Below, piece after piece: positions 1 through 64,000 of a stretch of 64,000 nucleotides of DNA (its first letter is position 1; each line of letters starts with the position of its first letter). The DNA is from an uncultured delta proteobacterium (GTDB taxonomy: Bacteria; Desulfobacterota; Binatia; Binatales; Binataceae): the NCBI GenBank assembly GCA_963842085.1, contig CAWJET010000002.1:640001-704000 (forward strand), read 5' to 3'. The position numbers and the translations under genes were made by a program. A model generated the notes under the pieces. The model saw only the letters and a list, made by a program, of their open reading frames with translations, had not been told where the DNA came from and did no database searches.

Positions 1-1901
1 GCGCCCAGCGCCGCTCCCAGGCTCACCCCGGGATTTTCCTCGACTCGCACGCATCCGGCGGAACTGTGCGTCATCCGAATCGCGCGGTCCACCAACGTCG
101 CCACGTCCATTCCAATCAATGCGGCAGGCACAAACCCGAAATACGACAGCACCGAGTAGCAGCCGACGATGTCGGGAGGATTCAGGAACACGCGGCGGAA
201 CTTGTTCTCTTTCGCAATCGCCGCCAACTTCGTTCCCGGGTCGGTGATCGCAACGAAATGCGAGCCCGCGGGATTCGACGACTTCGCCTTCACGTGCTCG
301 AAAAACGCCCTGAGGTGAGACTCTGTTTCGATGGTGTCGCCGGTCTTGCTCGCGACCACGAACAACGCCCGCGTGCAGTCGATGTTGCGATCGAGCGTCC
401 GGATCGTTTCGGGAACCGTCGTATCGAGTACGTGAAGTTTGGGATAACCCGGTGGGCTCGAAAACGTCGTAGCGAACAACTCCGCGCTCTGCGACGAGCC
501 CCCCATCCCAAGCAGGACGACGTTGCGGAAGCCGGCACCGCGAACTTCATCGGCAAACGCCGCAAGATCTTTCACCCGCTCGCACATCGTCTCCGGAACC
601 GTCAGCCAGCCGAGCGCGTTCCTGATGGCGTCGCGGTCGGCCGGTTCCTTCGACCAGAGCGTGGCGTCCTTCTTCCAGAGCCGCGCGGGAAAATCGTTCT
701 GGTCGAGGTCCTTGAAGGCGGCGTTGACTTGGGAATCGTAACCGGGCGCGGCAATAATCTGCTTGTCGTGCGCTCCATCAACGATTGCGGCACGCCGGCC
801 TTTGATGACGGCGCTCAAATCCTCGAACGACTTGGCAAACGATTCGACGCCCTCCTTCTGCAATTCCTCGCCAACCTCAATGAGATCGACCCCGACGGCC
901 GCCAGCCGCTTGACAATCTCGCGAGCCTCGCCGAGGTTTTCCTCGAGCGACGCGCGCGGTTTGCCGTGGTCGCGAAACGCATCCATCGTCGCCGGCGGCA
1001 TCGTGTTGACGGTGTCGGGGCCGACCAGATCCTCGACGTACTTGATGTCGCTGTACGCGTGATTCTTGGTCCCGGTCGACGCCCACAGCGGCCATTGCGG
1101 ACGTCCGCCTTTCTCGCGCAGAGACTTGAACCGCTCTCCTGCGAAAATTTCTTTGTAGCGCTGGTAGATTAGCTGCGAGTTCGCGACCGCCGCTTTGCCC
1201 ATCAGCGCTGCCACCGCCTCGTTCGGCGCTCCCTTCAGTTTGTCCTCGAGCTTGCGATCGACCAGGGTCTCGACGCGGCTCACGAACACGCTCGCGACCG
1301 ACCACACCTTGTCGATCGGATGTCCCGCCTTCAGCCGGCGTTCGAGGCCACGGATGTAAGCCTCGGCGACAGCGTCGTAATGCTTCATCGAGAACATCAG
1401 GGTCACGTTGACGTTGCGCCCTTCGGAAATGAGCTGCTCGATCGCGGGGAGACCCGCGGGGGTCGAGGGAACCTTGATCATCACGTTGGGCCGCGCGAGC
1501 GTGTCCCAGTAGCGGCGCGCCGCCGCGATCGTGCCGTCGGTATCGTTAGCAAGCGTCGGCGAAACTTCGTAGCTGATGTAGCCGTGGATGCCACCGGTCT
1601 TGTCGTAGAGCGGACGGAACGCGTCGGCCGCCATCCGGATATCCGCCATCGACAGCGCTTCGTAAATTTCGTCGATGCTTTTTTCAGTGGGCGCCAGTTC
1701 CTTGAGCTGATCGTCGTAGTCGGTGGAACCGGCGATCGCTTTTTCGAAGATCGTCGGATTGGACGTCATGCCCTTGAGGCCGTCTTCGTCGAGGATGCGG
1801 CGAAATTCAGCGGAGGTGAGCAGATGACGGCGGATGTAGTCGAGCCACACGGCCTGTCCAAAATGCTCCAACTGCTTCAGGGGATTTTCGGCGCTAGCCA
1901 T
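1..1901 (-). CDS. tal-pgi: Bifunctional transaldolase / phosphoglucose isomerase (runs off the window start)
   Basis: Manual translation from the ATG at 1901: MASAENPLKQLEHFGQAVWLDYIRR...GMTSNPTIFEKAI...NVMIKVP...NVNVTLMFS...WASTGTKN (transaldolase), then a SIS/PGI-like region LGMGGSS...VASKTGDTIET...AITDPGT. Missing from the ORF track because no stop codon lies in the window. Directly downstream of tkt. Confidence 0.9.
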   Translation of the reverse strand, partial: MASAENPLKQLEHFGQAVWLDYIRRHLLTSAEFRRILDEDGLKGMTSNPTIFEKAIAGSTDYDDQLKELAPTEKSIDEIYEALSMADIRMAADAFRPLYDKTGGIHGYISYEVSPTLANDTDGTIAAARRYWDTLARPNVMIKVPSTPAGLPAIEQLISEGRNVNVTLMFSMKHYDAVAEAYIRGLERRLKAGHPIDKVWSVASVFVSRVETLVDRKLEDKLKGAPNEAVAALMGKAAVANSQLIYQRYKEIFAGERFKSLREKGGRPQWPLWASTGTKNHAYSDIKYVEDLVGPDTVNTMPPATMDAFRDHGKPRASLEENLGEAREIVKRLAAVGVDLIEVGEELQKEGVESFAKSFEDLSAVIKGRRAAIVDGAHDKQIIAAPGYDSQVNAAFKDLDQNDFPARLWKKDATLWSKEPADRDAIRNALGWLTVPETMCERVKDLAAFADEVRGAGFRNVVLLGMGGSSQSAELFATTFSSPPGYPKLHVLDTTVPETIRTLDRNIDCTRALFVVASKTGDTIETESHLRAFFEHVKAKSSNPAGSHFVAITDPGTKLAAIAKENKFRRVFLNPPDIVGCYSVLSYFGFVPAALIGMDVATLVDRAIRMTHSSAGCVRVEENPGVSLGAALG

Positions 1902-1940
1902 CGTTCGCTCGCTCGTGCTTGAAAATTAGGTCGAGCTCCA

Positions 1941-4001
1941 CTAGCGCGCGAGCAATTTCAGTGCGCGCTCGACGACGTTGTCCACGGTGAAGCCGAAATG
2001 TTTCATCACTTCTTCGGACTTGCCCGACGCGCCGTAAGTCGTCATCCCGATAATGTCGCCGTCCAGCCCGACCCATCGGTACCATGACATCGGCGCGCCC
2101 GCCTCGACCGCGAGCCGTCGGCGAATGTCCGGCGGCAGCACCGAGTCGCGATAGGCCTGGTCCTGCTGCTCGAAAATATTTTCGCTGGGCATGCTCACGA
2201 CGCGGACCGACTTGCCCCTCTCTTCGAGCTTCGCTTTCGCCTCGACGACCAGCTGCAATTCCGAGCCCGAGCCAATCAAAATGATCTCCGGGGTACGGCC
2301 CGCCGTCTCGGTAATCACGTACGCGCCGCGCCGTGCGCCGCTGGCAGGCGCTATCTTGCTGCGATCAAGCGTCGGCACCTTCTGCCGCGACAGCGCGAGC
2401 AGCACCGGGCCGTGCGTATGCGTCATGACGGTGCGCCACGCCTCCACCGCCTCGTTCGCGTCGCCGGGGCGAATCACAGTGAGATGCGGAATTGCGCGCA
2501 GGGAAGCAAGGTGCTCGATCGGCTGGTGGGTCGGGCCGTCCTCGCCCACACCGATCGAGTCGTGGGTGAAGACGAACACCACCTGGAGTTCCATCAGCGC
2601 GGCCAGCCGAATCGACGGCCGCGCGTAATCGGTGAAGCACAGGAAGCTCGAGCCGTACGGGATGAATCCGCCATGCAGCGCGAGGCCGTTCAAGATCGAG
2701 CACATGCCGTGCTCGCGGATTCCGAAATGCGGATTGCGGCCGTCGTAGTGCCCGCGCTCGAAATCGCCGCCGTCCTTGATGTCGGTAAACGTGGACTCGT
2801 TCAGGTCGGCCGAGCCGCCGAACAGGTTCCAGACTTTCTTCCCGATCGCGGCTTCGGCCTGCGAGGCTGCCACTCGCGTCGCCAGGCTGTCCTTGGGCGT
2901 GAAGACCGGCAACTCTGCGTCCCATCCCTTGGGTAGCTCTTTCGCAAGCGCCGTCTGAAATTCGCCGGCCAGCGCGGGATTCTTTTTGGCGTAGGACCCG
3001 AACTTTGCGCTCCATTCCCTCTCCAGCTCCTCGCCACGCTCGACGCATTCGCGAAAATGCGCGAGCGCATCGTCGGGGACGTAAAACGGCGGCTCGGTCG
3101 GGTATCCGTAAAATTCCTTGGTCAGCTTGACCTCTTCGACGCCGAGCGGATTGCTGTGCGCGGCCGAGGTGCCCTGCTTGTGCGGGCTGCCGTAGCCGAT
3201 GATCGAGCGCACCCGAATGAGCGACGGCCGAGTCGTCTCCGCGATTCCATTTTCGATCGCCTTCGACAGCGCCGCGAGATCGTTCGCGTCTTCGACTACC
3301 TGGGTATGCCACTTGTATGCGTCGAACCGCTGGCACACGTCCTCGTCAAAGGTGAGCTCGGTGTGCCCGTCAATCGTCACGTGGTTGTCGTCGTAGAGGT
3401 AGACGATGTTGCCGAGCCCGACGTGACCCGCGATCGACGCCGCCTCGCTCGCCACACCTTCCATCAGGTCGCCGTCGCTGCAAATGGCGAAGATGCGATG
3501 ATCGAACAGCCCCGACTGGTCGCGCTCGAAGCGCGCTTCGAGATGCTTCGCCGCCATCGCCATGCCGACGCCGTTGCCGAAGCCCTGGCCGAGCGGCCCG
3601 GTGGTGGTCTCGACGCCGGGGACGCACCAGTACTCGGGATGGCCGGGGGTTTTGCTGCCAAGCTGGCGAAACTGCTTGATGTCGTCGAGCGAGATGTCGT
3701 AGCCGGTGAGATAGAGCAGGCTGTAGAGCAGCATCGAGCCGTGGCCGGCCGACAGCACGAAGCGGTCGCGCCCGAACCATTTTGCATTTTTCGGGTTGTG
3801 GCGCATGAACCGCGTGTAGAGCAGGTAGGAGGCCGGCGCCATGCCCATCGGCAGTCCGCAATGGCCCGAGTTGGCTTTCTGGACCGCGTCGATGGTCAGC
3901 ACGCGAATCGCGTTGATACAGGTTTGGTCCAGGTCGGACCGGCTCACTTTGATTTGCGCTGCAGTCGCCAAGATTTCACCCCGCGTGGTTTGGGCGGTCA
4001 T
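1941..4001 (-). CDS. tkt: Transketolase
   Basis: SGHCG, DRFVLSAGHGS, ETTTGPLGQG, TPP motif SDGDLMEG, THDSIGVGEDGPTHQPIEH. Confidence 0.97.
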   Translation of the reverse strand: MTAQTTRGEILATAAQIKVSRSDLDQTCINAIRVLTIDAVQKANSGHCGLPMGMAPASYLLYTRFMRHNPKNAKWFGRDRFVLSAGHGSMLLYSLLYLTGYDISLDDIKQFRQLGSKTPGHPEYWCVPGVETTTGPLGQGFGNGVGMAMAAKHLEARFERDQSGLFDHRIFAICSDGDLMEGVASEAASIAGHVGLGNIVYLYDDNHVTIDGHTELTFDEDVCQRFDAYKWHTQVVEDANDLAALSKAIENGIAETTRPSLIRVRSIIGYGSPHKQGTSAAHSNPLGVEEVKLTKEFYGYPTEPPFYVPDDALAHFRECVERGEELEREWSAKFGSYAKKNPALAGEFQTALAKELPKGWDAELPVFTPKDSLATRVAASQAEAAIGKKVWNLFGGSADLNESTFTDIKDGGDFERGHYDGRNPHFGIREHGMCSILNGLALHGGFIPYGSSFLCFTDYARPSIRLAALMELQVVFVFTHDSIGVGEDGPTHQPIEHLASLRAIPHLTVIRPGDANEAVEAWRTVMTHTHGPVLLALSRQKVPTLDRSKIAPASGARRGAYVITETAGRTPEIILIGSGSELQLVVEAKAKLEERGKSVRVVSMPSENIFEQQDQAYRDSVLPPDIRRRLAVEAGAPMSWYRWVGLDGDIIGMTTYGASGKSEEVMKHFGFTVDNVVERALKLLAR

Positions 4002-4030
4002 CGAATCCGCCGGTTTGGTTTTTCACTTTA

Positions 4031-4051
4031 GTGGATTTCCATTAAATCCAC
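4031..4051. promoter_or_regulatory. Perfect 8-bp inverted repeat GTGGATTT-N5-AAATCCAC just upstream of tkt (operator or terminator)
   Basis: Seen directly in the sequence; function unknown. Confidence 0.3.
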
Positions 4052-4090
4052 CTGCGGGACGCGCGCGACTCGCCAACTCCCGGGTCGCGA

Positions 4091-4459
4091 TCACCAATCC
4101 TTGTTGTCGTCGTCCTTGGTATCGCCCGCCTTTCGACGCATCACGTCGACGCTGGTTTTCGCGTCACCCTTGTGACCGGCGCCGAGCGCGGCGGCGAATC
4201 GCTCCGCGATTGTCCGCATCACTGCGCCCTCTTCCGGGTCGAGCGCACTACCGAGCGCTGCCAGTTGTTCCATCGCGAGACGAATCGCGGCGATCGACCC
4301 GGCCATATCGCCCCGCTCGCGGCATGCGAGCGCGTCGCGCAAGCGCTCGCGCACACCGGCAATCGCCGGCCGCGCGCGCTCGCCGATCACGATCTCGAGT
4401 TCGCCAAGATTTTGCGCGAGTTTCGTGAACGGATCGTCTGCGGGATTGCTGAGCGGCAC
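4091..4459 (-). CDS. Hypothetical helical protein (122 aa)
   Basis: ORF with plausible codon usage and amphipathic helical composition, filling the gap between tkt and fabF. Confidence 0.7.
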   Translation of the reverse strand: MPLSNPADDPFTKLAQNLGELEIVIGERARPAIAGVRERLRDALACRERGDMAGSIAAIRLAMEQLAALGSALDPEEGAVMRTIAERFAAALGAGHKGDAKTSVDVMRRKAGDTKDDDNKDW

Positions 4460-4599
4460 TCTTAAATTGTTTCATCGGTACAACTTTAGATGCAAGGCCG
4501 GCGTGCCGCGTCGAGCAGAACCCTGCGCCTGGATTCTCGACCAGCGTCTCTTTTTGTTAGATGATTAAAGTTGAATTCGATGGAGGATGAGGGGCCCTG

Positions 4600-5847
4600 A
4601 TGAGACCAATGCTTGAGCGCCGCGTAGTGGTCACCGGAGTGGGACTGGTGACTCCGCTCGGAGTTGGAGTGGAGAAAAACTGGGACGCCCTGATGGCGGG
4701 ACGGTCCGGTATCGCTACGATTACGCGCTTCGACGCCTCGGAATTCCCCGCCCGTATCGCCGGCGAGGTCAAGGACTTCAATCCCGAGGACTGGATCGAA
4801 AAGCGCGACGTCAAAAAAATGGACCCCTTCATCCAGTACGCGGTCGCGTCCGCCGAGCAGGCGATGCGCCAGTCAGGGTTCAAGATCACCGAAGAGAACG
4901 CCGATAACGTCGGCGTCTTGGTCGGCGTCGGCATCGGCGGCCTGTGCACCATCGAGGAGTACCACAAAGTCTTCATCGAGACCGGACTACGCCACGTCAC
5001 CCCGTTTTTTATCCCCAAATTGATCAGCAATCTGGCGCCCGGCCAGATCTCGATTCGCTACGGAGCGCGCGGCGCCAACTTTGCCACCACCAGCGCGTGC
5101 GCCTCGGGCAGCCATGCGATCGGCGAGGCGTATCGCATGATCAGGCTCGGCTACCTGGATGCCGCGATCACCGGCGGCTCGGAGGCCGCAATCACCTCGC
5201 TCGGCGTCGGCGGATTTGTCGCGATGCGGGCGCTTTCGACCCGCAACGAACATCCCGAGAAAGCCAGCCGCCCGTTCGACAAGGAGCGCGACGGATTCGT
5301 GATGTCGGAGGGCTCGGCCGCGCTGATCCTCGAAGAGCGCGAGGCCGCGATCAAGCGCGGCGCCAGGATCATTGCCGAGATCTGCGGTTACGCCGCCAAC
5401 AGCGACGCCTACCACATCACGTCGCCCGCGCCCAATGGACGCGGCGCCGCCAAGTGTATGCGGATGTGCCTCGAAGACAGCGACCTCGATCCCAACCAAG
5501 TCGATTACATCAACGCGCACGGCACTTCGACCGAGCAGGGTGACGTGGCCGAGACTCAAGCCGTCAAGCAGGTCTTCGGCGAGCGCGCCGCGAAACTTGC
5601 GATCAGCTCGACCAAGTCGATGACCGGGCACACGCTCGGCGCGGCCGGCGCGATCGAATCGGTGTACACGGTGCTCGCGATCGATCGGGGGATGATGCCG
5701 CCGACGATCAACCAGGAATTTCCCGACCCCCAATGCGACCTCGATTACGTGCCGAACAAGCCGCGCCCCGCGAAGATTCGCATCGCGCTGAATAATTCAT
5801 TCGGGTTCGGCGGCACCAACACGACGCTGGCCTTCAGGCCCGCCTAA
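4600..5847 (+). CDS. fabF: 3-oxoacyl-ACP synthase II
   Basis: RRVVVTGVG, TSACASG (catalytic Cys), YINAHGTST, KSMTGHTLGAAG, NSFGFGGTN. Confidence 0.97.
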   Translation: MRPMLERRVVVTGVGLVTPLGVGVEKNWDALMAGRSGIATITRFDASEFPARIAGEVKDFNPEDWIEKRDVKKMDPFIQYAVASAEQAMRQSGFKITEENADNVGVLVGVGIGGLCTIEEYHKVFIETGLRHVTPFFIPKLISNLAPGQISIRYGARGANFATTSACASGSHAIGEAYRMIRLGYLDAAITGGSEAAITSLGVGGFVAMRALSTRNEHPEKASRPFDKERDGFVMSEGSAALILEEREAAIKRGARIIAEICGYAANSDAYHITSPAPNGRGAAKCMRMCLEDSDLDPNQVDYINAHGTSTEQGDVAETQAVKQVFGERAAKLAISSTKSMTGHTLGAAGAIESVYTVLAIDRGMMPPTINQEFPDPQCDLDYVPNKPRPAKIRIALNNSFGFGGTNTTLAFRPA

Positions 5848-5867
5848 CCAGGGCTAACCGGTTCATC

Positions 5868-6845
5868 ATGGGCTCAAGAATTGTCGCCACCGGACGGGCC
5901 GTACCGCGCACGGCCCTCACCAACAAGGACCTCGAGCGGTACCTGGACACCTCCGACCAATGGATCCGCTCGCGCACCGGCATCGGCCAGCGCTATGCAA
6001 TGCGCCAGGGCGACTCGCTCGCACAAATCGCGACCGACGCAAGCCGCAGCGCGCTCGATCGCGCCGGCATCAAGCCCGCCGAGCTCGACGCGATCATCGT
6101 CGGCACGGTTTCCTCGGAGTACGCGTTCCCGTCCTTCGCATGCCAGATTCAGTACGGGCTGGGTATCTCGTCGATCCCGGCCTTCGACGTCGCCGCCGCC
6201 TGCTCGGGCTTCGTGTATGCGATCCAGGTCGCGGATGCACAGATGCGCGCCGGCGACTTCAAGCGCGTACTGGTGGTGGGCGCCGACGCGCTCTCCACCA
6301 TGGTGGATTGGAACGATCGCCGTACCGCGGTGCTGTTTGGCGACGGCGCGGGCGCATGCGTGATGGTCACCGAGCCGGGGAATCGGGGAGTGCTGTCCAG
6401 CCTGCTGCGCTCCGCCGGCGAGCATTGGAACCTGCTCTCGGTCCGCGCCACCGGAACCCGCAGCACCATCGACTCCGAGGTGCGGCGATGCGCCGATGAC
6501 GCGATTCAGATGAAAGGCCCGGAGCTCTTCAAAATCGCCGTCAAGAGCATGGAAGAAGTCAGCCGCCTGGTGGCCGAGCGCGCCGGCGTCAAGCTCGAGG
6601 ACATCGACCTGTTCGTGCCGCATCAGGCGAACATGCGAATCATTTCCGCAGTCGCCGAGCGCCTCGGGCTGCCCGCGGAAAAAGTTTTCACCAACATCGA
6701 TCGCTACGGCAACACCTCCGCCGCCTCCGTGCCAATCGCGCTCGACGAGGCCCTCGAGCAAGGGCGGATTCACAACAACGATATCGTGATGCTGAACGCG
6801 TGCGGCGGCGGCCTGACCTGGGGAGCGAACCTGGTCCGCTGGTAA
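5868..6845 (+). CDS. fabH: 3-oxoacyl-ACP synthase III
   Basis: DTSDQWIRSRTGI, AACSGF, LFGDGAGA, VPHQANMRI, YGNTSAAS, GGGLTWG. Confidence 0.96.
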   Translation: MGSRIVATGRAVPRTALTNKDLERYLDTSDQWIRSRTGIGQRYAMRQGDSLAQIATDASRSALDRAGIKPAELDAIIVGTVSSEYAFPSFACQIQYGLGISSIPAFDVAAACSGFVYAIQVADAQMRAGDFKRVLVVGADALSTMVDWNDRRTAVLFGDGAGACVMVTEPGNRGVLSSLLRSAGEHWNLLSVRATGTRSTIDSEVRRCADDAIQMKGPELFKIAVKSMEEVSRLVAERAGVKLEDIDLFVPHQANMRIISAVAERLGLPAEKVFTNIDRYGNTSAASVPIALDEALEQGRIHNNDIVMLNACGGGLTWGANLVRW

Positions 6846-6862
6846 TCTGGCTTGGTCTGGTG

Positions 6863-6896
6863 CCCCTTCGCGAGCGGGAAGGGGTTAGGGGTTGGG
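6863..6896. repeat. Dispersed palindromic repeat (CCCCTTC...GAAGGGG-TTAGGGGTTGGG type)
   Basis: Hairpin ccccttcgcgagcgggaagggg; its reverse complement resembles 28550-28584. Confidence 0.55.
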
Positions 6897-6950
6897 TTTC
6901 TTCAGCACCAGCACATTGATCGCGAATCTCGGCGCTTAGTTACTCCACAA

Positions 6951-7910
6951 ATGCTTAACGAAATCCTCGCCCGACGCGTGCTGATCGTGCTCGGCAAGGG
7001 CGGGGTCGGCAAATCCACCCTGAGCGCCGCACTCGCCAAGCTCGCGGCCGCGGCGGGCGCTCGCGCGCTCATCATGGAATGCGACGCGCGCGCCCCCCTG
7101 GCCGCAGCGTTCGGCATCAAGCCGTCGTTCGCGCCCACGCAAATAGCATCGAATCTGGCGCTGATGACGCTCGACGGCCGCGCCGCGCTCGAGGAATATC
7201 TTCGCATGGTGGTGCCGGGCCGGATGCTGCTGAAGGCGGTGTTCGCCAGCCGCCTCTATCAATTTTTCGTTCAAGCCGCGCCCGGCCTGCGCGAACTTAT
7301 GATGCTGGGGAAGGTTTACTATGAAGCCGGGCGTGACGGCGCCAATCCCGCCGTCCGCAAAATGATAATCGTCGACGCGCCCGCCAGCGGCCAGGCGCTC
7401 AGTCTGCTCAAGATGCCGACGGCGGCGCGCTCCACCTTCGGCGAGAGCATCGTCGGAAAGGAAGCGAGCAACATTTCTCGTATGATCCGTGACCGGCGCA
7501 ATTGCGCAATCGTCCAGGTCACCACCGCCGACAGTCTTTCGATCTCGGAAACCAGCGAGACTCACGCGCAGTTGAGCCGCATTCATCTCACGCCGGCCGC
7601 CGTGCTGTTCAATCGCGTCCCGCGGTCCGAGTTCGACGCCGACGACATATTGGAGCTGACCAGCCGTCGCGGCCCTCATCTGCGCAAGAAAGACCTCGAG
7701 CATCTCGCCGCGCTTGCCAGGTCCGAGCTGAACCGCGCGGCCGAAGCGCGCAAGGCGATCGCGCGAATCCGCACTGAGACCGGTGGCCCGGTGCTCGAGG
7801 TCGCCGAACACGCCAGTCTCTCGGGAATCGAACTCATTGATTGCCTCGCCGCCGAGCTTGCCCGCCATCGTGAAAAGGAACCCGCCGCCCGCACGGCGCA
7901 TCCGCGCTGA
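6951..7910 (+). CDS. ArsA/Get3-family P-loop ATPase (subunit A-like)
   Basis: GKGGVGKST deviant Walker A, APGLRELMMLGK, IIVDAPASG; ATG at 6951 preferred. Confidence 0.85.
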   Translation: MLNEILARRVLIVLGKGGVGKSTLSAALAKLAAAAGARALIMECDARAPLAAAFGIKPSFAPTQIASNLALMTLDGRAALEEYLRMVVPGRMLLKAVFASRLYQFFVQAAPGLRELMMLGKVYYEAGRDGANPAVRKMIIVDAPASGQALSLLKMPTAARSTFGESIVGKEASNISRMIRDRRNCAIVQVTTADSLSISETSETHAQLSRIHLTPAAVLFNRVPRSEFDADDILELTSRRGPHLRKKDLEHLAALARSELNRAAEARKAIARIRTETGGPVLEVAEHASLSGIELIDCLAAELARHREKEPAARTAHPR

Positions 7911-7920
7911 TCGTGTGTCA

Positions 7921-7965
7921 TCGCGGCATTGGTTCAGTTTCGGATTCCGAAACGAACACCGCGAG
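7921..7965. terminator. Long imperfect hairpin after the ArsA-like gene
   Basis: tcgcgg...gttc-gtttcgg-att-ccgaaac-gaac-a-ccgcga; no clear U tract. Confidence 0.35.
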
Positions 7966-7973
7966 CGTCGTCT

Positions 7974-8293
7974 GTCATCCTGACCGAAACGAGCAACGCG
8001 AGTGCAGTGGAAGGATCTCGGACAGCTTCGCGTAAGCGAAGCCGGTTCCGGTTCCGAGTCTCCGCATCCAATCTTGTTTTCAATCCGCACGCTGTGGGGG
8101 GATGAACTGTTCAGCCTGACCCCGGCGGATTTGGCGTGCTACGTATGTGGTATGGACTACCGTCACGATGTCCCATACTCGCCTGTCCCGCTCAAAATCG
8201 GGCGACACCCGCTTCCTGCTGAAGCAATTTTTGACGGAACGAACCCACCGATGGGGGTGACACCGTCCCAAGAACACTACGGATGGTATGAAA
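7974..8293 (+). repeat. Dispersed element, copy A (GTCATCCTGA arm + hairpin + start of a small ORF); homologous to 62548-62862 on the minus strand
   Basis: Shared blocks ggaaggatctcggacagcttcgcg, ttcagcctgacc-cggcggatttggcgtgctac, ttttgacggaacgaacccaccgatgg, gatggtatgaa. Confidence 0.85.
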
Positions 8294-8394
8294 TCGCCTA
8301 TTTCGGCTGCATCCCGATCCGTCAGAATCCTGCCGAAACCGAACTGGTACCGTCATTCGAACCGCGGCTGGAATCCCGATGCCTCGACAACTAA
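8152..8394 (+). CDS. Small hypothetical protein (80 aa, FDGTNPPM family, copy A)
   Basis: MDYRHDVPYSP...FDGTNPPM...SQEHYGWYE aligns without gaps to the ORF at 62342-62689, with several synonymous codon differences. Confidence 0.5.
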   Translation: MDYRHDVPYSPVPLKIGRHPLPAEAIFDGTNPPMGVTPSQEHYGWYEIAYFGCIPIRQNPAETELVPSFEPRLESRCLDN

Positions 8395-8404
8395 CCTTGT
8401 GACG

Positions 8405-10336
8405 ATGCCGGACAACGAGACCGAAAAAAAGCTTCGCGCGCCTCGCGAGCCGTGGATCATCCGCACCTACGCGGGTTTCGGCGATGCGCGCCAGGCTAAC
8501 GAGCGCTTCCTCGCAAATCTGAAGCAGGGCCAGCGCGGACTTTCGATCGCCTTCGATTTGCCGACCCAAAACGGCTACGACCCCGACGCCCCGGTCGCAC
8601 GCGGCGAGGTGGGCGAAGCAGGCGTCTCGATTTGCCACTGGGATGACATGGAGCGGTTGTTCGAGGGAATCCCGCTTCAGTCGATCAACACCTCGATGAC
8701 GATCAACGCGACCGCGCCGTTCATCCTGGCGCTCTACCTGGTCGTCGCGGAAAAGCACGGCGTGCCCTGGACCGAGTTGCGCGGCACGACGCAGAACGAT
8801 CTGCTCAAGGAATTCGTCGCGCGCGGCACGTCGATTTTTCACCCGGAGCTTTCGTTCCGCCTTTCCACCGACCTGATTCGGTTCACCGTCGAGCGCGTGC
8901 CCAACTGGAATCCGATCAACTGCTGCGGCTACCACTACATGGAGAGCGGCGCCGGTCCGGCCGAGGAAATAGGCTACGCGTTTGGCAACGCGCTGCTGAT
9001 TCTCGACGCGATCCGTCCCAGGCTCGACGCGGCGGCCTTCGAGCAGACCGTCCGCCGCATTTCGTTCTTCATCAACAGCGGCATCGAGCTGGTCCCGGAG
9101 ATTTGCAAGATTCGCGCGTACTTCAAGCTCTGGCGCGAGCTCTGTGCCACCGAATACGGTGTCGAGAACGTCGCCTTCCGCGCCGGATGCCAGGTGCGCT
9201 CGCTCACCCTCACCGAGCCGCAGCCCGAAGTGAACATCATTCGCATCGCGTATGAGGCGCTGCCGGTCGTCATCTCGGCCGACGCACGCGTCAACGCGCT
9301 CCAGTTGCCCGGCTTTCGCGAGGCGCTCGCCCTGCCCGACCAGGCCGAGCAGACCCTCAGCCTGCGCACGCAGCAGGTTCTCATGCACGAGACCGGGCTG
9401 GCAGCCTACGGCGACATTTTTGAAGGCAGCAAAGTTATCGAGCAGCTTACCGCCGAGACCGCGGCGCGCGCGCGCGAAATCGCAATCCGCTTGCGCCAGG
9501 CCGGCTATTCGCGCGCAATTTCAATCGTCAGCGGCGAACTGACGCGCCAGCTTGCGGAACGTCACCGGAAAGTCAAGTCGGGCGAGATCGTGCAAATCGG
9601 CGTTAACGCCTTCACCGGCGAAGTCGGGCTCACGTCGCCGCCGCATCGGAACTCGAATCACGCGGCGCAGGCGCTCAACGAAAAGCAGCGCATCGAGTCG
9701 ATTACAAAATGGCGCGCCGCGCGCGACCAGGCTGCCGTGTCGAAAGCGCGCGCGGCGCTCGAACGCGCCGGCGCGGATAACGGCGGCAGCGGACTCATCG
9801 AAGCGACCATCGGTCTCGCCCGCGCCGGCGGAACCGTCGGCGAATGGACCGACTCGCTCGTGCGCGTCGGCCGCGGCCGTTATACGCCGCCGATTCTCGA
9901 AACCGGCGTGAGCGTCGGCGCGCTCAAGGTGCCGCTCGCCAGGCGGAAAATTCGCATCGCGCTTGGCAAGGCTGGCCTCGACGGACACGTCAACGCGATC
10001 AAGCTGCTCGCGCACGCCTGCATGCAGGCCGGGATGGAGGTAGTCCTCGCGGGATTCAAGCAGACGCCCGAGCAGCTGGTTGCAACGGCGCTCGAGGAAG
10101 ACGTCGACGTGCTCGCGATCTCCAGCCTCGCTGGCGCCCACATGTCGATCGCGCGCGAGACAATCGATCTTTTGAAAAGCCGCGGCGCCGGCGACGTGGC
10201 TCTCGTGATGGGCGGTATAATCCCGGAAGCCGACCGCCGAGCGCTGACTGAGCTTGGCGTCAAAGCGGTCTTCACGCCCAAGGACTCCAACCTCGGCGAG
10301 ATCGTCGGCCGCATTATCGCGATCGCAAGCCGGTGA
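8405..10336 (+). CDS. B12-dependent acyl-CoA mutase, ethylmalonyl-CoA mutase (Ecm/MeaA)-like, with fused cobalamin-binding domain
   Basis: PWIIRTYAGF, GLSIAFDLPTQ.GYD.D, NTSMTINATA, GTTQNDLLKE, GYH; C-terminal GLDGH...SSLAGAH...GGIIP. Confidence 0.9.
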   Translation: MPDNETEKKLRAPREPWIIRTYAGFGDARQANERFLANLKQGQRGLSIAFDLPTQNGYDPDAPVARGEVGEAGVSICHWDDMERLFEGIPLQSINTSMTINATAPFILALYLVVAEKHGVPWTELRGTTQNDLLKEFVARGTSIFHPELSFRLSTDLIRFTVERVPNWNPINCCGYHYMESGAGPAEEIGYAFGNALLILDAIRPRLDAAAFEQTVRRISFFINSGIELVPEICKIRAYFKLWRELCATEYGVENVAFRAGCQVRSLTLTEPQPEVNIIRIAYEALPVVISADARVNALQLPGFREALALPDQAEQTLSLRTQQVLMHETGLAAYGDIFEGSKVIEQLTAETAARAREIAIRLRQAGYSRAISIVSGELTRQLAERHRKVKSGEIVQIGVNAFTGEVGLTSPPHRNSNHAAQALNEKQRIESITKWRAARDQAAVSKARAALERAGADNGGSGLIEATIGLARAGGTVGEWTDSLVRVGRGRYTPPILETGVSVGALKVPLARRKIRIALGKAGLDGHVNAIKLLAHACMQAGMEVVLAGFKQTPEQLVATALEEDVDVLAISSLAGAHMSIARETIDLLKSRGAGDVALVMGGIIPEADRRALTELGVKAVFTPKDSNLGEIVGRIIAIASR

Positions 10337-10341
10337 GGGAC

Positions 10342-10821
10342 ATGATCATTTTGAAAATTGGACGATACTTCTCGATTGCCGCCGCGCTGACGATGCTGCT
10401 CGCGAGCCCTGCGCTCGCCGATGAGGGACGGCCGTGGCTATGCCGCGACAAGCCGGTGTTCTCTTCCGATCGCGCGATGGAATACCAGGTGACCGCGCTC
10501 CCCGGCCGGCAATGGCGAATTTTCTTCATGCAGTACTCGCCCGACGCGGCGCACGACGGATTCGATATCGTCAACTCGCGCGAAGTAACGTCGCGCGGCG
10601 AGGCAGTTTCGGGAAATCTGGCGGCGGGCAGATATTTCGCGGTTGCTCTGTACCGCGAAGGCAGCCACTGGATCTGTCCGGGTTACACTCACGACGACCG
10701 CGATCCGAAACTCGGCGAAGTGAGCAATCTATGCTACGGCCAGGACGGCCCGCCGTGCCTGGTCAAGTTACAGGTGAAGCCGGACCACCATCTCGCGACG
10801 CCCGGCGCGCCTTCGCCCTGA
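10342..10821 (+). CDS. Hypothetical secreted protein with four Cys
   Basis: Signal peptide ending ASPALA-D; immediately follows the mutase. Confidence 0.7.
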   Translation: MIILKIGRYFSIAAALTMLLASPALADEGRPWLCRDKPVFSSDRAMEYQVTALPGRQWRIFFMQYSPDAAHDGFDIVNSREVTSRGEAVSGNLAAGRYFAVALYREGSHWICPGYTHDDRDPKLGEVSNLCYGQDGPPCLVKLQVKPDHHLATPGAPSP

Positions 10822-10826
10822 TTGCG

Positions 10827-11723
10827 ATGAAATTTCACAGTGGCGAAATTGCGGTTCAGGAACGGGCCGGCGTCCGCGACATCACCGAGGACGTCGGTGA
10901 AGGCATCGTCGATCACCTTCCTCCGGGCGCGAGCGAGTTTCTCGAGCGCCGACAAATGGCGGTGCTCGGCACCATCGACAGTCGCGTAAGCGTCTGGGCC
11001 TCCGTCGTCACGGGCCGGCCCGGGTTTATCGAGACAGTTGACGATCGCACGCTCAGAATCGCGACGCGCGCGTCGTCCAGCGATCCGTTATTCCGCAATC
11101 TCGGAACCGAGGGCCATACCGCGCTGTTCGCGCCGGACTTCGTGGCCGCGCGCCGGGTACGAGTCAACGGCCGTGGCGTCATCAAGGATGGCGCAATCTT
11201 CATCAAGACCGACGAGGTTTACGGAAACTGCCGGCGCTACCTGCAAGAGCGGATATTCGTCGGCGTCCGGCAAACTACTGAGGATCAACCGGCCAGGATC
11301 GCCACCACGCTATCAGCATCGGAGCAACAGCAGATCTCCAGCGCCGGCACATTTTTCATCGCGACGGACAATCCCGAGCACGGCGCCGACGTGTCGCACA
11401 AGGGCGGCAACCCTGGCTTTGTGCGGGTAGTAGATCCCAGGCGGATTGCTTTCCCCGACTACAACGGCAACAGCATGTTCAACACGCTGGGCAATCTCAC
11501 GGTCAATCCGCACGCCGGAATGCTGTTCATCGATTTCGATACCGGCCGCACGCTCCAACTCAGCGGTCACGCGTCGATCGACTGGAGTCCCGAACGCATG
11601 CGCACGTTTGCGGGCGCCGAACGCGTCGTCGACTTCGAGCTCGAGCAAGTCATCGACAACGCCGCCGGCTTCCCGTTGATCGCGAAGTTCCGCCAATTCT
11701 CGCGCAACAACCCAAAGCTCTGA
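10827..11723 (+). CDS. Pyridoxamine 5'-phosphate oxidase-related FMN-binding protein (two split-barrel domains)
   Basis: MKFHSGEIAVQERAG, RRVRVNG, YGNCRRYLQ, ADVSHKGG.PGFV, FPDYNGNSMFNTLGN. Confidence 0.88.
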   Translation: MKFHSGEIAVQERAGVRDITEDVGEGIVDHLPPGASEFLERRQMAVLGTIDSRVSVWASVVTGRPGFIETVDDRTLRIATRASSSDPLFRNLGTEGHTALFAPDFVAARRVRVNGRGVIKDGAIFIKTDEVYGNCRRYLQERIFVGVRQTTEDQPARIATTLSASEQQQISSAGTFFIATDNPEHGADVSHKGGNPGFVRVVDPRRIAFPDYNGNSMFNTLGNLTVNPHAGMLFIDFDTGRTLQLSGHASIDWSPERMRTFAGAERVVDFELEQVIDNAAGFPLIAKFRQFSRNNPKL

Positions 11724-11761
11724 GACGCCGATCGACGCGGAATGTGAAAGCGCGGAAGCGA

Positions 11762-11787
11762 CGGGAGGGGAATCGTACCCCCTCCCG
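11762..11787. terminator. GC-rich hairpin between convergent genes
   Basis: cgggagggg pairs with cccctcccg (9-bp stem). Confidence 0.55.
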
Positions 11788-11797
11788 CGATATTCAA

Positions 11798-12115
11798 TCA
11801 GCCGAGCGGGATTTCGGAGTAGACCGCGGATGAAACAAGGTCGGCGGTGGGCTTGTCGGTCGAGTTGACCTCCGCCATCAGCTTTTGCCAGTCCTTGTCG
11901 GTCTCGAGCTTGGTGCTGAGTTCGCCGTGCACCTTCCAGTTCGGTGTCTCGATTACGTAGATGAAGGCGTTTGGAGTTGCGCCCGCGACCGCGCTGAGCG
12001 TGCGCGTGGTGGCGCCCAATCCCTTTAGAATTTTGTCCGCCCGCTTCGCGATAGCGATAAACTGCTCGACGGCGCCCGGACGCGGAGCCCAGGTAAAGAC
12101 TTGTGCGATAGCCAT
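11798..12115 (-). CDS. Small dimeric alpha+beta barrel (NIPSNAP-like) protein, paralog 2
   Basis: 105 aa; aligns with the adjacent 12163-12480 (P.PG, PNA, ETDKDWQ); RBS AGGAG. Confidence 0.8.
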   Translation of the reverse strand: MAIAQVFTWAPRPGAVEQFIAIAKRADKILKGLGATTRTLSAVAGATPNAFIYVIETPNWKVHGELSTKLETDKDWQKLMAEVNSTDKPTADLVSSAVYSEIPLG

Positions 12116-12162
12116 AGTTTTCTCCTGATGCGTGATGAGGTTTCTTCGTTCGGCGATTCCGC

Positions 12163-12480
12163 CTAGCTCGGCAGTTCCACGTTGAGTCCGGTCGCGACTC
12201 TTTCGGCGTTCGGCGACTTGGCGGAGTTGATCTCGGCGATGAATGCCTGCCAGTCCTTGTCGGTCTCCATCTTTGCCATGTAGTTGCCGTACTCCTTCCA
12301 GTCGCTGTGTTCGACCACCACGGCGATCGCACCCGCATTTGGGCCCGAGACCTCGTTATACGCGCGCAGTGTCCCTCCCACGCGCTTGATGATTTTTTGG
12401 GCTCTCGCGATGTCGCGCATCAGCGCTTCGAGACGACCCGGTTGCGGTTTGAGAAACAACACGCTTGATACCGTTGCCAT
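12163..12480 (-). CDS. Small dimeric alpha+beta barrel (NIPSNAP-like) protein, paralog 1
   Basis: 105 aa; RBS AGGAGG; tandem paralog of 11798-12115. Confidence 0.8.
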   Translation of the reverse strand: MATVSSVLFLKPQPGRLEALMRDIARAQKIIKRVGGTLRAYNEVSGPNAGAIAVVVEHSDWKEYGNYMAKMETDKDWQAFIAEINSAKSPNAERVATGLNVELPS

Positions 12481-12682
12481 AGTGAGCCTCCTGCCGTTAC
12501 GTAACTGTTGACAATCGCGATGGAGCAGTCGCGAGAGAAATCGTCTCGCAAACCGCGTCCACCCCTGTTCGGCAAATCGCTGGTTCCGAGAGAATCAGTA
12601 AAGCTGGCCGAAGAATCGGAGAGATACGCCGTTGCCAGCATCGCGTCAAGCGGGCGATTTTCGCGCGGGCTAGCGAAAGTCT

Positions 12683-12758
12683 TGGAGGCGGCGATCGGAT
12701 TCGAACCGATGCATGGAGGTTTTGCAGACCTCTCCCTTAACCACTTGGGTACGCCGCC
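12683..12758 (-). tRNA. tRNA-Cys (GCA)
   Basis: GGCGGCG acceptor stem, anticodon loop CTGCAAA, TTCGAAT T-loop, U discriminator, encoded CCA. Confidence 0.96.
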
Positions 12759-12977
12759 CCGCGCTCTGTCGTAGTCGCGACCGGACCCGATCAACTATCA
12801 CGCGCGCGAAAGTGCATCAATTGAGCATCCGCGGACGAATGCTGTCGCGTACCACTTCGCATTCCAGTACGAGTTCTTCAGCGCGCCATTCTTTGTAACG
12901 TTGCTTGTGCGGCGCCATTACGGCTCGATGGCGCGAGGAGGAGTGACGCTATGAGAATGAAGTTCGGTGCGCTCGCC

Positions 12978-13565
12978 TTAAAAGTGCTCGAACGGCGGGG
13001 GTTGGTTGGTCAGGGCGTTAGGATTCACGACAGGTATGCGGGCGGCGGAAGAGGCTACCGCGGTTGCATTCGCTGCATTACTCGTTGACTCGCCGACCCC
13101 GGCGACGGGCGACGAGGCCGCCTGGCTGCTGCTTATGGAAACAGGAGGAGGAGGCAAAGCCTCGGCTATCTCACCTTCTTCAACAGGAATCCTTCTAATT
13201 ACGTCGGCTGCGTCGTACGCGTGGATATCAGACTCCGGTTTGTTGCCTTTGAACATTTTGATCGTCGTGCTGGCGCTAAACTCGTCATTCACCTTCGCGC
13301 CGCTACCAGGATTCCCTTCGCCGCCTACCAGCACAAAGTAGTTGTACCCGTTGTGTAGAGTTACCTCTGCGCACCTCCTGAGTAGGTAGGAATGAAGCGT
13401 CTCTGATGAATTAAACCGATTGCCACGGAAAGAAACTTGCGCGGTGTTGTTGTCCAGCCGCTGATCAGAGTATCCCCCTGCGATGCCGTCGGGCTGGTAT
13501 GCGGTGGCACAACTGGTCAGCACGCAAGCAAGTGACAAAGCGATCAACGTGGTATGTACTCTCAT
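12978..13565 (-). CDS. Lipoprotein (CC0125/CC1285-like) with low-complexity Pro/Ser/Ala tail
   Basis: Lipobox LTSC-ATAYQP, GGYSD, VSFRGN, LLRRCAEVTL..GY.YF; visibly lower GC than its neighbours. Confidence 0.8.
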   Translation of the reverse strand: MRVHTTLIALSLACVLTSCATAYQPDGIAGGYSDQRLDNNTAQVSFRGNRFNSSETLHSYLLRRCAEVTLHNGYNYFVLVGGEGNPGSGAKVNDEFSASTTIKMFKGNKPESDIHAYDAADVIRRIPVEEGEIAEALPPPPVSISSSQAASSPVAGVGESTSNAANATAVASSAARIPVVNPNALTNQPPPFEHF

Positions 13566-13652
13566 TGGCGCCCCCTTCCCCTACAAATTGGTATAGCTAA
13601 TATACCCTGAGTATGGTCACCAACCAAGGCGCGCTCTGCGAGGTAATTAATG

Positions 13653-14354
13653 TCAGCCGCTTCGTAGTGACAGGCTCATTTGACCGGCGGGCTGCAGTAG
13701 TTCCGGCGAATCGTTATCTACGTTGTTGACGTCGGGCGAGACTGGAGTTGCTAGCAGCAAGTCGGCGGGCGCAGAAACCAGCAGTCGCTTGAGCGCGTGC
13801 GGATCCGGGGCGCGCGGGTCCATCCAATCGTCGGCGTCGCGGTCTGCCAGTATCACCGGCATCCGATCATGATACGAGGCGAGCAGCGCGTTGGCTGCCG
13901 TAGTCAGAATCGTAAACGTCGTCTCCCATACGCCGCGCTCTTTCTGCCATGCCTCGTAAAGGCCGGCGAGCAGTAACAACCGCATATCGTCACGATGGAA
14001 CCACGTCGGCTGCCGCGCGGCCTTCGGCCCCGTCCATTCGAAGAATCCGTCCGCCGGCACGACGCATCGCCGCTTCTGGAACGCATCGCGAAATGCGCTC
14101 CGCGTATCGACCGTCTCGGACCGCGCGTTGATCGTCTTGGCCGCCATGCCCGCGTCCTTCGAGCCGCTCTTGACGAGGCCCCAGGTGGCGGGAATCATCT
14201 CGCGATTTTCGTATTTGATCCTGACTATGAAATGCTGCTGCGTCGGCGCGACATTGTAGCGCGGCCGATAATCGACGAACGAGTCCACCGGGACGCCTAG
14301 CTCCGCCGCCAGCGAATTGGCGTCGCGGCGCGTGATTGTGAATCGTCCGCACAT
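13653..14354 (-). CDS. SOS response-associated peptidase (SRAP/YedK, abasic-site protein)
   Basis: N-terminal MCGRF, RYNVAPTQ, INARSET, RRCVVPADGFFEW, HDRMPVIL. Confidence 0.95.
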   Translation of the reverse strand: MCGRFTITRRDANSLAAELGVPVDSFVDYRPRYNVAPTQQHFIVRIKYENREMIPATWGLVKSGSKDAGMAAKTINARSETVDTRSAFRDAFQKRRCVVPADGFFEWTGPKAARQPTWFHRDDMRLLLLAGLYEAWQKERGVWETTFTILTTAANALLASYHDRMPVILADRDADDWMDPRAPDPHALKRLLVSAPADLLLATPVSPDVNNVDNDSPELLQPAGQMSLSLRSG

Positions 14355-14363
14355 CCCCGGAAG

Positions 14364-14930
14364 CTACTGTCGCGCGTTATCGGCCGGCGCCGCGAATGCG
14401 CGCTGGAACGATGGTCTCGCGAGCAGGCGCTTTGCGTAGGCATCCAGCGACGGGAAGTCGTTCAGCAGACGGTGCCGCGCGTCGAGCCATATCACGCCCG
14501 AGCCGATCATCACGTCCGCTGCGGTGATCTGCCTGCCCACGATAAATTCCCGGTCCGTGAGCGCGCGATCGAGAACCAGAAAACATTCCTTAATCCTCTC
14601 GCGGTCGAGCGCATACGCCTCGAGTGCCGCCATCGAATAGAACATCCACTGGTAGTACATTCCGCGCTCGACGGTCCCGAGCACCGGCGCCATCCGCTTG
14701 TCCGGGAACTTGTCCGCAAGGTACGCGCAAATGGCAGCCGACTCGAACATCGTGAGCGTTCCGTCCTGCAACGCCGGCAGTTGGCCGTGCGGATGAATTT
14801 TTCGATATTCGGGGCCCTTGTGCTCGCCGCCTTTGAAATCAATCAGCACTATCTCGTAGGGGACCGCGAGTTCTTCGAGCATTATCAGCGGCCTGAGCGC
14901 CCTGGTCTGCGGTGCGAAATACAGCTTCAT
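14364..14930 (-). CDS. Glutathione S-transferase family protein
   Basis: HPHGQLPAL.DG, FESAAICAYLAD, ITAADV, RPSFQRA. Confidence 0.92.
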   Translation of the reverse strand: MKLYFAPQTRALRPLIMLEELAVPYEIVLIDFKGGEHKGPEYRKIHPHGQLPALQDGTLTMFESAAICAYLADKFPDKRMAPVLGTVERGMYYQWMFYSMAALEAYALDRERIKECFLVLDRALTDREFIVGRQITAADVMIGSGVIWLDARHRLLNDFPSLDAYAKRLLARPSFQRAFAAPADNARQ

Positions 14931-15037
14931 CGCCGTCTACCTTCTTGCGGATCTGGTTACGACAGTTGCCCAGCCGAGAAATTCCCTACCCGGATTTATA
15001 CCGCCGCGAGCGACCTCGCGGCCAGTAAATAGTTCGC

Positions 15038-15532
15038 TCAGCCGGCCGGAAACACCAGCCGAACCGAGTGCCACGCGACCATCAGATTTTCATCGGTGGG
15101 GACGACCCGCACGCGGCATCGGCTGTCGGCGGCGCTGATCGTGTCCTCGTTGGCGTCGTTGCATCGCGGATCGAGCGCAAGCCCCAGGTGCGTCAGCCCC
15201 GCGCAGACTTCCTCGCGTACCGCGGCGGCGTGCTTGCCGATCCCGCCGGTGAAGACGAGCAGGTCCAACCCGCGAGCACCGCATCCGCGTGGGTCGCCCG
15301 CGTGTCCAACAATGTCTTCACATGGCAGCTGAGTCCTGACACTCCGAGCAAGCCGGACTTCTCATTCACGAGTTGATCGCGTCGCGCGGCGTCGTAACCC
15401 TTCTCTTCGACCAGGTAGCAGCAACCACCACCACCGATTCGGCGCCGCCGGAAACCGAGTACAGCGCGAACTTGCACACGACGAACCGACATTGATGCAG
15501 ACGACAGTGTGGCGACCCGGCAAGCCTGGCAC
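15038..15532 (-). pseudogene. ackA: Acetate kinase remnant with large internal deletions and frameshifts
   Basis: N-terminal VVCINVGSS-(frameshift)-KFALY at about 15450-15510, then SGLLGVSG, then LVFTGGIG...VVPTDENLMVA in another frame; about 0.5 kb versus about 1.2 kb for an intact gene. Confidence 0.85.
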
Positions 15533-15533
15533 C

Positions 15534-17213
15534 TCAGTTACCGCTGTGCCGCGCCGGTAACGACGATTCGGCCTGCTTGAAGACTCGCGCGATTAGTTCC
15601 TGCGCCTCGGCCTGAATCCGATGCAGATGATCGACGCCGCGAAAACTCTCTGCGTATATCTTGTAGACCTCTTCGGTGCCGGACGGACGCGCCGCGAACC
15701 ATCCGTTCTCCACGACCACCTTGATTCCGCCGATCGCCGCTCCGTTGCCGGGCGCGACCGTCAATGTCTTGAGGATTTTCTCGCCCGCGAGTTCGCGCGC
15801 ATTCAATTTTTCCGGTGTGAGCTTCTTCAGAATTTCCTTTTGCGCGAGCGTTGCGGGTGCGTCGATACGCTCGTACGCCGGCGCGCCGAACTCGCGCGTC
15901 AAGTCCTTGTATATCGCGCCAGGGTCGCGTTCAGTGCGCGCAGTCATCTCGGCGGCCAGCAGGCCGAGGATGAGTCCGTCCTTGTCGGTCGTCCACACGG
16001 TTCCGTCGGTTCGCAGAAACGACGCGCCCGCACTTTCCTCGCCGCAGAATCCAACCGCGCCGTCGATCAGCCCGTCCACGAACCATTTGAAGCCGACCGG
16101 AGTCTCGATGAGCTTGCGCTCGAGACTGGCCGCGACGCGGTCGATCATGCTGCTGCTCACCACAGTCTTGCCGACCGCCGCGTCCTTGGGCCATCGCGCG
16201 CGATTGCGAAACAGGTACGAGATCGCAACAGCGAGATAGTGATTCGGATTCATCAGCCCGCTCGTGCGAGTGACTATTCCGTGACGGTCGGCATCGGTGT
16301 CATTGGCAAACGCGACGTCGAAACGATCGCGCATCGCGAGCAAACGCGTCATCGCGTACGGCGACGAGCAATCCATCCTGATCTTGCCGTCCCAGTCGGC
16401 GGTCATGAAGCGAAACGTCGGATCGACCACATCGCTGACCACCGTCGCCTTGATGCCGTACTTTTCGATCACTGCGGGCCAGTAGTGCACTGCCGCGCCG
16501 CCCAGCGGATCGATCCCAACCCGCACGCCTGCGCCGCGAATCGATTCCATGTCGATGACCTTGCCCAAGTCGCCGACGTAGGCGGCTATGTAATCGTGCT
16601 TGTGCAGGGTCGCGGCCTTGAGCGCCCGCTCGTACGGCACGCGCTGCACTCCGGCGAGTTTGTTTCTGAGAAAGTCGTTGGCCGTGTTCTGAATCCAATC
16701 GGTGACGGCGGTATCGGCCGGTCCGCCGTTGGGTGGATTGTACTTGAAGCCGCCGTCTGAAGGGGGATTGTGCGACGGCGTGATCACGATCCCGTCCCCC
16801 AGCGCGCTCTTGCGCCCGCGATTGTAAGTCAGGATCGCGTGCGAGATCGCCGGCGTCGGTGTGTAGCCACCCGCGCTGTCCACCATCGTCTCGACATCGT
16901 TGGCGGCCAGGACTTCGACCGCGCTGGCGAACGCAGGGACCGAGAGCGCGTGGGTGTCCATCCCGAGGTAGAGCGGACCGTTGATATTCTGACTTTTGCG
17001 GTAGAGGCAAATCGCCTGGCTGATCGCGAGGATGTGCGCTTCGTTGAACGCGATATCGAACGCGGAGCCGCGATGCCCCGAGGTGCCGAACGTGACTCGT
17101 TGCGCGGGATCGGCAACGTCGGGCGTAAGGGCGAAGTACGCCGTCATCAAGCGTGGCACGTCAAGGAGCTGGGATTGAGCGACAGGTTTTCCGGCCAGCG
17201 GGCTTACTTTCAT
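15534..17213 (-). CDS. pgm: Phosphoglucomutase (alpha-D-glucose-1,6-bisphosphate dependent)
   Basis: [37 protein letters not shown]. Confidence 0.96.
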
Positions 17214-17352
17214 CGAACTGGTCTGGTCTCTATTTTCGGTGACCTATGGCGGTCCTTTCAAAAATTCTCGCACTACCCGCGGTTTGTTGATAGACGCAGG
17301 AAGGGAAAATTCAAGGTTGTCCGCAGCGACCATCCCGAGGGAGACTGTCGTC

Positions 17353-17865
17353 ATGGAAGATGCCAAACTTCAATTGCTGCTCGACCGCGCTGAGATTAGC
17401 GACGTGCAACTGCGCTATGCGACCGGGCTGGATTCGCGCAACTGGCCGCTATTCCGCTCGTGCTTCACCGATGAAATCGAGACCGACTTCACGTCAGTGT
17501 TTGGCGGCGAGCCGCGCAAGGTCAGAGCCGACCGATGGACCGAGGCGGCGCGGCGCTCGCTGAGCGGCCTCGCCGCGACGCAGCACATGATCACGAATCA
17601 CGTGATCACCGTCACCGGCGACGACGCTACCTGCGTCGCATACGTGCAGGCGAGGCACTACCTGCCGAATGACATGGGCGACCACACGCAAAACATGTTC
17701 GGCTACTACACGAATCGATTCGTACGCACGGCCACGGGATGGAAAATTCGCGCGTGCAAGCTGACGCTCACCTGGCAGACCGGCAACTGGGGTATCTTCG
17801 CGCTGGCCAGCGCGCGACTCAAAGCAGCCGAAGCGGATAAGAAGAGTCCAACCAGTAAAAGCTAG
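17353..17865 (+). CDS. SnoaL/NTF2-like protein (scytalone dehydratase/BaiE-like)
   Basis: LLDRAEI.D...RYA.GLD.R.W, TQHMITNH, GYY...VRT..GWKI. Confidence 0.85.
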   Translation: MEDAKLQLLLDRAEISDVQLRYATGLDSRNWPLFRSCFTDEIETDFTSVFGGEPRKVRADRWTEAARRSLSGLAATQHMITNHVITVTGDDATCVAYVQARHYLPNDMGDHTQNMFGYYTNRFVRTATGWKIRACKLTLTWQTGNWGIFALASARLKAAEADKKSPTSKS

Positions 17866-17886
17866 ATCGTTCCCAGGCTCTCGAAA

Positions 17887-17962
17887 TGGAGCGGGTGATC
17901 GGTTTCGAACCGACGACCTCGTGCTTGGCAAGCACGCGCTCTACCAACTGAGCTACACCCGC
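17887..17962 (-). tRNA. tRNA-Gly (GCC)
   Basis: GCGGGTG acceptor stem, anticodon loop TTGCCAA, encoded CCA; directly downstream of pgsA. Confidence 0.96.
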
Positions 17963-18014
17963 TCTCCAAAGCCGCACGACGAATCCACTTGATTATCCGG
18001 CGCGAGCGCCGCTG

Positions 18015-18596
18015 TCAAATCACCGCGCGCTTGCTGCTCGACGCAATTGGTTTTGGCCGCAGCGCCTTGACCACGCGCACGTAGTAGTCGACGCCCGACC
18101 ACACGCTCACCGCCATCGCGAGCCACAGGATGAACATCCCGGCAGCAAAAAAATCGACGTGTAGATGCGTGTAATGAATCAGCAGGCCGTGAATCGCGAT
18201 CGCCTGCAGCGCCATCTTGTACTTGCCGAGCTCCTCGGCACCGACGATTAACCCCTCGGCCGCCGCTACCGCGCGCAGTCCCGTCACCATTATTTCGCGC
18301 GTCACCAACACCACCACCATCCAGGCCGGCACATGCGGCACGCGCGCCATTCCGGCCAGCATGATCAGCGCGGCCGTGACGACCAGCTTGTCGGCCATCG
18401 GATCGAGAAACTTGCCGAGCGTGGTGACCGAGTCGTAGCTGCGCGCCAGGTAGCCGTCGAAAAAATCGCTGACCGTCGCGACGAAGAACACTCCCGCGGC
18501 CAGCCACGACGCAGCCGGTCCGGTATGCATCAGGATCCAGACCAGGACCGGTGCGGTCGCTATCCGAAACAGCGTGACAATGTTCGGCGGCGTCAT
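18015..18596 (-). CDS. pgsA: CDP-diacylglycerol--glycerol-3-phosphate 3-phosphatidyltransferase
   Basis: PN.VT.FR, DFFDGYLAR...T.LGKFLDPMADK, RE..VTGLR, GK.K. Confidence 0.93.
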   Translation of the reverse strand: MTPPNIVTLFRIATAPVLVWILMHTGPAASWLAAGVFFVATVSDFFDGYLARSYDSVTTLGKFLDPMADKLVVTAALIMLAGMARVPHVPAWMVVVLVTREIMVTGLRAVAAAEGLIVGAEELGKYKMALQAIAIHGLLIHYTHLHVDFFAAGMFILWLAMAVSVWSGVDYYVRVVKALRPKPIASSSKRAVI

Positions 18597-18797
18597 CGGC
18601 ACGGGCTTGCCTCTCAGCCTCTAGACGAATCTTGTACTTTTACGTTTCGATCCGCGCCATCAAGAATATTTGAATCGGCCAGAGGGGGCAAATCGCAGAC
18701 TCTCGATCGCCTTGACTGGCCGAGCGCAGACCGAGTAGCGTCATTTTGACACAACGAACGCGCCGCGATTCAAGCGCGGCGCGACCGAGGCCACCTG

Positions 18798-20429
18798 ATG
18801 AGGCATAACGCGCAACTGTTCAGCGACTTCCTGGTAATCGGCGGCGGCATCGCGGGCCTGACCTTCGCCCTCAAGGCATCCGAGAGCGGCACCGTCACCG
18901 TTCTCACCAAGGCCGGCAGCTCGGAAGCCAACACCGCGTACGCGCAGGGCGGCATCGCCAGCGTGTGGAGCGTCGACGACTCGTTCGAGTCGCATATCGA
19001 AGACACGCTCCGCGCCGGCGCCGGGCTGTGCGACCGCACCGCGGTCGAGACGATAGTTCGCGAGGGTCCCGAAGCGGTGCGCGAGCTGATCCGGCTCGGC
19101 ACGCGCTTCACCCGCGTCGAGACCGGCGCTACCGACGACAACGAAGTCGAGTACGATCTCGGCCGCGAAGGCGGGCATAGCCATCGCCGCGTGCTTCACG
19201 CGCAGGACCTGACGGGCCGCGAAATAATGCGCGCGCTGACCGAGGCCGCGGCCGCGCGGTCGAATATCCGCACGCTGGAAAATCACGTCGCGATCAATCT
19301 GCTGGTCGAGACTCCGAGCGCGGGCAAGCCCGGCGCGTGCTGGGGCGTCTATGCACTCGATCGCAACACTCACCAAATCCGCAAAGTGATCGCGCGCGCT
19401 ACGATGCTTGCGACGGGCGGCGCCGGCAAGGTCTATCTCTACACGACCAATCCCGATATCGCGTCGGGCGACGGCGTTGCGATGGCGTATCGGGCGGGTG
19501 CGGCGGTCGCCAACCTCGAGTTCTACCAATTCCATCCCACCTGCCTGTATCATCCCGCCGCCAAGTCGTTTCTGATTTCCGAGGCGCTGCGCGGTGAAGG
19601 CGCGATTCTGAAATTGCCCGATGGCACGCCGTTCATGAAGCGCTACCATCCGGACGGCGAGCTGGCGCCGCGCGACGTGGTTGCGCGCGCGATCGATTCC
19701 GAGATGAAACGTCACGGGCTGGACTTCGTGTACCTCGATTTGAGCCATCGCGACGCCGATTTCATCCGGCAGCGGTTCCCGAATATCTTCAAGCGATGCT
19801 TGAGCTTTGGCTATGACCTCACCAAGGGACCGATTCCGGTGGTGCCCGCGGCGCACTACATGTGCGGCGGCGTGCGGACCGATCTCGACGGACGCACCTC
19901 GATTCCGCGGCTGTACGCGGCCGGCGAAGTTGCGATGACCGGGCTGCACGGCGCCAACCGGCTCGCCTCGAACTCGCTGCTCGAGGCGGCCGTGATGGGC
20001 CGACGCGGGTTGGCGTCGGCGCGCGAAATCGTCGCGTCGGGCGGCGGCGCGCCGCCGGAGTTTCCCGAATGGGATCCCGGGCGCGCGATTCGCAGCGAGG
20101 AGCGCGTGATGATCACGCAGAGCTGGGACGAGATTCGCCGCCTGATGTGGAACTACGTCGGCATCGTGCGCAGCGACCGGCGCCTCGAGCGTGCGCTTCG
20201 CCGCATCCTGATGGTCAAGGACGAGATCCACAGCTACTACTGGGACCATCTGCTCGACGCCGACATGATCGAGTTGCGCAACCTGGCTAAGGTCGCCGAG
20301 CTGGTCGTTCGCTCCGCGATGAGCCGGCGCGAGTCGCGCGGCCTGCACTACAATATCGATCATCCCGAAACCGGCGGCCCCGAATGGGTGCATCCGACGG
20401 TGCTGCAGAAGCCAGTCGGTCAGATCTGA
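18798..20429 (+). CDS. nadB: L-aspartate oxidase
   Basis: GGGIAG, YAQGGIA, REGGHSHRR, QFHPT, LISEALRGEG, PAAHYMCGG, HGANRLASNSLLE, RESRGLHY. Confidence 0.96.
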   Translation: MRHNAQLFSDFLVIGGGIAGLTFALKASESGTVTVLTKAGSSEANTAYAQGGIASVWSVDDSFESHIEDTLRAGAGLCDRTAVETIVREGPEAVRELIRLGTRFTRVETGATDDNEVEYDLGREGGHSHRRVLHAQDLTGREIMRALTEAAAARSNIRTLENHVAINLLVETPSAGKPGACWGVYALDRNTHQIRKVIARATMLATGGAGKVYLYTTNPDIASGDGVAMAYRAGAAVANLEFYQFHPTCLYHPAAKSFLISEALRGEGAILKLPDGTPFMKRYHPDGELAPRDVVARAIDSEMKRHGLDFVYLDLSHRDADFIRQRFPNIFKRCLSFGYDLTKGPIPVVPAAHYMCGGVRTDLDGRTSIPRLYAAGEVAMTGLHGANRLASNSLLEAAVMGRRGLASAREIVASGGGAPPEFPEWDPGRAIRSEERVMITQSWDEIRRLMWNYVGIVRSDRRLERALRRILMVKDEIHSYYWDHLLDADMIELRNLAKVAELVVRSAMSRRESRGLHYNIDHPETGGPEWVHPTVLQKPVGQI

Positions 20430-20434
20430 AAATT

Positions 20435-21028
20435 ATGCAACCGAAGGAAGTGAAGATGTACTCGGACTACAAGAGTCCGTTCGCTTACCTCGCTTTCGAT
20501 CCCGCCTTCGCGCTCCAACGGCGATTTCGAATTCGGCTGCGATGGATTCCGTTCCAGCTTCGCATCAAGGGCAAAGGCGAGCGCAGTCTCTACTCCGAAT
20601 ACAAAGCGCGCTACTCGTATCTCGACGCGCGCCGATGGGCCAAGCCGCGCGGCCTCGTGATTCGCGGGCCGCTGAAAGTTTACGACACGACGCCCGCGCT
20701 GATCGGCGGCCTGTTCGCGGAACAGCACCGCCGCCTGCTCGACTACAGCCGTCGCGTGTACGAACTATTCTTCAAACGCGAACTGGAGGCCGACCAACCC
20801 GACGCCGTCGCAAGCGTAATCGCAAGCCTCGGCATGTCTGCCGGCGACTATCGCAAATTTCTGTCAGGCGATGGCGCCCTAGCCTATCAGCGCGCCCAGG
20901 ACGAAGCCGCCGCCGATCACGTCTTCGGAGTGCCGCTCCTCATCTTCGAAGGCGAACCCTTCTGGGGCCACGACCGCATTCCCGTACTGGAGGAGCGCCT
21001 CACCGAGGCAGGACTGGCTATCGATTAA
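20435..21028 (+). CDS. DsbA-family 2-hydroxychromene-2-carboxylate isomerase / GST kappa-like
   Basis: DYKSPFAYLA, VFGVP...GEPFWGHDR. Confidence 0.88.
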   Translation: MQPKEVKMYSDYKSPFAYLAFDPAFALQRRFRIRLRWIPFQLRIKGKGERSLYSEYKARYSYLDARRWAKPRGLVIRGPLKVYDTTPALIGGLFAEQHRRLLDYSRRVYELFFKRELEADQPDAVASVIASLGMSAGDYRKFLSGDGALAYQRAQDEAAADHVFGVPLLIFEGEPFWGHDRIPVLEERLTEAGLAID

Positions 21029-21036
21029 ACTACGCC

Positions 21037-21166
21037 ACCGGCGCGGGCTGGCGCGCCGGATTCGGCTCGTACGAGAATGCGAGCTTGTCGCCATCGAGGT
21101 CTGCGGTCGCCTTGCCGCCCTTCGTCAGCTTGCCAAAGAGCACCTGGTCGGCGAGCTCGCGCGCGA
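21037..21166 (-). repeat. 130-bp direct repeat duplicating the clpA 3' end (copy of 21797-21926)
   Basis: 4 mismatches in 130 bp, all synonymous in the ClpA frame; encodes [42 protein letters not shown]. Confidence 0.95.
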
Positions 21167-21261
21167 ACGTAACGGCCTGGGCCATCTGCGCCCCGGGGAC
21201 CGCGACCGGGCCGTAATTGCGTGGCGATCGCTTAGGCGACTGGTGCGGGCCAGGGCACAGT

Positions 21262-21492
21262 TCACTCGCGAAGGAGGTGTTCGAATTCTTCGGGCGCAAG
21301 ATCAATTTCGCGCAAGATTTCGCGAACTAAAGGACGCGCAAGGTCGCGCCCACCGTAGTGGGGAACGGTGGTGGTTCGGCCGTCCGGATGCCGGTAAAAC
21401 ACGTGACTGCCCTTTTGCCGCACGGCGGCAAAGCCCAATCTTCGCAAAACCAGCTCCATCGTCCGGGCGCCGACGATGGGAAGTTTGCTCAC
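21262..21492 (-). CDS. hicA: HicA-family toxin (dsRBD-fold mRNase)
   Basis: LGF...RQKGSH..Y.HPDGR.TTVP.H-like motif, 76 aa; start overlaps the hicB stop. Confidence 0.92.
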   Translation of the reverse strand: MSKLPIVGARTMELVLRRLGFAAVRQKGSHVFYRHPDGRTTTVPHYGGRDLARPLVREILREIDLAPEEFEHLLRE

Positions 21493-21716
21493 GCACCGAC
21501 CACGATCTGCTGGATCCCGACGAAGGGCTCGACCTCAAGCGGTTCTCCGCGCGCGGCCTTCTCTTCGATAATCAGTTCGATGACCTCGCGGAGATTCTTC
21601 CGCAACTCATCCAACGTGGCCCCCTGGCTGTGAGCGCCGCTCAGCCCCGGAATCGTACCCACGTACAATTTCGCAACAGGGTCAAATTCGACGTAAGCTG
21701 TGAATGTGCGTTCCAC
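21489..21716 (-). CDS. hicB: HicB-family antitoxin (short, no DNA-binding domain)
   Basis: YVGTIPGLSGAHSQGATLDEL..NLREVIEL; GTG start at 21716 after GAGGAGG. Confidence 0.9.
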   Translation of the reverse strand: MERTFTAYVEFDPVAKLYVGTIPGLSGAHSQGATLDELRKNLREVIELIIEEKAARGEPLEVEPFVGIQQIVVGA

Positions 21717-21789
21717 GAGGTTGGTCCTCCTCATCCGTCTGACGCTCAGCTTACACTCTTCGACTGAGGGCCGCACGCACGGTTGACGA

Positions 21790-24132
21790 TCACCCAACCG
21801 GGGCGGGCTGGCGTGCCGGATTCGGCTCGTACGAGAACGCGAGCTTGTCGCCGTCGAGGTCTGCGGTCGCCTTGCCGCCCTTCGTCAGCTTGCCAAAGAG
21901 CACCTGGTCGGCGAGCTCGCGCGCGATCTCGTTTTCGATCAAGCGCCCGAGTGGACGCGCGCCGAAGCGGGGATCGTGACCGTGTTCCGCCAGCCATTTC
22001 TTCGCCGTCGGTGTCACCGTCAGCGTGACCTTCTGCTTGTCGAGTCGTTCCTGTAGTTCCGCGATAAACTTGTCCACCACGCGTTCCATCGTCGCCGGAC
22101 TGAGCGGCGCAAACTCGATCGTCGCCGACAAGCGGTTGCGAAACTCTGGCGCGAACATCCGCTCGAGCACGCCTTTGGGATTTCCCTGGCCGACTCCCCC
22201 GTGGAAGCCGATCATCGCGCGCGACAGTTCCTGCGCGCCGGCGTTGGTGGTCATCACGAGGATCACATTGCGAAAATCCGCCTTGCGCCCGTTGTTGTCG
22301 GTGAGGGTCGCGTGATCCATCACCTGCAACAGGATGTTGAACAAATCGGGATGCGCCTTTTCGATTTCGTCCAGCAGCAGCACGCAATGCGGCGTCTTGT
22401 TGATCGCGTCGGTTAGCAGTCCTCCCTGATCGAAGCCGACGTACCCCGGCGGCGCGCCAATCAGCCGCGAAACCGTGTGCCGCTCCATGTACTCGCTCAT
22501 GTCGAAGCGGAGGAACTCGACGCCCATCACTTTCGCGAGCTGACGCGCGACTTCCGTCTTGCCGACGCCCGTCGGACCGGCGAATAGAAACGCGCCGACC
22601 GGCTTGTCGGGATGGCTCAAGCCCGAGCGCGCGAGCTTGATCGCGCGCGCGACCGAGTTGATCGCCTCGTCCTGGCCGAACACCGCCTGCTTCATGTCCT
22701 CGTCGAGCGTCTGCAGACGCCCGCGATCGGTCGCCGACACGGTCCGCTCCGGAATCTTCGCCATCCGCGCGACCGTGCGCTCGACGTCGCGCGTGCCGAC
22801 CGTCACCGGCTCTGTCGTGCCCGCGCCGCGCAAATGCCCCGCGACTCCAGCCTCGTCCATCACGTCAATCGCCTTGTCGGGGAGAAACCGGTCGTTGACG
22901 TATCGCGCGGACAGCTCGACCGCCGACTTGATCGCCGAACTCGTGTAGCGGACGTTGTGATGCTTCTCGTAGTACGACTTGATGCCGTTGAGAATCTGCA
23001 CCGCCTCGTCCTGCGTCGGCTCGACCACGTCGATTCGCTGGAAGCGCCGCGCCAGCGCCTTGTCCTTGTCGAAGGAGCGCTTGTATTCCTGGTAGGTCGT
23101 CGAGCCGATACATCGCAGGTCGCCCGATGCGAGCGCGGGCTTCAGCAGGTTCGACGCATCCATCGTCCCGCCCGACGCGGCGCCCGCTCCGACGATAGTG
23201 TGTATCTCGTCGATGAACAGAATCCGCTTCGAGTCGCCGACTACCGCCTTGATGACCGCCTTCAGCCGCTGCTCGAAGTCGCCGCGAAAGCGCGTGCCCG
23301 CCAGCAGCGCGCCCATATCGAGGGCGTAAATCTCGACGCCCTTCAGCGCGTCGGGCACGTCGCCCTTATGGATTGCCAGCGCGAGTCCCTCGGCCAGCGC
23401 CGTCTTGCCGACTCCGGCCTCGCCGACGAACACGGGATTGTTCTTGCGCCGGCGCAGTAGCACGTGCACCGCGCGCTCGAGTTCTTTCTTGCGGCCGACG
23501 AGCGGATCGATTTTCCCGTCCGCCGCGCGCTTGGCCAGGTTGATCGCGTAAGTATTGAGCGCTTTCGACGGCGACATCTTGCGCTCGCCTTCTTCATCGC
23601 CGCCTTCATGCTCATGTGCGTCGCGCTCGATCGAGTCCTTGTCGGACTCCTCGCCATCCTCGTCGTCTTCGGCACCCGCCTTCGAAACTCCGTGCGAAAT
23701 AAAGTTGATCACGTCGAAGCGCGTGACGCCCTGCTCCTGCAGAAAGAAAATCGCCGGCGATTCGGTTTCGTGGAACATCGCGACCAGCACGTTGCCGCCG
23801 GTGATTTCCTGGCGCCCCGCCGATTGCACGTGCAACGCCGCGCGCTGCAACGCGCGCTGAACTCCGATCGCATAGCGCGGCGACACTTCCTCGCCCTTGG
23901 GCATACGCTCGACCTGCTCGTCGAGGTAGTGCGCCAGCTTGCGGCGCAACGCATCCAGATCGGCGCCGCAATTTTTCAGTATCGTGGTTGTTGTCACGTC
24001 ATGCAGCATCGCGAACAGCAAATGCTCCAGACATACGAACTCATGACGCCGGTTGACGGCTTCGGTCATCGCGAGTTGCAGGGTTACCTGCAGTTCGCGG
24101 CTGATCATGATGTTGTTATTCGATGACGCCAT
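21790..24132 (-). CDS. clpA: ATP-dependent Clp protease ATP-binding subunit ClpA
   Basis: Clp-N domain ([12 protein letters not shown]), two AAA+ modules ([16 protein letters not shown]), IGF loop, no M domain, downstream of clpS. Confidence 0.96.
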
Positions 24133-24148
24133 CGATGCTACTGCCTGC

Positions 24149-24523
24149 TTACTCCTTTTCCATTACGCATTTGAGCGGATACTCGGCCTGCCGCGCGAGT
24201 TCCTCGACGGTATGCGTCTTGGTCTCCGCGACTTCGAACGGATACACGCCCGCGACGCCCATCCCGTTCTGATGCACGTGCAGCATGATTCGCGTCGCGT
24301 CGGCATGCGGCTTGTGAAACACCGCTTTCAAAACCTCGACCACGAACTCCATCGGCGTGTAATCGTCGTTGAGCAAAATAACCTTGTAGAGAGGCGGTTT
24401 GGCGGTCTTCGATTTGGTGCGGGTCTTACGCTCGGTAACGATATCGCCATCGCCGGAACGGCCGTCGCCATTGCCGTCGCCGTCGGTGATTCGCGCCGAA
24501 ATTTTGCGCACGAAATCCGCCAT
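24149..24523 (-). CDS. clpS: ATP-dependent Clp protease adaptor ClpS
   Basis: [20 protein letters not shown]...MLHVH..G.GVAG.Y. Confidence 0.97.
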
Positions 24524-24581
24524 TGAACCTCTGTCGCTCGGAGCGCATCGCTCCGTCTGATAAATATAATAACAAATTCGA

Positions 24582-24601
24582 GCATGCCTAGTGAGGCATG
24601 C
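24582..24601. promoter_or_regulatory. Perfect palindrome GCATGCCT-N4-AGGCATGC in the divergent clpS/GNAT promoter region
   Basis: Seen directly, next to an AT-rich stretch (taaatataataac). Confidence 0.35.
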
Positions 24602-24694
24602 GGAAAATCGGTTCGGTTGCGATAACTCTGATATTTTGACTTTTCACTGCTGTAATTTGCGCGAGCGAAGGGAGTGAAAAATTGAAGCTTTGCC

Positions 24695-25885
24695 GTGAAT
24701 GATTCCGCGCCAAGACTCGAAGTTGCCGTCGTCGAGGGAATCGACAAAATTCCCCGCGACGCGTGGGATGCCCTGCTCACCCCTGACGACTCCCCGTTCG
24801 TCGAATGGGACTGGCTGCGCGCGATGGAGCATTCCGGCTCGGCCGCGCGCAGCACCGGATGGGCCCCGTATCATCTCGTGGTCCGAGAGGCGCGCCAAAA
24901 GCGAATCGTCGCCGCAGCCCCGCTCTACTTGAAGACGCACAGCATGGGCGAGTTCGTATTCGACCATGGATGGGCCGACGCGGCCGAGCGCGCTGGAATC
25001 CGCTACTTTCCCAAGATTCTGGTCGGCGTGCCGTTCACGCCGCACACGGGACGCCGATTCCTTACCGCGCCAGGCTTCGATCGGGCCGGGCTCATCAATC
25101 TGCTCGGCCTCGCGCTCACGTCGATCTGCGAGGACAACAAGCTGTCCTCGGTGCACGTCAATTTTTGCGAGCCCGACGAGGCCGCCGCGCTCGCGCCGAT
25201 CGGATTCATGGAGCGGCTCGGCTACCAGTACCATTGGCATAACGCGGGCTTCGCGACCTTCGACGACTACTTGAGCCGCCTTAAGCATAAGCGTCGCACG
25301 GCAGTCCGCCACGAACGCGCCGCGATGGACAACCAGGGCGTCCACATCCGCGTGATTGCGGGCGACGAAATTCCCGACCGGATATTCGCCGAGATGTACC
25401 GAATCTATTGCTCGACGATCGAGAAGCTCTACTGGGGCCGTCAGTATCTCACCGAGGAATTTTTCGACCTCATCCGCAAATCTTTCAAACGAAACATGGT
25501 TTTCATCGGCGCATACGCGGGACGCGAGCTGATCGCCGGGGCGGTCAACCTGGCCAAAGCAAACGTGATGTACGGCCGTTACTGGGGATGCTTCCGGGAG
25601 GTCCGCTTCCTGCACTTCAACGTCTGCTACTACGCCGGCATCGAGCACTCGATCCTGAACGGCATTCAGCGTTACGAGCCCGGCGCCGGCGGCGAATACA
25701 AATGGCTGCGCGGCTTCGATCCCGCACTCACGCGCAGCATCCACTACGTCTCCAATCCCGATCTCAAACGAGCCATCGCAGGATTCCTCAAGCGCGAGCG
25801 CCACGAAGTCCAGCGATGGATCGTCGCCGGCAAAGAGCGCAGCCAACTGAAGCCGCCGCCCCCCTCAGACCAGGAATCGGAGTAA
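24695..25885 (+). CDS. FemAB-like GNAT protein (DUF482 family)
   Basis: PLYLKTHSMGEFVFDHGWA, YFPK..VGVPFTP.TG.R, YGRYWG, LHFNVCYY, GAGGEYK..RGF.P. Confidence 0.92.
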   Translation: MNDSAPRLEVAVVEGIDKIPRDAWDALLTPDDSPFVEWDWLRAMEHSGSAARSTGWAPYHLVVREARQKRIVAAAPLYLKTHSMGEFVFDHGWADAAERAGIRYFPKILVGVPFTPHTGRRFLTAPGFDRAGLINLLGLALTSICEDNKLSSVHVNFCEPDEAAALAPIGFMERLGYQYHWHNAGFATFDDYLSRLKHKRRTAVRHERAAMDNQGVHIRVIAGDEIPDRIFAEMYRIYCSTIEKLYWGRQYLTEEFFDLIRKSFKRNMVFIGAYAGRELIAGAVNLAKANVMYGRYWGCFREVRFLHFNVCYYAGIEHSILNGIQRYEPGAGGEYKWLRGFDPALTRSIHYVSNPDLKRAIAGFLKRERHEVQRWIVAGKERSQLKPPPPSDQESE

Positions 25886-25898
25886 CGCGGGCGCAAGC

Positions 25899-27146
25899 CT
25901 AGCGGCGGGCACCGTCGCTTTCAGTGAAGGTCAATTGCCGCGGATCGCCATCAATCGGATTCAGTTCAGGTATGTCTCTCTTGCCGCCGACGCCGAGTTC
26001 TTTGAACCGCCGCGCGGCCGGGAGCACCATCCGTTCCAGCGAACCGATAACTCTGTTGTATGAACCAACGGCGTGGTGAAGATCGCCGCCAATATCTGCA
26101 ATGTGTTCCGCCATAGTGGCCATGCGTTCGTACAAGTCTTTGCCGAGGTTGGCGATGTGCTGCGCGTTCTCCGCAATCTGTTCCTGACGCCATCCATAGG
26201 CCACCGCACGCAGCAGCGCGATCAGAGTAGTCGGCGTGGCGAGGATCACGCGCTGGCTCACTCCCTGCTCAATCAAGGATGGATCCTGTTCGAGGGCGGC
26301 ACTGAAGAAAGCCTCGCCGGGGAGGAACATCACGACGAATTCAGGCGTCGGCTGCAGGTGCTCCCAATAATTTTTCGCACTCAGCTTGGCCATATGATCG
26401 CGCACCTGCCGCGCGTGCTCCTTGAGCTTCGCGATTCGCAACTCTTCGGTGGGCGCCTCCAGGGCTTCGAGATACGCTTGCAGCGGCGCCTTCGCGTCGA
26501 CCACGATAGTCTTGCCGCCGGGCAAGAGGACGCGCATGTCGGGCCGCAGTTTTCCATTGTCGGTGTTGACGGTCTCCTGTTCAGAGAAGTCGCATCGCTC
26601 GACCATTCCTGCCAACTCTACGACGCGCTTAAGCTGAACTTCGCCCCATCGCCCGCGCACGATCGGCGCGCGCAGCGCCTTCACCAGGTTTCCCGTTTCC
26701 GCCCGGAGCAGATCCTGCGTCGAAATTAGCGACTTCACCTGCTCGGTCAGCGTTCCATAAGCGCTACTCCGATCGTTTTCCATCGAACGGATTTGCTTTG
26801 TCATTTCCGCCAGCGAATCGCCCAGCGGCTTGACCAGCGTTTCGATTTCCTGCTTGCGTGCCTGGAGTTCGCCGGCCGCCTCGCTCCTGACGGTGCCGAG
26901 TCTTTCGGTGGCGAGCGCCAGGAATCCGTCGTTGTTCTGATTCAGCGCGTCGGCTGCGAGCGCTCGGAAGGTGTCGGATAGCTGATGCGTGGCTTGGTCG
27001 AGGAGAGCTTTCTCGTCGGCGAGGCGCTTTTCGGTTTCTTCGAGCCGGATCTTGAGGCCGGTCGTACTCCCCTGCGCCAACAACCATCCGATTGCAATCC
27101 CGAGGAGAGCACCTACTCCAACTGCCGCAACCAATTCCATCACCAT
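25899..27146 (-). CDS. rmuC: DNA recombination protein RmuC
   Basis: N-terminal TM, coiled coil, [12 protein letters not shown]...[29 protein letters not shown]. Confidence 0.95.
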
Positions 27147-27307
27147 CCGTCACCTCCCTTGGCTCCACTTCCAGCAGAGATTGTATTCCCCAAATGCATA
27201 AGCGTCTATTCGACTATGCACAGCTTAACTCCCTGCGGTGACAACGGTTGTCGCGATGCACCTGTTCGCCGCGCCTGCTATCGTGACGTGGCAACGGGGC
27301 CGACGTC

Positions 27308-28561
27308 TTGAAAGACCTGCTCACCAAAGGCTCGATTCCAATTCTGCTCGGCACCGGCGGCGTCGGTAAGACCACCGTCGCCGCCGCGCTCGCCCTTGCC
27401 GGCGCATCCGCGGGTCTCAACACCGCAGTGATTACCGTCGATCCTGCCGAGCGCCTGCGCGACGCGCTCGGCCTGGCGCGCCTGGGCGGACAGCCGACCC
27501 GAATCGGCGCGCGCCAGCTCGCCACCGCCGGACTCGACGCGCACCTTCAGCTCTCGGCCATGATGCTCGACGTGACCGGGGCCTGGGACGCCATCGTCGA
27601 GCGCTTCGTCGCCGACCCGGTGATGCGCCGCCGAATTTTCGACAATCCATTCTACAAAAGCCTGACCGCCGAGTTCGCCGGGTCCGAGGCTTTCGCCGCG
27701 CTCCAGCGACTTTACGATCTTCATCAGACACACGCCTTCGAGCTCGAAGTCGTGGACACTCCGCCCGCCTCGCACTCGTTCGAGTTCCTGCAGACGCCCG
27801 CGCGGCTGATTCGGCTGCTCGATTCGCGGACCGCGCGATGGCTTTTCACCCCGTCGCTGTCGGCCGGGCGGATTGCGATGAAGGTCGCGAGCGAGGCCGC
27901 GCGCTTTGTGCTGCGCGAATTGGAGCGCTTTGCCGGCGGCAACGTGCTTTCGACTATCGCGGATTTTTTCGCGGCCGCCGCCGACAGCATGGACGCGATC
28001 GTCGATCGCCTGCACAAAACCCAGGCGCTGCTGCATTCGCCTGCCGTGCGGTTCGTGATGGTTACGACGGCGGAACCCGACCGCATCCTGCAAGCGCGCG
28101 AGCTGCTTGCGCAGATGGGCGCCGAGGGACTTAAGCTCGCCGCAATCGTCGTCAATCGCTTCCTCGACGAGCGTACTTTTCTCGAAACCGCGCGCGTGGC
28201 GCGGGAATCGTCGGCGGTCGCGGATTCCGCAGGGCGTCCGCTGAGTCATCTTGCGGAAATTTCGGAGTTGCGATCGTCGCTCGCTAGAGATGGCGCCGAC
28301 GCCAATGGCTTAGGCCGCCTGGTCCGTCACTTCGAGGAGTATCGCGACCGCACGCTTGACGAGATCGAACGGGTTGCCAGGTTCGCGCGTGAACTACCGC
28401 CCGGCGTCAAGCTCGCGATCGCACCGGAAATCGAAGGCGGGGTGCGCGACCTGGCCGCACTCTCGAGAGTCTCGCGTTATCTGATCTCAGGCACCACCAT
28501 CCTTAAGCCGCTGGCGTCAGCTGCGCGCGTCGTGGCGATTGCGAGCAGGCCTAACCCCTAA
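27308..28561 (+). CDS. ArsA/Get3-family P-loop ATPase (subunit B-like)
   Basis: GTGGVGKTT, ITVDPA.RL.DALG, NPFY, VVDTPP, FL..P.RL. Confidence 0.85.
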   Translation: MKDLLTKGSIPILLGTGGVGKTTVAAALALAGASAGLNTAVITVDPAERLRDALGLARLGGQPTRIGARQLATAGLDAHLQLSAMMLDVTGAWDAIVERFVADPVMRRRIFDNPFYKSLTAEFAGSEAFAALQRLYDLHQTHAFELEVVDTPPASHSFEFLQTPARLIRLLDSRTARWLFTPSLSAGRIAMKVASEAARFVLRELERFAGGNVLSTIADFFAAAADSMDAIVDRLHKTQALLHSPAVRFVMVTTAEPDRILQARELLAQMGAEGLKLAAIVVNRFLDERTFLETARVARESSAVADSAGRPLSHLAEISELRSSLARDGADANGLGRLVRHFEEYRDRTLDEIERVARFARELPPGVKLAIAPEIEGGVRDLAALSRVSRYLISGTTILKPLASAARVVAIASRPNP

Positions 28562-28650
28562 CCCTTTCACATGTGGTAAGGGGAACAATCGTAGGAACGG
28601 GGAATGCGCTGCAGAACCCTCACCTAACCTCTCCTGTCTTGGACGAGCGA
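28550..28650. repeat. Cluster of CCTAACCCCT/CCCTCACC-type palindromic repeats
   Basis: cctaacccctaaccctttcacatgtggtaagggg (inverse of 6863-6896) and ccctcacctaacctctcc (similar to 60551). Confidence 0.5.
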
Positions 28651-28721
28651 TCGGCGGCCGGCTGTTTTACCGACGCCCGCAGCCTGGACTACGCCGGCAA
28701 ATTGCACGTCCCCTGAAAATA

Positions 28722-29064
<343 letters not shown>

Positions 29065-29183
29065 CGCGATCAGAGTAGCATCTTTTCGGGTCCCGCTCCG
29101 CCATCTCCGCTGGTGACACAATTTGTATTCGGGCGTAATTCTGAAATGTTCGACACTCGAAATCTCTCTTATGGAGACGAATC

Positions 29184-29498
29184 ATGAAATCCATTCGAGT
29201 CGAGCAAGCCAACGGTCCTTTCAAGCTGGTCGATGAAAAAATCGTCGAGCCCGCGCGCAGACAAGGTGCAGGCGTGCGGCATCTGTCACAGCGACGTGTG
29301 CGCGTCCTCGACACAATCGCCTCGCGCCACTCAGCCGGCACCGTGATAGTCGCAAGCCACGGCAACCTGGTCGCGCTCGCGCTGCACGCGATAATGCCAA
29401 ACGTCGACTACGCGTTCTGGGAATCGATCCCGATGCCGGCAGTGTTCACGCTGGTGCGGGAGGATAAGGGCTGGAGATGCACGAACAAGAGAACGTAG
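29184..29498 (+). pseudogene. Chimeric remnant: 5' end of a Zn-dependent alcohol dehydrogenase joined to the 3' end of a histidine phosphatase
   Basis: MKSIRVEQANGPFKLVDEKIVEP, then KVQACGICHSDV out of frame at about 29263-29298, then VIVASHGNL...FWESIPMPAVF. Confidence 0.7.
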
Positions 29499-29549
29499 GA
29501 CAACTCAGCCTGGACACGACGCTCGCATCGTCCGTTGCCCGATTCTTGC

Positions 29550-29613
29550 GTCATCCAGAGCGAAGCGAAGGAAGCCGGATCCGGGATTCTTCGCCGCAGC
29601 GGCTCTGAATGAC
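29550..29613. repeat. REP-like palindrome GTCATCCAGAGCGAAGCGAAG...CTTCGCCGCAGCGGCTCTGAATGAC
   Basis: Inverted GTCAT/ATGAC termini, between convergent ORFs; same family as the arms at 7974 and 62841-63055. Confidence 0.75.
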
Positions 29614-29643
29614 AGGAGCGAAGGGGGTCGCTGGTGTTCTTCC

Positions 29644-30360
29644 CTACTCGGGCGCGGGCTCCTCGTAATACAAAACGCGCTGGCAGTTCGGGCAAAAGTG
29701 TATCTGCTGATGCTTCTGGATCTCGTTGTATAACTGCGGCGGCAATCGCATCCTGCATCCCTGGCAGGTTCCGCCCTTCGCCAGCGCAACCGCGACGCCC
29801 GCGCGCCGGTTGAAAATCATCTGGTAGCGCGAGAGCAAGTTCGCATCGACGTTCTCGGCTACCTTCTCGCGCGCCTTGCGTTGCTTCCCGATGCTGCCCT
29901 TGAGCTCTTCGACTTCGGCCGCGATTTCCTTTTCCGCCGCCGTCAGATCGACGCGGCCTTTCGCGATCGCTTCGGTCAGCTCCTTGATTCGCGCCGTCCG
30001 CGCATCCGCGCCTTCCATCGAGGCAAGCAACTCGCCCTCGAGCCGCTGATTGCTCTCCTTCAACGACTCGATCTCGTGGGTCAGCGCCTGCAGTTCCTTG
30101 TCGTTGCGGACCAGCGTCAATCGCATCCGCTTGTTGCGGATTCGGACTTCGCCCTCGGCCAGTTCACGCTCGCCCTTTTTGCGGGCCGCGGTTATTTCCT
30201 TGTCTTGCTCGGTCAGGCGTTCGAGTTCGGCCTGGTTGTTCTGGTTCTCTTCACGAAGTTGGTCAACTCGCCCGGCGATCGACGCCAGCTTTTGCTCCAA
30301 CTCCTGCAGCTGCCGGTCGATAACCTGGAGGTCCATCAGCCGGTTTATCTCTTCACGCAA
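29644..30360 (-). CDS. C4-type zinc-ribbon coiled-coil protein (DUF164 / zf-RING_7)
   Basis: L..LQ.ID, long coiled coil, CQGCRMRLPPQ...CPNCQRVLY. Confidence 0.93.
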   Translation of the reverse strand: MREEINRLMDLQVIDRQLQELEQKLASIAGRVDQLREENQNNQAELERLTEQDKEITAARKKGERELAEGEVRIRNKRMRLTLVRNDKELQALTHEIESLKESNQRLEGELLASMEGADARTARIKELTEAIAKGRVDLTAAEKEIAAEVEELKGSIGKQRKAREKVAENVDANLLSRYQMIFNRRAGVAVALAKGGTCQGCRMRLPPQLYNEIQKHQQIHFCPNCQRVLYYEEPAPE

Positions 30361-30458
30361 TTCTTCCCTCCGCTAAGGTTGTGCGCGTCGCGCAAGTCTT
30401 GGTTTTTCGTTGTCTTCATGAAACGTCTCGCCGCGCAGTGCCGCAAACGTGATTGATA

Positions 30459-30534
30459 TGGGCCCACCAGGATTTGAACCTGGGACCAGCCGGTTATGAG
30501 CCGGCAGCTCTGAACCTGGCTGAGCTATGGGCCC
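30459..30534 (-). tRNA. tRNA with CAT anticodon, probably tRNA-Ile2 (lysidine); CCA not encoded
   Basis: GGGCCCA acceptor stem (paired 1:72, so not initiator), loop CTCATAA, A discriminator; location after dnaG is typical for Ile2. Confidence 0.88.
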
Positions 30535-30632
30535 TCTGGAGTGCATCAGGCTGCTCTGATGGTAGCAAGTTCGCGCAAAAGACTTAAGGGCTGACGGTCG
30601 GAACATTCGTTCAACTTATGTACATCCGTTCC

Positions 30633-32438
30633 TCACGCGCCGCGACCCTCGCGTCGGAGCGCGATCACGGCTTGCGCCGTTGACACATCGGCTGCGCCCT
30701 GGCGCAGGCGGCCGAGTTCGCGCGCGCGGCGGCGGCGCTCGAGCGCGACGACGTAGTCATTGACGAGAGCGCGGCATTTCTCGAGATCGCTGGAATATTT
30801 CTGCGTCTCGTCCTCGACGTCTTCAGTCTGCGGCCCGACGGCAAACTCGCTCACCCGGCTTTGCTCGTCGGCGGTCAGCCGATCGGCAATCCATTGTTCC
30901 AGCGCAGTGTATGGCTCGTCGGTGCGGCACAGGTCGGCCAGCACGTCGCCCCGGCGAATTTCTTCGAAATTCGCCGCGGCTCCGGACTGCGCAATTTCGT
31001 TGCGCAGCTCCGGATGCAGCAGCGCCAGCGCGATCAGGCCGAGTTCGGCCTTCGCGCCGGCGTCGCCGCCGCCGCCCGCCGCGGCGGGCGGCGGGTCGGG
31101 GTTCGCGCGCGTATCGCGCGCGAACCCCGACGGCGTCGCGGACCGCGAATGCGGTCCGCGCGCCTCCTTGCGCAATACTTCCTCTCCAATCGAGAGGAGG
31201 TCGGCGGCTTTGCGCGCCAACAAATCGAACTGAAAGGGATCGCCGACCAGCTTGAGCATCTCGGCCGCGCGCTGCGCCGCCCGCGCGCGCTCGGCGATCG
31301 AGCCGCGCGCCTCGCTCGCCTGCTCGCTGAGAAAATAGTCGACCAGCAATTCGGATTTCTCGATCAGCTCCGCGAACGCGGCTACGCCGCGTTCGCGGAT
31401 AAACGTATCGGGATCGAAACCCGACGGAATGAAAATCCCCCGTCCCAGCAAGCCCGCCTGCAAAAAAATCTCCAGCGCCCGCATCGAGGCTTTGCGCCCT
31501 GCCGCGTCGCCGTCGAAGCACGCAATCACATTTTTCGTGTATCGACTCAGCACGCGAAGCTGCTCGACCGTCAGCGCCGTGCCGCATCCCGCGACCGTCT
31601 CCTTGAACCCCGCCTGCCACAGCGCAATCACGTCGAAGTAACCTTCGACCAGGATCGCGCGGTCCTTGCCCGACGCCGCGCTGGACGAAATCGCCTGCCG
31701 CGCTTCGAACAGTCCGTAAAGCGTTCGCGTCTTCGAGTACAGCGGCGACTCGGGCGAGTTGATGTACTTGGGAAGGCGAGCGTCGAGCACGCGCCCGCCG
31801 AATGCGATCGCGCGCCCTTGCGCGTCGCGAATCGGGAACATCACACGCGCGCGAAACATGTCGTAGGCTTCGTTGCCATCTTTCCTGACGAGGCCAACTT
31901 TCACGCCCGCCTCGCGCAGTCCGCGCTTTTCGAGCGCCTTCGCCAGCGACGCCGGCCGGCTCGGCGCAAACCCGAGCATGAACGCGCGCGCCGTCTCGAC
32001 GCTGATGCCGCGCGACTTCAAGTAGTCGCGCGCGAGCGCGCCGTCAGTCGTGTTCCACAGCACGTGCGCGAAGAATTCGGCCGCAACCTCGCTGGCTTTG
32101 AGCATCGCTTCGCGCTCGCCGGCCGCCGGCCCGGATACATCGTGCTCGGGAATCGTAACGCCGTATTTTTTCGCGAGCGAACGCACCGCTTCGGGAAACG
32201 TCAGGCCCTCGACACGCATGATGAAATTGAAAACGCTGCCGCCCGCGCCGCATCCAAAGCAATGAAAGAATCCGCGCTCGGCATTCACCGAGAACGACGG
32301 TGTCTTCTCGTTATGAAACGGACACAGGCCGACGAAGTTGCGCCCCGCCCGGCGCAGGCGCACGTGCGCGCCGACAATCTCGACGATATCGACGCGCGAA
32401 CGTACTTCCTCGATCTTGTCGTCGCCGAAGCGCCCCAT
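30633..32438 (-). CDS. dnaG: DNA primase
   Basis: CPFHNEKTPSF...HCFGCG zinc finger, FGGR, KYINSPE, TOPRIM VEGYFDV, FDGDAAG, DPD. Confidence 0.97.
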   Translation of the reverse strand: MGRFGDDKIEEVRSRVDIVEIVGAHVRLRRAGRNFVGLCPFHNEKTPSFSVNAERGFFHCFGCGAGGSVFNFIMRVEGLTFPEAVRSLAKKYGVTIPEHDVSGPAAGEREAMLKASEVAAEFFAHVLWNTTDGALARDYLKSRGISVETARAFMLGFAPSRPASLAKALEKRGLREAGVKVGLVRKDGNEAYDMFRARVMFPIRDAQGRAIAFGGRVLDARLPKYINSPESPLYSKTRTLYGLFEARQAISSSAASGKDRAILVEGYFDVIALWQAGFKETVAGCGTALTVEQLRVLSRYTKNVIACFDGDAAGRKASMRALEIFLQAGLLGRGIFIPSGFDPDTFIRERGVAAFAELIEKSELLVDYFLSEQASEARGSIAERARAAQRAAEMLKLVGDPFQFDLLARKAADLLSIGEEVLRKEARGPHSRSATPSGFARDTRANPDPPPAAAGGGGDAGAKAELGLIALALLHPELRNEIAQSGAAANFEEIRRGDVLADLCRTDEPYTALEQWIADRLTADEQSRVSEFAVGPQTEDVEDETQKYSSDLEKCRALVNDYVVALERRRRARELGRLRQGAADVSTAQAVIALRREGRGA

Positions 32439-33142
32439 CAGCCGCCCATCACCGTCCGCAACCGCTCCGGATAGTTGGTCATGATACCGTCAACACCGCA
32501 TTCGATGAGCGCGCGCATCCGCGCGTCCGCGTCCACCGTCCAGGTGTACACCTTGAAGCCGCGCTCGTGCGCCGCCTTGCACAGATCGGCGGTCACCATG
32601 TCCCAGCGCGGATTGATTGCATGCGCGCGCATCGCAACCGCGTTCATCATCAGGTCAACCGGCTTCTCGTCGGCAAGCAGACCGACGCGAATATTGAAAT
32701 GGAGCTGCTGGATTTTCTTCAGATATTCCCAATCGAAGCTCGACACGATGCTGTCGCCGAACGCGCTGCGCGCCTGCATGATCTGTGCGACCTGATGCTC
32801 GAGACCGCCCGCCTTGAGCTCGATATTGAGCCCGCACTTGCCGCTGATGACGGCGAACACCTCGTCCAGCGTGGGAATTCGCTCGCCCTTGACCGCGCCG
32901 CGCTTGAACTTCGCGCCCGCGTCCAGTCGCTTGAGCTCCTCGAGGGTCAGCTCCGCGACTTCACCCTTGCCGTCGGTGGTGCGCTCGACCGTCTCGTCAT
33001 GAATTACCACGACGGCCCCGTCGCGGCTGAGCTGCACGTCCAGTTCGCACATGTCCGCACCCGCGTTGATTGCGGCGCCAAACGCGCTCAGGGTGTTCTC
33101 GGGAAAAGTACCGCTCGCCCCGCGATGGGCTATGTTCAGCAC
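32438..33142 (-). CDS. Glycerophosphodiester phosphodiesterase
   Basis: IAHRGAS..FPENT, ELDVQLSRDG.VVVIHD, NIELK, WTVD, GVDGIMTNYP. Confidence 0.95.
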   Translation of the reverse strand: MLNIAHRGASGTFPENTLSAFGAAINAGADMCELDVQLSRDGAVVVIHDETVERTTDGKGEVAELTLEELKRLDAGAKFKRGAVKGERIPTLDEVFAVISGKCGLNIELKAGGLEHQVAQIMQARSAFGDSIVSSFDWEYLKKIQQLHFNIRVGLLADEKPVDLMMNAVAMRAHAINPRWDMVTADLCKAAHERGFKVYTWTVDADARMRALIECGVDGIMTNYPERLRTVMGG

Positions 33143-33307
33143 AGCCCGCCTCCGCCACTTTGGAACAATTGAAGTCTGATAATGATGCGAGTGTACGCGC
33201 TCATCGAGCGCAGGCGCAAACGCGGTGGCCTTAACTTGTGAACAACGATTCCGCGAAACAGGCCTCGAAAGAAATCTGCGCCGATGCCAAAGTCAGGGGG
33301 GAGAAGT

Positions 33308-34258
33308 ATGCAACCCGGATTGGCATCGAGACGAAGTTACACGAGGGCGATATTCCGGACTCACGCGCATCTAGCGGATGAAGCCGCGGGCATCCTAGTG
33401 GCCGGCGGCGCCATCGGATGCGCCGTCGCCGGGATGAAGCTGCCGCGCGCGCGCGCACAAAAGACTGTCGCGTTGGAAGCATACTTTGACCGGATCTCCG
33501 CGAAAGAGTTGGCGCGACTCAAGCTCATGATGGCGCAAGCCGGGATGCTCGCTGACGCCACACGAGACGGCGCGGCGGGTGACGGCGCTCGCGATGGCGG
33601 CCTGAGGAGAATCGTCGACCCCGGATGGTCGACGCTGTGGATGCGGCGGTTCGGGCCGTTTCGCGTCGGGCGGCGAATGCTGATCGTGCCGCCGTGGAAG
33701 CGCAAAAACGAGCGCGGGCGAACGACGATCGTGGTCCAACCCGCGCGCGCTTTCGGCACCGGACACCATCCCACCACGGCCGGCGCACTGCGCGCGATCG
33801 AATCTATCGTCGCCGCGCACGCGCCGAAATCGATTCTCGACGCAGGCACCGGCTCGGGAGTGTTGGCCATCGCGGCGGCGCTGCTCGGCAAGGGCGAGCG
33901 CGAAATAATCGCCATCGACATCGATCCGGCGGCGCTGGAAAATGCGCGTGCGAACGCGCGCCTGAACGGGGTGGAGAAATCAATCCGATTCTCGTCGGTC
34001 CCACTCGCATCGATTCATCGCCACTTCGATCTGATCTTGGCCAATATTCTGAGCCACACCTTGATCGAGCTCGCGCCGCATCTGAAGCAACTCGTCGCGC
34101 CCGGTGGACGATTGGTCCTTGGCGGCTTTCTCGCGGACGAGGCCGACGAAGTGCTGAGTCACTACAGGTCGCCGCTACGGCCGCGGCCGTACCGATGTCT
34201 CAGCCGCAAGACCCATCGCGGATGGACGACGCTCGTGATGGCGCGAGCGCCACGCTGA
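33308..34258 (+). CDS. prmA: 50S ribosomal protein L11 methyltransferase (start uncertain)
   Basis: IVPPW, AFGTGHHPTT, LDAGTGSGVLAI, DID, LANIL. Confidence 0.9.
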   Translation: MQPGLASRRSYTRAIFRTHAHLADEAAGILVAGGAIGCAVAGMKLPRARAQKTVALEAYFDRISAKELARLKLMMAQAGMLADATRDGAAGDGARDGGLRRIVDPGWSTLWMRRFGPFRVGRRMLIVPPWKRKNERGRTTIVVQPARAFGTGHHPTTAGALRAIESIVAAHAPKSILDAGTGSGVLAIAAALLGKGEREIIAIDIDPAALENARANARLNGVEKSIRFSSVPLASIHRHFDLILANILSHTLIELAPHLKQLVAPGGRLVLGGFLADEADEVLSHYRSPLRPRPYRCLSRKTHRGWTTLVMARAPR

Positions 34259-35019
34259 TGGGTGTTTCGTTGAGGCCGCGGTGTTTTTCTATCGTGCGCG
34301 CGCCGGATGCGACCGGTTTGGCACACGTCGAGGGCGCGGAGTTGCATCACATGCGCACGGTCTTGCGATTGGCGGTGGGCGTTCGCGTGTCGTTGCTCGA
34401 TCCCACGGGCTTCAAGCATCAGGGCGTAATCGAGCGCTACGAACGCGACCGCGCCGCGATTCGCATCGAATCATCGTCATCGTCGCATCCGCAAACTCGG
34501 ATCATCGTGGCCGCCGCAATCATAAAAGGCGCGCGAATGGACTTCATCATCGAAAAGGCCGCCGAGTTGGGCGTTTCCGAATTATGGCCGATCGTCTGTG
34601 CGCGCGGATTGGTCCGTTCGCCGGGCACGGAGCGGCTGGCGCGATGGCGCAGGCTCGCGCTCGCCGCGGCCAAGCAGAGCCAGTCCGCGGCCACAATGGA
34701 AGTGAGATCGCCGATCGGCGTTGATGACTTGATTCGCGGCGTGCCGCCGGTGACGCTCGCCGTAATCTGCGCGCAAGGCGGAGAGCCGCTCGGCGCCGTG
34801 ATTCGACGCGCGCATCCGCGTGGGATATTGATAGCGGTTGGACCGGAGGGCGATTTCGACGACGGCGAGCGCGCGAAGATTGCGAAGGCGGGATTCGTTG
34901 CGGCCGGACTCGGGCCGAATCGCCTCCGGAGCGAGACAGCGGCCCTGGCAGCGGTCGGCATAGCGGCAGGATTGCTTCACGATGGACAAGGGTCAGGCGA
35001 AGATGCCGAAACGGAATAA
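34258..35019 (+). CDS. rsmE: 16S rRNA m3U1498 methyltransferase
   Basis: HHMRTVLRL, IEKAAELGV, AAKQS, VGPEGDF, LGPNRLRSETA; ATG overlaps the prmA stop. Confidence 0.92.
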   Translation: MGVSLRPRCFSIVRAPDATGLAHVEGAELHHMRTVLRLAVGVRVSLLDPTGFKHQGVIERYERDRAAIRIESSSSSHPQTRIIVAAAIIKGARMDFIIEKAAELGVSELWPIVCARGLVRSPGTERLARWRRLALAAAKQSQSAATMEVRSPIGVDDLIRGVPPVTLAVICAQGGEPLGAVIRRAHPRGILIAVGPEGDFDDGERAKIAKAGFVAAGLGPNRLRSETAALAAVGIAAGLLHDGQGSGEDAETE

Positions 35020-35983
35020 GACGGTGGCGCGCAAGTTCGCGTTTATCATGGACCCGCTCGAGCGGGTGCTGGTCGACAAAGACACGACGTTCGTGTTCAT
35101 GCTCGAGGCGCAATTGCGCGGCCATGCGCTTTATTTTCTCGGCATCCGCGACCTTTACGCGCGCGGGCCGCAAGCGATCGCGCGGGCGCGTCAATGCGAG
35201 GTGATGCGCGGGAATCCTCATTACCGGTTCCTCGACGAGGGCGCCGAGTATCCGCTCGAGACCTTCGATGCGGTCTTCATGCGCAAGGATCCGCCCGCCG
35301 ATGCAGCCTATCTCTACGCCACGATGTTGCTAAGCCTGGCCGACAGCCGCCGCACGTTCGTGCTCAACCATCCGGCGGGTCTGCGCGAGGCCAACGAAAA
35401 GCTCTACTCGCTGAATTTCCCCGACGCGATTCCGCCGACGCTCGTCACCTATGAGATTCCGCGCCTGAAGACGTTTCTCGACGAACAGGGCGGCGAGATG
35501 ATCGTGAAGCCGCTGGACGGTCACGGCGGCGAAGGCGTGTTTCTCGTCACCGCGAAGGACCGCAACCTGGGCGCGATTCTCGAGACGGTCACCCAATACG
35601 AGTCGCGCCTCATCATGGCCCAGCGCTACCTCGCCGCGGCTCGCAACGGCGACAAGCGGCTGATCGTGCTCAACGGCGAGCCGCTGGGATGCACGCTGCG
35701 GGTGCCGCGCGACGACGAGCATCGCGGCAACATCCACGTCGGCGGCACCTGCGTGAAGGCGCCCGTCACTGCGCGCGATCGCGAGATCTGCCGGATGCTG
35801 AAGCCGCGGCTGGAGCGCGACGGGCTGTACTTCGTCGGCCTCGACATCATCGGCGACTACCTGACCGAGGTGAACGTGACGAGTCCGACCGGCGTGCAGG
35901 AGATCGACCGGCTCGAGGGCGCAAACCTGGAAGCCAAGGTAATCGATTTCGTCGAGTCGCGAGTGGCCGGCCTCAAGCGATGA
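35003..35983 (+). CDS. gshB: Glutathione synthetase
   Basis: IMDP...KDTT, MRKDPP, REANEKL, KPLDGHGG, GDKR, RGNIHVGG, TEVNVTSPTG. Confidence 0.96.
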   Translation: MPKRNKTVARKFAFIMDPLERVLVDKDTTFVFMLEAQLRGHALYFLGIRDLYARGPQAIARARQCEVMRGNPHYRFLDEGAEYPLETFDAVFMRKDPPADAAYLYATMLLSLADSRRTFVLNHPAGLREANEKLYSLNFPDAIPPTLVTYEIPRLKTFLDEQGGEMIVKPLDGHGGEGVFLVTAKDRNLGAILETVTQYESRLIMAQRYLAAARNGDKRLIVLNGEPLGCTLRVPRDDEHRGNIHVGGTCVKAPVTARDREICRMLKPRLERDGLYFVGLDIIGDYLTEVNVTSPTGVQEIDRLEGANLEAKVIDFVESRVAGLKR

Positions 35984-36058
35984 AGGGGCCGTTGCACGGC
36001 GCGGCAATCATCGGTACCAATGAAAGTTCGCTTCACCGCGAACGCGTCCAATCACGGT

Positions 36059-36134
36059 GGGCAGGTAGCTCAGTCGGTAGAGCAAAGGACTGAAAATCCT
36101 TGTGTCGAGTGTTCGATTCACTCCCTGCCCACCA
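36059..36134 (+). tRNA. tRNA-Phe (GAA)
   Basis: GGGCAGG acceptor stem, loop CTGAAAA, TTCGATT, encoded CCA. Confidence 0.96.
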
Positions 36135-36206
36135 AAGACCGCAACCGAAGCCGAGGTTTGCTCGCTCGGAACGGCATCAGACGAGCGTCGGCCCGGCGAA
36201 CGGCGG

Positions 36207-36659
36207 TTACCGGCGCGGGGCGCGCCAGACCTCGGGCTTCTTGCCGGTCGTCATTTCGGCCAGCGAGGTCAGTTCGACGCGATCAGCCGTTATCAGCATC
36301 AGGCCGAAGTCCTTCGATTCGGGACCGCCGGGCCAGAACTGCGCGAGGTCGTAGTCAAAGACCTTGCCGCTCCAGATTCGCTTCTTCTCCGCCACGTCTT
36401 CGACAAACTTGGCCTTGCCGGTGACGGTCAGGTGAATCATCTCGGGCCCGATTTGGTAGAAGAGCTCGACCCTGGGATTTTTGTCGATGTGACGTGCCTT
36501 GGCCGAACCGCGTCCGGTCGCGACCCACACGCGCTCACCCTCGAACGCCGGATGCACGACGCGGACCTTGGGCTGGGTTCCGTCGGCGGTCGCGAGATAT
36601 GCCCAGGTCGCCTTTGCGGCGGCCGCGTGAGCCTTGTCCCAGAATGTTGGATCGCTCAT
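36207..36659 (-). CDS. Pyridoxamine 5'-phosphate oxidase-like split-barrel protein
   Basis: YLATADG.QP.VR, S.K..HI..NPRVEL, W...LAQFWPGGPE; RBS GGAGG. Confidence 0.85.
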   Translation of the reverse strand: MSDPTFWDKAHAAAAKATWAYLATADGTQPKVRVVHPAFEGERVWVATGRGSAKARHIDKNPRVELFYQIGPEMIHLTVTGKAKFVEDVAEKKRIWSGKVFDYDLAQFWPGGPESKDFGLMLITADRVELTSLAEMTTGKKPEVWRAPRR

Positions 36660-36703
36660 CTGAATGCCTCCCGAACGTATTCCGTAACACGCCCGCGATT
36701 GGT

Positions 36704-36733
36704 TTGACACTGCGCGGCATCCCGAACTACGGT
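36704..36733 (+). promoter_or_regulatory. Candidate sigma70 promoter for the TetR-led lipid operon (TTGACA-N18-TACGGT)
   Basis: Perfect -35 hexamer and a TAnnnT -10, overlapped by a weak inverted repeat gaact-N8-agttc. Confidence 0.35.
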
Positions 36734-36757
36734 TAGAGTTCCGCACGGAGAAGCGCG

Positions 36758-37426
36758 ATGGAACGCCACGCCCGACGCGCGCAAGTGTTGCGCCATGCCA
36801 AGCGCATCTTTGCCCGCAAGGGATATCACAGGACCAATGTCGCGGACATCATTGCCCGCGCCCGCATCGCGCGCGGCACCTTCTATCTTTATTTCCAGAA
36901 CAAGAAGGACCTGTTCGAGGAATTGCTCGAGCAGGTGGTCACCGAGCTGACGCAGAGGATTCAGCGGCTGCGCGTCGGACCGGGCCAGGACGACCCGGTC
37001 GATCAATTGCGCGCGAACCTGACGCGAGTGCTCAACTACGTGCTGGCTGAGCGCGAGCTGACCGACATCCTGCTGAACCATTCGACCGGATTCGATCACG
37101 AGCTCGACGACAAGATCCAGAACTTTTACGATCGGATCGCGGCCCTCATTAAACGCTCGCTCGATCTGGGAATCGAGATGAACCTGGTGCGCGCCGCGGA
37201 TACGCGCGCGGTGTCGTACGCGATCCTGGGCGGAATCAAGGAAGTGATCGGGATGCTCTCGCGCAGCAACGACGTGGAGATCTCGGCGCTGGTCGAGGAG
37301 ATACTGCAGTTCGGGCTGAGCGGCGTCGCGCGTCCCGAGTTGTTGAGATTCGTGCGCACGCAAGGCGAAGACGGGCGCGAGCCGCTTCCGGGCAACGGCT
37401 CTTTTTTTGGGCCCAAACTAGACTGA
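36758..37426 (+). CDS. TetR/AcrR-family transcriptional regulator
   Basis: A..IFA.KGYH.T.VADI...A.IARGTFYLYF..K..LF HTH. Confidence 0.95.
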   Translation: MERHARRAQVLRHAKRIFARKGYHRTNVADIIARARIARGTFYLYFQNKKDLFEELLEQVVTELTQRIQRLRVGPGQDDPVDQLRANLTRVLNYVLAERELTDILLNHSTGFDHELDDKIQNFYDRIAALIKRSLDLGIEMNLVRAADTRAVSYAILGGIKEVIGMLSRSNDVEISALVEEILQFGLSGVARPELLRFVRTQGEDGREPLPGNGSFFGPKLD

Positions 37427-37427
37427 C

Positions 37428-38240
37428 ATGTCAGTTTACGCGCATAAGAAACCGCCCAGGTCACACGCGCCCAGGACCGTCAAGCGCCGTGCCGCCTTTT
37501 ACGATCTGGACGGCACGCTGGTCGATCTGAACCTGGTGCATGCCGCGATTTTCACGCTCGCCAACGTCGGTGAATGGACCGGACGTGCTTCGTACCTGCT
37601 CGGATTCGCCGCGCGAATCCCGCGCTTGTACGTTGCCGAACAGCGCGACCGCCGACTGCTGAATACGGTGCTGTTCGAGGCGTTCAAAGGTATCTCGCGC
37701 GACCGGCTGTCTTCGCTGGGCGAGGAATATTGCGAGCGCATCCTCATAGGGCATCTGTTTCCGCGCGCGCTGGAATTGATCGCGGCGAATCGCGCGGCCG
37801 GAATCGAGCCGGTGCTGGTGACGGGTTCGCCGGACTTCATCGTGGCGCCCCTGGCGCGTCACCTGGGGATCGCCGACTTCGCCGCGAACCGATTTGTCTT
37901 CAGCCGCGGCCGCGCGACCGGCCGGCTGGCCGAACCGGTTATGGCGGGCGACGAGAAAGCGGTCTGGTGCGAGGACTACGCTGCCGCGCACGACATCGAC
38001 CTGGCGGATTGCTGGGCTTACGCCGACTCGCACTACGACACCGCGTTTTTGGCCGCGGCCGGGCATCCCGTGGCCGTCAACCCCGACCGCAGATTGCGCG
38101 CGGCCGCGCTCAGCCGGCAATGGCCGGTGCTCCACTTCGAGACGGCAGCGTCTTCGGAGCGGGCCTACGATTTCGACAACGACCTGGACCCCAACCACGA
38201 CGGCGAACGATCGACGCGAGGCTCGAATGGCGCGCCCTGA
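37428..38240 (+). CDS. HAD-IB family phosphatase (ElbB-like)
   Basis: FYDLDGTL, LVTGS, EK, YADSHYD, GHPVAVNPD. Confidence 0.9.
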   Translation: MSVYAHKKPPRSHAPRTVKRRAAFYDLDGTLVDLNLVHAAIFTLANVGEWTGRASYLLGFAARIPRLYVAEQRDRRLLNTVLFEAFKGISRDRLSSLGEEYCERILIGHLFPRALELIAANRAAGIEPVLVTGSPDFIVAPLARHLGIADFAANRFVFSRGRATGRLAEPVMAGDEKAVWCEDYAAAHDIDLADCWAYADSHYDTAFLAAAGHPVAVNPDRRLRAAALSRQWPVLHFETAASSERAYDFDNDLDPNHDGERSTRGSNGAP

Positions 38241-39867
38241 AGCAAAGCTCAAGGAACTGAAAACTGCCGAGCTGCGGCACGAGGTCGGCGCGCGAAGCGA
38301 GCTGGTCGTCAAGGTGAATCGGCGCTCGGAGCGCCGCGTCATCCCGTACGGCGAGGAATTTCTGTTCGAGAAACTGCCGGTCTGCACGCGCGTGATCTAT
38401 CCGCCGCCGCCGCTCGATCCTCTCGCCGACCCTGACCAGGCGATTCGCTACGCGCTGTTGCATCCGGAGAACCAGGATCCGTTGTTCGCGCAGCTCAGTC
38501 CCAACATGCGCGTAACGATCGCGATCGACGACATCAGCCTGCCGCTGCCGCAGATGCGCCGGCCCGATATCCGCGAGCGGCTGTTGAACCAGGTGTTGCA
38601 GACGCTCGCCGATTACGGGGTTGACGACGTTCACCTGGTGATCGCGACGTCGCTGCATCGGCGGATGACCGAGGCGGAGATTCGCCGCGTCGTGGGCGAG
38701 CGCGCGTTCAAGCAGTACTGGCCGGACCGGCTGTACAACTTTGACGCGGAAAATCGCGCCGAGCTTTCGATGCTCGGCAAGACGGAGAATGGCGAAGAAG
38801 TGTGGCTGTCGCGGCGCGCGGCGGAGTCGGACCTGCTCATCTATTTGAACATCAACCTGGTGCCGATGGACGGCGGGCACAAGTCGGTCGCGGTCGGACT
38901 CGCGCCCTACCAGAGCCTGCGGCATCACCACAACGTCTCGACGTTGCGCGATTCGCATTCGTACATGGACCCGACACGGTCGGCGTTGCATCGCTCGTCG
39001 GACCGGATGGGCAAGCTGATTCACCAGTCGCTCAACATTTTTCAAGTCGAAACGGCGGTGAATACGCGGATGTACGGCGGGATGCTCGACTTCCTGCACA
39101 AGAACGAGGACCGCTTCACCGACTGGGATCGCACGCGTCTGAAAGGCTTTCAGTGGACGATGCGCAACATGTCCAATGAGATGCGGCGCACCGTGCTGCA
39201 CAACTACGCGGCCCCGTACGGAATGATCGGCGTGTGGGCGGGCGATACCGAGGCGGTGCATCGCAACGCGCTTGCACGCGTGTTCCAGCAATACGCGGTG
39301 CCGGTGAAGGGCCAGGCGGACATTCTAATTGTCGGCGTGCCGTACATCTGTCCATACAACGTGAACTCGATCATGAATCCTGTGCTCGTGCAGTGCACCG
39401 GGCTGGGCTACCTGTTCAACATGTATCGGAACAAGCCGCTGGTGCGCGAAGGCGGCACGATGATCGTCTGTCATCCGCTGCGCGACGAATTTCATCCCGA
39501 GCATCATCCGAGTTACATCGAGTTTTTCCATCGATGCCTGGCGGAGACGACCGATGCGGTTGAGCTCGAGAAAACTTTCGAGCGCGAGTTCGCGCGCAAC
39601 CCGACGTACATTCATATGTACCGCTACGGCAACGCGTACCACGGCGTGCATCCGTTCTACATGTGGTACTGGGGTGAGCCGGCGCGGCAGCACGTCGGGC
39701 GCGTGATCGCGGCGGGATGCGAAGAGCCGGACGTCGCGGCGCGCCTTGGATGGGAAGCGGCGGACACGCTCGACGAGGCGATCGCGATGGCGACGTCGGA
39801 GCTGGGGCGCTCGGCCTCCATAACCTACCTGCACCTGCCGCCGCTGGTGATCGCGGATGTCGAGTAG
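38227..39867 (+). CDS. Lactate racemase (LarA/DUF2088)-domain protein (ElbC-like)
   Basis: AIR.AL..P...[33 protein letters not shown]; ATG at 38227 overlaps the HAD gene. Confidence 0.85.
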
Positions 39868-42800
39868 CAACGGCAAACGCAACGGGGCCGCGGCGCGCGG
39901 CGGGTCGTCGATGCCGGCGCTCGAACAGGTGCTGCGCGGGCGTCGTATCCTGTTGACGGGCGCGACCGGATTTCTCGGCAAGGTGTTTCTCGCGCTCCTG
40001 CTGCGATGGCATCCTGAGATCGAGCGCGTGTATCTGCTGATTCGCGGCGATCGGCGCAGCAGCGTCGGCCGCTTTCGCCGCGAGATTCTCGACTCGCCGG
40101 TGTTTGCGCCCCTGCGCGAACATCTCGGCGATAAGTTCGATCGCTACATCGATGAAAAAATCGTCGTCGTTCCCGGCGACATCACCAACGACGGCCTGCT
40201 CGGCGAAGAAGCAAAGCCGTTCAAGCCCGGCAGCCTCGACGCGGTCGTGCATAGCGCGGGGCTGGTGAACTTCGAGGCATCGCTGGAAAAGGCGATCGAG
40301 GTCAACACGACGGGCGTCGCCAACGTGATCGAGTTCTGCCGCAAGCTCGGCGCCGCGATGATGCACGTATCGACCTGCTACGTCGCGGGCAGCGCCGACG
40401 GGCATCGCTACGAAGACGACATCCCCGACGACTGGTGCCCCAACGGGCGCAAGTCGTTCAGGCTGGAGCGGGAGATTCGCGACGCGTTGGCGGCTATCCA
40501 GCGCGTGCAGTCCGAGTCGCGCGATCAGTTGCGTCACGCGGAGTTTCGCGGCGACGAGGACGACGCCGGTAGCTCTCGCGAGTCGGCCGTCGAGCACCGG
40601 CGCAAGCAGTGGGTCGAGGAACGCCTCAAGTACGTCGGCCGGGTACGCGCGCAGAGTTGGGGATGGCCCAACACGTACAGCTATACCAAGAGTCTCGGCG
40701 AACAGTTGATGCTCGCGAATCGCGACACGCTCGACGTCACGGTCGTGCGTCCGGCGGTGATCGAAAGCGCGCTGCGCGATCCGTTCCCCGGCTGGAACCA
40801 GGGCGTCAACACCAGCGCGCCCCTGACTTATCTCGCCGGCCGCGGCTACCGATTTTATCCCGCCAAGGCGGAGTTGGTGCTCGACGTGATCCCGGTCGAT
40901 CTCGCGGCGCACGCGATGATTCCGATCCTCGCCGCGCTGCTATCGCGCAAGCACAAGCCCATCTACCAGCTTTGCACATCGGATCGGAATCCGCTGCCGA
41001 TGCGCCGGCTGGTCGAGCTAACCGCGCTCAGCAATCGCCGCGAGCATCGCAAGGACGGCGGCACGATGCGCTGGCTGGGGCCCCATCTGGAAGCCGTCGT
41101 CGTGTCGCAGAGCACTTACGACCTCGCGAGCAGCACCGTTCCGAAAATACTCAAGCAAGCGGCGGCGTTCGCGCGGAGCGTGGTGGGCGACGAGAATCGG
41201 CGAGCGAAAAACATTGAGAGCGCGATTGACAAGTTCAAGGAAAACACCGACCTCGCGCGCGAGTTGGTCGAGGTCTATCGTCCCTACATCCAGGAGCTCG
41301 TTTATACTTTTCACGCGAGCAACATTCGCGCGCTTTACGCGTCGCTCGAGCCGGTTGACGCCGAGCGCCATCCGTTTCGTCCCGATCTGATCGATTGGCG
41401 CGACTACTGGATCAACATTCATCTGCCGGGCCTGCGCCGCCATATTTTTCCGCAGCTCGATCTCCACGCCCGCGGCAGGCCCAAGTCGCTGCCCCGTCAT
41501 CGCACTCTCGTCGATATGCTCGATCGCGCCGCCGACCGCTACGGTTCCCGACCCGCGATGGTTGCGCGGCGGCCGTCCGGCGAGCAGACGCTGACCACCT
41601 ATCGCGAGCTGCGCGACCGGGTGCATCGGGCAGCTCTCCTGCTCGCGACGCGCGGAATCAAGCCCGGCGATCGCGTGCTTCTGATCGGCGACAACTCGCC
41701 CGACTGGGTGCTCGGCTATTTCGCGATCCTGTGCGCAGGCGCGATCGCCGTGCCGCTGGACCAGCTGATTTCCGCCGAGGAGCTGGCGCCGATCTGCAAG
41801 ATCGCCGAGCCGGCCGCGGCGCTGCGGTCAAGCGCAGTTCATAAGCGCCTCGGCTCCGCGCTTGGCGACGCTCATCCCAAGCTCATCGAGCTCGATCTCG
41901 CCGAGCTCGCGCGGCCGTTCATTCTGCGTGGCGATGCGAAGACGCCGCCGGCGCCGCCGGAGCGAAAAGCGCTGGCGTCGATCCTGTTCACCTCCGGCAG
42001 CACCGGCGCGCCCAAGGGCGTGATGCTGACGCACGGCAACTTCGCCGCTGAAGTGGCGATGTTGTCGCGCGTCTTTGTTCTCGGCGCCGACGATGTGGTG
42101 CTGTCGCTGCTGCCATTGCATCATGCATTCGAGTTCACCTGCGGGATGCTGTTGCCGCTCGCCAGCGGCGCCACCATCGTCTATCCGCTAGAGGTCGATG
42201 CGAAGACGCTCTCGCGCACGCTCGCTGACGTGCGCCCGACCGCGCTGATAGGAGTGCCCGCGGTGTGGGAGGCGGTCCATCGGCGCATCGTCGATCAAGT
42301 CGAGGCGCGCGGTCCCTTCTTTCACGCGGCCTTCGACAATCTGCGCGATCTGAATCGCCGTCTGGACGCGAAATCCGGCCTTAACTTCGGCGCTATAGTT
42401 TTCCGCCAGGTTCATTCCGGCTTGGGTGGACGCCTGCGGCTCGCCGTGAGCGGCGGTTCTGCCCTGCCCCATCGCGTCGCGGAGTTTTTCAATGACATCG
42501 GAATTCCGTTGCTCGAAGGTTACGGGTTGACCGAAGCGGCTCCCGTTTTATCCGTTGCGCGGCCTGACGAACCGCTGCAAGTCGGCGCGGTGGGACGGCC
42601 GCTGAACGGCGTCGAGCTCAAGCTGATGCCCGCAACTGGCTCGATCGGCGAGATAGTCGCGCACGGGCCGAACGTGATGGCAGGTTACTATCGCAACGAA
42701 GCCGCAACCGCCGAAGTGTTGATCGACGGGTGGCTTCACACGGGAGACCTCGGGCGCCTCGACGACGACGGCCGCCTGTACATCGTCGGGCGCGCCAAGG

Positions 42801-44236
42801 AAGTTATCGTCGATTCCGGCGGCAACAACATCTACATCGAAGAGCTCGAGGAAATTTACGGCCGTTCGCAGTACGTCAAGGAGATGGCGGTGGTCGGCTT
42901 GAAGGTCGGCCAGGGCGAGCAGGTCGCTGCGCTCGTGGTGCCCGCTTACTCGCGCGGCGAGAGCCGTCGCGCCGTTGAGGACCGGCTGCGCAGCGACTTC
43001 GACCAGGTCGCGCGCGACCTCAGCGCGCACAAACGAATCAGGATCCTGCGCTTCACCGACGCAGAACTGCCGCGCACGCGCACCCGCAAGATCAAACGCG
43101 CCGATGTTGCCGCAATGCTGCGGCGGATGCTCGACGTCAGCGCGCGCGAAGTCGTCGTTGATACCGCGAACCCCGAGGTCGAGACGTGGCTCGCAGAGGC
43201 GCTCGCGTCGGTCGCCACCGAGCCGGTCAACATCACGCCGGCGACGCGGCTGATCGAGGATCTCGGCCTCGACTCGCTGGCACTGGCTGAAATCGGCGAG
43301 CTGATCGGCGAACGTGCGTCCCGCGAGATCGCGCCGGAGGAGATCGCCGACTTGCGCACCGTCGCGGACCTCCAGCTTCTCGCCGCGCAACCCCTCAGCG
43401 TCAGCGGGCGGCATCGAATGCCCTCCTACGCGAAGTTCGCCGAACCTTACACTCCGCGCCTGCCGGCGCCGCTGAAGTGGCTCGGTCGCTTCGCGGTGCG
43501 CGGGGCGGAGCGCGCGATTTTCGACGGATGGCTGAAGCCGAAGATCCTCGGGCGCGGCAACGTCCCGGCCAATCGCAACTTCATCGTCGTCGCGAATCAT
43601 TCCAGTCATCTCGACTTCAGCCTGGTCGGCTACGCGCTCGGCGCGATCGGCGAAGACCTCCGCGTGCTCGCCGCCAAGGACTATTTTTTCAACACGCCGG
43701 CGCGGCGCTTTCTCGCGTCGAACTTCACTTCGCTGATGCCATTCGATCGGGAACGAGCGCAACTCGAATCGCTCGAAGACGCGCTCGCCGAATTAGCGCG
43801 GGGACGCAGTGTTTTGATGTTCCCCGAGGGCACGCGCTCGCCCGACGGCGAAATTCACGAGTTCAAGAGCGGCGCCGGATACCTGGCGCTGCGCAGCCGA
43901 TGCGACGTGCTGCCGGTCCTGATTCGCGGCACTCATGACGTGATGGGCAAGGGCAGCCTCGTCCCGCGGCGGCATCCGGTGGAAGTCCGTATAGGCCGCG
44001 CGATCGCTGCGGCCCGGCTGCACGAAGTGGCCGAAAGTTCAGAAGGCGCCGGCGCCTATCGCAAGATCGCAGACCTGATGCGCACGGCGGTCATCACGCT
44101 TTCCGGCTCGCCCCCGAAGTTACCGCTCACCTTCGACGCGACAACCGCGGCCTCAAACGGCGCCGCGCCGGTCAAGCACGCACACTCAGGGACCGCTCGC
44201 TCGCCCGACCTGCCTCGCGGCCACGCCAAGGCGTGA
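39857..44236 (+). CDS. Multidomain lipid synthase: fatty acyl reductase + acyl-CoA/AMP ligase + ACP + PlsC acyltransferase (ElbD-like)
   Basis: TGATGFLGK and NTYSYTKSLGE (FAR), FTSGSTGAPKG / EGYGLTE / TGDLG (adenylation), LGLDSL (PP-binding Ser), NHSSHLD and FPEGTRS (acyltransferase); 1459 aa. Confidence 0.92.
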   Translation: MSSSNGKRNGAAARGGSSMPALEQVLRGRRILLTGATGFLGKVFLALLLRWHPEIERVYLLIRGDRRSSVGRFRREILDSPVFAPLREHLGDKFDRYIDEKIVVVPGDITNDGLLGEEAKPFKPGSLDAVVHSAGLVNFEASLEKAIEVNTTGVANVIEFCRKLGAAMMHVSTCYVAGSADGHRYEDDIPDDWCPNGRKSFRLEREIRDALAAIQRVQSESRDQLRHAEFRGDEDDAGSSRESAVEHRRKQWVEERLKYVGRVRAQSWGWPNTYSYTKSLGEQLMLANRDTLDVTVVRPAVIESALRDPFPGWNQGVNTSAPLTYLAGRGYRFYPAKAELVLDVIPVDLAAHAMIPILAALLSRKHKPIYQLCTSDRNPLPMRRLVELTALSNRREHRKDGGTMRWLGPHLEAVVVSQSTYDLASSTVPKILKQAAAFARSVVGDENRRAKNIESAIDKFKENTDLARELVEVYRPYIQELVYTFHASNIRALYASLEPVDAERHPFRPDLIDWRDYWINIHLPGLRRHIFPQLDLHARGRPKSLPRHRTLVDMLDRAADRYGSRPAMVARRPSGEQTLTTYRELRDRVHRAALLLATRGIKPGDRVLLIGDNSPDWVLGYFAILCAGAIAVPLDQLISAEELAPICKIAEPAAALRSSAVHKRLGSALGDAHPKLIELDLAELARPFILRGDAKTPPAPPERKALASILFTSGSTGAPKGVMLTHGNFAAEVAMLSRVFVLGADDVVLSLLPLHHAFEFTCGMLLPLASGATIVYPLEVDAKTLSRTLADVRPTALIGVPAVWEAVHRRIVDQVEARGPFFHAAFDNLRDLNRRLDAKSGLNFGAIVFRQVHSGLGGRLRLAVSGGSALPHRVAEFFNDIGIPLLEGYGLTEAAPVLSVARPDEPLQVGAVGRPLNGVELKLMPATGSIGEIVAHGPNVMAGYYRNEAATAEVLIDGWLHTGDLGRLDDDGRLYIVGRAKEVIVDSGGNNIYIEELEEIYGRSQYVKEMAVVGLKVGQGEQVAALVVPAYSRGESRRAVEDRLRSDFDQVARDLSAHKRIRILRFTDAELPRTRTRKIKRADVAAMLRRMLDVSAREVVVDTANPEVETWLAEALASVATEPVNITPATRLIEDLGLDSLALAEIGELIGERASREIAPEEIADLRTVADLQLLAAQPLSVSGRHRMPSYAKFAEPYTPRLPAPLKWLGRFAVRGAERAIFDGWLKPKILGRGNVPANRNFIVVANHSSHLDFSLVGYALGAIGEDLRVLAAKDYFFNTPARRFLASNFTSLMPFDRERAQLESLEDALAELARGRSVLMFPEGTRSPDGEIHEFKSGAGYLALRSRCDVLPVLIRGTHDVMGKGSLVPRRHPVEVRIGRAIAAARLHEVAESSEGAGAYRKIADLMRTAVITLSGSPPKLPLTFDATTAASNGAAPVKHAHSGTARSPDLPRGHAKA

Positions 44237-44319
44237 TGCCAGCTTACGCCAACGCCGCTGCATCTCCCGCGTCAAGCTGATGCTGGAATACTTACCCGCC
44301 GGATGGTTACATTTGAGTC

Positions 44320-44856
44320 ATGGTTGATTGGTTCAGCAAACGCCCCGACCACACCCTGCGGCCGACTCGCAACGGCCGCCGCCCGTCGGTCAGCGTGATC
44401 TCAGACGAACTGCTGGTCGGCGAATATCCGAATGAGGCCGATATCGCGTGGCTGAAGGACACCTACGGCATCACCGCGGTGCACAATCTCCAGGACGACG
44501 ACGATCTGCGCATGAACGGGTTGGACGATCGCGGCCTCTGCGCGGAGTACACGGCCCACGGCATCGATTACGTGCGGACGCCGATCCAGGACGGCAGCGC
44601 GGACGCGATGGCCGCGCGGCTCGAAGCCGCACTGCATGACCTTCGCGACCTGGTCGGTTCGGGCGCCCGCGTCTATCTTCATTGCAACGCCGGGATGAAT
44701 CGGGCGCCCACGCTGGCGATTGCGTTCCTGCGTGCTTATCGGCAAATGTCACTCGAAGAAGCGATGATGCTCGTGAAAAAGCAGCGCGCATGCGGACCGT
44801 TCATGACGGTGCTCGAGGAGTACTTCGGGCCGCGCGACCACAAGCCGGAAAAATGA
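44320..44856 (+). CDS. Dual-specificity (CX5R) phosphatase
   Basis: GITAVHNLQ, PIQD, VYLHCNAGMNRAPT. Confidence 0.9.
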   Translation: MVDWFSKRPDHTLRPTRNGRRPSVSVISDELLVGEYPNEADIAWLKDTYGITAVHNLQDDDDLRMNGLDDRGLCAEYTAHGIDYVRTPIQDGSADAMAARLEAALHDLRDLVGSGARVYLHCNAGMNRAPTLAIAFLRAYRQMSLEEAMMLVKKQRACGPFMTVLEEYFGPRDHKPEK

Positions 44857-44857
44857 C

Positions 44858-45634
44858 TTGACCTCGTCAGGCGCAGCCGGAAGTCTACCGCGGGCGGTGC
44901 CGAGGCAGAAGTTTCTCACGGCCTGCGCGTGGGGCGTACATCTATATACCGCGCTCGGCGCGGCGCTCGGCCTGCTCGCGATCTTCTTCGCCTCGCGCGG
45001 CGACTTCCGCGCGTCATTCCTCGCGATGGGCGCGGCGACCATCATCGATTCCAGCGACGGTCCGCTCGCGCGCCGGCTGATGGTCAAGACCCGCGTGCCC
45101 AGCTTCGACGGCGCGCTGCTCGACAACATTGTCGACTACCTGACCTACACCGTGGCGCCCGTGTTCCTGATGCTGGAAGCGGGCCTAATCCCGGATTCGC
45201 GATGGGGCCTGGCGCTGGCGTGTTTCGTCATGCTCGCGAGCGTTTACGGATTCTGCCACACCGAAGCCAAAACCCCGGACCACTACTTCCTCGGATTCCC
45301 GAACTATTGGAACCTCGTCGCGTTTTATCTTTACTGTCTCGGCGCCGGCACCGTATTCAACGTTGCCGTACTGATGCTGCTGGGCGTGATGGTGTTCTTG
45401 CCGCTCAAATACATTTATCCAAATCGAACCGTCTCGCTCCGCCGGACCACGCTCACGCTTGGAATCATTTGGGGGTTTGTGACAGTCGCCTCGCTGTTGA
45501 TGCTGCCGACCGTGAATCCGATTATGTTGTGGGCCGGGCTCAGTTTCATCGCTTACTACTTCATTGCGTCGTTCGTGCTCCAGGCTCGCGCCGCGCTGAA
45601 GTCCAATCGCAGCCGTGCCGACCGGGATGCCTGA
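44858..45634 (+). CDS. pcs: Phosphatidylcholine synthase-like CDP-alcohol phosphatidyltransferase
   Basis: AWGVHLYTALG; DGPLARRLMVKTRVPSFDGALLDNIVD fits the Pcs motif DG(X)2AR(X)8P(X)3G(X)3D(X)3D; KT.DHYFLGFP.YWN; about 8 TM helices. Confidence 0.82.
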   Translation: MTSSGAAGSLPRAVPRQKFLTACAWGVHLYTALGAALGLLAIFFASRGDFRASFLAMGAATIIDSSDGPLARRLMVKTRVPSFDGALLDNIVDYLTYTVAPVFLMLEAGLIPDSRWGLALACFVMLASVYGFCHTEAKTPDHYFLGFPNYWNLVAFYLYCLGAGTVFNVAVLMLLGVMVFLPLKYIYPNRTVSLRRTTLTLGIIWGFVTVASLLMLPTVNPIMLWAGLSFIAYYFIASFVLQARAALKSNRSRADRDA

Positions 45635-47417
45635 ATCCGCGTCGCATACCGCAACCGCCGCCTCCGAGTCATGGCTCGAGGTGATCGATTCCGATTCTCC
45701 CCTGCTCCTGATAGCGCCGCACGGCGGACGCGCTGAACCACGCACGCGCTCGATCCTCAATCCCAAGGTCAACGACCTCCACACGGCAGACATCACGCGC
45801 GGACTTGCGGCGCGGCTGGACGCGTCGGCGCTGATCAACGTCGCGATGGATCGCAATCGGCTCGACTGCAACCGTCTCTCCCAAATAATCGAGCGCGCGC
45901 CGTGGCTGCTCGAACTGATCGCAGAGCGCGTCGGCGCGATCGTCGCGCGTCACGGCCGCGTCACGGTGCTGCTCATCCACGGATGGAACATCATCGAGCC
46001 GCGCCTCGATTTCGGACTCGGACTGCGGCACTCGGGAGGCGAATTGCGGCCGCCCGGTTCCGCCTGCGTCTCGGCCAGCGACGATTTCATCAACGGTCCG
46101 CTCGCCGGACTCGCCGACCGCCTCAATCGGCATGGAATCAAACCAACCTACGGCATGCGTTACCCCGGCGGCGGTCTCCAGAACCTGTTGCAGGCATTCA
46201 CCGCGCGGCATCGGCACAGCCCCCACGCGCCGCTCAGATCGATTTCCGAGACCGCCATGAACGGTGTCGTCGATGCGGCCCAACTCGAACTGTCAGTTGC
46301 GCTGCGAATGCCCGGCGAGTTGCGCAATCGATGCGAGAACGCCATCGCCGAAGTATTCTCGGCCAACGGCGCTGATTCGCCCGCCGCGCGGGCGCCCCTG
46401 GTTGTGAATCGCGCGCCGCATCGCGCGGTCGCCAAATCCGAAATCGGCGCGGCCGCGACGGTCGCCGCGCCCGGACGCATCGGGATCGAATTTTACGATC
46501 CGGCGGCGCGATTCGGCGCGATGGCGAGCTTCGACGTCGGCGGTGCGGGCATGGGCGCGCGGATCATGATGCTGTTCGATCGCAATCACGCGGCGCTGTT
46601 TACCGCCGAAGGACGGCCCACACGTTCCGCAAGCGCCGTCACACACGGCTCGCTCTCGCTCCGGCGCGAGGGCAAATCGATCGTGCTCGCGTTCCGCGGA
46701 CCTGTTGTCATCGTACCCGACGCCACCGCCTATCTAAGCATCGAACGCGCTCTGGCTTCAGGCCGGCTCGACGGCGACACGGAAGTTAGTGTCAGTCTTG
46801 AAATTGATCGCGCCGGCAGTGAATTCGACTTCGACCGGATTCTTTCGCTGCCCGGCGCCGCGCTGGGGGTTCCGTCCTCGACCGCTGCATTCGGACGAAT
46901 TGGGGGACAAGTTCGCGTTGACGGTGCCGCACGGACGGTGAACGGACTTGCGCGCGCGGGAATGTCCTTCACCGGACTGGGGCCGCAGAAATTCACTGCG
47001 CGCCGGATGATTTGGGCGTGCTTCGAAGATCAAGAGGCGCCGCGCGCGCTGGAAGCCCGCTCGGTCGCGACCGACGATGCGCCGCCAAGTCGGAGTGCCA
47101 GGATTCTCGGCGCCGGCGGCTGGTCACCGTGCGAGCTGAGCGATCTAACGATCGAGACGTCGTCAATCGAGAAACCACCGCATCGCATTTCTGGATCGGT
47201 GACGCGTCCCGACGGGTCGTTATGCGAATTCGAGGGCAGCGTCGAATGCTTCATTCCGTTATCGCGTCCCAGGCCGGAGCAGTCGCGCATCTACACGTCA
47301 CTCGGATTCGCGAGCTTTCGCACGGGGAGTCATCGCGGGGCCGGGATGTTTGAATACTCGCGCATCGCCGATTCGGTGCCGGCCGCGGCTGATGACAACG
47401 ACGACGATTCCGATTGA
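45627..47417 (+). CDS. Hypothetical two-domain protein: N-terminal Zn-amidohydrolase-like (APHGG) + C-terminal beta-rich domain
   Basis: LLLIAPHGG...NDLHT...LLIHG...QLEL; C-terminus SLGFASFR.G..RGAGMFEYS; start overlaps the pcs stop. Confidence 0.75.
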   Translation: MPESASHTATAASESWLEVIDSDSPLLLIAPHGGRAEPRTRSILNPKVNDLHTADITRGLAARLDASALINVAMDRNRLDCNRLSQIIERAPWLLELIAERVGAIVARHGRVTVLLIHGWNIIEPRLDFGLGLRHSGGELRPPGSACVSASDDFINGPLAGLADRLNRHGIKPTYGMRYPGGGLQNLLQAFTARHRHSPHAPLRSISETAMNGVVDAAQLELSVALRMPGELRNRCENAIAEVFSANGADSPAARAPLVVNRAPHRAVAKSEIGAAATVAAPGRIGIEFYDPAARFGAMASFDVGGAGMGARIMMLFDRNHAALFTAEGRPTRSASAVTHGSLSLRREGKSIVLAFRGPVVIVPDATAYLSIERALASGRLDGDTEVSVSLEIDRAGSEFDFDRILSLPGAALGVPSSTAAFGRIGGQVRVDGAARTVNGLARAGMSFTGLGPQKFTARRMIWACFEDQEAPRALEARSVATDDAPPSRSARILGAGGWSPCELSDLTIETSSIEKPPHRISGSVTRPDGSLCEFEGSVECFIPLSRPRPEQSRIYTSLGFASFRTGSHRGAGMFEYSRIADSVPAAADDNDDDSD

Positions 47418-47427
47418 TTGAAGCGCG

Positions 47428-48366
47428 TTAGGCGGGCGTGACTGCTGCGCGAGTGCGCGTGGCGGCGATCGCGTCAACCTGGTTGGCGATGTCGGCGAGC
47501 GCTTTGCCAGTCGGCGTTGACCCGTACTCGCGAACGAACAGCACGCCGCGATCGGTGCAGTCGGCGAGCCGCGGTTCAAACGCAAGCCGCGCCAGTATCG
47601 GCACCGCGGCCCCGCGCGCGATTCCGTGGAGATCGCCTTCCGGCCACAGCGGCCGAACCGCGCGGCATCCGTCGCAATTGAAGCCGACCATATTTTCGAC
47701 GATTCCGACAATTGGCAGGTCGAGTGCGCGGCCAAGCTCCATCGCCTGCCGCGCGGCGCCGGCGTCCTGCGCGGACGGATGACTCAGGAGCAGAACGCCG
47801 TCGAGCGCTACCAGGGCGGCCAACGAGTACAATCGATCGAGGCCGGTCGCCAGATCGATTATCAACAAATCCACGCTCCCCAACTGCGATTGCGCCAGGA
47901 TTCGGCCGAGCGCTGCGCGATAGCTCAGCTCAGCAGGGCGGCGCGCCGCGGCGAGCGCAACCGGCTCTGCGCCATTGTTGCCGTCGAGTTGATCGTAATC
48001 CTGCACAAAGCTGATTGGTGGCGCCTCGCCGCCGGGAAGTTGATCGCTCGAAACTATGCGCAAGCCATGCGGTCCCGCCGCCGGCTCGATCCCTTCGATC
48101 ATCGGGAGTCGGCGCTGCGGTTTCATTCCGAGCATCGCCGCGACGCTGGGCGAATTCAAATCCGCGTCCACGATTGCAACCTTGCGGCCTTTCATCGCCA
48201 ACGCCGCCGCGATATTCACCGCGAGCATGCTCTTGCCGACTCCGCCGCGCGCACTCGCAAGGGCGATGGTCGCGCCGACGCCGGAAAGATTGGCGCGAAT
48301 CCGGTCGCGCAAGCCGACAAGATCGACAGACGATCCGCCGTTCTCAATATCGAAAAATATTCTCAT
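47428..48366 (-). CDS. Mrp/NBP35 (ApbC)-like P-loop NTPase, divergent
   Basis: ASARGGVGKS, VDADLNSPS...MLG, IIDL, GIVENM..F.CDGC. Confidence 0.85.
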   Translation of the reverse strand: MRIFFDIENGGSSVDLVGLRDRIRANLSGVGATIALASARGGVGKSMLAVNIAAALAMKGRKVAIVDADLNSPSVAAMLGMKPQRRLPMIEGIEPAAGPHGLRIVSSDQLPGGEAPPISFVQDYDQLDGNNGAEPVALAAARRPAELSYRAALGRILAQSQLGSVDLLIIDLATGLDRLYSLAALVALDGVLLLSHPSAQDAGAARQAMELGRALDLPIVGIVENMVGFNCDGCRAVRPLWPEGDLHGIARGAAVPILARLAFEPRLADCTDRGVLFVREYGSTPTGKALADIANQVDAIAATRTRAAVTPA

Positions 48367-48500
48367 CAGCCGGCCGCTGAACTCCCAACGCAGCGATCCT
48401 AACGGTCGTTAAGGACTGCGGGTGCTGCGCAAGTTGTTCTGCTTAGGATGACTGTTTTGGGCTGCCCGGTAAACAATGCCCGCCGAAGGCGGCTCGCCGC

Positions 48501-48953
48501 CTAGGCGCTCTCGTCGTCGGCGTCGGTCGACCCTATTTTGCGGTAGGTGTTGCGCTCGTCATCGAATCGTCGCTGCGATTTTGCCTCGCGTTCCTGATCC
48601 TGCTGGCAATCCCGGCACAGCCGCGAAAACGGCATCGCTTCGAGGCGGTCCTCGGCGATTTCCAGTCCGCAGGACTCGCAGACGCCGTAGGTGCCTTCGT
48701 CGAGCCGCTCGAGCGCGTCGTCGATTTGCTTGAGCTTGACGCGTTCACGGTCCGACAGGATGAAGTTGATCTCGCGATCGCGCTCCTCGGACGCAAGGTC
48801 GTAGGTATCCATGCCCTCGTCCTTGTTGCCTTCGCGTTCGGCCCGCGATTCCGAATCGATCTCACCGAGCAGTTTGCTTTTGGTCTCCAGCAGTTGTTCG
48901 CGCACCCTCGCAAGGAACTTCTTTCGGTTCGCGGCAACTGGTTTCTTCGCCAT
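48501..48953 (-). CDS. dksA: DksA/TraR C4-zinc-finger transcription factor
   Basis: D.YDLASEE coiled-coil tip, IDDAL.RL.EGTYG.CESCG.EI...RLEA.P...LC.DC. Confidence 0.88.
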   Translation of the reverse strand: MAKKPVAANRKKFLARVREQLLETKSKLLGEIDSESRAEREGNKDEGMDTYDLASEERDREINFILSDRERVKLKQIDDALERLDEGTYGVCESCGLEIAEDRLEAMPFSRLCRDCQQDQEREAKSQRRFDDERNTYRKIGSTDADDESA

Positions 48954-48970
48954 TTCCAACTCCTGGTATA

Positions 48971-50311
48971 TTAGGCGGCCGCGCCGGCGACCGTTGCATG
49001 TAAATCGTAGCTGAGCGCCTTGTCGATTCGTGCGCGGACGAATTCGCCCGCCTCGGCGTCGCCCGCAAGAAGCACCGAGCCGTCGATTTCCGGCGCCTGG
49101 CCCGAGGTTCGCCCGCGCAGCCGCGTCGAGCGTCCAGGCATCGGACCCTCGACCAGCACTTCCACTTCGCGTCCGACGAGGCAGCGATTCTTGGCGAGCG
49201 AAATCTCCGCCTGCGTCGCCATCAGGCGCGCCCGCCGCGCGCGCTTGACACGCTCGGGCACCTGGTCCGGCATGTCGTAAGCCGCGGTATTCTCTTCGCG
49301 TGAGTAGTTGAAAACCCCGACGCGATCGAACTGCTCATTGCGGACGAAGTCCACCAGCCGCTCGAAGGCAGCGTCAGTCTCGCCGGGAAAGCCGACAATA
49401 AACGACGTTCGCAGCACGACGCCCGGTATTCGCGCTCGCACGCGGTCGAGCAGCTTGACCAGCGCGGCGCCGGAGCGCTCGCGACGCATCGCTTGCAGCA
49501 TCGCATCGTCGGCGTGCTGCAACGGCATGTCGATATACTTGACGACCTTGGGCAACTCGGCGATTGCGTCGAGCAGTTCAGCGGTCAGGAAATTCGGATA
49601 GCAATAGAGCAACCGTATCCAGCGGAGCTCGTCGATCGTCGAGAGTTCATGCAACAGCGCCGCCAGCGACGACGGCTCATCGAGGTCGCGGCCGTAGGCG
49701 GTCAGATCCTGCGCGATCAAATTGATTTCGCGGACGCCGGCGGCCGCCAGGTTGCGCGCCTCGGCGACGAGATCGGCGATCGGGCGGCTCTCATGCAGGC
49801 CGCGAATCTTCGGAATAATGCAGAAAGCGCACTTGTGATTGCAGCCCTCGGAAATCTTCAAGTAGGATGTGAAGAAATCTCCGGTCTTGACGCGCGGAAT
49901 CGCCGACGTCGGCAGCAGATGCGCCGCGCCGGCGTACGGGATCGGCCGCGTCTCGGGTGCTTCGGTGCGCCGCAGCAGTTCCGGCAGCTCGAGGAAGTTG
50001 CCGGTACCGACGAACACGTCCACCTCTGGCATCGTGGCGGCGAGTTCAGTGGCGTAGCGCTGCGACAAACATCCCGCGACCACCAGCCGCTTGCCGCAGC
50101 CGCGCTGCTTGACCTCCGCCGCTTCGAGAATCGCGTCGATCGATTCCTTCTTGGCCGCCTCGATAAACGCGCAGGTGTTCACCAACAGTACTTGCGCCGC
50201 TTCGGGATCGAGCGTGATCTCGAATCCGGCCGCGGTCAGCGCACCGAGCATCAGCTCGCTGTCGGCGAGATTCTTGGGGCATCCCAACGTGAGTAAGTGA
50301 ACTTTTTCCAT
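48971..50311 (-). CDS. rimO: Ribosomal protein S12 methylthiotransferase
   Basis: LGCPKNL.DSE, VNTCAFI, YLKISEGCNHKCAFCIIP, TRAM domain with APEIDG. Confidence 0.95.
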   Translation of the reverse strand: MEKVHLLTLGCPKNLADSELMLGALTAAGFEITLDPEAAQVLLVNTCAFIEAAKKESIDAILEAAEVKQRGCGKRLVVAGCLSQRYATELAATMPEVDVFVGTGNFLELPELLRRTEAPETRPIPYAGAAHLLPTSAIPRVKTGDFFTSYLKISEGCNHKCAFCIIPKIRGLHESRPIADLVAEARNLAAAGVREINLIAQDLTAYGRDLDEPSSLAALLHELSTIDELRWIRLLYCYPNFLTAELLDAIAELPKVVKYIDMPLQHADDAMLQAMRRERSGAALVKLLDRVRARIPGVVLRTSFIVGFPGETDAAFERLVDFVRNEQFDRVGVFNYSREENTAAYDMPDQVPERVKRARRARLMATQAEISLAKNRCLVGREVEVLVEGPMPGRSTRLRGRTSGQAPEIDGSVLLAGDAEAGEFVRARIDKALSYDLHATVAGAAA

Positions 50312-50423
50312 GACCGAATCGGGAAATTTACGGGGCCTTTATAAATACCTGTCGCATACCGGCGAGGCAATCACGGTTCCAGGCTTCGTCGCGGCGATCG
50401 TGTTTTTTCAGTCTATCACAGCG

Positions 50424-51122
50424 TCACGGCGAGGCCGGCGCCGTCACGATATCTGCGCCCGCCGGCGCCTTGAATTCGAACATCGACTCGGGCAGTTCAA
50501 CATTATCACGGATGTCGCTGAAATCGATCTTCGTCACGTCGCCGAGCTGATCGGTGAGCGTCAATGTAATTAGATTATAGCTCTTCGGATCGAGTCCCAC
50601 CTCAATTTTGTAACCGCCGGTCTTCGCGTCGAGGTTCAGGTCGATCAGGCCGGTGGGCGTCGCGGGACTCGCGAATGCAGCCTTGAAGTCGCGGTTGATA
50701 TTCCCGATTCCAAGCAGGAACGACGTCGCGCTGCTCGACTTGAGCGCCTGCTTCAGCGGAGTCTCCACCACCTGGTTGAGATCCGGATCGTAGCTGTAGA
50801 GCGTCTCGCCGTCGCTGACGATCGTTTGCTTTTCCGGCGTCTCGAAGTCCCATCGCATGCGGCCGGGCTTGCGAAATGAAACCGTGCCATTGCGGTTGCG
50901 TTTCGGCGCGCCGACGGCCGCGATCTCCTCGTTGAATTTCGCCGAGAATGAATTGGTGTTGCGATAATGATGCTGCAGGCGATCGAGCACCTGCTTCAGG
51001 TCTTTGCTGGCGGGAGCACCGCTCGGCGCCATCGTCTCGGCGCGAACGGTTGCGGCGGTTGCGAGCAAGATCGCGATTGCTGGAAAGATCGCTCTCCACA
51101 TTTTTTCAGGAAAGTCGCGCAC
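50424..51122 (-). CDS. lolA: Outer-membrane lipoprotein carrier protein
   Basis: Signal peptide, FSAKF, FRKPGRMRW, IVSDG..L..YDP.L.QV; downstream of ftsK. Confidence 0.9.
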   Translation of the reverse strand: MRDFPEKMWRAIFPAIAILLATAATVRAETMAPSGAPASKDLKQVLDRLQHHYRNTNSFSAKFNEEIAAVGAPKRNRNGTVSFRKPGRMRWDFETPEKQTIVSDGETLYSYDPDLNQVVETPLKQALKSSSATSFLLGIGNINRDFKAAFASPATPTGLIDLNLDAKTGGYKIEVGLDPKSYNLITLTLTDQLGDVTKIDFSDIRDNVELPESMFEFKAPAGADIVTAPASP

Positions 51123-51123
51123 C

Positions 51124-53361
51124 TCATCGCGCGCTGCGCAACCGGACTTCGCGTGGCTTGGCGCCGTCCGCGGGCATCACGATTCCTTCGCGCTCCATCT
51201 GCTCGACCATCCGGGCCGCGCGATTGTAGCCGATTCGGAGCCGCCGTTGGATCATCGAGATCGACGCCTGGTTGGTTTCCATCACGATCCGCACCGCTTC
51301 ATCATACATCTCGTCCTGCACGTCGGCGCCGAATCCCGGGCCGTCCTCCTCGCCGGGGGCCTTGGTGTCGAGGATTTCCATACGGTATTCGGGCGCGCCC
51401 TGCGCGCGGAGAAAATCAGTCAGCCTGCGAATCTCATGCTCGCCGACGAACGGTCCGTGCAGGCGGCGAAGTTTCGCGCTACCAGGCGGCATGAAAAGCA
51501 TATCGCCGGCCCCGAGCAGGCGTTCGGCGCCGATAGAATCGAGAATCGTGCGCGAATCGACCCGCGACGTCACTTGAAGCGAGATTCGAGCCGGCAGGTT
51601 CGCCTTGATAAGCCCCGTGATTACATCGACCGACGGCCGCTGCGTCGCCAGGATTAGATGAATCCCCGCAGCGCGCGCTTTTTGCGCCAGCCGCGTGATA
51701 TCGCGCTCGACGGTCTTGCCCTCGCTCAGCAGCAAGTCCGCAAGCTCGTCGATGACGATCACGATCTTCGGCATCTTGCGATGCTCGATTGCGCCGGCCG
51801 CCGGCTGATTGGGGTCGTCCGACGCGGGCGCGCTCTGCCCCGCCATCTTGAGCTGCGCCAGCGACACGCCCGACGCGAGCGCGTGATTGTAGCCGTCGAT
51901 ATTGCGCACGCCCAGCTCGCGCATCCGGATGTAGCGACTCTCCATTTCCTGCGTCGCCCACAGCAGCGCGGACGCAGCCTTCTGCGGATCGACGACGACC
52001 GGAACCAGCAGATGCGGAATATTTTCGTACACCGACAGCTCAAGCATCTTGGGATCGACGAGAATCAGGCGCACGTCGTCGGCGGTCGCGTTGAACAGAA
52101 TCGACGCGATCATCGTGTGGAGCGAGACTGATTTGCCGGTGCCGGTCGCGCCGGCTATCAGCAGATGCGGCATCTTGGCCAAGTCGGTTGCCACCGGACG
52201 TCCGGCGATATCTTTTCCGAGCGCGATCGTGAGCTGGCTCTGCGCGGCCACAAATTCTTCGGCCTCGAGAATCTCGCGCAGATATACACGCTCGCGCTTG
52301 CGATTCGGCACTTCGATTCCGACCACCGCTTCGCCCGGCACCGGCGCCTGGATCCGCACTGCCGCGGCTCTGAGAGCCATCGAAAGATCGTCGGCAAGAT
52401 TGACGATCTGGCTCACTTTGATCCCGGAGCCCGGCTCGAATTTGTACATCGTGACGACCGGGCCAGGCTGCACCTCGACCACGCGTCCCTCCACGCCGAA
52501 GTCCGCGAGCTTCTGCTCGAGCACGCGCGCGCTGCGCTCGAGCTGGGCCTCGTCCACCTGCGCATGCTCGGCCGGCGGCAGATCCAGCAGCGACTGCGGC
52601 GGAAGTTTGAACGCACCCTTCTGACGCGGCTTCGAGGCCGCCGCCTTGTCGCGCTTCTCGCGAATTTCGAGCAACCTGACCTTGAGAGGAGTGGGTTTAC
52701 CGTTGACGCTATCGATGTCGGTGTCGACCTCGTCACCCGCACTCAGCGAGAAGGGAGCCGGCGCATCATCGGCAAGCTCGAACACTTCGCGGGGTCGTCG
52801 GATTCTGTTGGCGACGCCCGCCAGCAGCTCGGTCGGCGCCCGCTTGAGCATCAGGGCCAGCCCGCAGATGAATCCGAGCGCGACGGCGATCGCGCCGCCG
52901 GCCAGGTTGAGCGAATCGCTAAGGAGGGTGGCGATGTCCGCGCCAACTTCACCGCCCATCTTAGCGTCGTGCAGATCCCACAGCGCGCCTGCCGTTGCGA
53001 GGGCGAGAATCAGGATGACGCCGCCGCCAATCTCGCGCGCAATGGTGCCGACTCCCGCGCCGGTCCAAATGCGCTGCGCCAGCCACGCGACCAGTATCAT
53101 CGCGGTGTACGACTGGTACCCGATGAGGCCGCCGAGCGTAGCCGCGATCGCCGCACCGACCGGGCCGCCCAAGTTGGGACTCCGGCCGATATCGACGCTT
53201 ACCAGGCTCACCGTGCCGAAGGCCGCGAAAGCAAGCAGCGCGAGTGCACAAAGCTCGCGCGCGATTCGGCCGCCCGGCGATGACGCGAGCGAAAGCTCTT
53301 CGACCGGTGGCGCAGCAGGCAGCTCGATCGGCGTTTTCTCTTTGCGCGCGATGGGGGTCAC
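51124..53361 (-). CDS. ftsK: DNA translocase FtsK
   Basis: 4TM N-terminus, PGPVVT, MPHLLIAGATGTGKS, IDELADL, ATQRPSVDVITG, gamma domain QRRLRIGYNRAAR. Confidence 0.97.
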   Translation of the reverse strand: MTPIARKEKTPIELPAAPPVEELSLASSPGGRIARELCALALLAFAAFGTVSLVSVDIGRSPNLGGPVGAAIAATLGGLIGYQSYTAMILVAWLAQRIWTGAGVGTIAREIGGGVILILALATAGALWDLHDAKMGGEVGADIATLLSDSLNLAGGAIAVALGFICGLALMLKRAPTELLAGVANRIRRPREVFELADDAPAPFSLSAGDEVDTDIDSVNGKPTPLKVRLLEIREKRDKAAASKPRQKGAFKLPPQSLLDLPPAEHAQVDEAQLERSARVLEQKLADFGVEGRVVEVQPGPVVTMYKFEPGSGIKVSQIVNLADDLSMALRAAAVRIQAPVPGEAVVGIEVPNRKRERVYLREILEAEEFVAAQSQLTIALGKDIAGRPVATDLAKMPHLLIAGATGTGKSVSLHTMIASILFNATADDVRLILVDPKMLELSVYENIPHLLVPVVVDPQKAASALLWATQEMESRYIRMRELGVRNIDGYNHALASGVSLAQLKMAGQSAPASDDPNQPAAGAIEHRKMPKIVIVIDELADLLLSEGKTVERDITRLAQKARAAGIHLILATQRPSVDVITGLIKANLPARISLQVTSRVDSRTILDSIGAERLLGAGDMLFMPPGSAKLRRLHGPFVGEHEIRRLTDFLRAQGAPEYRMEILDTKAPGEEDGPGFGADVQDEMYDEAVRIVMETNQASISMIQRRLRIGYNRAARMVEQMEREGIVMPADGAKPREVRLRSAR

Positions 53362-55028
53362 ACCTCCGTCACGTACGGAATCACCAGCGGCCGCTTGCCA
53401 AGCTCATCGCTGAAGTAGCGCCGAATCGCGCGCACAATCTCTTCTTTCACACGCGGCTCGTTGGCGTGCAGCGGACCGCCGAGCGCGGTCAGGCGCCGCG
53501 TCAATTCCTCCTTCGCGCGCCGCATGTGCGCCGAAGTACCGTCGCCACTTACGAGACCTCGCGAAAGTAGATCGGGACCCGCGACGATACGCCCGGTTTT
53601 CGACGAGAGCACCACGACCGCCGTCACCGTGCCGTCGCGCGCAAGCACCCGGCGCTCGCCGACCACGGCGGCGTCGCCTCCGTCCGCGCCTTCGAGCGCA
53701 ATACGGCCGGCCTCGACCGTGGGGCCACGGCGCGCCTCGCCACCGCTCAGCACGAGCGAGTCGCCGTCTTCGAGCAGGAAGCAGCTGTGTTCCGGTATTC
53801 CCGCTGCGATCGCAAGCGCGACGTGACGGCTCAGATGACGATATTCGCCGTGAATCGGGACGAAGTGGCGCGGCCGCGTCAGCGCGATCATCTCCGCCAA
53901 CTCGTCCTGGCCGGCGTGTCCCGAAACGTGAACCGGAGCGACCGCGTCGTAAATGACCTCGGCGCCTTGCCGGTAGAGACGATTCACCAGCGTGTTAATG
54001 GTGCGCTCATTGCCGGGAATGAAGCGCGACGACAGCACCACCACATCACCATGCTCAACACGAACGCGCGGATGTGAGTCGGCAGCGAGTTTCGCCAGCG
54101 CGGAGAGCGGCTCGCCCTGGCTCCCGCTGGTCAGGTAGCTCAGGCGATGCCCGTCGATAAACTCAGCCTCGCCCGGCTCGACAAACATCGCCTGCGCGAA
54201 TGGAAGCTGGCCGGTTTCGAGCCCCAGCCGCACGCTCTCCGCCATCGCGCGCCCGAGCGGAACGACGCGGCGTCCGAACTCGCGCGAGACCTCGACCACC
54301 TGGCGAATCCGATGCAGATGCGACGAAAAGGCCGACAGGAAAACCCTGCCGCGAGCGCGCGACGTGAGCTCGCGCAGGACGGGCTTGAGCGAACTTTCAG
54401 AGCCCGAGCGGCCGGGGCGCTCGACGTTGGTGGAATCGGAGAGCAACACGGCCACGCCTTCCGCGCCAAGCTCGGCAAAGCGTTCGCGATCGAACATCTG
54501 GCCGTCCACGGGAGTGTCGTCGATCTTGAAGTCGCCGCTATGAACGATGATCCCCGCGGGGGTTCGAATCGCGAGCGCAATCGAATTCGGCGTCGAGTGC
54601 GTGACGCGAATCGGCTCGACCGTGAACGGCCCAGCCTCGAAAGGATGGCGCGGCGCAATCGTCCGCAGATCAACCGGATCGTCGAACTCCGCATCGGCGA
54701 GGCGCCGCCGCGTGAACGCAAGCGTAACGTCGGTTCCATAAACGGGGACGTTGAAGCGGCGCAGCAGATGCGGGAGCGCGCCGATGTGATCCTCGTGGGC
54801 GTGCGTGAGCACCACCGCCTCGACCGCGACGCGGCTGCGCTCCAGCCACGTCATTTCGGGGATACAGATGCCCAGTCCGAGCGCGGGCTCGTCCGGGAAC
54901 ATCACGCCGCAATCGATCACGATCGCGCGCCCGGCGCATTCGATCGCCATCAAGTTGAGGCCGATCTCGCCGAGCCCGCCGAGGGCCACGATTCGGACCG
55001 GCGCGGTCGTGGAAGTGCTTGCCGCCAT
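53358..55028 (-). CDS. rnj: Ribonuclease J
   Basis: LGGLGEIG.N, THAHEDHIG, VTHS, GDFK.D, DSTN, GSQGEP, HVSGH, PIHGE. Confidence 0.95.
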   Translation of the reverse strand: MAASTSTTAPVRIVALGGLGEIGLNLMAIECAGRAIVIDCGVMFPDEPALGLGICIPEMTWLERSRVAVEAVVLTHAHEDHIGALPHLLRRFNVPVYGTDVTLAFTRRRLADAEFDDPVDLRTIAPRHPFEAGPFTVEPIRVTHSTPNSIALAIRTPAGIIVHSGDFKIDDTPVDGQMFDRERFAELGAEGVAVLLSDSTNVERPGRSGSESSLKPVLRELTSRARGRVFLSAFSSHLHRIRQVVEVSREFGRRVVPLGRAMAESVRLGLETGQLPFAQAMFVEPGEAEFIDGHRLSYLTSGSQGEPLSALAKLAADSHPRVRVEHGDVVVLSSRFIPGNERTINTLVNRLYRQGAEVIYDAVAPVHVSGHAGQDELAEMIALTRPRHFVPIHGEYRHLSRHVALAIAAGIPEHSCFLLEDGDSLVLSGGEARRGPTVEAGRIALEGADGGDAAVVGERRVLARDGTVTAVVVLSSKTGRIVAGPDLLSRGLVSGDGTSAHMRRAKEELTRRLTALGGPLHANEPRVKEEIVRAIRRYFSDELGKRPLVIPYVTEV

Positions 55029-55166
55029 CGCCCTGTCCTGCCTCCCCACCGAAGCGAATTATATCGGTCACAAATCGGCCGCGAAAGCCGCTGTTCATCC
55101 AACTAACACGCTGACTTGCCTTGAGAACGGGGCGGGACTACTTTTTCGGATGACGAGGTGGCGAAG

Positions 55167-55634
55167 ATGGCGGCGTCGGTAAACAAAGTAATTCTAATCG
55201 GCAATCTCGGACGCGATCCCGAAACTCGCTTCACCAACTCGGGTACTTCCGTCACGAACTTTTCAATTGCGACCAAGGACTCGTTCGCCGACAAGAGCGG
55301 GGCGCGGCAGGAGCGCACCGACTGGCACAACATCATCGTGTGGGGCAAGCAGGGCGAGACCTGCGCCCAATATCTCAAGAAAGGCAGCCCGGTTTACGTC
55401 GAGGGGCGAATTTCCTACCGCGAATACGAAGCCAAGGACGGCAGCGGCAAGCGCAAGGTCACGGAGATTGTAGCGACGCGCGTGCAGTTCCTCAGCTCGC
55501 GCGGCGGCGCCCCGATGGGCGATGACAGCGGTGACTTTGGCGGCGGCGCCGCTCGTGGCCGCGCACCAGCGGGCGGCGGCGGCGGCGCGGGCGAGGACGT
55601 CGCGCCGATGGACGACGAAGACATTCCGTTCTGA
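55167..55634 (+). CDS. ssb: Single-stranded DNA-binding protein
   Basis: SVNKVILIGNLGRDPE, C-terminal DDEDIPF. Confidence 0.97.
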   Translation: MAASVNKVILIGNLGRDPETRFTNSGTSVTNFSIATKDSFADKSGARQERTDWHNIIVWGKQGETCAQYLKKGSPVYVEGRISYREYEAKDGSGKRKVTEIVATRVQFLSSRGGAPMGDDSGDFGGGAARGRAPAGGGGGAGEDVAPMDDEDIPF

Positions 55635-55848
55635 GGTCACGCCTGAAATACGCACTTTGGCCGACACTCACGCTGCTATCAGATCGTGATGCTGCACGTG
55701 ACGGCAGCACCTGATTGCCGACTGCGCGAGTCACTCGCTCGACCCCTGGAAAGCGCGGCGCGAATGAAGGTACATCGCTTGCATTTTGGCGCGCGCGAGT
55801 CACGCCGGTATCGAAGCCGACGGTCTGTGAGCGAGGGGGCTCATCGAA

Positions 55849-57705
55849 TTGATCCAGCCAGGGACCAACTGTTCCGGTTACGCTCGACTGTTCGCTTTTG
55901 TTACCACTCTCGCGATCGCTCTGAGCACGAGCGACGCCTTCTCGACGACGCTGCTGCCGCCTGATTCATCGACCACCACGTGGTCGGTCGCGAGCGATCG
56001 CAAGACCATCCTCCAGTCATTGAACGGCGGCCAGCCTTTGCCGTTCGTCGTCAAGGGCGTCGACTACTCGCCGCGTCCTATCGACGACGCCGCGTCGACG
56101 ATTCCCGGGTCGGATTACTTCTGGGGCGATCCCGCTCACCTCACCTACGGTCCGATCTGGATACGCGATCTGTGGGGCACGACCTACAACGACAACGGAG
56201 CGCAAATCAGCCTTCCCGACGGGCTCATCCGTCAACTCGGCGCCAACAGCATCCGCACCTACGCCTGGTGGAAATGGGTTCCGATGTCGCCGTCCGACTA
56301 TTCGAAGTGGAGCACGCTCGATTGGAGTGTAAGTCCGAGAGTCCGCTTCGGCGTGACCTCCGCACCCGCGGGTTTCGCGGGCTGGCCGGCGCACGACGGC
56401 GGCGATCAATTCCTGGACCTATGCTGGAATCATGGCGTCAAGCCAATTTACGTAGTCATCGGAATCTCACTCGATCCGTGGCTCGCCTTTCCCGGCGCCA
56501 ATCCAGATTCCACGTTAGCGCATGACGAGCGGATGTATATCCAGCGCACTACTCAATGGCTGGCGCAGCGTTATGGCTATCATCCAGCAGTGCTCGGATT
56601 TGCTATTGGCAACGAAACCAACCTGCCATTCGCGCGCGGGACAGATAGATACATTGACTATTGGCAGTATATTAATCTGCTCGGTGCAGTCGCGAAGCGC
56701 TACGCACCCGGCAAACTGACTATGACGGCGTTTGCGGACTACCCAACCGGCGAGACGCCGATGCTCCTCAAACCGCTAGTCACTTTCAAAAACTCCGCCG
56801 ATGCGCACCCAGGCGCGCCGACTGTTCCGGTCTGCGTCGATCCGGGCTGCGCGAACCCGGGCCCTGACTGCTCGTCGGCGCATCGCCGGCCCGCTTATCC
56901 CGCCGACATCTACGCGCTCGACGTCTGGGGATTCAACGCCTATCGCAGACCCGAGACCGAAGACGTCGCGAACTTCAAGCGCTGGATAGTCGAGGGCCAC
57001 TACACAAACGGCACTGGCATCGGGCCCGAACTACCTAATCCAGTTCCCAAGCCGATCGTTCTGACCGAATGGGGCGCGCCGGCTTCGATTCGAACCCGCG
57101 AGGGACAGCCACCGCCGCCGCCGAACCCCCAATGGGTAAGCGCGAGTCCCGCGGTTGCCAATGAATTCCACGGCGCGCCCGGATACCGCGCCGCCAAGCT
57201 GATTCAGCGGATCGCATCCGATATCTACGGACCTCATTCCACGCTTTCGACGACCGCAGGCGGCATCCTGTCGGGCGGATACTTGTTCGAGTTCCAGGAC
57301 GAATGGTGGAAGGAAGCGAAGCACCGGCCCGACACATGGTCGTCGCACGATACCACAGTTCTCAAGAGCCAGTTTCCCTTCGGCGAGCCCGGCAGCGGCT
57401 TCGCATCCTACTGGGACGAGGAATGGTTCGGGCTGATGTCGGTCGCGCCAAACCCGGGGCGCATACCTCGGTTCGAGCGCAGCAGCGCGATTGTGGGCAG
57501 CGGCCCCGGCCGTGTTGACTATCCGGTGCTCACCCCCGCCGATGGCACGGGATGGTTGAATGGCGGCGCCGACGTGCTCACGCCGCGCGCCGGGTTCTAC
57601 GCACTGCAGGCCGCGTTCAAAGACACTGCATCGTTGGCCGCGCCAATAGTCAATCGCCCGAACCTCACGCCAATATCATTTCCGCTGCGCGCCAATAGTC
57701 ACTGA
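55849..57705 (+). CDS. Secreted clan GH-A (TIM-barrel) glycoside hydrolase-like protein
   Basis: Signal-like N-terminus, PFVVKGVDYSP, LGANSIRTY, IGNETN (acid/base), WGFNAY, LTEWG (nucleophile), FEFQDEWWK, EEWFG. Confidence 0.8.
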   Translation: MIQPGTNCSGYARLFAFVTTLAIALSTSDAFSTTLLPPDSSTTTWSVASDRKTILQSLNGGQPLPFVVKGVDYSPRPIDDAASTIPGSDYFWGDPAHLTYGPIWIRDLWGTTYNDNGAQISLPDGLIRQLGANSIRTYAWWKWVPMSPSDYSKWSTLDWSVSPRVRFGVTSAPAGFAGWPAHDGGDQFLDLCWNHGVKPIYVVIGISLDPWLAFPGANPDSTLAHDERMYIQRTTQWLAQRYGYHPAVLGFAIGNETNLPFARGTDRYIDYWQYINLLGAVAKRYAPGKLTMTAFADYPTGETPMLLKPLVTFKNSADAHPGAPTVPVCVDPGCANPGPDCSSAHRRPAYPADIYALDVWGFNAYRRPETEDVANFKRWIVEGHYTNGTGIGPELPNPVPKPIVLTEWGAPASIRTREGQPPPPPNPQWVSASPAVANEFHGAPGYRAAKLIQRIASDIYGPHSTLSTTAGGILSGGYLFEFQDEWWKEAKHRPDTWSSHDTTVLKSQFPFGEPGSGFASYWDEEWFGLMSVAPNPGRIPRFERSSAIVGSGPGRVDYPVLTPADGTGWLNGGADVLTPRAGFYALQAAFKDTASLAAPIVNRPNLTPISFPLRANSH

Positions 57706-57714
57706 GTATTCGCC

Positions 57715-58719
57715 TCAACCGAGCCACTTAAGGTTTCTCGACGTTCCGTCGAAGGTGTCGCGCGTCTTGTAGTATTCGAACTGGCCACCCTTCGCGGCCT
57801 CCGCCGTCTTGGCGAGGATCGCCGCAACCTGCGTCCCGGTCAGCGGCCGAAACGTCCGCACTGCGTCGAGAGCCTGCTGAAGATATCCGATCCATTCGCA
57901 TCCGGTGACCAGCGTGCCGATCGGCAGGTTCATCGTGTAGTGGAGCGCTTCGAGCGGCGTGACGGTTTTACTCTGCAGGATAAAATTGTCGCCGAAGCAC
58001 TTCATCGCGATCACGCCCATGTTTTTCTCGAGCGCGACCGGCAGCACATTGTGCTGGAAGCTGTCGTAATGCGCGTCCATGACGTTGAGCGGCATCTGGA
58101 CCGTGTCGAAAGTGACGCCATATCGATCGGCCAGCCGGATCATCTTGAGCAGCATCGCCGGAGTCTTATGACCCGAGAAGCCGAAGAAGCGAATCTTGCC
58201 GGATTTCTTCGCCGCCAGCAGCGCTTCGATCGCGCCGTCGCGGCCGAAGACCCGGTCGGGATCGTTGTCGCGGATCACTTCGTGAATCTGCAGCAGATCT
58301 ACGTGGTCGGTCTGCAGCCGCTTCAACGACTCATCGAGTTGCGAATCGACGGTCCACCGCGTGCGCCCGTCAACCTTGGTCATCAGGAAGACCTTATCCC
58401 GGTAGCCGTCGCGCAGCGCCTTGCCCATTCGGAGTTCGCTCTCGCCGAGATGGTAATCCCAAGAGTTGTCCATGAAGGTCACGCCGTTGTCGATCGCGGT
58501 GCGGACGATCGCGATCCCGTCGCGGGGGTCCTTAGGTTGTCCGATATGGTAGCCGCCGATGCCGATGAGCGAGACCTTCGCCCCCGTGCGCCCAAGCGTC
58601 CGATATTGCATCCCACCGGAGCGCGCGATCGACGCCAGCGCTTTGCCGGCAGTCATCGACAAGAGCGCACCAACCCGAGCCGCCATCGCTAGAAATCGTC
58701 GTCTGGTCACAATCTGCAA
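57715..58719 (-). CDS. Aldo/keto reductase with twin-arginine-like leader
   Basis: TRRRFL leader; YRTLGRTG.KVS, MDNSWDY, MTK, SLKRLQTDHVDLLQIH. Confidence 0.92.
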   Translation of the reverse strand: MQIVTRRRFLAMAARVGALLSMTAGKALASIARSGGMQYRTLGRTGAKVSLIGIGGYHIGQPKDPRDGIAIVRTAIDNGVTFMDNSWDYHLGESELRMGKALRDGYRDKVFLMTKVDGRTRWTVDSQLDESLKRLQTDHVDLLQIHEVIRDNDPDRVFGRDGAIEALLAAKKSGKIRFFGFSGHKTPAMLLKMIRLADRYGVTFDTVQMPLNVMDAHYDSFQHNVLPVALEKNMGVIAMKCFGDNFILQSKTVTPLEALHYTMNLPIGTLVTGCEWIGYLQQALDAVRTFRPLTGTQVAAILAKTAEAAKGGQFEYYKTRDTFDGTSRNLKWLG

Positions 58720-58845
58720 CCGCTCCCTTCAGCGCCGCATCTTATACGGATGAAAGTGCTGACTCGACTCACGCTTCCCGACCGATGCTTGAAACCTGTC
58801 ACAACAAAATGATGCGCACGGAGAGGGCCAGCCTTTCCGTCAAAT

Positions 58846-59217
58846 TCAAGCACCTGACTTCGCGGTTCGGCGTAATCGCGGCGGCTTGGGAAGCGGGCGG
58901 CCGTCGGCGCGGGTTGCGATTTCGATGAAGCGGCTCAGCGCGGCGCGCAGTTCGGCAACGGCGAGGCCCATGTGCTCGGGTGGAATAGGGTCGAGCTTGG
59001 CCGACGCTTTCTCGTACAACGACCGTGCGCCTTCGAGGTTTCCACGCTGCGCATGCAGAATCGCGACCGCGGCCTGTATCAGTCCCTGGTAGAAGAGTTT
59101 CGTCTCACCGTCGGAGCGCTTCCAGATTTCCTCCCACGCCTCGTGACACTCGAAAAACCGCCCCTCGTTGAAGAGGTCGATTCCTCGCTCGTAAAAGTCT
59201 GGGTGCGCCCGCTTCAC
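58846..59217 (-). CDS. DUF309 family protein
   Basis: GIDLFNEGRFFECHEAWEEIW, YQGLIQAAVA..H..RGN..GA. Confidence 0.9.
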   Translation of the reverse strand: MKRAHPDFYERGIDLFNEGRFFECHEAWEEIWKRSDGETKLFYQGLIQAAVAILHAQRGNLEGARSLYEKASAKLDPIPPEHMGLAVAELRAALSRFIEIATRADGRPLPKPPRLRRTAKSGA

Positions 59218-59879
59218 ACGATTCGATGTTCGGATGCGACGATGAACGGAAACGGTACGGACAGGAAGTTCGGCTCGTCGAGGCGCACTTTGACGTACTC
59301 GTCGGCGTTGCCCGAATCCCGCACCGCTTGAAAGTCGTCGAACCAGAGCTCGGCGACGCCGTCGTAGCGCGGTGCACGCCCGTCCGCGTATCCGGACGGC
59401 CGCACATGGCATTGCACGTAGCGCCTCACCTGCGGAATCTTCGCGGCTAGTGGACCGTGATGCGTTCGCCAGTATTCCTGGAACGCTGCCACCTCGGTGC
59501 CTTGCTTGCGCGTGAGCAGCGAGAACATCTTCACGGCGCCGGCGCCGGGCGTTCCCTCTTTCTGGACGATCTCGTCGACGACGATTGAACCGGCCTGCGA
59601 CGTATCGACGAACTTCGTATCGTCCGCCGAGGCCGCGCGCCGCGGCGGCGAGTCGACGTTGGCGCGTATCGCGTTTTCATCGTCGAACCAGGCCTCGGAA
59701 ATTCCGTCATACAGCGGCTCGCGATTGCGGTAAGCCGACGGCAGCGTGAGCGATGCGACGTACCTGCGCAGTTCCGGGATCGCGCGAATGAGCGCGGCGT
59801 GCTGGTTCAGCCAGTAGCTGCGGAAATCGTCAACGCTGAGACCGGGCTTGCGCTTGAAGAAGTTGAACGCCTTGACCAT
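59214..59879 (-). CDS. EthD-family protein (two tandem domains)
   Basis: RKPGLS..DF..YW...H and YDG..E.WFDD each occur twice. Confidence 0.9.
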   Translation of the reverse strand: MVKAFNFFKRKPGLSVDDFRSYWLNQHAALIRAIPELRRYVASLTLPSAYRNREPLYDGISEAWFDDENAIRANVDSPPRRAASADDTKFVDTSQAGSIVVDEIVQKEGTPGAGAVKMFSLLTRKQGTEVAAFQEYWRTHHGPLAAKIPQVRRYVQCHVRPSGYADGRAPRYDGVAELWFDDFQAVRDSGNADEYVKVRLDEPNFLSVPFPFIVASEHRIV

Positions 59880-59904
59880 CGGGGACGCGCCGCGCTTGCG
59901 CCGG

Positions 59905-60450
59905 CTACTGCCTGGTCGTGCCGGGTTCGAGCTCGACGCCGACCGGCACCAGCACGCGGACGACCATGTTGTAGAAGGCGACGTTCTGCACCAGCTCCAT
60001 CAGGCGGCGCGTGTCGAGAAACGTCTTCAATGCGTTCCAGGTCGCATCGCTGACGCGCACGTTGCTGGTCGCCTCGACGGCGTAACGAATCACGGCGCGC
60101 TCGTGGTCGCTGAACTTCGAGGATTTCTCCCAGTCGCCGAGAGCTTCGAGCTGCTCGCGCGAGACGCCGACGCGGAGCGCGAGGTTCCAATGATGCACGA
60201 ACTCATATTGCGCGTCGGTGAGCCGGCCGACCGTGCAAATAGCGAGTTCGCGGAGCTTTGGGTCGAGCGCGGTTTTGTTGCGAAGCTCGCTGCCGATCTG
60301 ACAGAAGCGGCGCAACAGGTTTGGCGTATGCGCTAGCGCGCGGAAGATATTGCCGACGGTGCCGCCGCGCTCGGCAGCCAGGTTGTCGAAGATCACGCGG
60401 TCGGCTTCGGGAAGGTCCTCGCGATTCAGGTAGGGTACGCGCGCCGCCAT
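59905..60450 (-). CDS. Carboxymuconolactone decarboxylase/AhpD-like protein
   Basis: NIFRALAH.P, LDPKLRELAI, YEFVHH, FYNMV.R. Confidence 0.88.
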   Translation of the reverse strand: MAARVPYLNREDLPEADRVIFDNLAAERGGTVGNIFRALAHTPNLLRRFCQIGSELRNKTALDPKLRELAICTVGRLTDAQYEFVHHWNLALRVGVSREQLEALGDWEKSSKFSDHERAVIRYAVEATSNVRVSDATWNALKTFLDTRRLMELVQNVAFYNMVVRVLVPVGVELEPGTTRQ

Positions 60451-60550
60451 CAGTGCACCTCCTGCTTTTGGTCTCTCATAACCACCTGCACGCGCTGAGA
60501 GCGGAAGCAGAATCTTGAATCGCGCGCAAAAGATGCGCGCTGGAAAAGGA

Positions 60551-60588
60551 CCCTCACCTTCGATCCTCTCGCTTGCAGGGAGAGGGGA
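60551..60588. repeat. CCCTCACC...CCTCTC..GAGAGG palindromic repeat after ilvB
   Basis: ccctcaccttcgatcctctcgcttgcagggagagggga. Confidence 0.5.
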
Positions 60589-60594
60589 AAACGT

Positions 60595-62292
60595 TCAGGC
60601 GAACAGCATCTCGGACATCGCGCCGCCGGGCGGAATCATCGGCATCACGGCCTCTTCCTTGGGGATCACGACGTCGATGAGCACCGGGCCGGGCGTGGCG
60701 AACGCTTCCTTCATCGTCGCGACCAGGTCTTTCGCCTTCTCAATCCGGAAACCGCGCGCGCCGTAAGCGTCCGCCAGCTTGACGAAGTTCGGCACCGACA
60801 TCGCGGAATACGAATAACGTTCGGCGTAAAACTTCTCCTGCCATTGGCGAACCATTCCGAGGTAGTAGTTATTCAGAATGATCACTTTGATGTCGACGTT
60901 ATATTGAACCGCCGTACCCAGTTCCTGGATGTTCATCTGGATCGAGCCGTCGCCGGAAACCACCACCACTTTCTTGTCGGGTGCGGCGAAGGTTGCGCCG
61001 ATTCCCGCCGGCAGTCCGTAGCCCATGGTACCCAGTCCGCCGGAAGTCAGCCACGAGCGCGGATTCTCAAACGGGAACATCTGAGCGACCCACATCTGAT
61101 GCTGCCCGACGTCAGTGGCGATTATGCAATCGCCCTTGACGATGTTGTGCATCTCGGCGATGACGTCGAGCGGAGAGACGCTGTCGCCACGATGACCGTT
61201 CTCGTAGAGCGGCTTCTCCTTCTGCCACTTGAGGATTTGCTGATGCCATTTGGTCCAGTCGGCGTGGCGCTTGGCGATACTCTCGCGGCCTTTGATGGTA
61301 GTCAGCATGTCGGTGAGTACTGACTTGATATCGCCGACAATTGGAATATCGACCTTGACGTTTTTCGAAATTGACGACGGGTCGATGTCGATGTGGATAA
61401 TCGTCTCGGCCTTAGGTGCGAATTCGGAAATCTTGCCGGTGACGCGATCGTCGAAGCGCGCGCCGACGGCGATCAGGCAGTCAGTGTTACAGACTGCGGT
61501 GTTGGTGCCGTACGAACCGTGCATCCCGAGCATCCCCAGCCGCAGCGGATCGGAGGCCGGGTACGAGCCCAGTCCCATCAGCGTCTCGGTAACCGGAATA
61601 CCAAGTCCCTTGACCAGTTCGCGCAACTCGGGCGCAGCGCCGGACCATTGCACGCCGCCGCCGACATAGAACAGCGGCGTCGAACTTTTCTCGATCGCCT
61701 CGATGGCGCGCTCGATTTGGCGCGGATTGCCGCGAATCGTCGGCTTGTAGCCGCGCAGGTCAACTTTCTCGGAAAGGTGAAAGGCATGTTCGGCCTGTTG
61801 CACGTCCTTGGGCAAGTCAACGACGACCGGACCGGGACGTCCGCTGCCGGCAATATAAAACGCTTCCTTGATGATGCGGGCGACGTCCTTGACGTTCTTG
61901 ACCAGGAAATTGTGCTTGGTGCACGGCCGCGTGATGCCGACGAAGTCCGCTTCCTGGAACGCGTCGTTGCCGATCATCGTGGTCGGAACCTGGCCCGACA
62001 GCACCACCATCGGGGTGGAGTCCATGTACGCGTCGACGATTCCGGTGACGGTGTTGGTCGCGCCGGGCCCCGAGGTCACGAGGACGACTCCCGGGCGTCC
62101 GCTGACGCGCGCATAGCCCTCGGCCATGTGGGTGGCGCCCTGCTCATGGCGGACGAGAACGTGCTTGATCTTCGAGTCGAGCAAGGCGTCGTAAGTCGGC
62201 AGGATGGCGCCGCCGGGATAGCCGAAGATGACATCGACGCCCTCGGCAATCAGGCTCTCGATAACGATTTGTGCTCCCGTGAGTTTTTTCAT
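60595..62292 (-). CDS. ilvB: Acetolactate synthase large (catalytic) subunit, biosynthetic type
   Basis: IFGYPGGAILP.YD, RHEQGA.H.A.GYAR, TSGPGATN, DVGQHQMW, GGLGTMG, GDGSIQMN..EL, LGMVRQWQ. Confidence 0.96.
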   Translation of the reverse strand: MKKLTGAQIVIESLIAEGVDVIFGYPGGAILPTYDALLDSKIKHVLVRHEQGATHMAEGYARVSGRPGVVLVTSGPGATNTVTGIVDAYMDSTPMVVLSGQVPTTMIGNDAFQEADFVGITRPCTKHNFLVKNVKDVARIIKEAFYIAGSGRPGPVVVDLPKDVQQAEHAFHLSEKVDLRGYKPTIRGNPRQIERAIEAIEKSSTPLFYVGGGVQWSGAAPELRELVKGLGIPVTETLMGLGSYPASDPLRLGMLGMHGSYGTNTAVCNTDCLIAVGARFDDRVTGKISEFAPKAETIIHIDIDPSSISKNVKVDIPIVGDIKSVLTDMLTTIKGRESIAKRHADWTKWHQQILKWQKEKPLYENGHRGDSVSPLDVIAEMHNIVKGDCIIATDVGQHQMWVAQMFPFENPRSWLTSGGLGTMGYGLPAGIGATFAAPDKKVVVVSGDGSIQMNIQELGTAVQYNVDIKVIILNNYYLGMVRQWQEKFYAERYSYSAMSVPNFVKLADAYGARGFRIEKAKDLVATMKEAFATPGPVLIDVVIPKEEAVMPMIPPGGAMSEMLFA

Positions 62293-62341
62293 CGACCGAT
62301 TTTCTGACGTTTTTGTTTTGATTTGAGCATTCAAAGTTACA

Positions 62342-62689
62342 CTACCAGCAGATACCGGCACAACTTGTGCTGGAAAACGGGCACTGGTTCGGTTTAACGA
62401 ACTGACAAACTGAGCCAACGCCGACATCGCGCAACTGGTCACGCTCGGTCATGCAGTCGGTGAAGGTCAATAGAACGCGCTCCCGCCGCGAAAGTTCGGA
62501 GTGCGACCAGCGCGATTCGGTCTGATCGAACAGAGGCGAGACGAGCAATTCATACCATCTGTTGTGGTTCTGGGAACCTTCGCCTACCATCGGTGGGTTC
62601 GTTCCGTCAAAATTAATATTTCGCGCACGCCGGCGCCTCCCGAAGCCGAGCGAGCCGGGCGGGTACGGGACATCCTGGCGGTTGACCAT
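62342..62689 (-). CDS. Small hypothetical protein (115 aa, FDGTNPPM family, copy B)
   Basis: MVNRQDVPYPP...NFDGTNPPM...SQNHNRWYE; homologous to 8152-8394. Confidence 0.5.
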   Translation of the reverse strand: MVNRQDVPYPPGSLGFGRRRRARNINFDGTNPPMVGEGSQNHNRWYELLVSPLFDQTESRWSHSELSRRERVLLTFTDCMTERDQLRDVGVGSVCQFVKPNQCPFSSTSCAGICW

Positions 62690-62862
62690 AGCGTATGTGT
62701 AGCACGCCAAATCCGCCGAGGTCAGGCTGAACTAGATCATCCACAAAGCGGGGCCTGAAAGCAAAATTGGAAGCAGCGACTCTAAACCGGTACCGGCTTC
62801 GCTGGCGCGAAGCTGTCCGAGATCCTTCCTCAGCTCGCCGGTGCTCGCGTCGTCAGGATGAC
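62548..62862 (-). repeat. Dispersed element, copy B (homologous to 7974-8293)
   Basis: Reverse complement shares the same conserved blocks in the same order and spacing. Confidence 0.85.
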
Positions 62863-63055
62863 AAAGGGCTGCGCGCGTTGCTCGCGTCGTCAGGATGACA
62901 GAGGGCTGCGTTCGCGTTGCTCGCGTCGTCAGGATGACAAACGGCTGCGTTCGCGTTGCTCGCGTCGTCAGGATGACGGAGTGGGCGCTTGCGTCGCTCG
63001 CTTCGGTCAGGATGACAAAGGGGCTGCGCGCGTTGCTCGCGTCGGTCAGGATGAC
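62841..63055. repeat. Tandem array of 6 units of about 37-39 bp, each ending GCTCGCGTC(G)GTCAGGATGAC
   Basis: Core repeats end at about 62862, 62899, 62938, 62977, 63016 and 63055; the linkers resemble each other (aaagggctgcg..cgcgtt). Confidence 0.92.
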
Positions 63056-63076
63056 AATCACAACGGGTTCTGACAG

Positions 63077-63523
63077 CTAGTAATGCTGCCCGGGCGCGAA
63101 GGGGCCGCCGCCCTGCTCCGTGCCCATTACTTCAAAAGTCTGATTGTTCGCGGCGAACATGCCGCGGACCGTCATGGTCTGGCCGGGCTGCATCTTCGCG
63201 AAGGTGTCCTCGCCCAGACCGGTGACGTTGAAGTTGGGTTTGTACTGGCGGACCAACTGCCAGACGTCCGGCCAATGGATTATGCCCCTGGGATCATCGA
63301 CGTAGGCGTCGTTGAGCACGAACTTGTAGGTTTTCCCGTTTACGCCCATCGTGACCACCTGCTTGTCACCGTAGATCTGCCCGGGCGCGGGCTTGGTGAT
63401 GACCAGCGTGGTGGTGAGAGGAATCATCATCGGGCGCATCTGGGCGTCTCCGCGGGCAGCAAAACAAACGATCGCCAAAAACGCCATCGCGAACATAGTG
63501 AGCGTGGAAAGAGTTTGTTTCAT
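63077..63523 (-). CDS. Hypothetical secreted protein (148 aa)
   Basis: Signal peptide MKQTLSTLTMFAMAFLAIVCFAARGDA-Q; beta-rich mature part; high-GC3 codon usage. Confidence 0.75.
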   Translation of the reverse strand: MKQTLSTLTMFAMAFLAIVCFAARGDAQMRPMMIPLTTTLVITKPAPGQIYGDKQVVTMGVNGKTYKFVLNDAYVDDPRGIIHWPDVWQLVRQYKPNFNVTGLGEDTFAKMQPGQTMTVRGMFAANNQTFEVMGTEQGGGPFAPGQHY

Positions 63524-63665
63524 GCGAGTGACCTCGGCCGCTCCGGCTGAATCATAGGGAGTGCGTCGATGAACGATCAAGCGGGACATTTTCGATGCGA
63601 GCCTAACTACTGTAAGATGGCCGGCGACGCGTCCGGAATCGGCGCGATACACCCGGGGAGGACTC

Positions 63666-64000
63666 ATGCGACTGTCATCGCTCCGAATCATGGCCGGAAC
63701 CCTGTTGGCAGCGATACTGTGCTCGTTGCCGTCTGCGCAAGCCGGCGTCAAGCCCGGCGACGTGATCACCAAAGATAATGCGTACAAGGTCGCAGAGCTG
63801 CTGAGCCCCGGCAACTACGTGCTGGTCCGCGAGGGCATGCAGCTCAGGATCGTGCCGACCGACAAGCTCGACTGGCCGCCGCCGTTCAAAACCGCGACCG
63901 AGAAGTACTCACCCCAGGTCCAGCTCGGGCCAGACGGCAGCCTCAAGGGTTATGTCGCCGGGCAACCGTTTCCGCTGCTCGATCCGAACGATCCGCAAAT
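63666..64000 (+). CDS. DUF1329-like secreted protein (5' part; runs off the window)
   Basis: RBS GGAGG; MRLSSLRIMAGTLLAAILCSLPSAQA-GVKPGDVITKDNAYKV.ELLSPG...ATEKYS.QV.L..DG.L.GYVAGQPFP..DPNDPQ. Confidence 0.8.
   Translation, partial: MRLSSLRIMAGTLLAAILCSLPSAQAGVKPGDVITKDNAYKVAELLSPGNYVLVREGMQLRIVPTDKLDWPPPFKTATEKYSPQVQLGPDGSLKGYVAGQPFPLLDPNDPQ

Follow-up and report, generated by a model that had tools for sequence, protein, structure and literature searches.

The closest described system is the elbA–E operon of Myxococcus xanthus (Lorenzen et al. 2014, as described in PMC9131029 and PMC13012113), in which genes for a HAD protein (elbB) and a protein labelled 'unknown' (elbC) lie directly 5' of the gene for the four-domain enzyme ElbD. 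According to PMC9131029, inactivation of elbE lowers ether lipid levels in M. xanthus, and the reductase and acyltransferase activities of ElbD have never been demonstrated in vitro. The occurrence of elb genes beyond the myxobacteria is not new, clusters having been published from Acidobacteriota subdivision 4, Poribacteria and Latescibacterota (preprint 10.64898/2026.06.23.733905).

Here we analyse a locus within a 64,000-nucleotide stretch of DNA (the window) from Candidatus Binatus, a soil bacterium of the Binataceae. The locus, at 36758..47417, consists of seven co-oriented, mostly overlapping or abutting genes (Table 1), all of them real by coordinates, domains and motifs, as an earlier sequence-only reading had proposed. 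Their spacing in order (1-nt gap, 14-nt overlap, 11-nt overlap, 83-nt gap, 1-nt gap, 8-nt overlap) defines two tightly packed blocks split by the 83-nt gap. The listed open reading frame for ElbC begins at 37894, yet an ATG at 38227 overlaps the HAD stop. The explanation that we favour, with a probability of about 0.72, is that the locus comprises two adjoining units with independent evolution, an elb core and a block for bulk phosphatidylcholine.

Table 1. Features of the Binatus locus, with positions numbered from the start of the window.
Feature	Position	Strand	Basis and remarks
TetR-family regulator	36758..37426	+	TetR_N E 8e-16, TetR_C_24; leads elb unit
ElbB-type HAD-IB phosphatase	37428..38240	+	PF12710 E 8e-31; TIGR01490 118.8 bits
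ElbC-type LarA-family protein (LarAH14/15/16)	38227..39867	+	NF052592 833 bits
ElbD-type 1459-aa enzyme	39857..44236	+	NAD_binding_4 + Sterile, AMP-binding, PP-binding, Acyltransferase
Gap between the two units, 83 nt	44237..44319	.	Homology and spacing
Dual-specificity (CX5R) phosphatase	44320..44856	+	DSPc E 1e-16; HCNAGMNR 121-128
Pcs-type CDP-alcohol phosphatidyltransferase	44858..45634	+	PF01066 32.7 bits
596-aa two-domain protein	45627..47417	+	FGase/PghP-like fold + DUF7064

Judged by sequence and gene order, TetR and elbB–elbC–elbD are the elb ether-lipid core in the form that it takes in the Binataceae, which adds a member to an already described system. The domains of Binatus ElbD follow the order described for M. 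xanthus (PMC9131029), as the earlier reading had recognized: fatty-acyl reductase, adenylation (acyl-CoA-synthetase-like), ACP and PlsC-type acyltransferase (Pfam). Its catalytic motifs include GATGFLG (residues 35–41), YSYTK (274–278), TSGSTGAPKG (712–721), DSL (1139–1141), NHSSHLD (1247–1253) and FPEGTR (1322–1327). ElbD is 36–41% identical to homologues from Myxococcota loci over ~95% of its length, and ElbC is 49–55% identical to the gene product encoded upstream of ElbD in these bacteria. Compared with the Myxococcaceae homologues of Corallococcus and Cystobacter (which are not M. xanthus's own sequences), identity is 37–39% for ElbD, 52–53% for ElbC and 39–40% between ElbB and the product of the HAD gene upstream of ElbC. 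ElbB contains DLDGT at residues 26–30 and exceeds the TIGR01490 cut-off of 98.3 bits.

HAD and ElbC genes lie 5' of ElbD in 44/44 Binatia-type loci and in 7 of 9 loci of other phyla. Among 80 ElbC-centred loci, ElbD is present in 42 of the 57 that have at least 6 kb downstream, and HAD is upstream in 56 of 72. The order HAD, LarA-like, ElbD recurs in Corallococcus, Cystobacter and other Myxococcota as well as in Acidobacteriota, followed there by an elbE epimerase gene, and the complete Corallococcus and Cystobacter arrangement (epimerase, HAD, LarA-like, ElbD, epimerase) matches the description of elbA–E in PMC9131029. HAD and LarA-like genes thus precede ElbD in Binatus exactly as in Corallococcus and Cystobacter, bearing out the claim of an elb core outside the myxobacteria. 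Unlike the M. xanthus operon, the Binatus unit resides in a Binataceae host, has no elbA and no elbE epimerase gene after elbD, and is led by TetR. Wherever a Binatia-type locus has enough flank to tell (44 of 44), a TetR gene lies 5' of HAD, ElbC and ElbD; none of the 9 loci of other phyla has one there. No clear elbE orthologue was found in the host genome, where the best match is 30–36% identical and lies beside carotenoid genes.

ElbC surpasses the NF052592 cut-off of 740 bits, as do members of LarAH groups 14–16 (Desguin et al. 2020, PMC7583248), and is the sole Lar_N match in the host genome. According to the supplement of that paper, the COGs found next to groups 14–16 include PlsC, phosphoserine-phosphatase, acyl-CoA-synthetase and thioester-reductase; the words 'lipid' and 'acyl' are nowhere used in its main text, and a Frankia LarAH14 is described there as inactive on the 2-hydroxy acids tested. 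ElbC keeps D101/D102, H144, K219 and H233–235, and N-I-N (208–210) occupies the position of LarA His174, features by which it is classed as a nickel-pincer type LarA-family protein with one catalytic histidine, the second missing. Its best solved matches, 9q2u (E 8e-42) and 9q3j, are the single-histidine enzymes LarASp and LarABw (PMC12611868), which likewise retain the Lys that tethers the cofactor, the His that binds Ni, the Asp and a single catalytic His. They differ from ElbC in belonging to another group, one with Asn for His, and in a gene context that suggests sugar-phosphate metabolism. LarB, LarC and LarE are all encoded in the host genome, each above cut-off. However, LarC is present in 94 of 101 Binatia genomes and a LarA-family match is absent from 4 of 5 LarC-bearing genomes checked, so that LarBCE are not specific evidence of cofactor use by ElbC.

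The sequence-only reading had left the ether-forming step unexplained. It was correct in that no alkyl-DHAP synthase is found in the part of the window scanned (32300–51500), but an AGPS homologue is encoded elsewhere in the host genome (C1:200424–202262), and M. xanthus is likewise described as having a separate AGPS homologue (PMC9131029, PMC13012113). The best solved matches of the Binatus protein are 2uuu (E 6e-65) and 4bby (E 4.5e-56), compared with 3.6e-28 for D-lactate dehydrogenase. The host genome also encodes a PEDS1/CarF-type desaturase, which is rare in the family; AGPS and PEDS1/CarF-family desaturases are enzymes of ether-lipid metabolism.

It is very unlikely that the ElbD-type enzyme instead makes fatty alcohols, aldehydes, wax esters or unusual ester lipids, with ElbC and ElbB acting on some other substrate. 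The missing elbE orthologue and the lack of a known substrate for LarAH groups 14–16 in the literature would fit such a function, as would the report that fatty alcohols were undetected in M. xanthus and that isolated ElbD was without acyltransferase activity (PMC9131029). By contrast, the HAD, ElbC, ElbD order is shared with a cluster type genetically tied to ether lipids in M. xanthus (PMC9131029), and the AGPS and desaturase genes of the host also argue for an ether-lipid role.

The second unit is a tightly packed, Binataceae-specific block around a class-wide, single-copy phosphatidylcholine-synthase-type gene. Pcs carries the motif DSSDGPLAR-x12-GALLDNIVD (residues 64–93) and exceeds the PF01066 cut-off of 22 bits; the five NCBIfam models that it matches best all describe phosphatidylcholine synthases (E 4e-55 to 9e-38), and it reaches less than half of the cut-off score of each (187 versus 440, 148 versus 350). 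Of 101 Binatia genomes sampled, 100 have exactly one copy of the gene, and no second Pcs-type gene was found in the host genome. Relatives bear the name 'CDP-alcohol phosphatidyltransferase family protein' at NCBI and phosphatidylcholine synthase at JGI. Among solved structures, the phosphatase is closest to two glucan phosphatases of plants, LSF2 (E 3.5e-18) and SEX4, with PTPMT1 reaching just E 5.8e-4. It stands beside Pcs in 0 of 16 Pcs loci of other Binatia families, and this adjacency is a feature of the Binataceae only.

An identical sequence is on record for the 596-aa protein. Its AlphaFold model (pLDDT 81.4, pTM 0.84) matches Fsa2 (7e5t, E 6e-9), 25-phosphosteroid lyase (9g4c) and AttH (2ich), as well as FGase (2q7s, E 5e-6) and PghP (3a9l), in Foldseek searches, and predicts an N-terminal FGase/PghP-like hydrolase fold followed by a C-terminal DUF7064 (AttH/CrtC-like double barrel). 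Weak Pfam matches to FGase (16/18 members) and DUF7064 (15/18) occur across the family, whose invariant residues include H32, D50, H118 and E221. The neighbours of homologues in other families are enoyl-CoA hydratase, MFS and LysR genes rather than genes for lipid head groups, and the three-gene block is present at 0 of 18 loci of homologues from other Binatia families.

PTPMT1 is a lipid phosphatase that acts on the phosphorylated product of a transferase. A comparable action of the block phosphatase, or else a choline-salvage pathway in which a phospholipase-C-type enzyme yields phosphocholine, the phosphatase yields choline and Pcs uses it with CDP-diacylglycerol, is conceivable but rather unlikely. 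Both would suit the tight packing of the three genes and the non-protein substrates of the nearest solved relatives of the phosphatase (LSF2, SEX4 and laforin). In 12 of the 43 related loci, from sister genomes, elbD and the phosphatase gene are separated by a Zn-phospholipase-C/P1-nuclease-like gene (Zn_dep_PLPC), and CDP-alcohol transferases are known to pair with phosphatases in PG and PI synthesis (PMC3972451). However, the Zn_dep_PLPC matches are weak (27–33 bits for a cut-off of 26.8), the host genome has no such gene, and one locus (L043) has a phospholipase-like gene after elbD without the block. The distant PTPMT1 match, a transferase far closer to Pcs than to PgsA or Pss, and the neighbourhoods of the 596-aa homologues elsewhere also speak against these roles.

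The earlier reading had taken all seven genes as one operon, with the phosphatase, Pcs and the 596-aa protein as a head-group module that converts the ElbD product to alkyl-ether phosphatidylcholine. We now consider this unlikely. The genes share a strand across the 83-nt gap, and a search of the gap turned up neither a terminator-like nor a promoter-like site; read-through transcription of all seven genes is possible. The predicted linkage to elbD holds in 38 of 43 Binatia-type loci, where all three block genes follow, and the phospholipase-C-like gene of 12 loci fits a joint module. A preprint (10.64898/2026.06.23.733905) further reports elbD homologues together with phosphocholine alkyl ether lipids in Acidobacteriota subdivision 4, and CDP-alcohol phosphatidyltransferase genes adjoining elbD in some sponge-symbiont clusters. 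Yet four of the 43 loci (L036, L043, L045 and L062) have elbD without block genes downstream, one further locus has a block without Pcs, and at none of 80 elbC loci from Myxococcota and Acidobacteriota (Pyrinomonadaceae and Blastocatellaceae among them) does Pcs, the phosphatase or the 596-aa gene lie nearby. In most of the same Binatia-type loci, the ParA-like and MiaB genes that flank the locus downstream are conserved as well, indicating that the adjacency of elbD and the block is general synteny. ElbC is found in 11 of 101 Binatia genomes compared with 100 for Pcs, which, as the sole Pcs-type gene here, must serve diacyl lipids too.

The two units also separate physically. A Binatus species (G163) lacks window positions 37369–44265, with both flanks kept and homology resuming at 44266; it has no elbBCD, and TetR adjoins the phosphatase of an intact block. 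In a genome of a sister genus (G217), TetR keeps company with elbBCD, and the elb unit and the block lie on different contigs (C1 and C22). These comparisons indicate that the phosphatase, Pcs and the 596-aa protein form a separate unit that evolves apart from the neighbouring elb core. They do not support a dedicated 'ether-phosphatidylcholine operon', and the earlier interpretation is partly supported overall.

From the gene content, homology, synteny and separability observed, we infer the chemistry of the two adjoining units. ElbD would adenylate a fatty acid and load its own carrier domain, the N-terminal reductase would convert part of the acyl pool to fatty aldehyde or alcohol, and the PlsC-type domain would acylate a glycerol-phosphate or DHAP acceptor. 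Because ElbC keeps the cofactor-holding Lys and His and one catalytic His but not the second, it probably does not catalyse racemization. It may instead transiently oxidize the C2 hydroxyl of a glycerol-phosphate lipid intermediate, borrowing a hydride that is returned after acyl has been exchanged for alkyl, and ElbB would remove phosphate. At the same time, the AGPS homologue would offer the classical route, as in M. xanthus. The block most likely serves bulk phosphatidylcholine synthesis, with its phosphatase perhaps acting in choline supply or head-group turnover. Because both pathways coexist in one cell, ether-linked phosphatidylcholine may form in Binatus should the CDP-activated pool take up alkyl-acyl-glycerol phosphate, in which case it would be a by-product of two pathways and not the purpose of one operon.

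The Binatus Pcs-like protein shares its CDP-alcohol phosphatidyltransferase domain with Pcs of Sinorhizobium, Agrobacterium and Legionella, and the 12-residue spacer of its motif with bacterial Pcs as described in PMC3972451. It is unlike known Pcs in falling below the model cut-offs and in being flanked, in the Binataceae only, by a CX5R phosphatase and the 596-aa protein. For the proposed product, the phosphocholine ether lipids of Acidobacteriota subdivision 4 (Sinninghe Damste et al. 2014, 2018, as cited in preprint 10.64898/2026.06.23.733905) are a precedent. Binatus is likewise a soil bacterium that has homologues of both elbD and elbC and presumably contains phosphatidylcholine. Its arrangement differs from that of the 80 ElbC-centred loci, many of them from Pyrinomonadaceae or Blastocatellaceae, none of which has Pcs in the flank.

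The sequence-only reading saw seven co-oriented genes here, and all seven are real, on the plus strand and with the same coordinates (see table), in a source genome of 4.93 Mb on two contigs that is 100% complete. They form two tightly packed blocks with an 83-nt gap between them. In the first block the genes for TetR, the HAD-IB phosphatase, the LarA homologue and the 1459-aa enzyme are spaced by a 1-nt gap, a 14-nt overlap and an 11-nt overlap; in the second, those for the phosphatase, the transferase and the 596-aa protein are spaced by a 1-nt gap and an 8-nt overlap. Scanning 36000-48500 for promoters and terminators returned chance-level counts (2 versus 2.3 expected, and 8 versus 10.1) and none in the 83-nt gap. 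A search for a common TetR operator upstream of the TetR and phosphatase genes found neither inverted repeats nor a shared repeat, only a single 11-nt direct repeat upstream of TetR.

Genes of the locus and its immediate flanks (window positions)
Gene	Coordinates	Strand	Matches and motifs
201-aa ORF (orf201)	36102-36707	+	no Pfam/NCBIfam match
TetR	36758-37426	+	TetR_N
HAD-IB phosphatase (elbB)	37428-38240	+	TIGR01490 above cut-off; DLDGT
LarA homologue (elbC)	38227-39867	+	NF052592 'LarAH14/15/16', 833 bits, cut-off 740
1459-aa enzyme (ElbD-type)	39857-44236	+	NAD_binding_4/Sterile, AMP-binding, PP-binding, Acyltransferase
CX5R phosphatase	44320-44856	+	HCNAGMNR
Pcs-motif transferase	44858-45634	+	CDP-OH_P_transf
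596-aa protein	45627-47417	+	no Pfam or NCBIfam match at default thresholds
ParA-like ATPase	47428-48366	-	Mrp/NUBPL-type
MiaB	48971-50311	-	MiaB-type radical SAM

The flanking genes have their own patterns of conservation. Most Binataceae loci keep the ORF upstream of TetR, at 44-72% identity, and so does the species without elbBCD. The ParA-like and MiaB genes, which converge on the second block, are syntenic with that block across the Binataceae even where elbBCD lies elsewhere, as in the same-family genome G217.

The 1459-aa enzyme is organized as an FAR-like reductase, an acyl-CoA-synthetase-like adenylation domain, an ACP and an AGPAT-like acyltransferase (Pfam domains at residues 33-354 plus 467-531, 555-1078, 1111-1172 and 1232-1356), with all expected catalytic motifs present. 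It is 37-39% identical over residues 17-1451 to proteins of Corallococcus exercitus, C. terminator, C. interemptor and Cystobacter fuscus; the corresponding Corallococcus and Cystobacter identities are 39-40% for the HAD protein and 52-53% for the LarA homologue. These comparators stand in for M. xanthus's own sequences, as two scans gave other Myxococcota, and in C. exercitus, C. terminator and Cystobacter fuscus the five-gene order is that of M. xanthus elbA-E. In the M. xanthus operon, elbC (of 'unknown function') and elbE (NAD epimerase) flank elbD, the product of elbB is a HAD hydrolase and that of elbA a further epimerase (PMC9131029).

Our ElbD search gave 63 loci, of which 52 are Binatia-type, with 60% identity or more, and 11 come from other phyla, with 36-41%. 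Where there was enough flank, the HAD and LarA-homologue genes lie upstream of ElbD in 44/44 Binatia-type loci and in 7/9 from other phyla, and the TetR gene in 44/44 versus 0/9. A survey starting from the LarA homologue took in 80 Myxococcota and Acidobacteriota loci: ElbD is present in 42 of the 57 whose downstream flank is 6 kb or more, and the HAD gene is upstream in 56 of 72. Since this synteny recurs in Myxococcota, Acidobacteriota and Binatia, the LarA-fold gene is, as judged from gene order, elbC.

Domains, motifs, gene order and identity therefore all bear out an ElbD-type four-domain enzyme with HAD and elbC genes upstream. The proposal of an elb core outside the myxobacteria also holds, here as TetR plus elbB-elbC-elbD, with such clusters previously reported from Acidobacteriota subdivision 4, Poribacteria and Latescibacterota (preprint 10.64898/2026.06.23.733905). 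The supplement of PMC13012113 places ElbD-like and AGPS matches in Binataceae in that paper's dataset; its Dataset S1 has no Binataceae entry.

ElbC is the sole Lar_N match in the genome. Its residues D101/D102, H144, K219 and H233-235, invariant in an 11-sequence alignment and aligned to 9q2u, are the equivalents of LarA Asp72, His108, Lys184 and His200. In LarA, Lys184 tethers the cofactor, which Asp72 also helps to hold, His200 is a nickel ligand, His108 is the first catalytic histidine and His174 the second, required for racemisation (PMC7583248, PMC12611868). At the place of His174, aligned through the histidine position of the relatives of 9q2u, ElbC has N-I-N (208-210). Because the second catalytic histidine is missing, we file ElbC as a LarA-family member and not as a racemase. 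Its best PDB matches are the two single-histidine LarA relatives solved in PMC12611868 (9q2u, E = 8e-42).

The published neighbours of LarA groups 14-16 include PlsC, phosphoserine-phosphatase, acyl-CoA-synthetase and thioester-reductase COGs (PMC7583248 supplement), and the words 'lipid' and 'acyl' are absent from the main text of PMC7583248. A full-text literature search found nothing for ElbC together with 'lactate racemase'; 'nickel-pincer' with 'ether lipid' gave only haloarchaeal annotation work.

On the other contig (C1) the source genome also encodes LarB (292.5 bits, cut-off 175; near C1:1388453-1389079), LarC (LarC1 206 bits and LarC2 147 bits; G000:C1:2175213-2176412) and LarE (324.6 bits, cut-off 150; near C1:1038955-1039731), each above its cut-off. 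LarC occurs in 94/101 of the Binatia genomes sampled and ElbC-type genes in 11/101, the latter counted by a class-level search (phylum-wide, NF052592 mostly finds other LarA homologues and is uninformative), and four of the five LarC-bearing Binatia genomes checked have no LarA-family (Lar_N) match. With LarC near-universal and the LarA family missing from four of those five genomes, LarBCE are permissive rather than specific evidence for the cofactor in ElbC. Co-occurrence of LarC and ElbC was set aside as a test of cofactor use, as a near-universal LarC gives no discrimination. The LarC-bearing Binatia genomes without Lar_N carry genes for nickel-pincer cofactor synthesis without any known client enzyme.

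The phosphatase, Pcs-type and 596-aa genes are a unit separate from the elb core. The Pcs-type gene is single-copy in 100/101 Binatia genomes, versus 11/101 with ElbC (the 101 include G225, flagged unpublished, which counts as just one genome in the four class tallies and carries no claim), and phosphatidylcholine synthesis seems to be universal in the class. In other Binatia families, none of 16 Pcs loci has the phosphatase, a 596-aa homologue or Elb genes within about 5.5 kb, and none of 18 loci with 596-aa homologues has Pcs, phosphatase or Elb genes nearby; those homologues recurrently sit beside genes for enoyl-CoA hydratase, MFS and LysR proteins.

Within the genus, a 98% complete genome (G163) runs from orf201 and TetR through 940 bp of unrelated DNA to the phosphatase, Pcs and 596-aa genes. 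Its homology to the window is confined to 36213-37368 and 44266-47421, so that exactly HAD, elbC and elbD are missing. The 940 bp, at 13808-14750 of the retrieved locus L194 (G163:C15:74000-93000), stand in place of window 37369-44265, which holds the end of TetR, HAD, elbC and elbD. The elb core is thus a clean presence/absence polymorphism within the genus. In G217, contig C1 carries TetR, HAD, ElbC and ElbD, and contig C22 the phosphatase, Pcs, 596-aa, ParA and MiaB genes.

The rival view, that the three downstream genes and the elbD homologue belong to one extended operon that may make ether-linked phosphatidylcholine, was that of the sequence-only reading. Past elbD, 43 Binatia-type loci have 4.5 kb or more of sequence: 38 keep all three genes, 1 lacks Pcs and 4 have none. 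Most block-keeping loci also keep the ParA-like and MiaB genes past the block, so the adjacency of elbD and the block is general synteny. All three genes are absent from the 80 ElbC loci in other phyla (Myxococcota and Acidobacteriota). Class-wide sampling thus divides the seven genes into two separable units, and a dedicated operon is not supported. The same reading had the usual downstream epimerase replaced by a head-group module. Its first half stands: elbE, found downstream of elbD in 8/8 other-phyla loci, is absent there in the window and has no clear orthologue in the genome, where the best match is 30-36% identical and adjoins phytoene synthase and desaturase genes. Its second half is not supported, given the separable units and the arrangements in G163 and G217.

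Two further candidates were discarded: similar-sized ORFs downstream of elbD in Myxococcota are unrelated to the 596-aa protein, and an apparent Pcs/596-aa fusion in one related locus (L039) was rejected because the frames differ. In 12/43 related loci a Zn-phospholipase-C/P1-nuclease-like gene (weak Pfam matches, 27-33 bits) separates elbD from the phosphatase gene, for example L012:14380-15237, L038:11464-12423, L044:10235-11311 and L039:14486-15196; in L043, one of the 12, such a gene follows elbD and the Pcs block is missing. The source genome has none.

The transferase is the only Pcs-type gene product of the genome, and among the matches listed its homologues are confined to Binatus relatives. 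The top five NCBIfam models for it all describe Pcs, each at less than half the cut-off (187/440, 148/350, 141.7/400, 134.8/400 and 130.1/300); as it falls below every NCBIfam Pcs equivalog cut-off, we call it Pcs-type and not proven Pcs. Its motif, D-x2-DG-x2-AR-x12-G-x3-D-x3-D, occupies residues 64-93, with the 12-residue spacer of Pcs. The original form of the Pcs motif has D at the place of the last G in the printed version. As printed in PMC3972451 the motif is DX2DGX2ARX12GX3GX3D, and the transferase differs from it in having D where that last G stands.

The phosphatase matches DSPc at 61.4 bits (cut-off 33.5), with its HCX5R loop at residues 121-128; among solved structures the plant glucan phosphatases come nearest (LSF2, E = 3.5e-18), PTPMT1 being much weaker. 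The 596-aa protein has a confidently predicted fold (pLDDT 81.4, pTM 0.84), in which the N-terminal domain resembles N-formylglutamate amidohydrolase and poly-gamma-glutamate hydrolase and the C-terminal domain an AttH/CrtC/Diels-Alderase-like double barrel (DUF7064). A 50%-clustered library holds 298 representatives of its family at E <=0.001, and the family occurs in 72/101 Binatia genomes; for the protein itself the Protein Atlas shows only Binatota clusters of its own. Near its homologues in other Binatia families, 3/18 loci encode giant proteins with RHS-repeat and TcdB_toxin_midN domains by Pfam (L190:12021-17072 on the minus strand, L189:23-5734 and L192:7024-13287).

The absence of an alkyl-DHAP synthase, noted from the sequence, is true of the window and not of the genome, which encodes a 612-aa AGPS homologue at C1:200424-202262 (minus strand; L090:1480-3318). 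It has FAD_binding_4 and FAD-oxidase_C domains, and its best matches among solved structures are those of AGPS, 2uuu (E = 6e-65) and 4bby (4.5e-56), versus 3.6e-28 for D-lactate dehydrogenase. This gene stands alone beside alpha/beta hydrolase and methyltransferase genes, not in a three-gene operon of the MXAN_1676 type. There is also a PEDS1/CarF-family desaturase at C1:3053604-3054317 (plus strand; L092:1303-2016; PF10520, 190-191 bits), found in only 2/41 Binataceae genomes sampled. With this desaturase (PEDS1- or FAD4-type), ElbD (FAR plus acyltransferase) and AGPS, the genome carries the genes from which PMC13012113 calls aerobic plasmalogen capacity.

Formation of the ether bond by the ElbD route is unsolved even in Myxococcus (PMC9131029). 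We propose that ElbD would activate, carry, partially reduce and transfer an acyl chain, and that ElbC probably draws on the nickel-pincer cofactor in a redox-neutral reaction that requires one base only, for example a transient oxidation of glycerol C2 that would permit acyl-to-alkyl exchange. ElbB may remove a phosphate, and AGPS could provide a parallel route.

With an ether-lipid core and Pcs in one cell, ether-linked phosphatidylcholine could form. A stronger view is that the core, upstream of the Pcs block, is read through into it, that in this genome, with its AGPS homologue and family-rare PEDS1/CarF-type desaturase, their joint product is alkyl- or vinyl-ether phosphatidylcholine and that ElbC performs borrowed-hydride ether chemistry; we consider this combination unlikely. 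If true, its vinyl-ether phosphatidylcholine would be a choline plasmalogen of aerobic origin from a soil bacterium outside the myxobacteria, and a nickel-pincer 'borrowed hydride' acting on a glycerol-phosphate lipid would be the unsolved ether-forming chemistry.

The locus is a new example of the known elb system beside an uncharacterised, family-specific Pcs block. Its core is a compact elbB-elbC-elbD without elbA or elbE, in a nearly closed genome that also has LarB, LarC and LarE, and the sister species without exactly these three genes is a natural comparison; together these make a clean system for asking whether ElbC works as a nickel-pincer lipid enzyme. For lipid studies of soil and peat, Binataceae are candidate bacterial producers of alkyl ether lipids. 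For genome mining there is a caution: adjacency in one family resembled an 'extended operon', and class-wide sampling gave two separable units.

Compared with LarA groups 14-16, ElbC scores above the cut-off of their shared model, and groups 14 and 15 likewise lack the His174-type histidine (PMC12611868). Compared with M. xanthus elbA-E, the window lacks the elbE that follows elbD there. The two share elbB and elbC directly upstream of elbD and the four-domain order of ElbD itself, which in M. xanthus runs from an FAR1-like domain through acyl-CoA synthetase and ACP to an AGPAT-like domain (PMC9131029).
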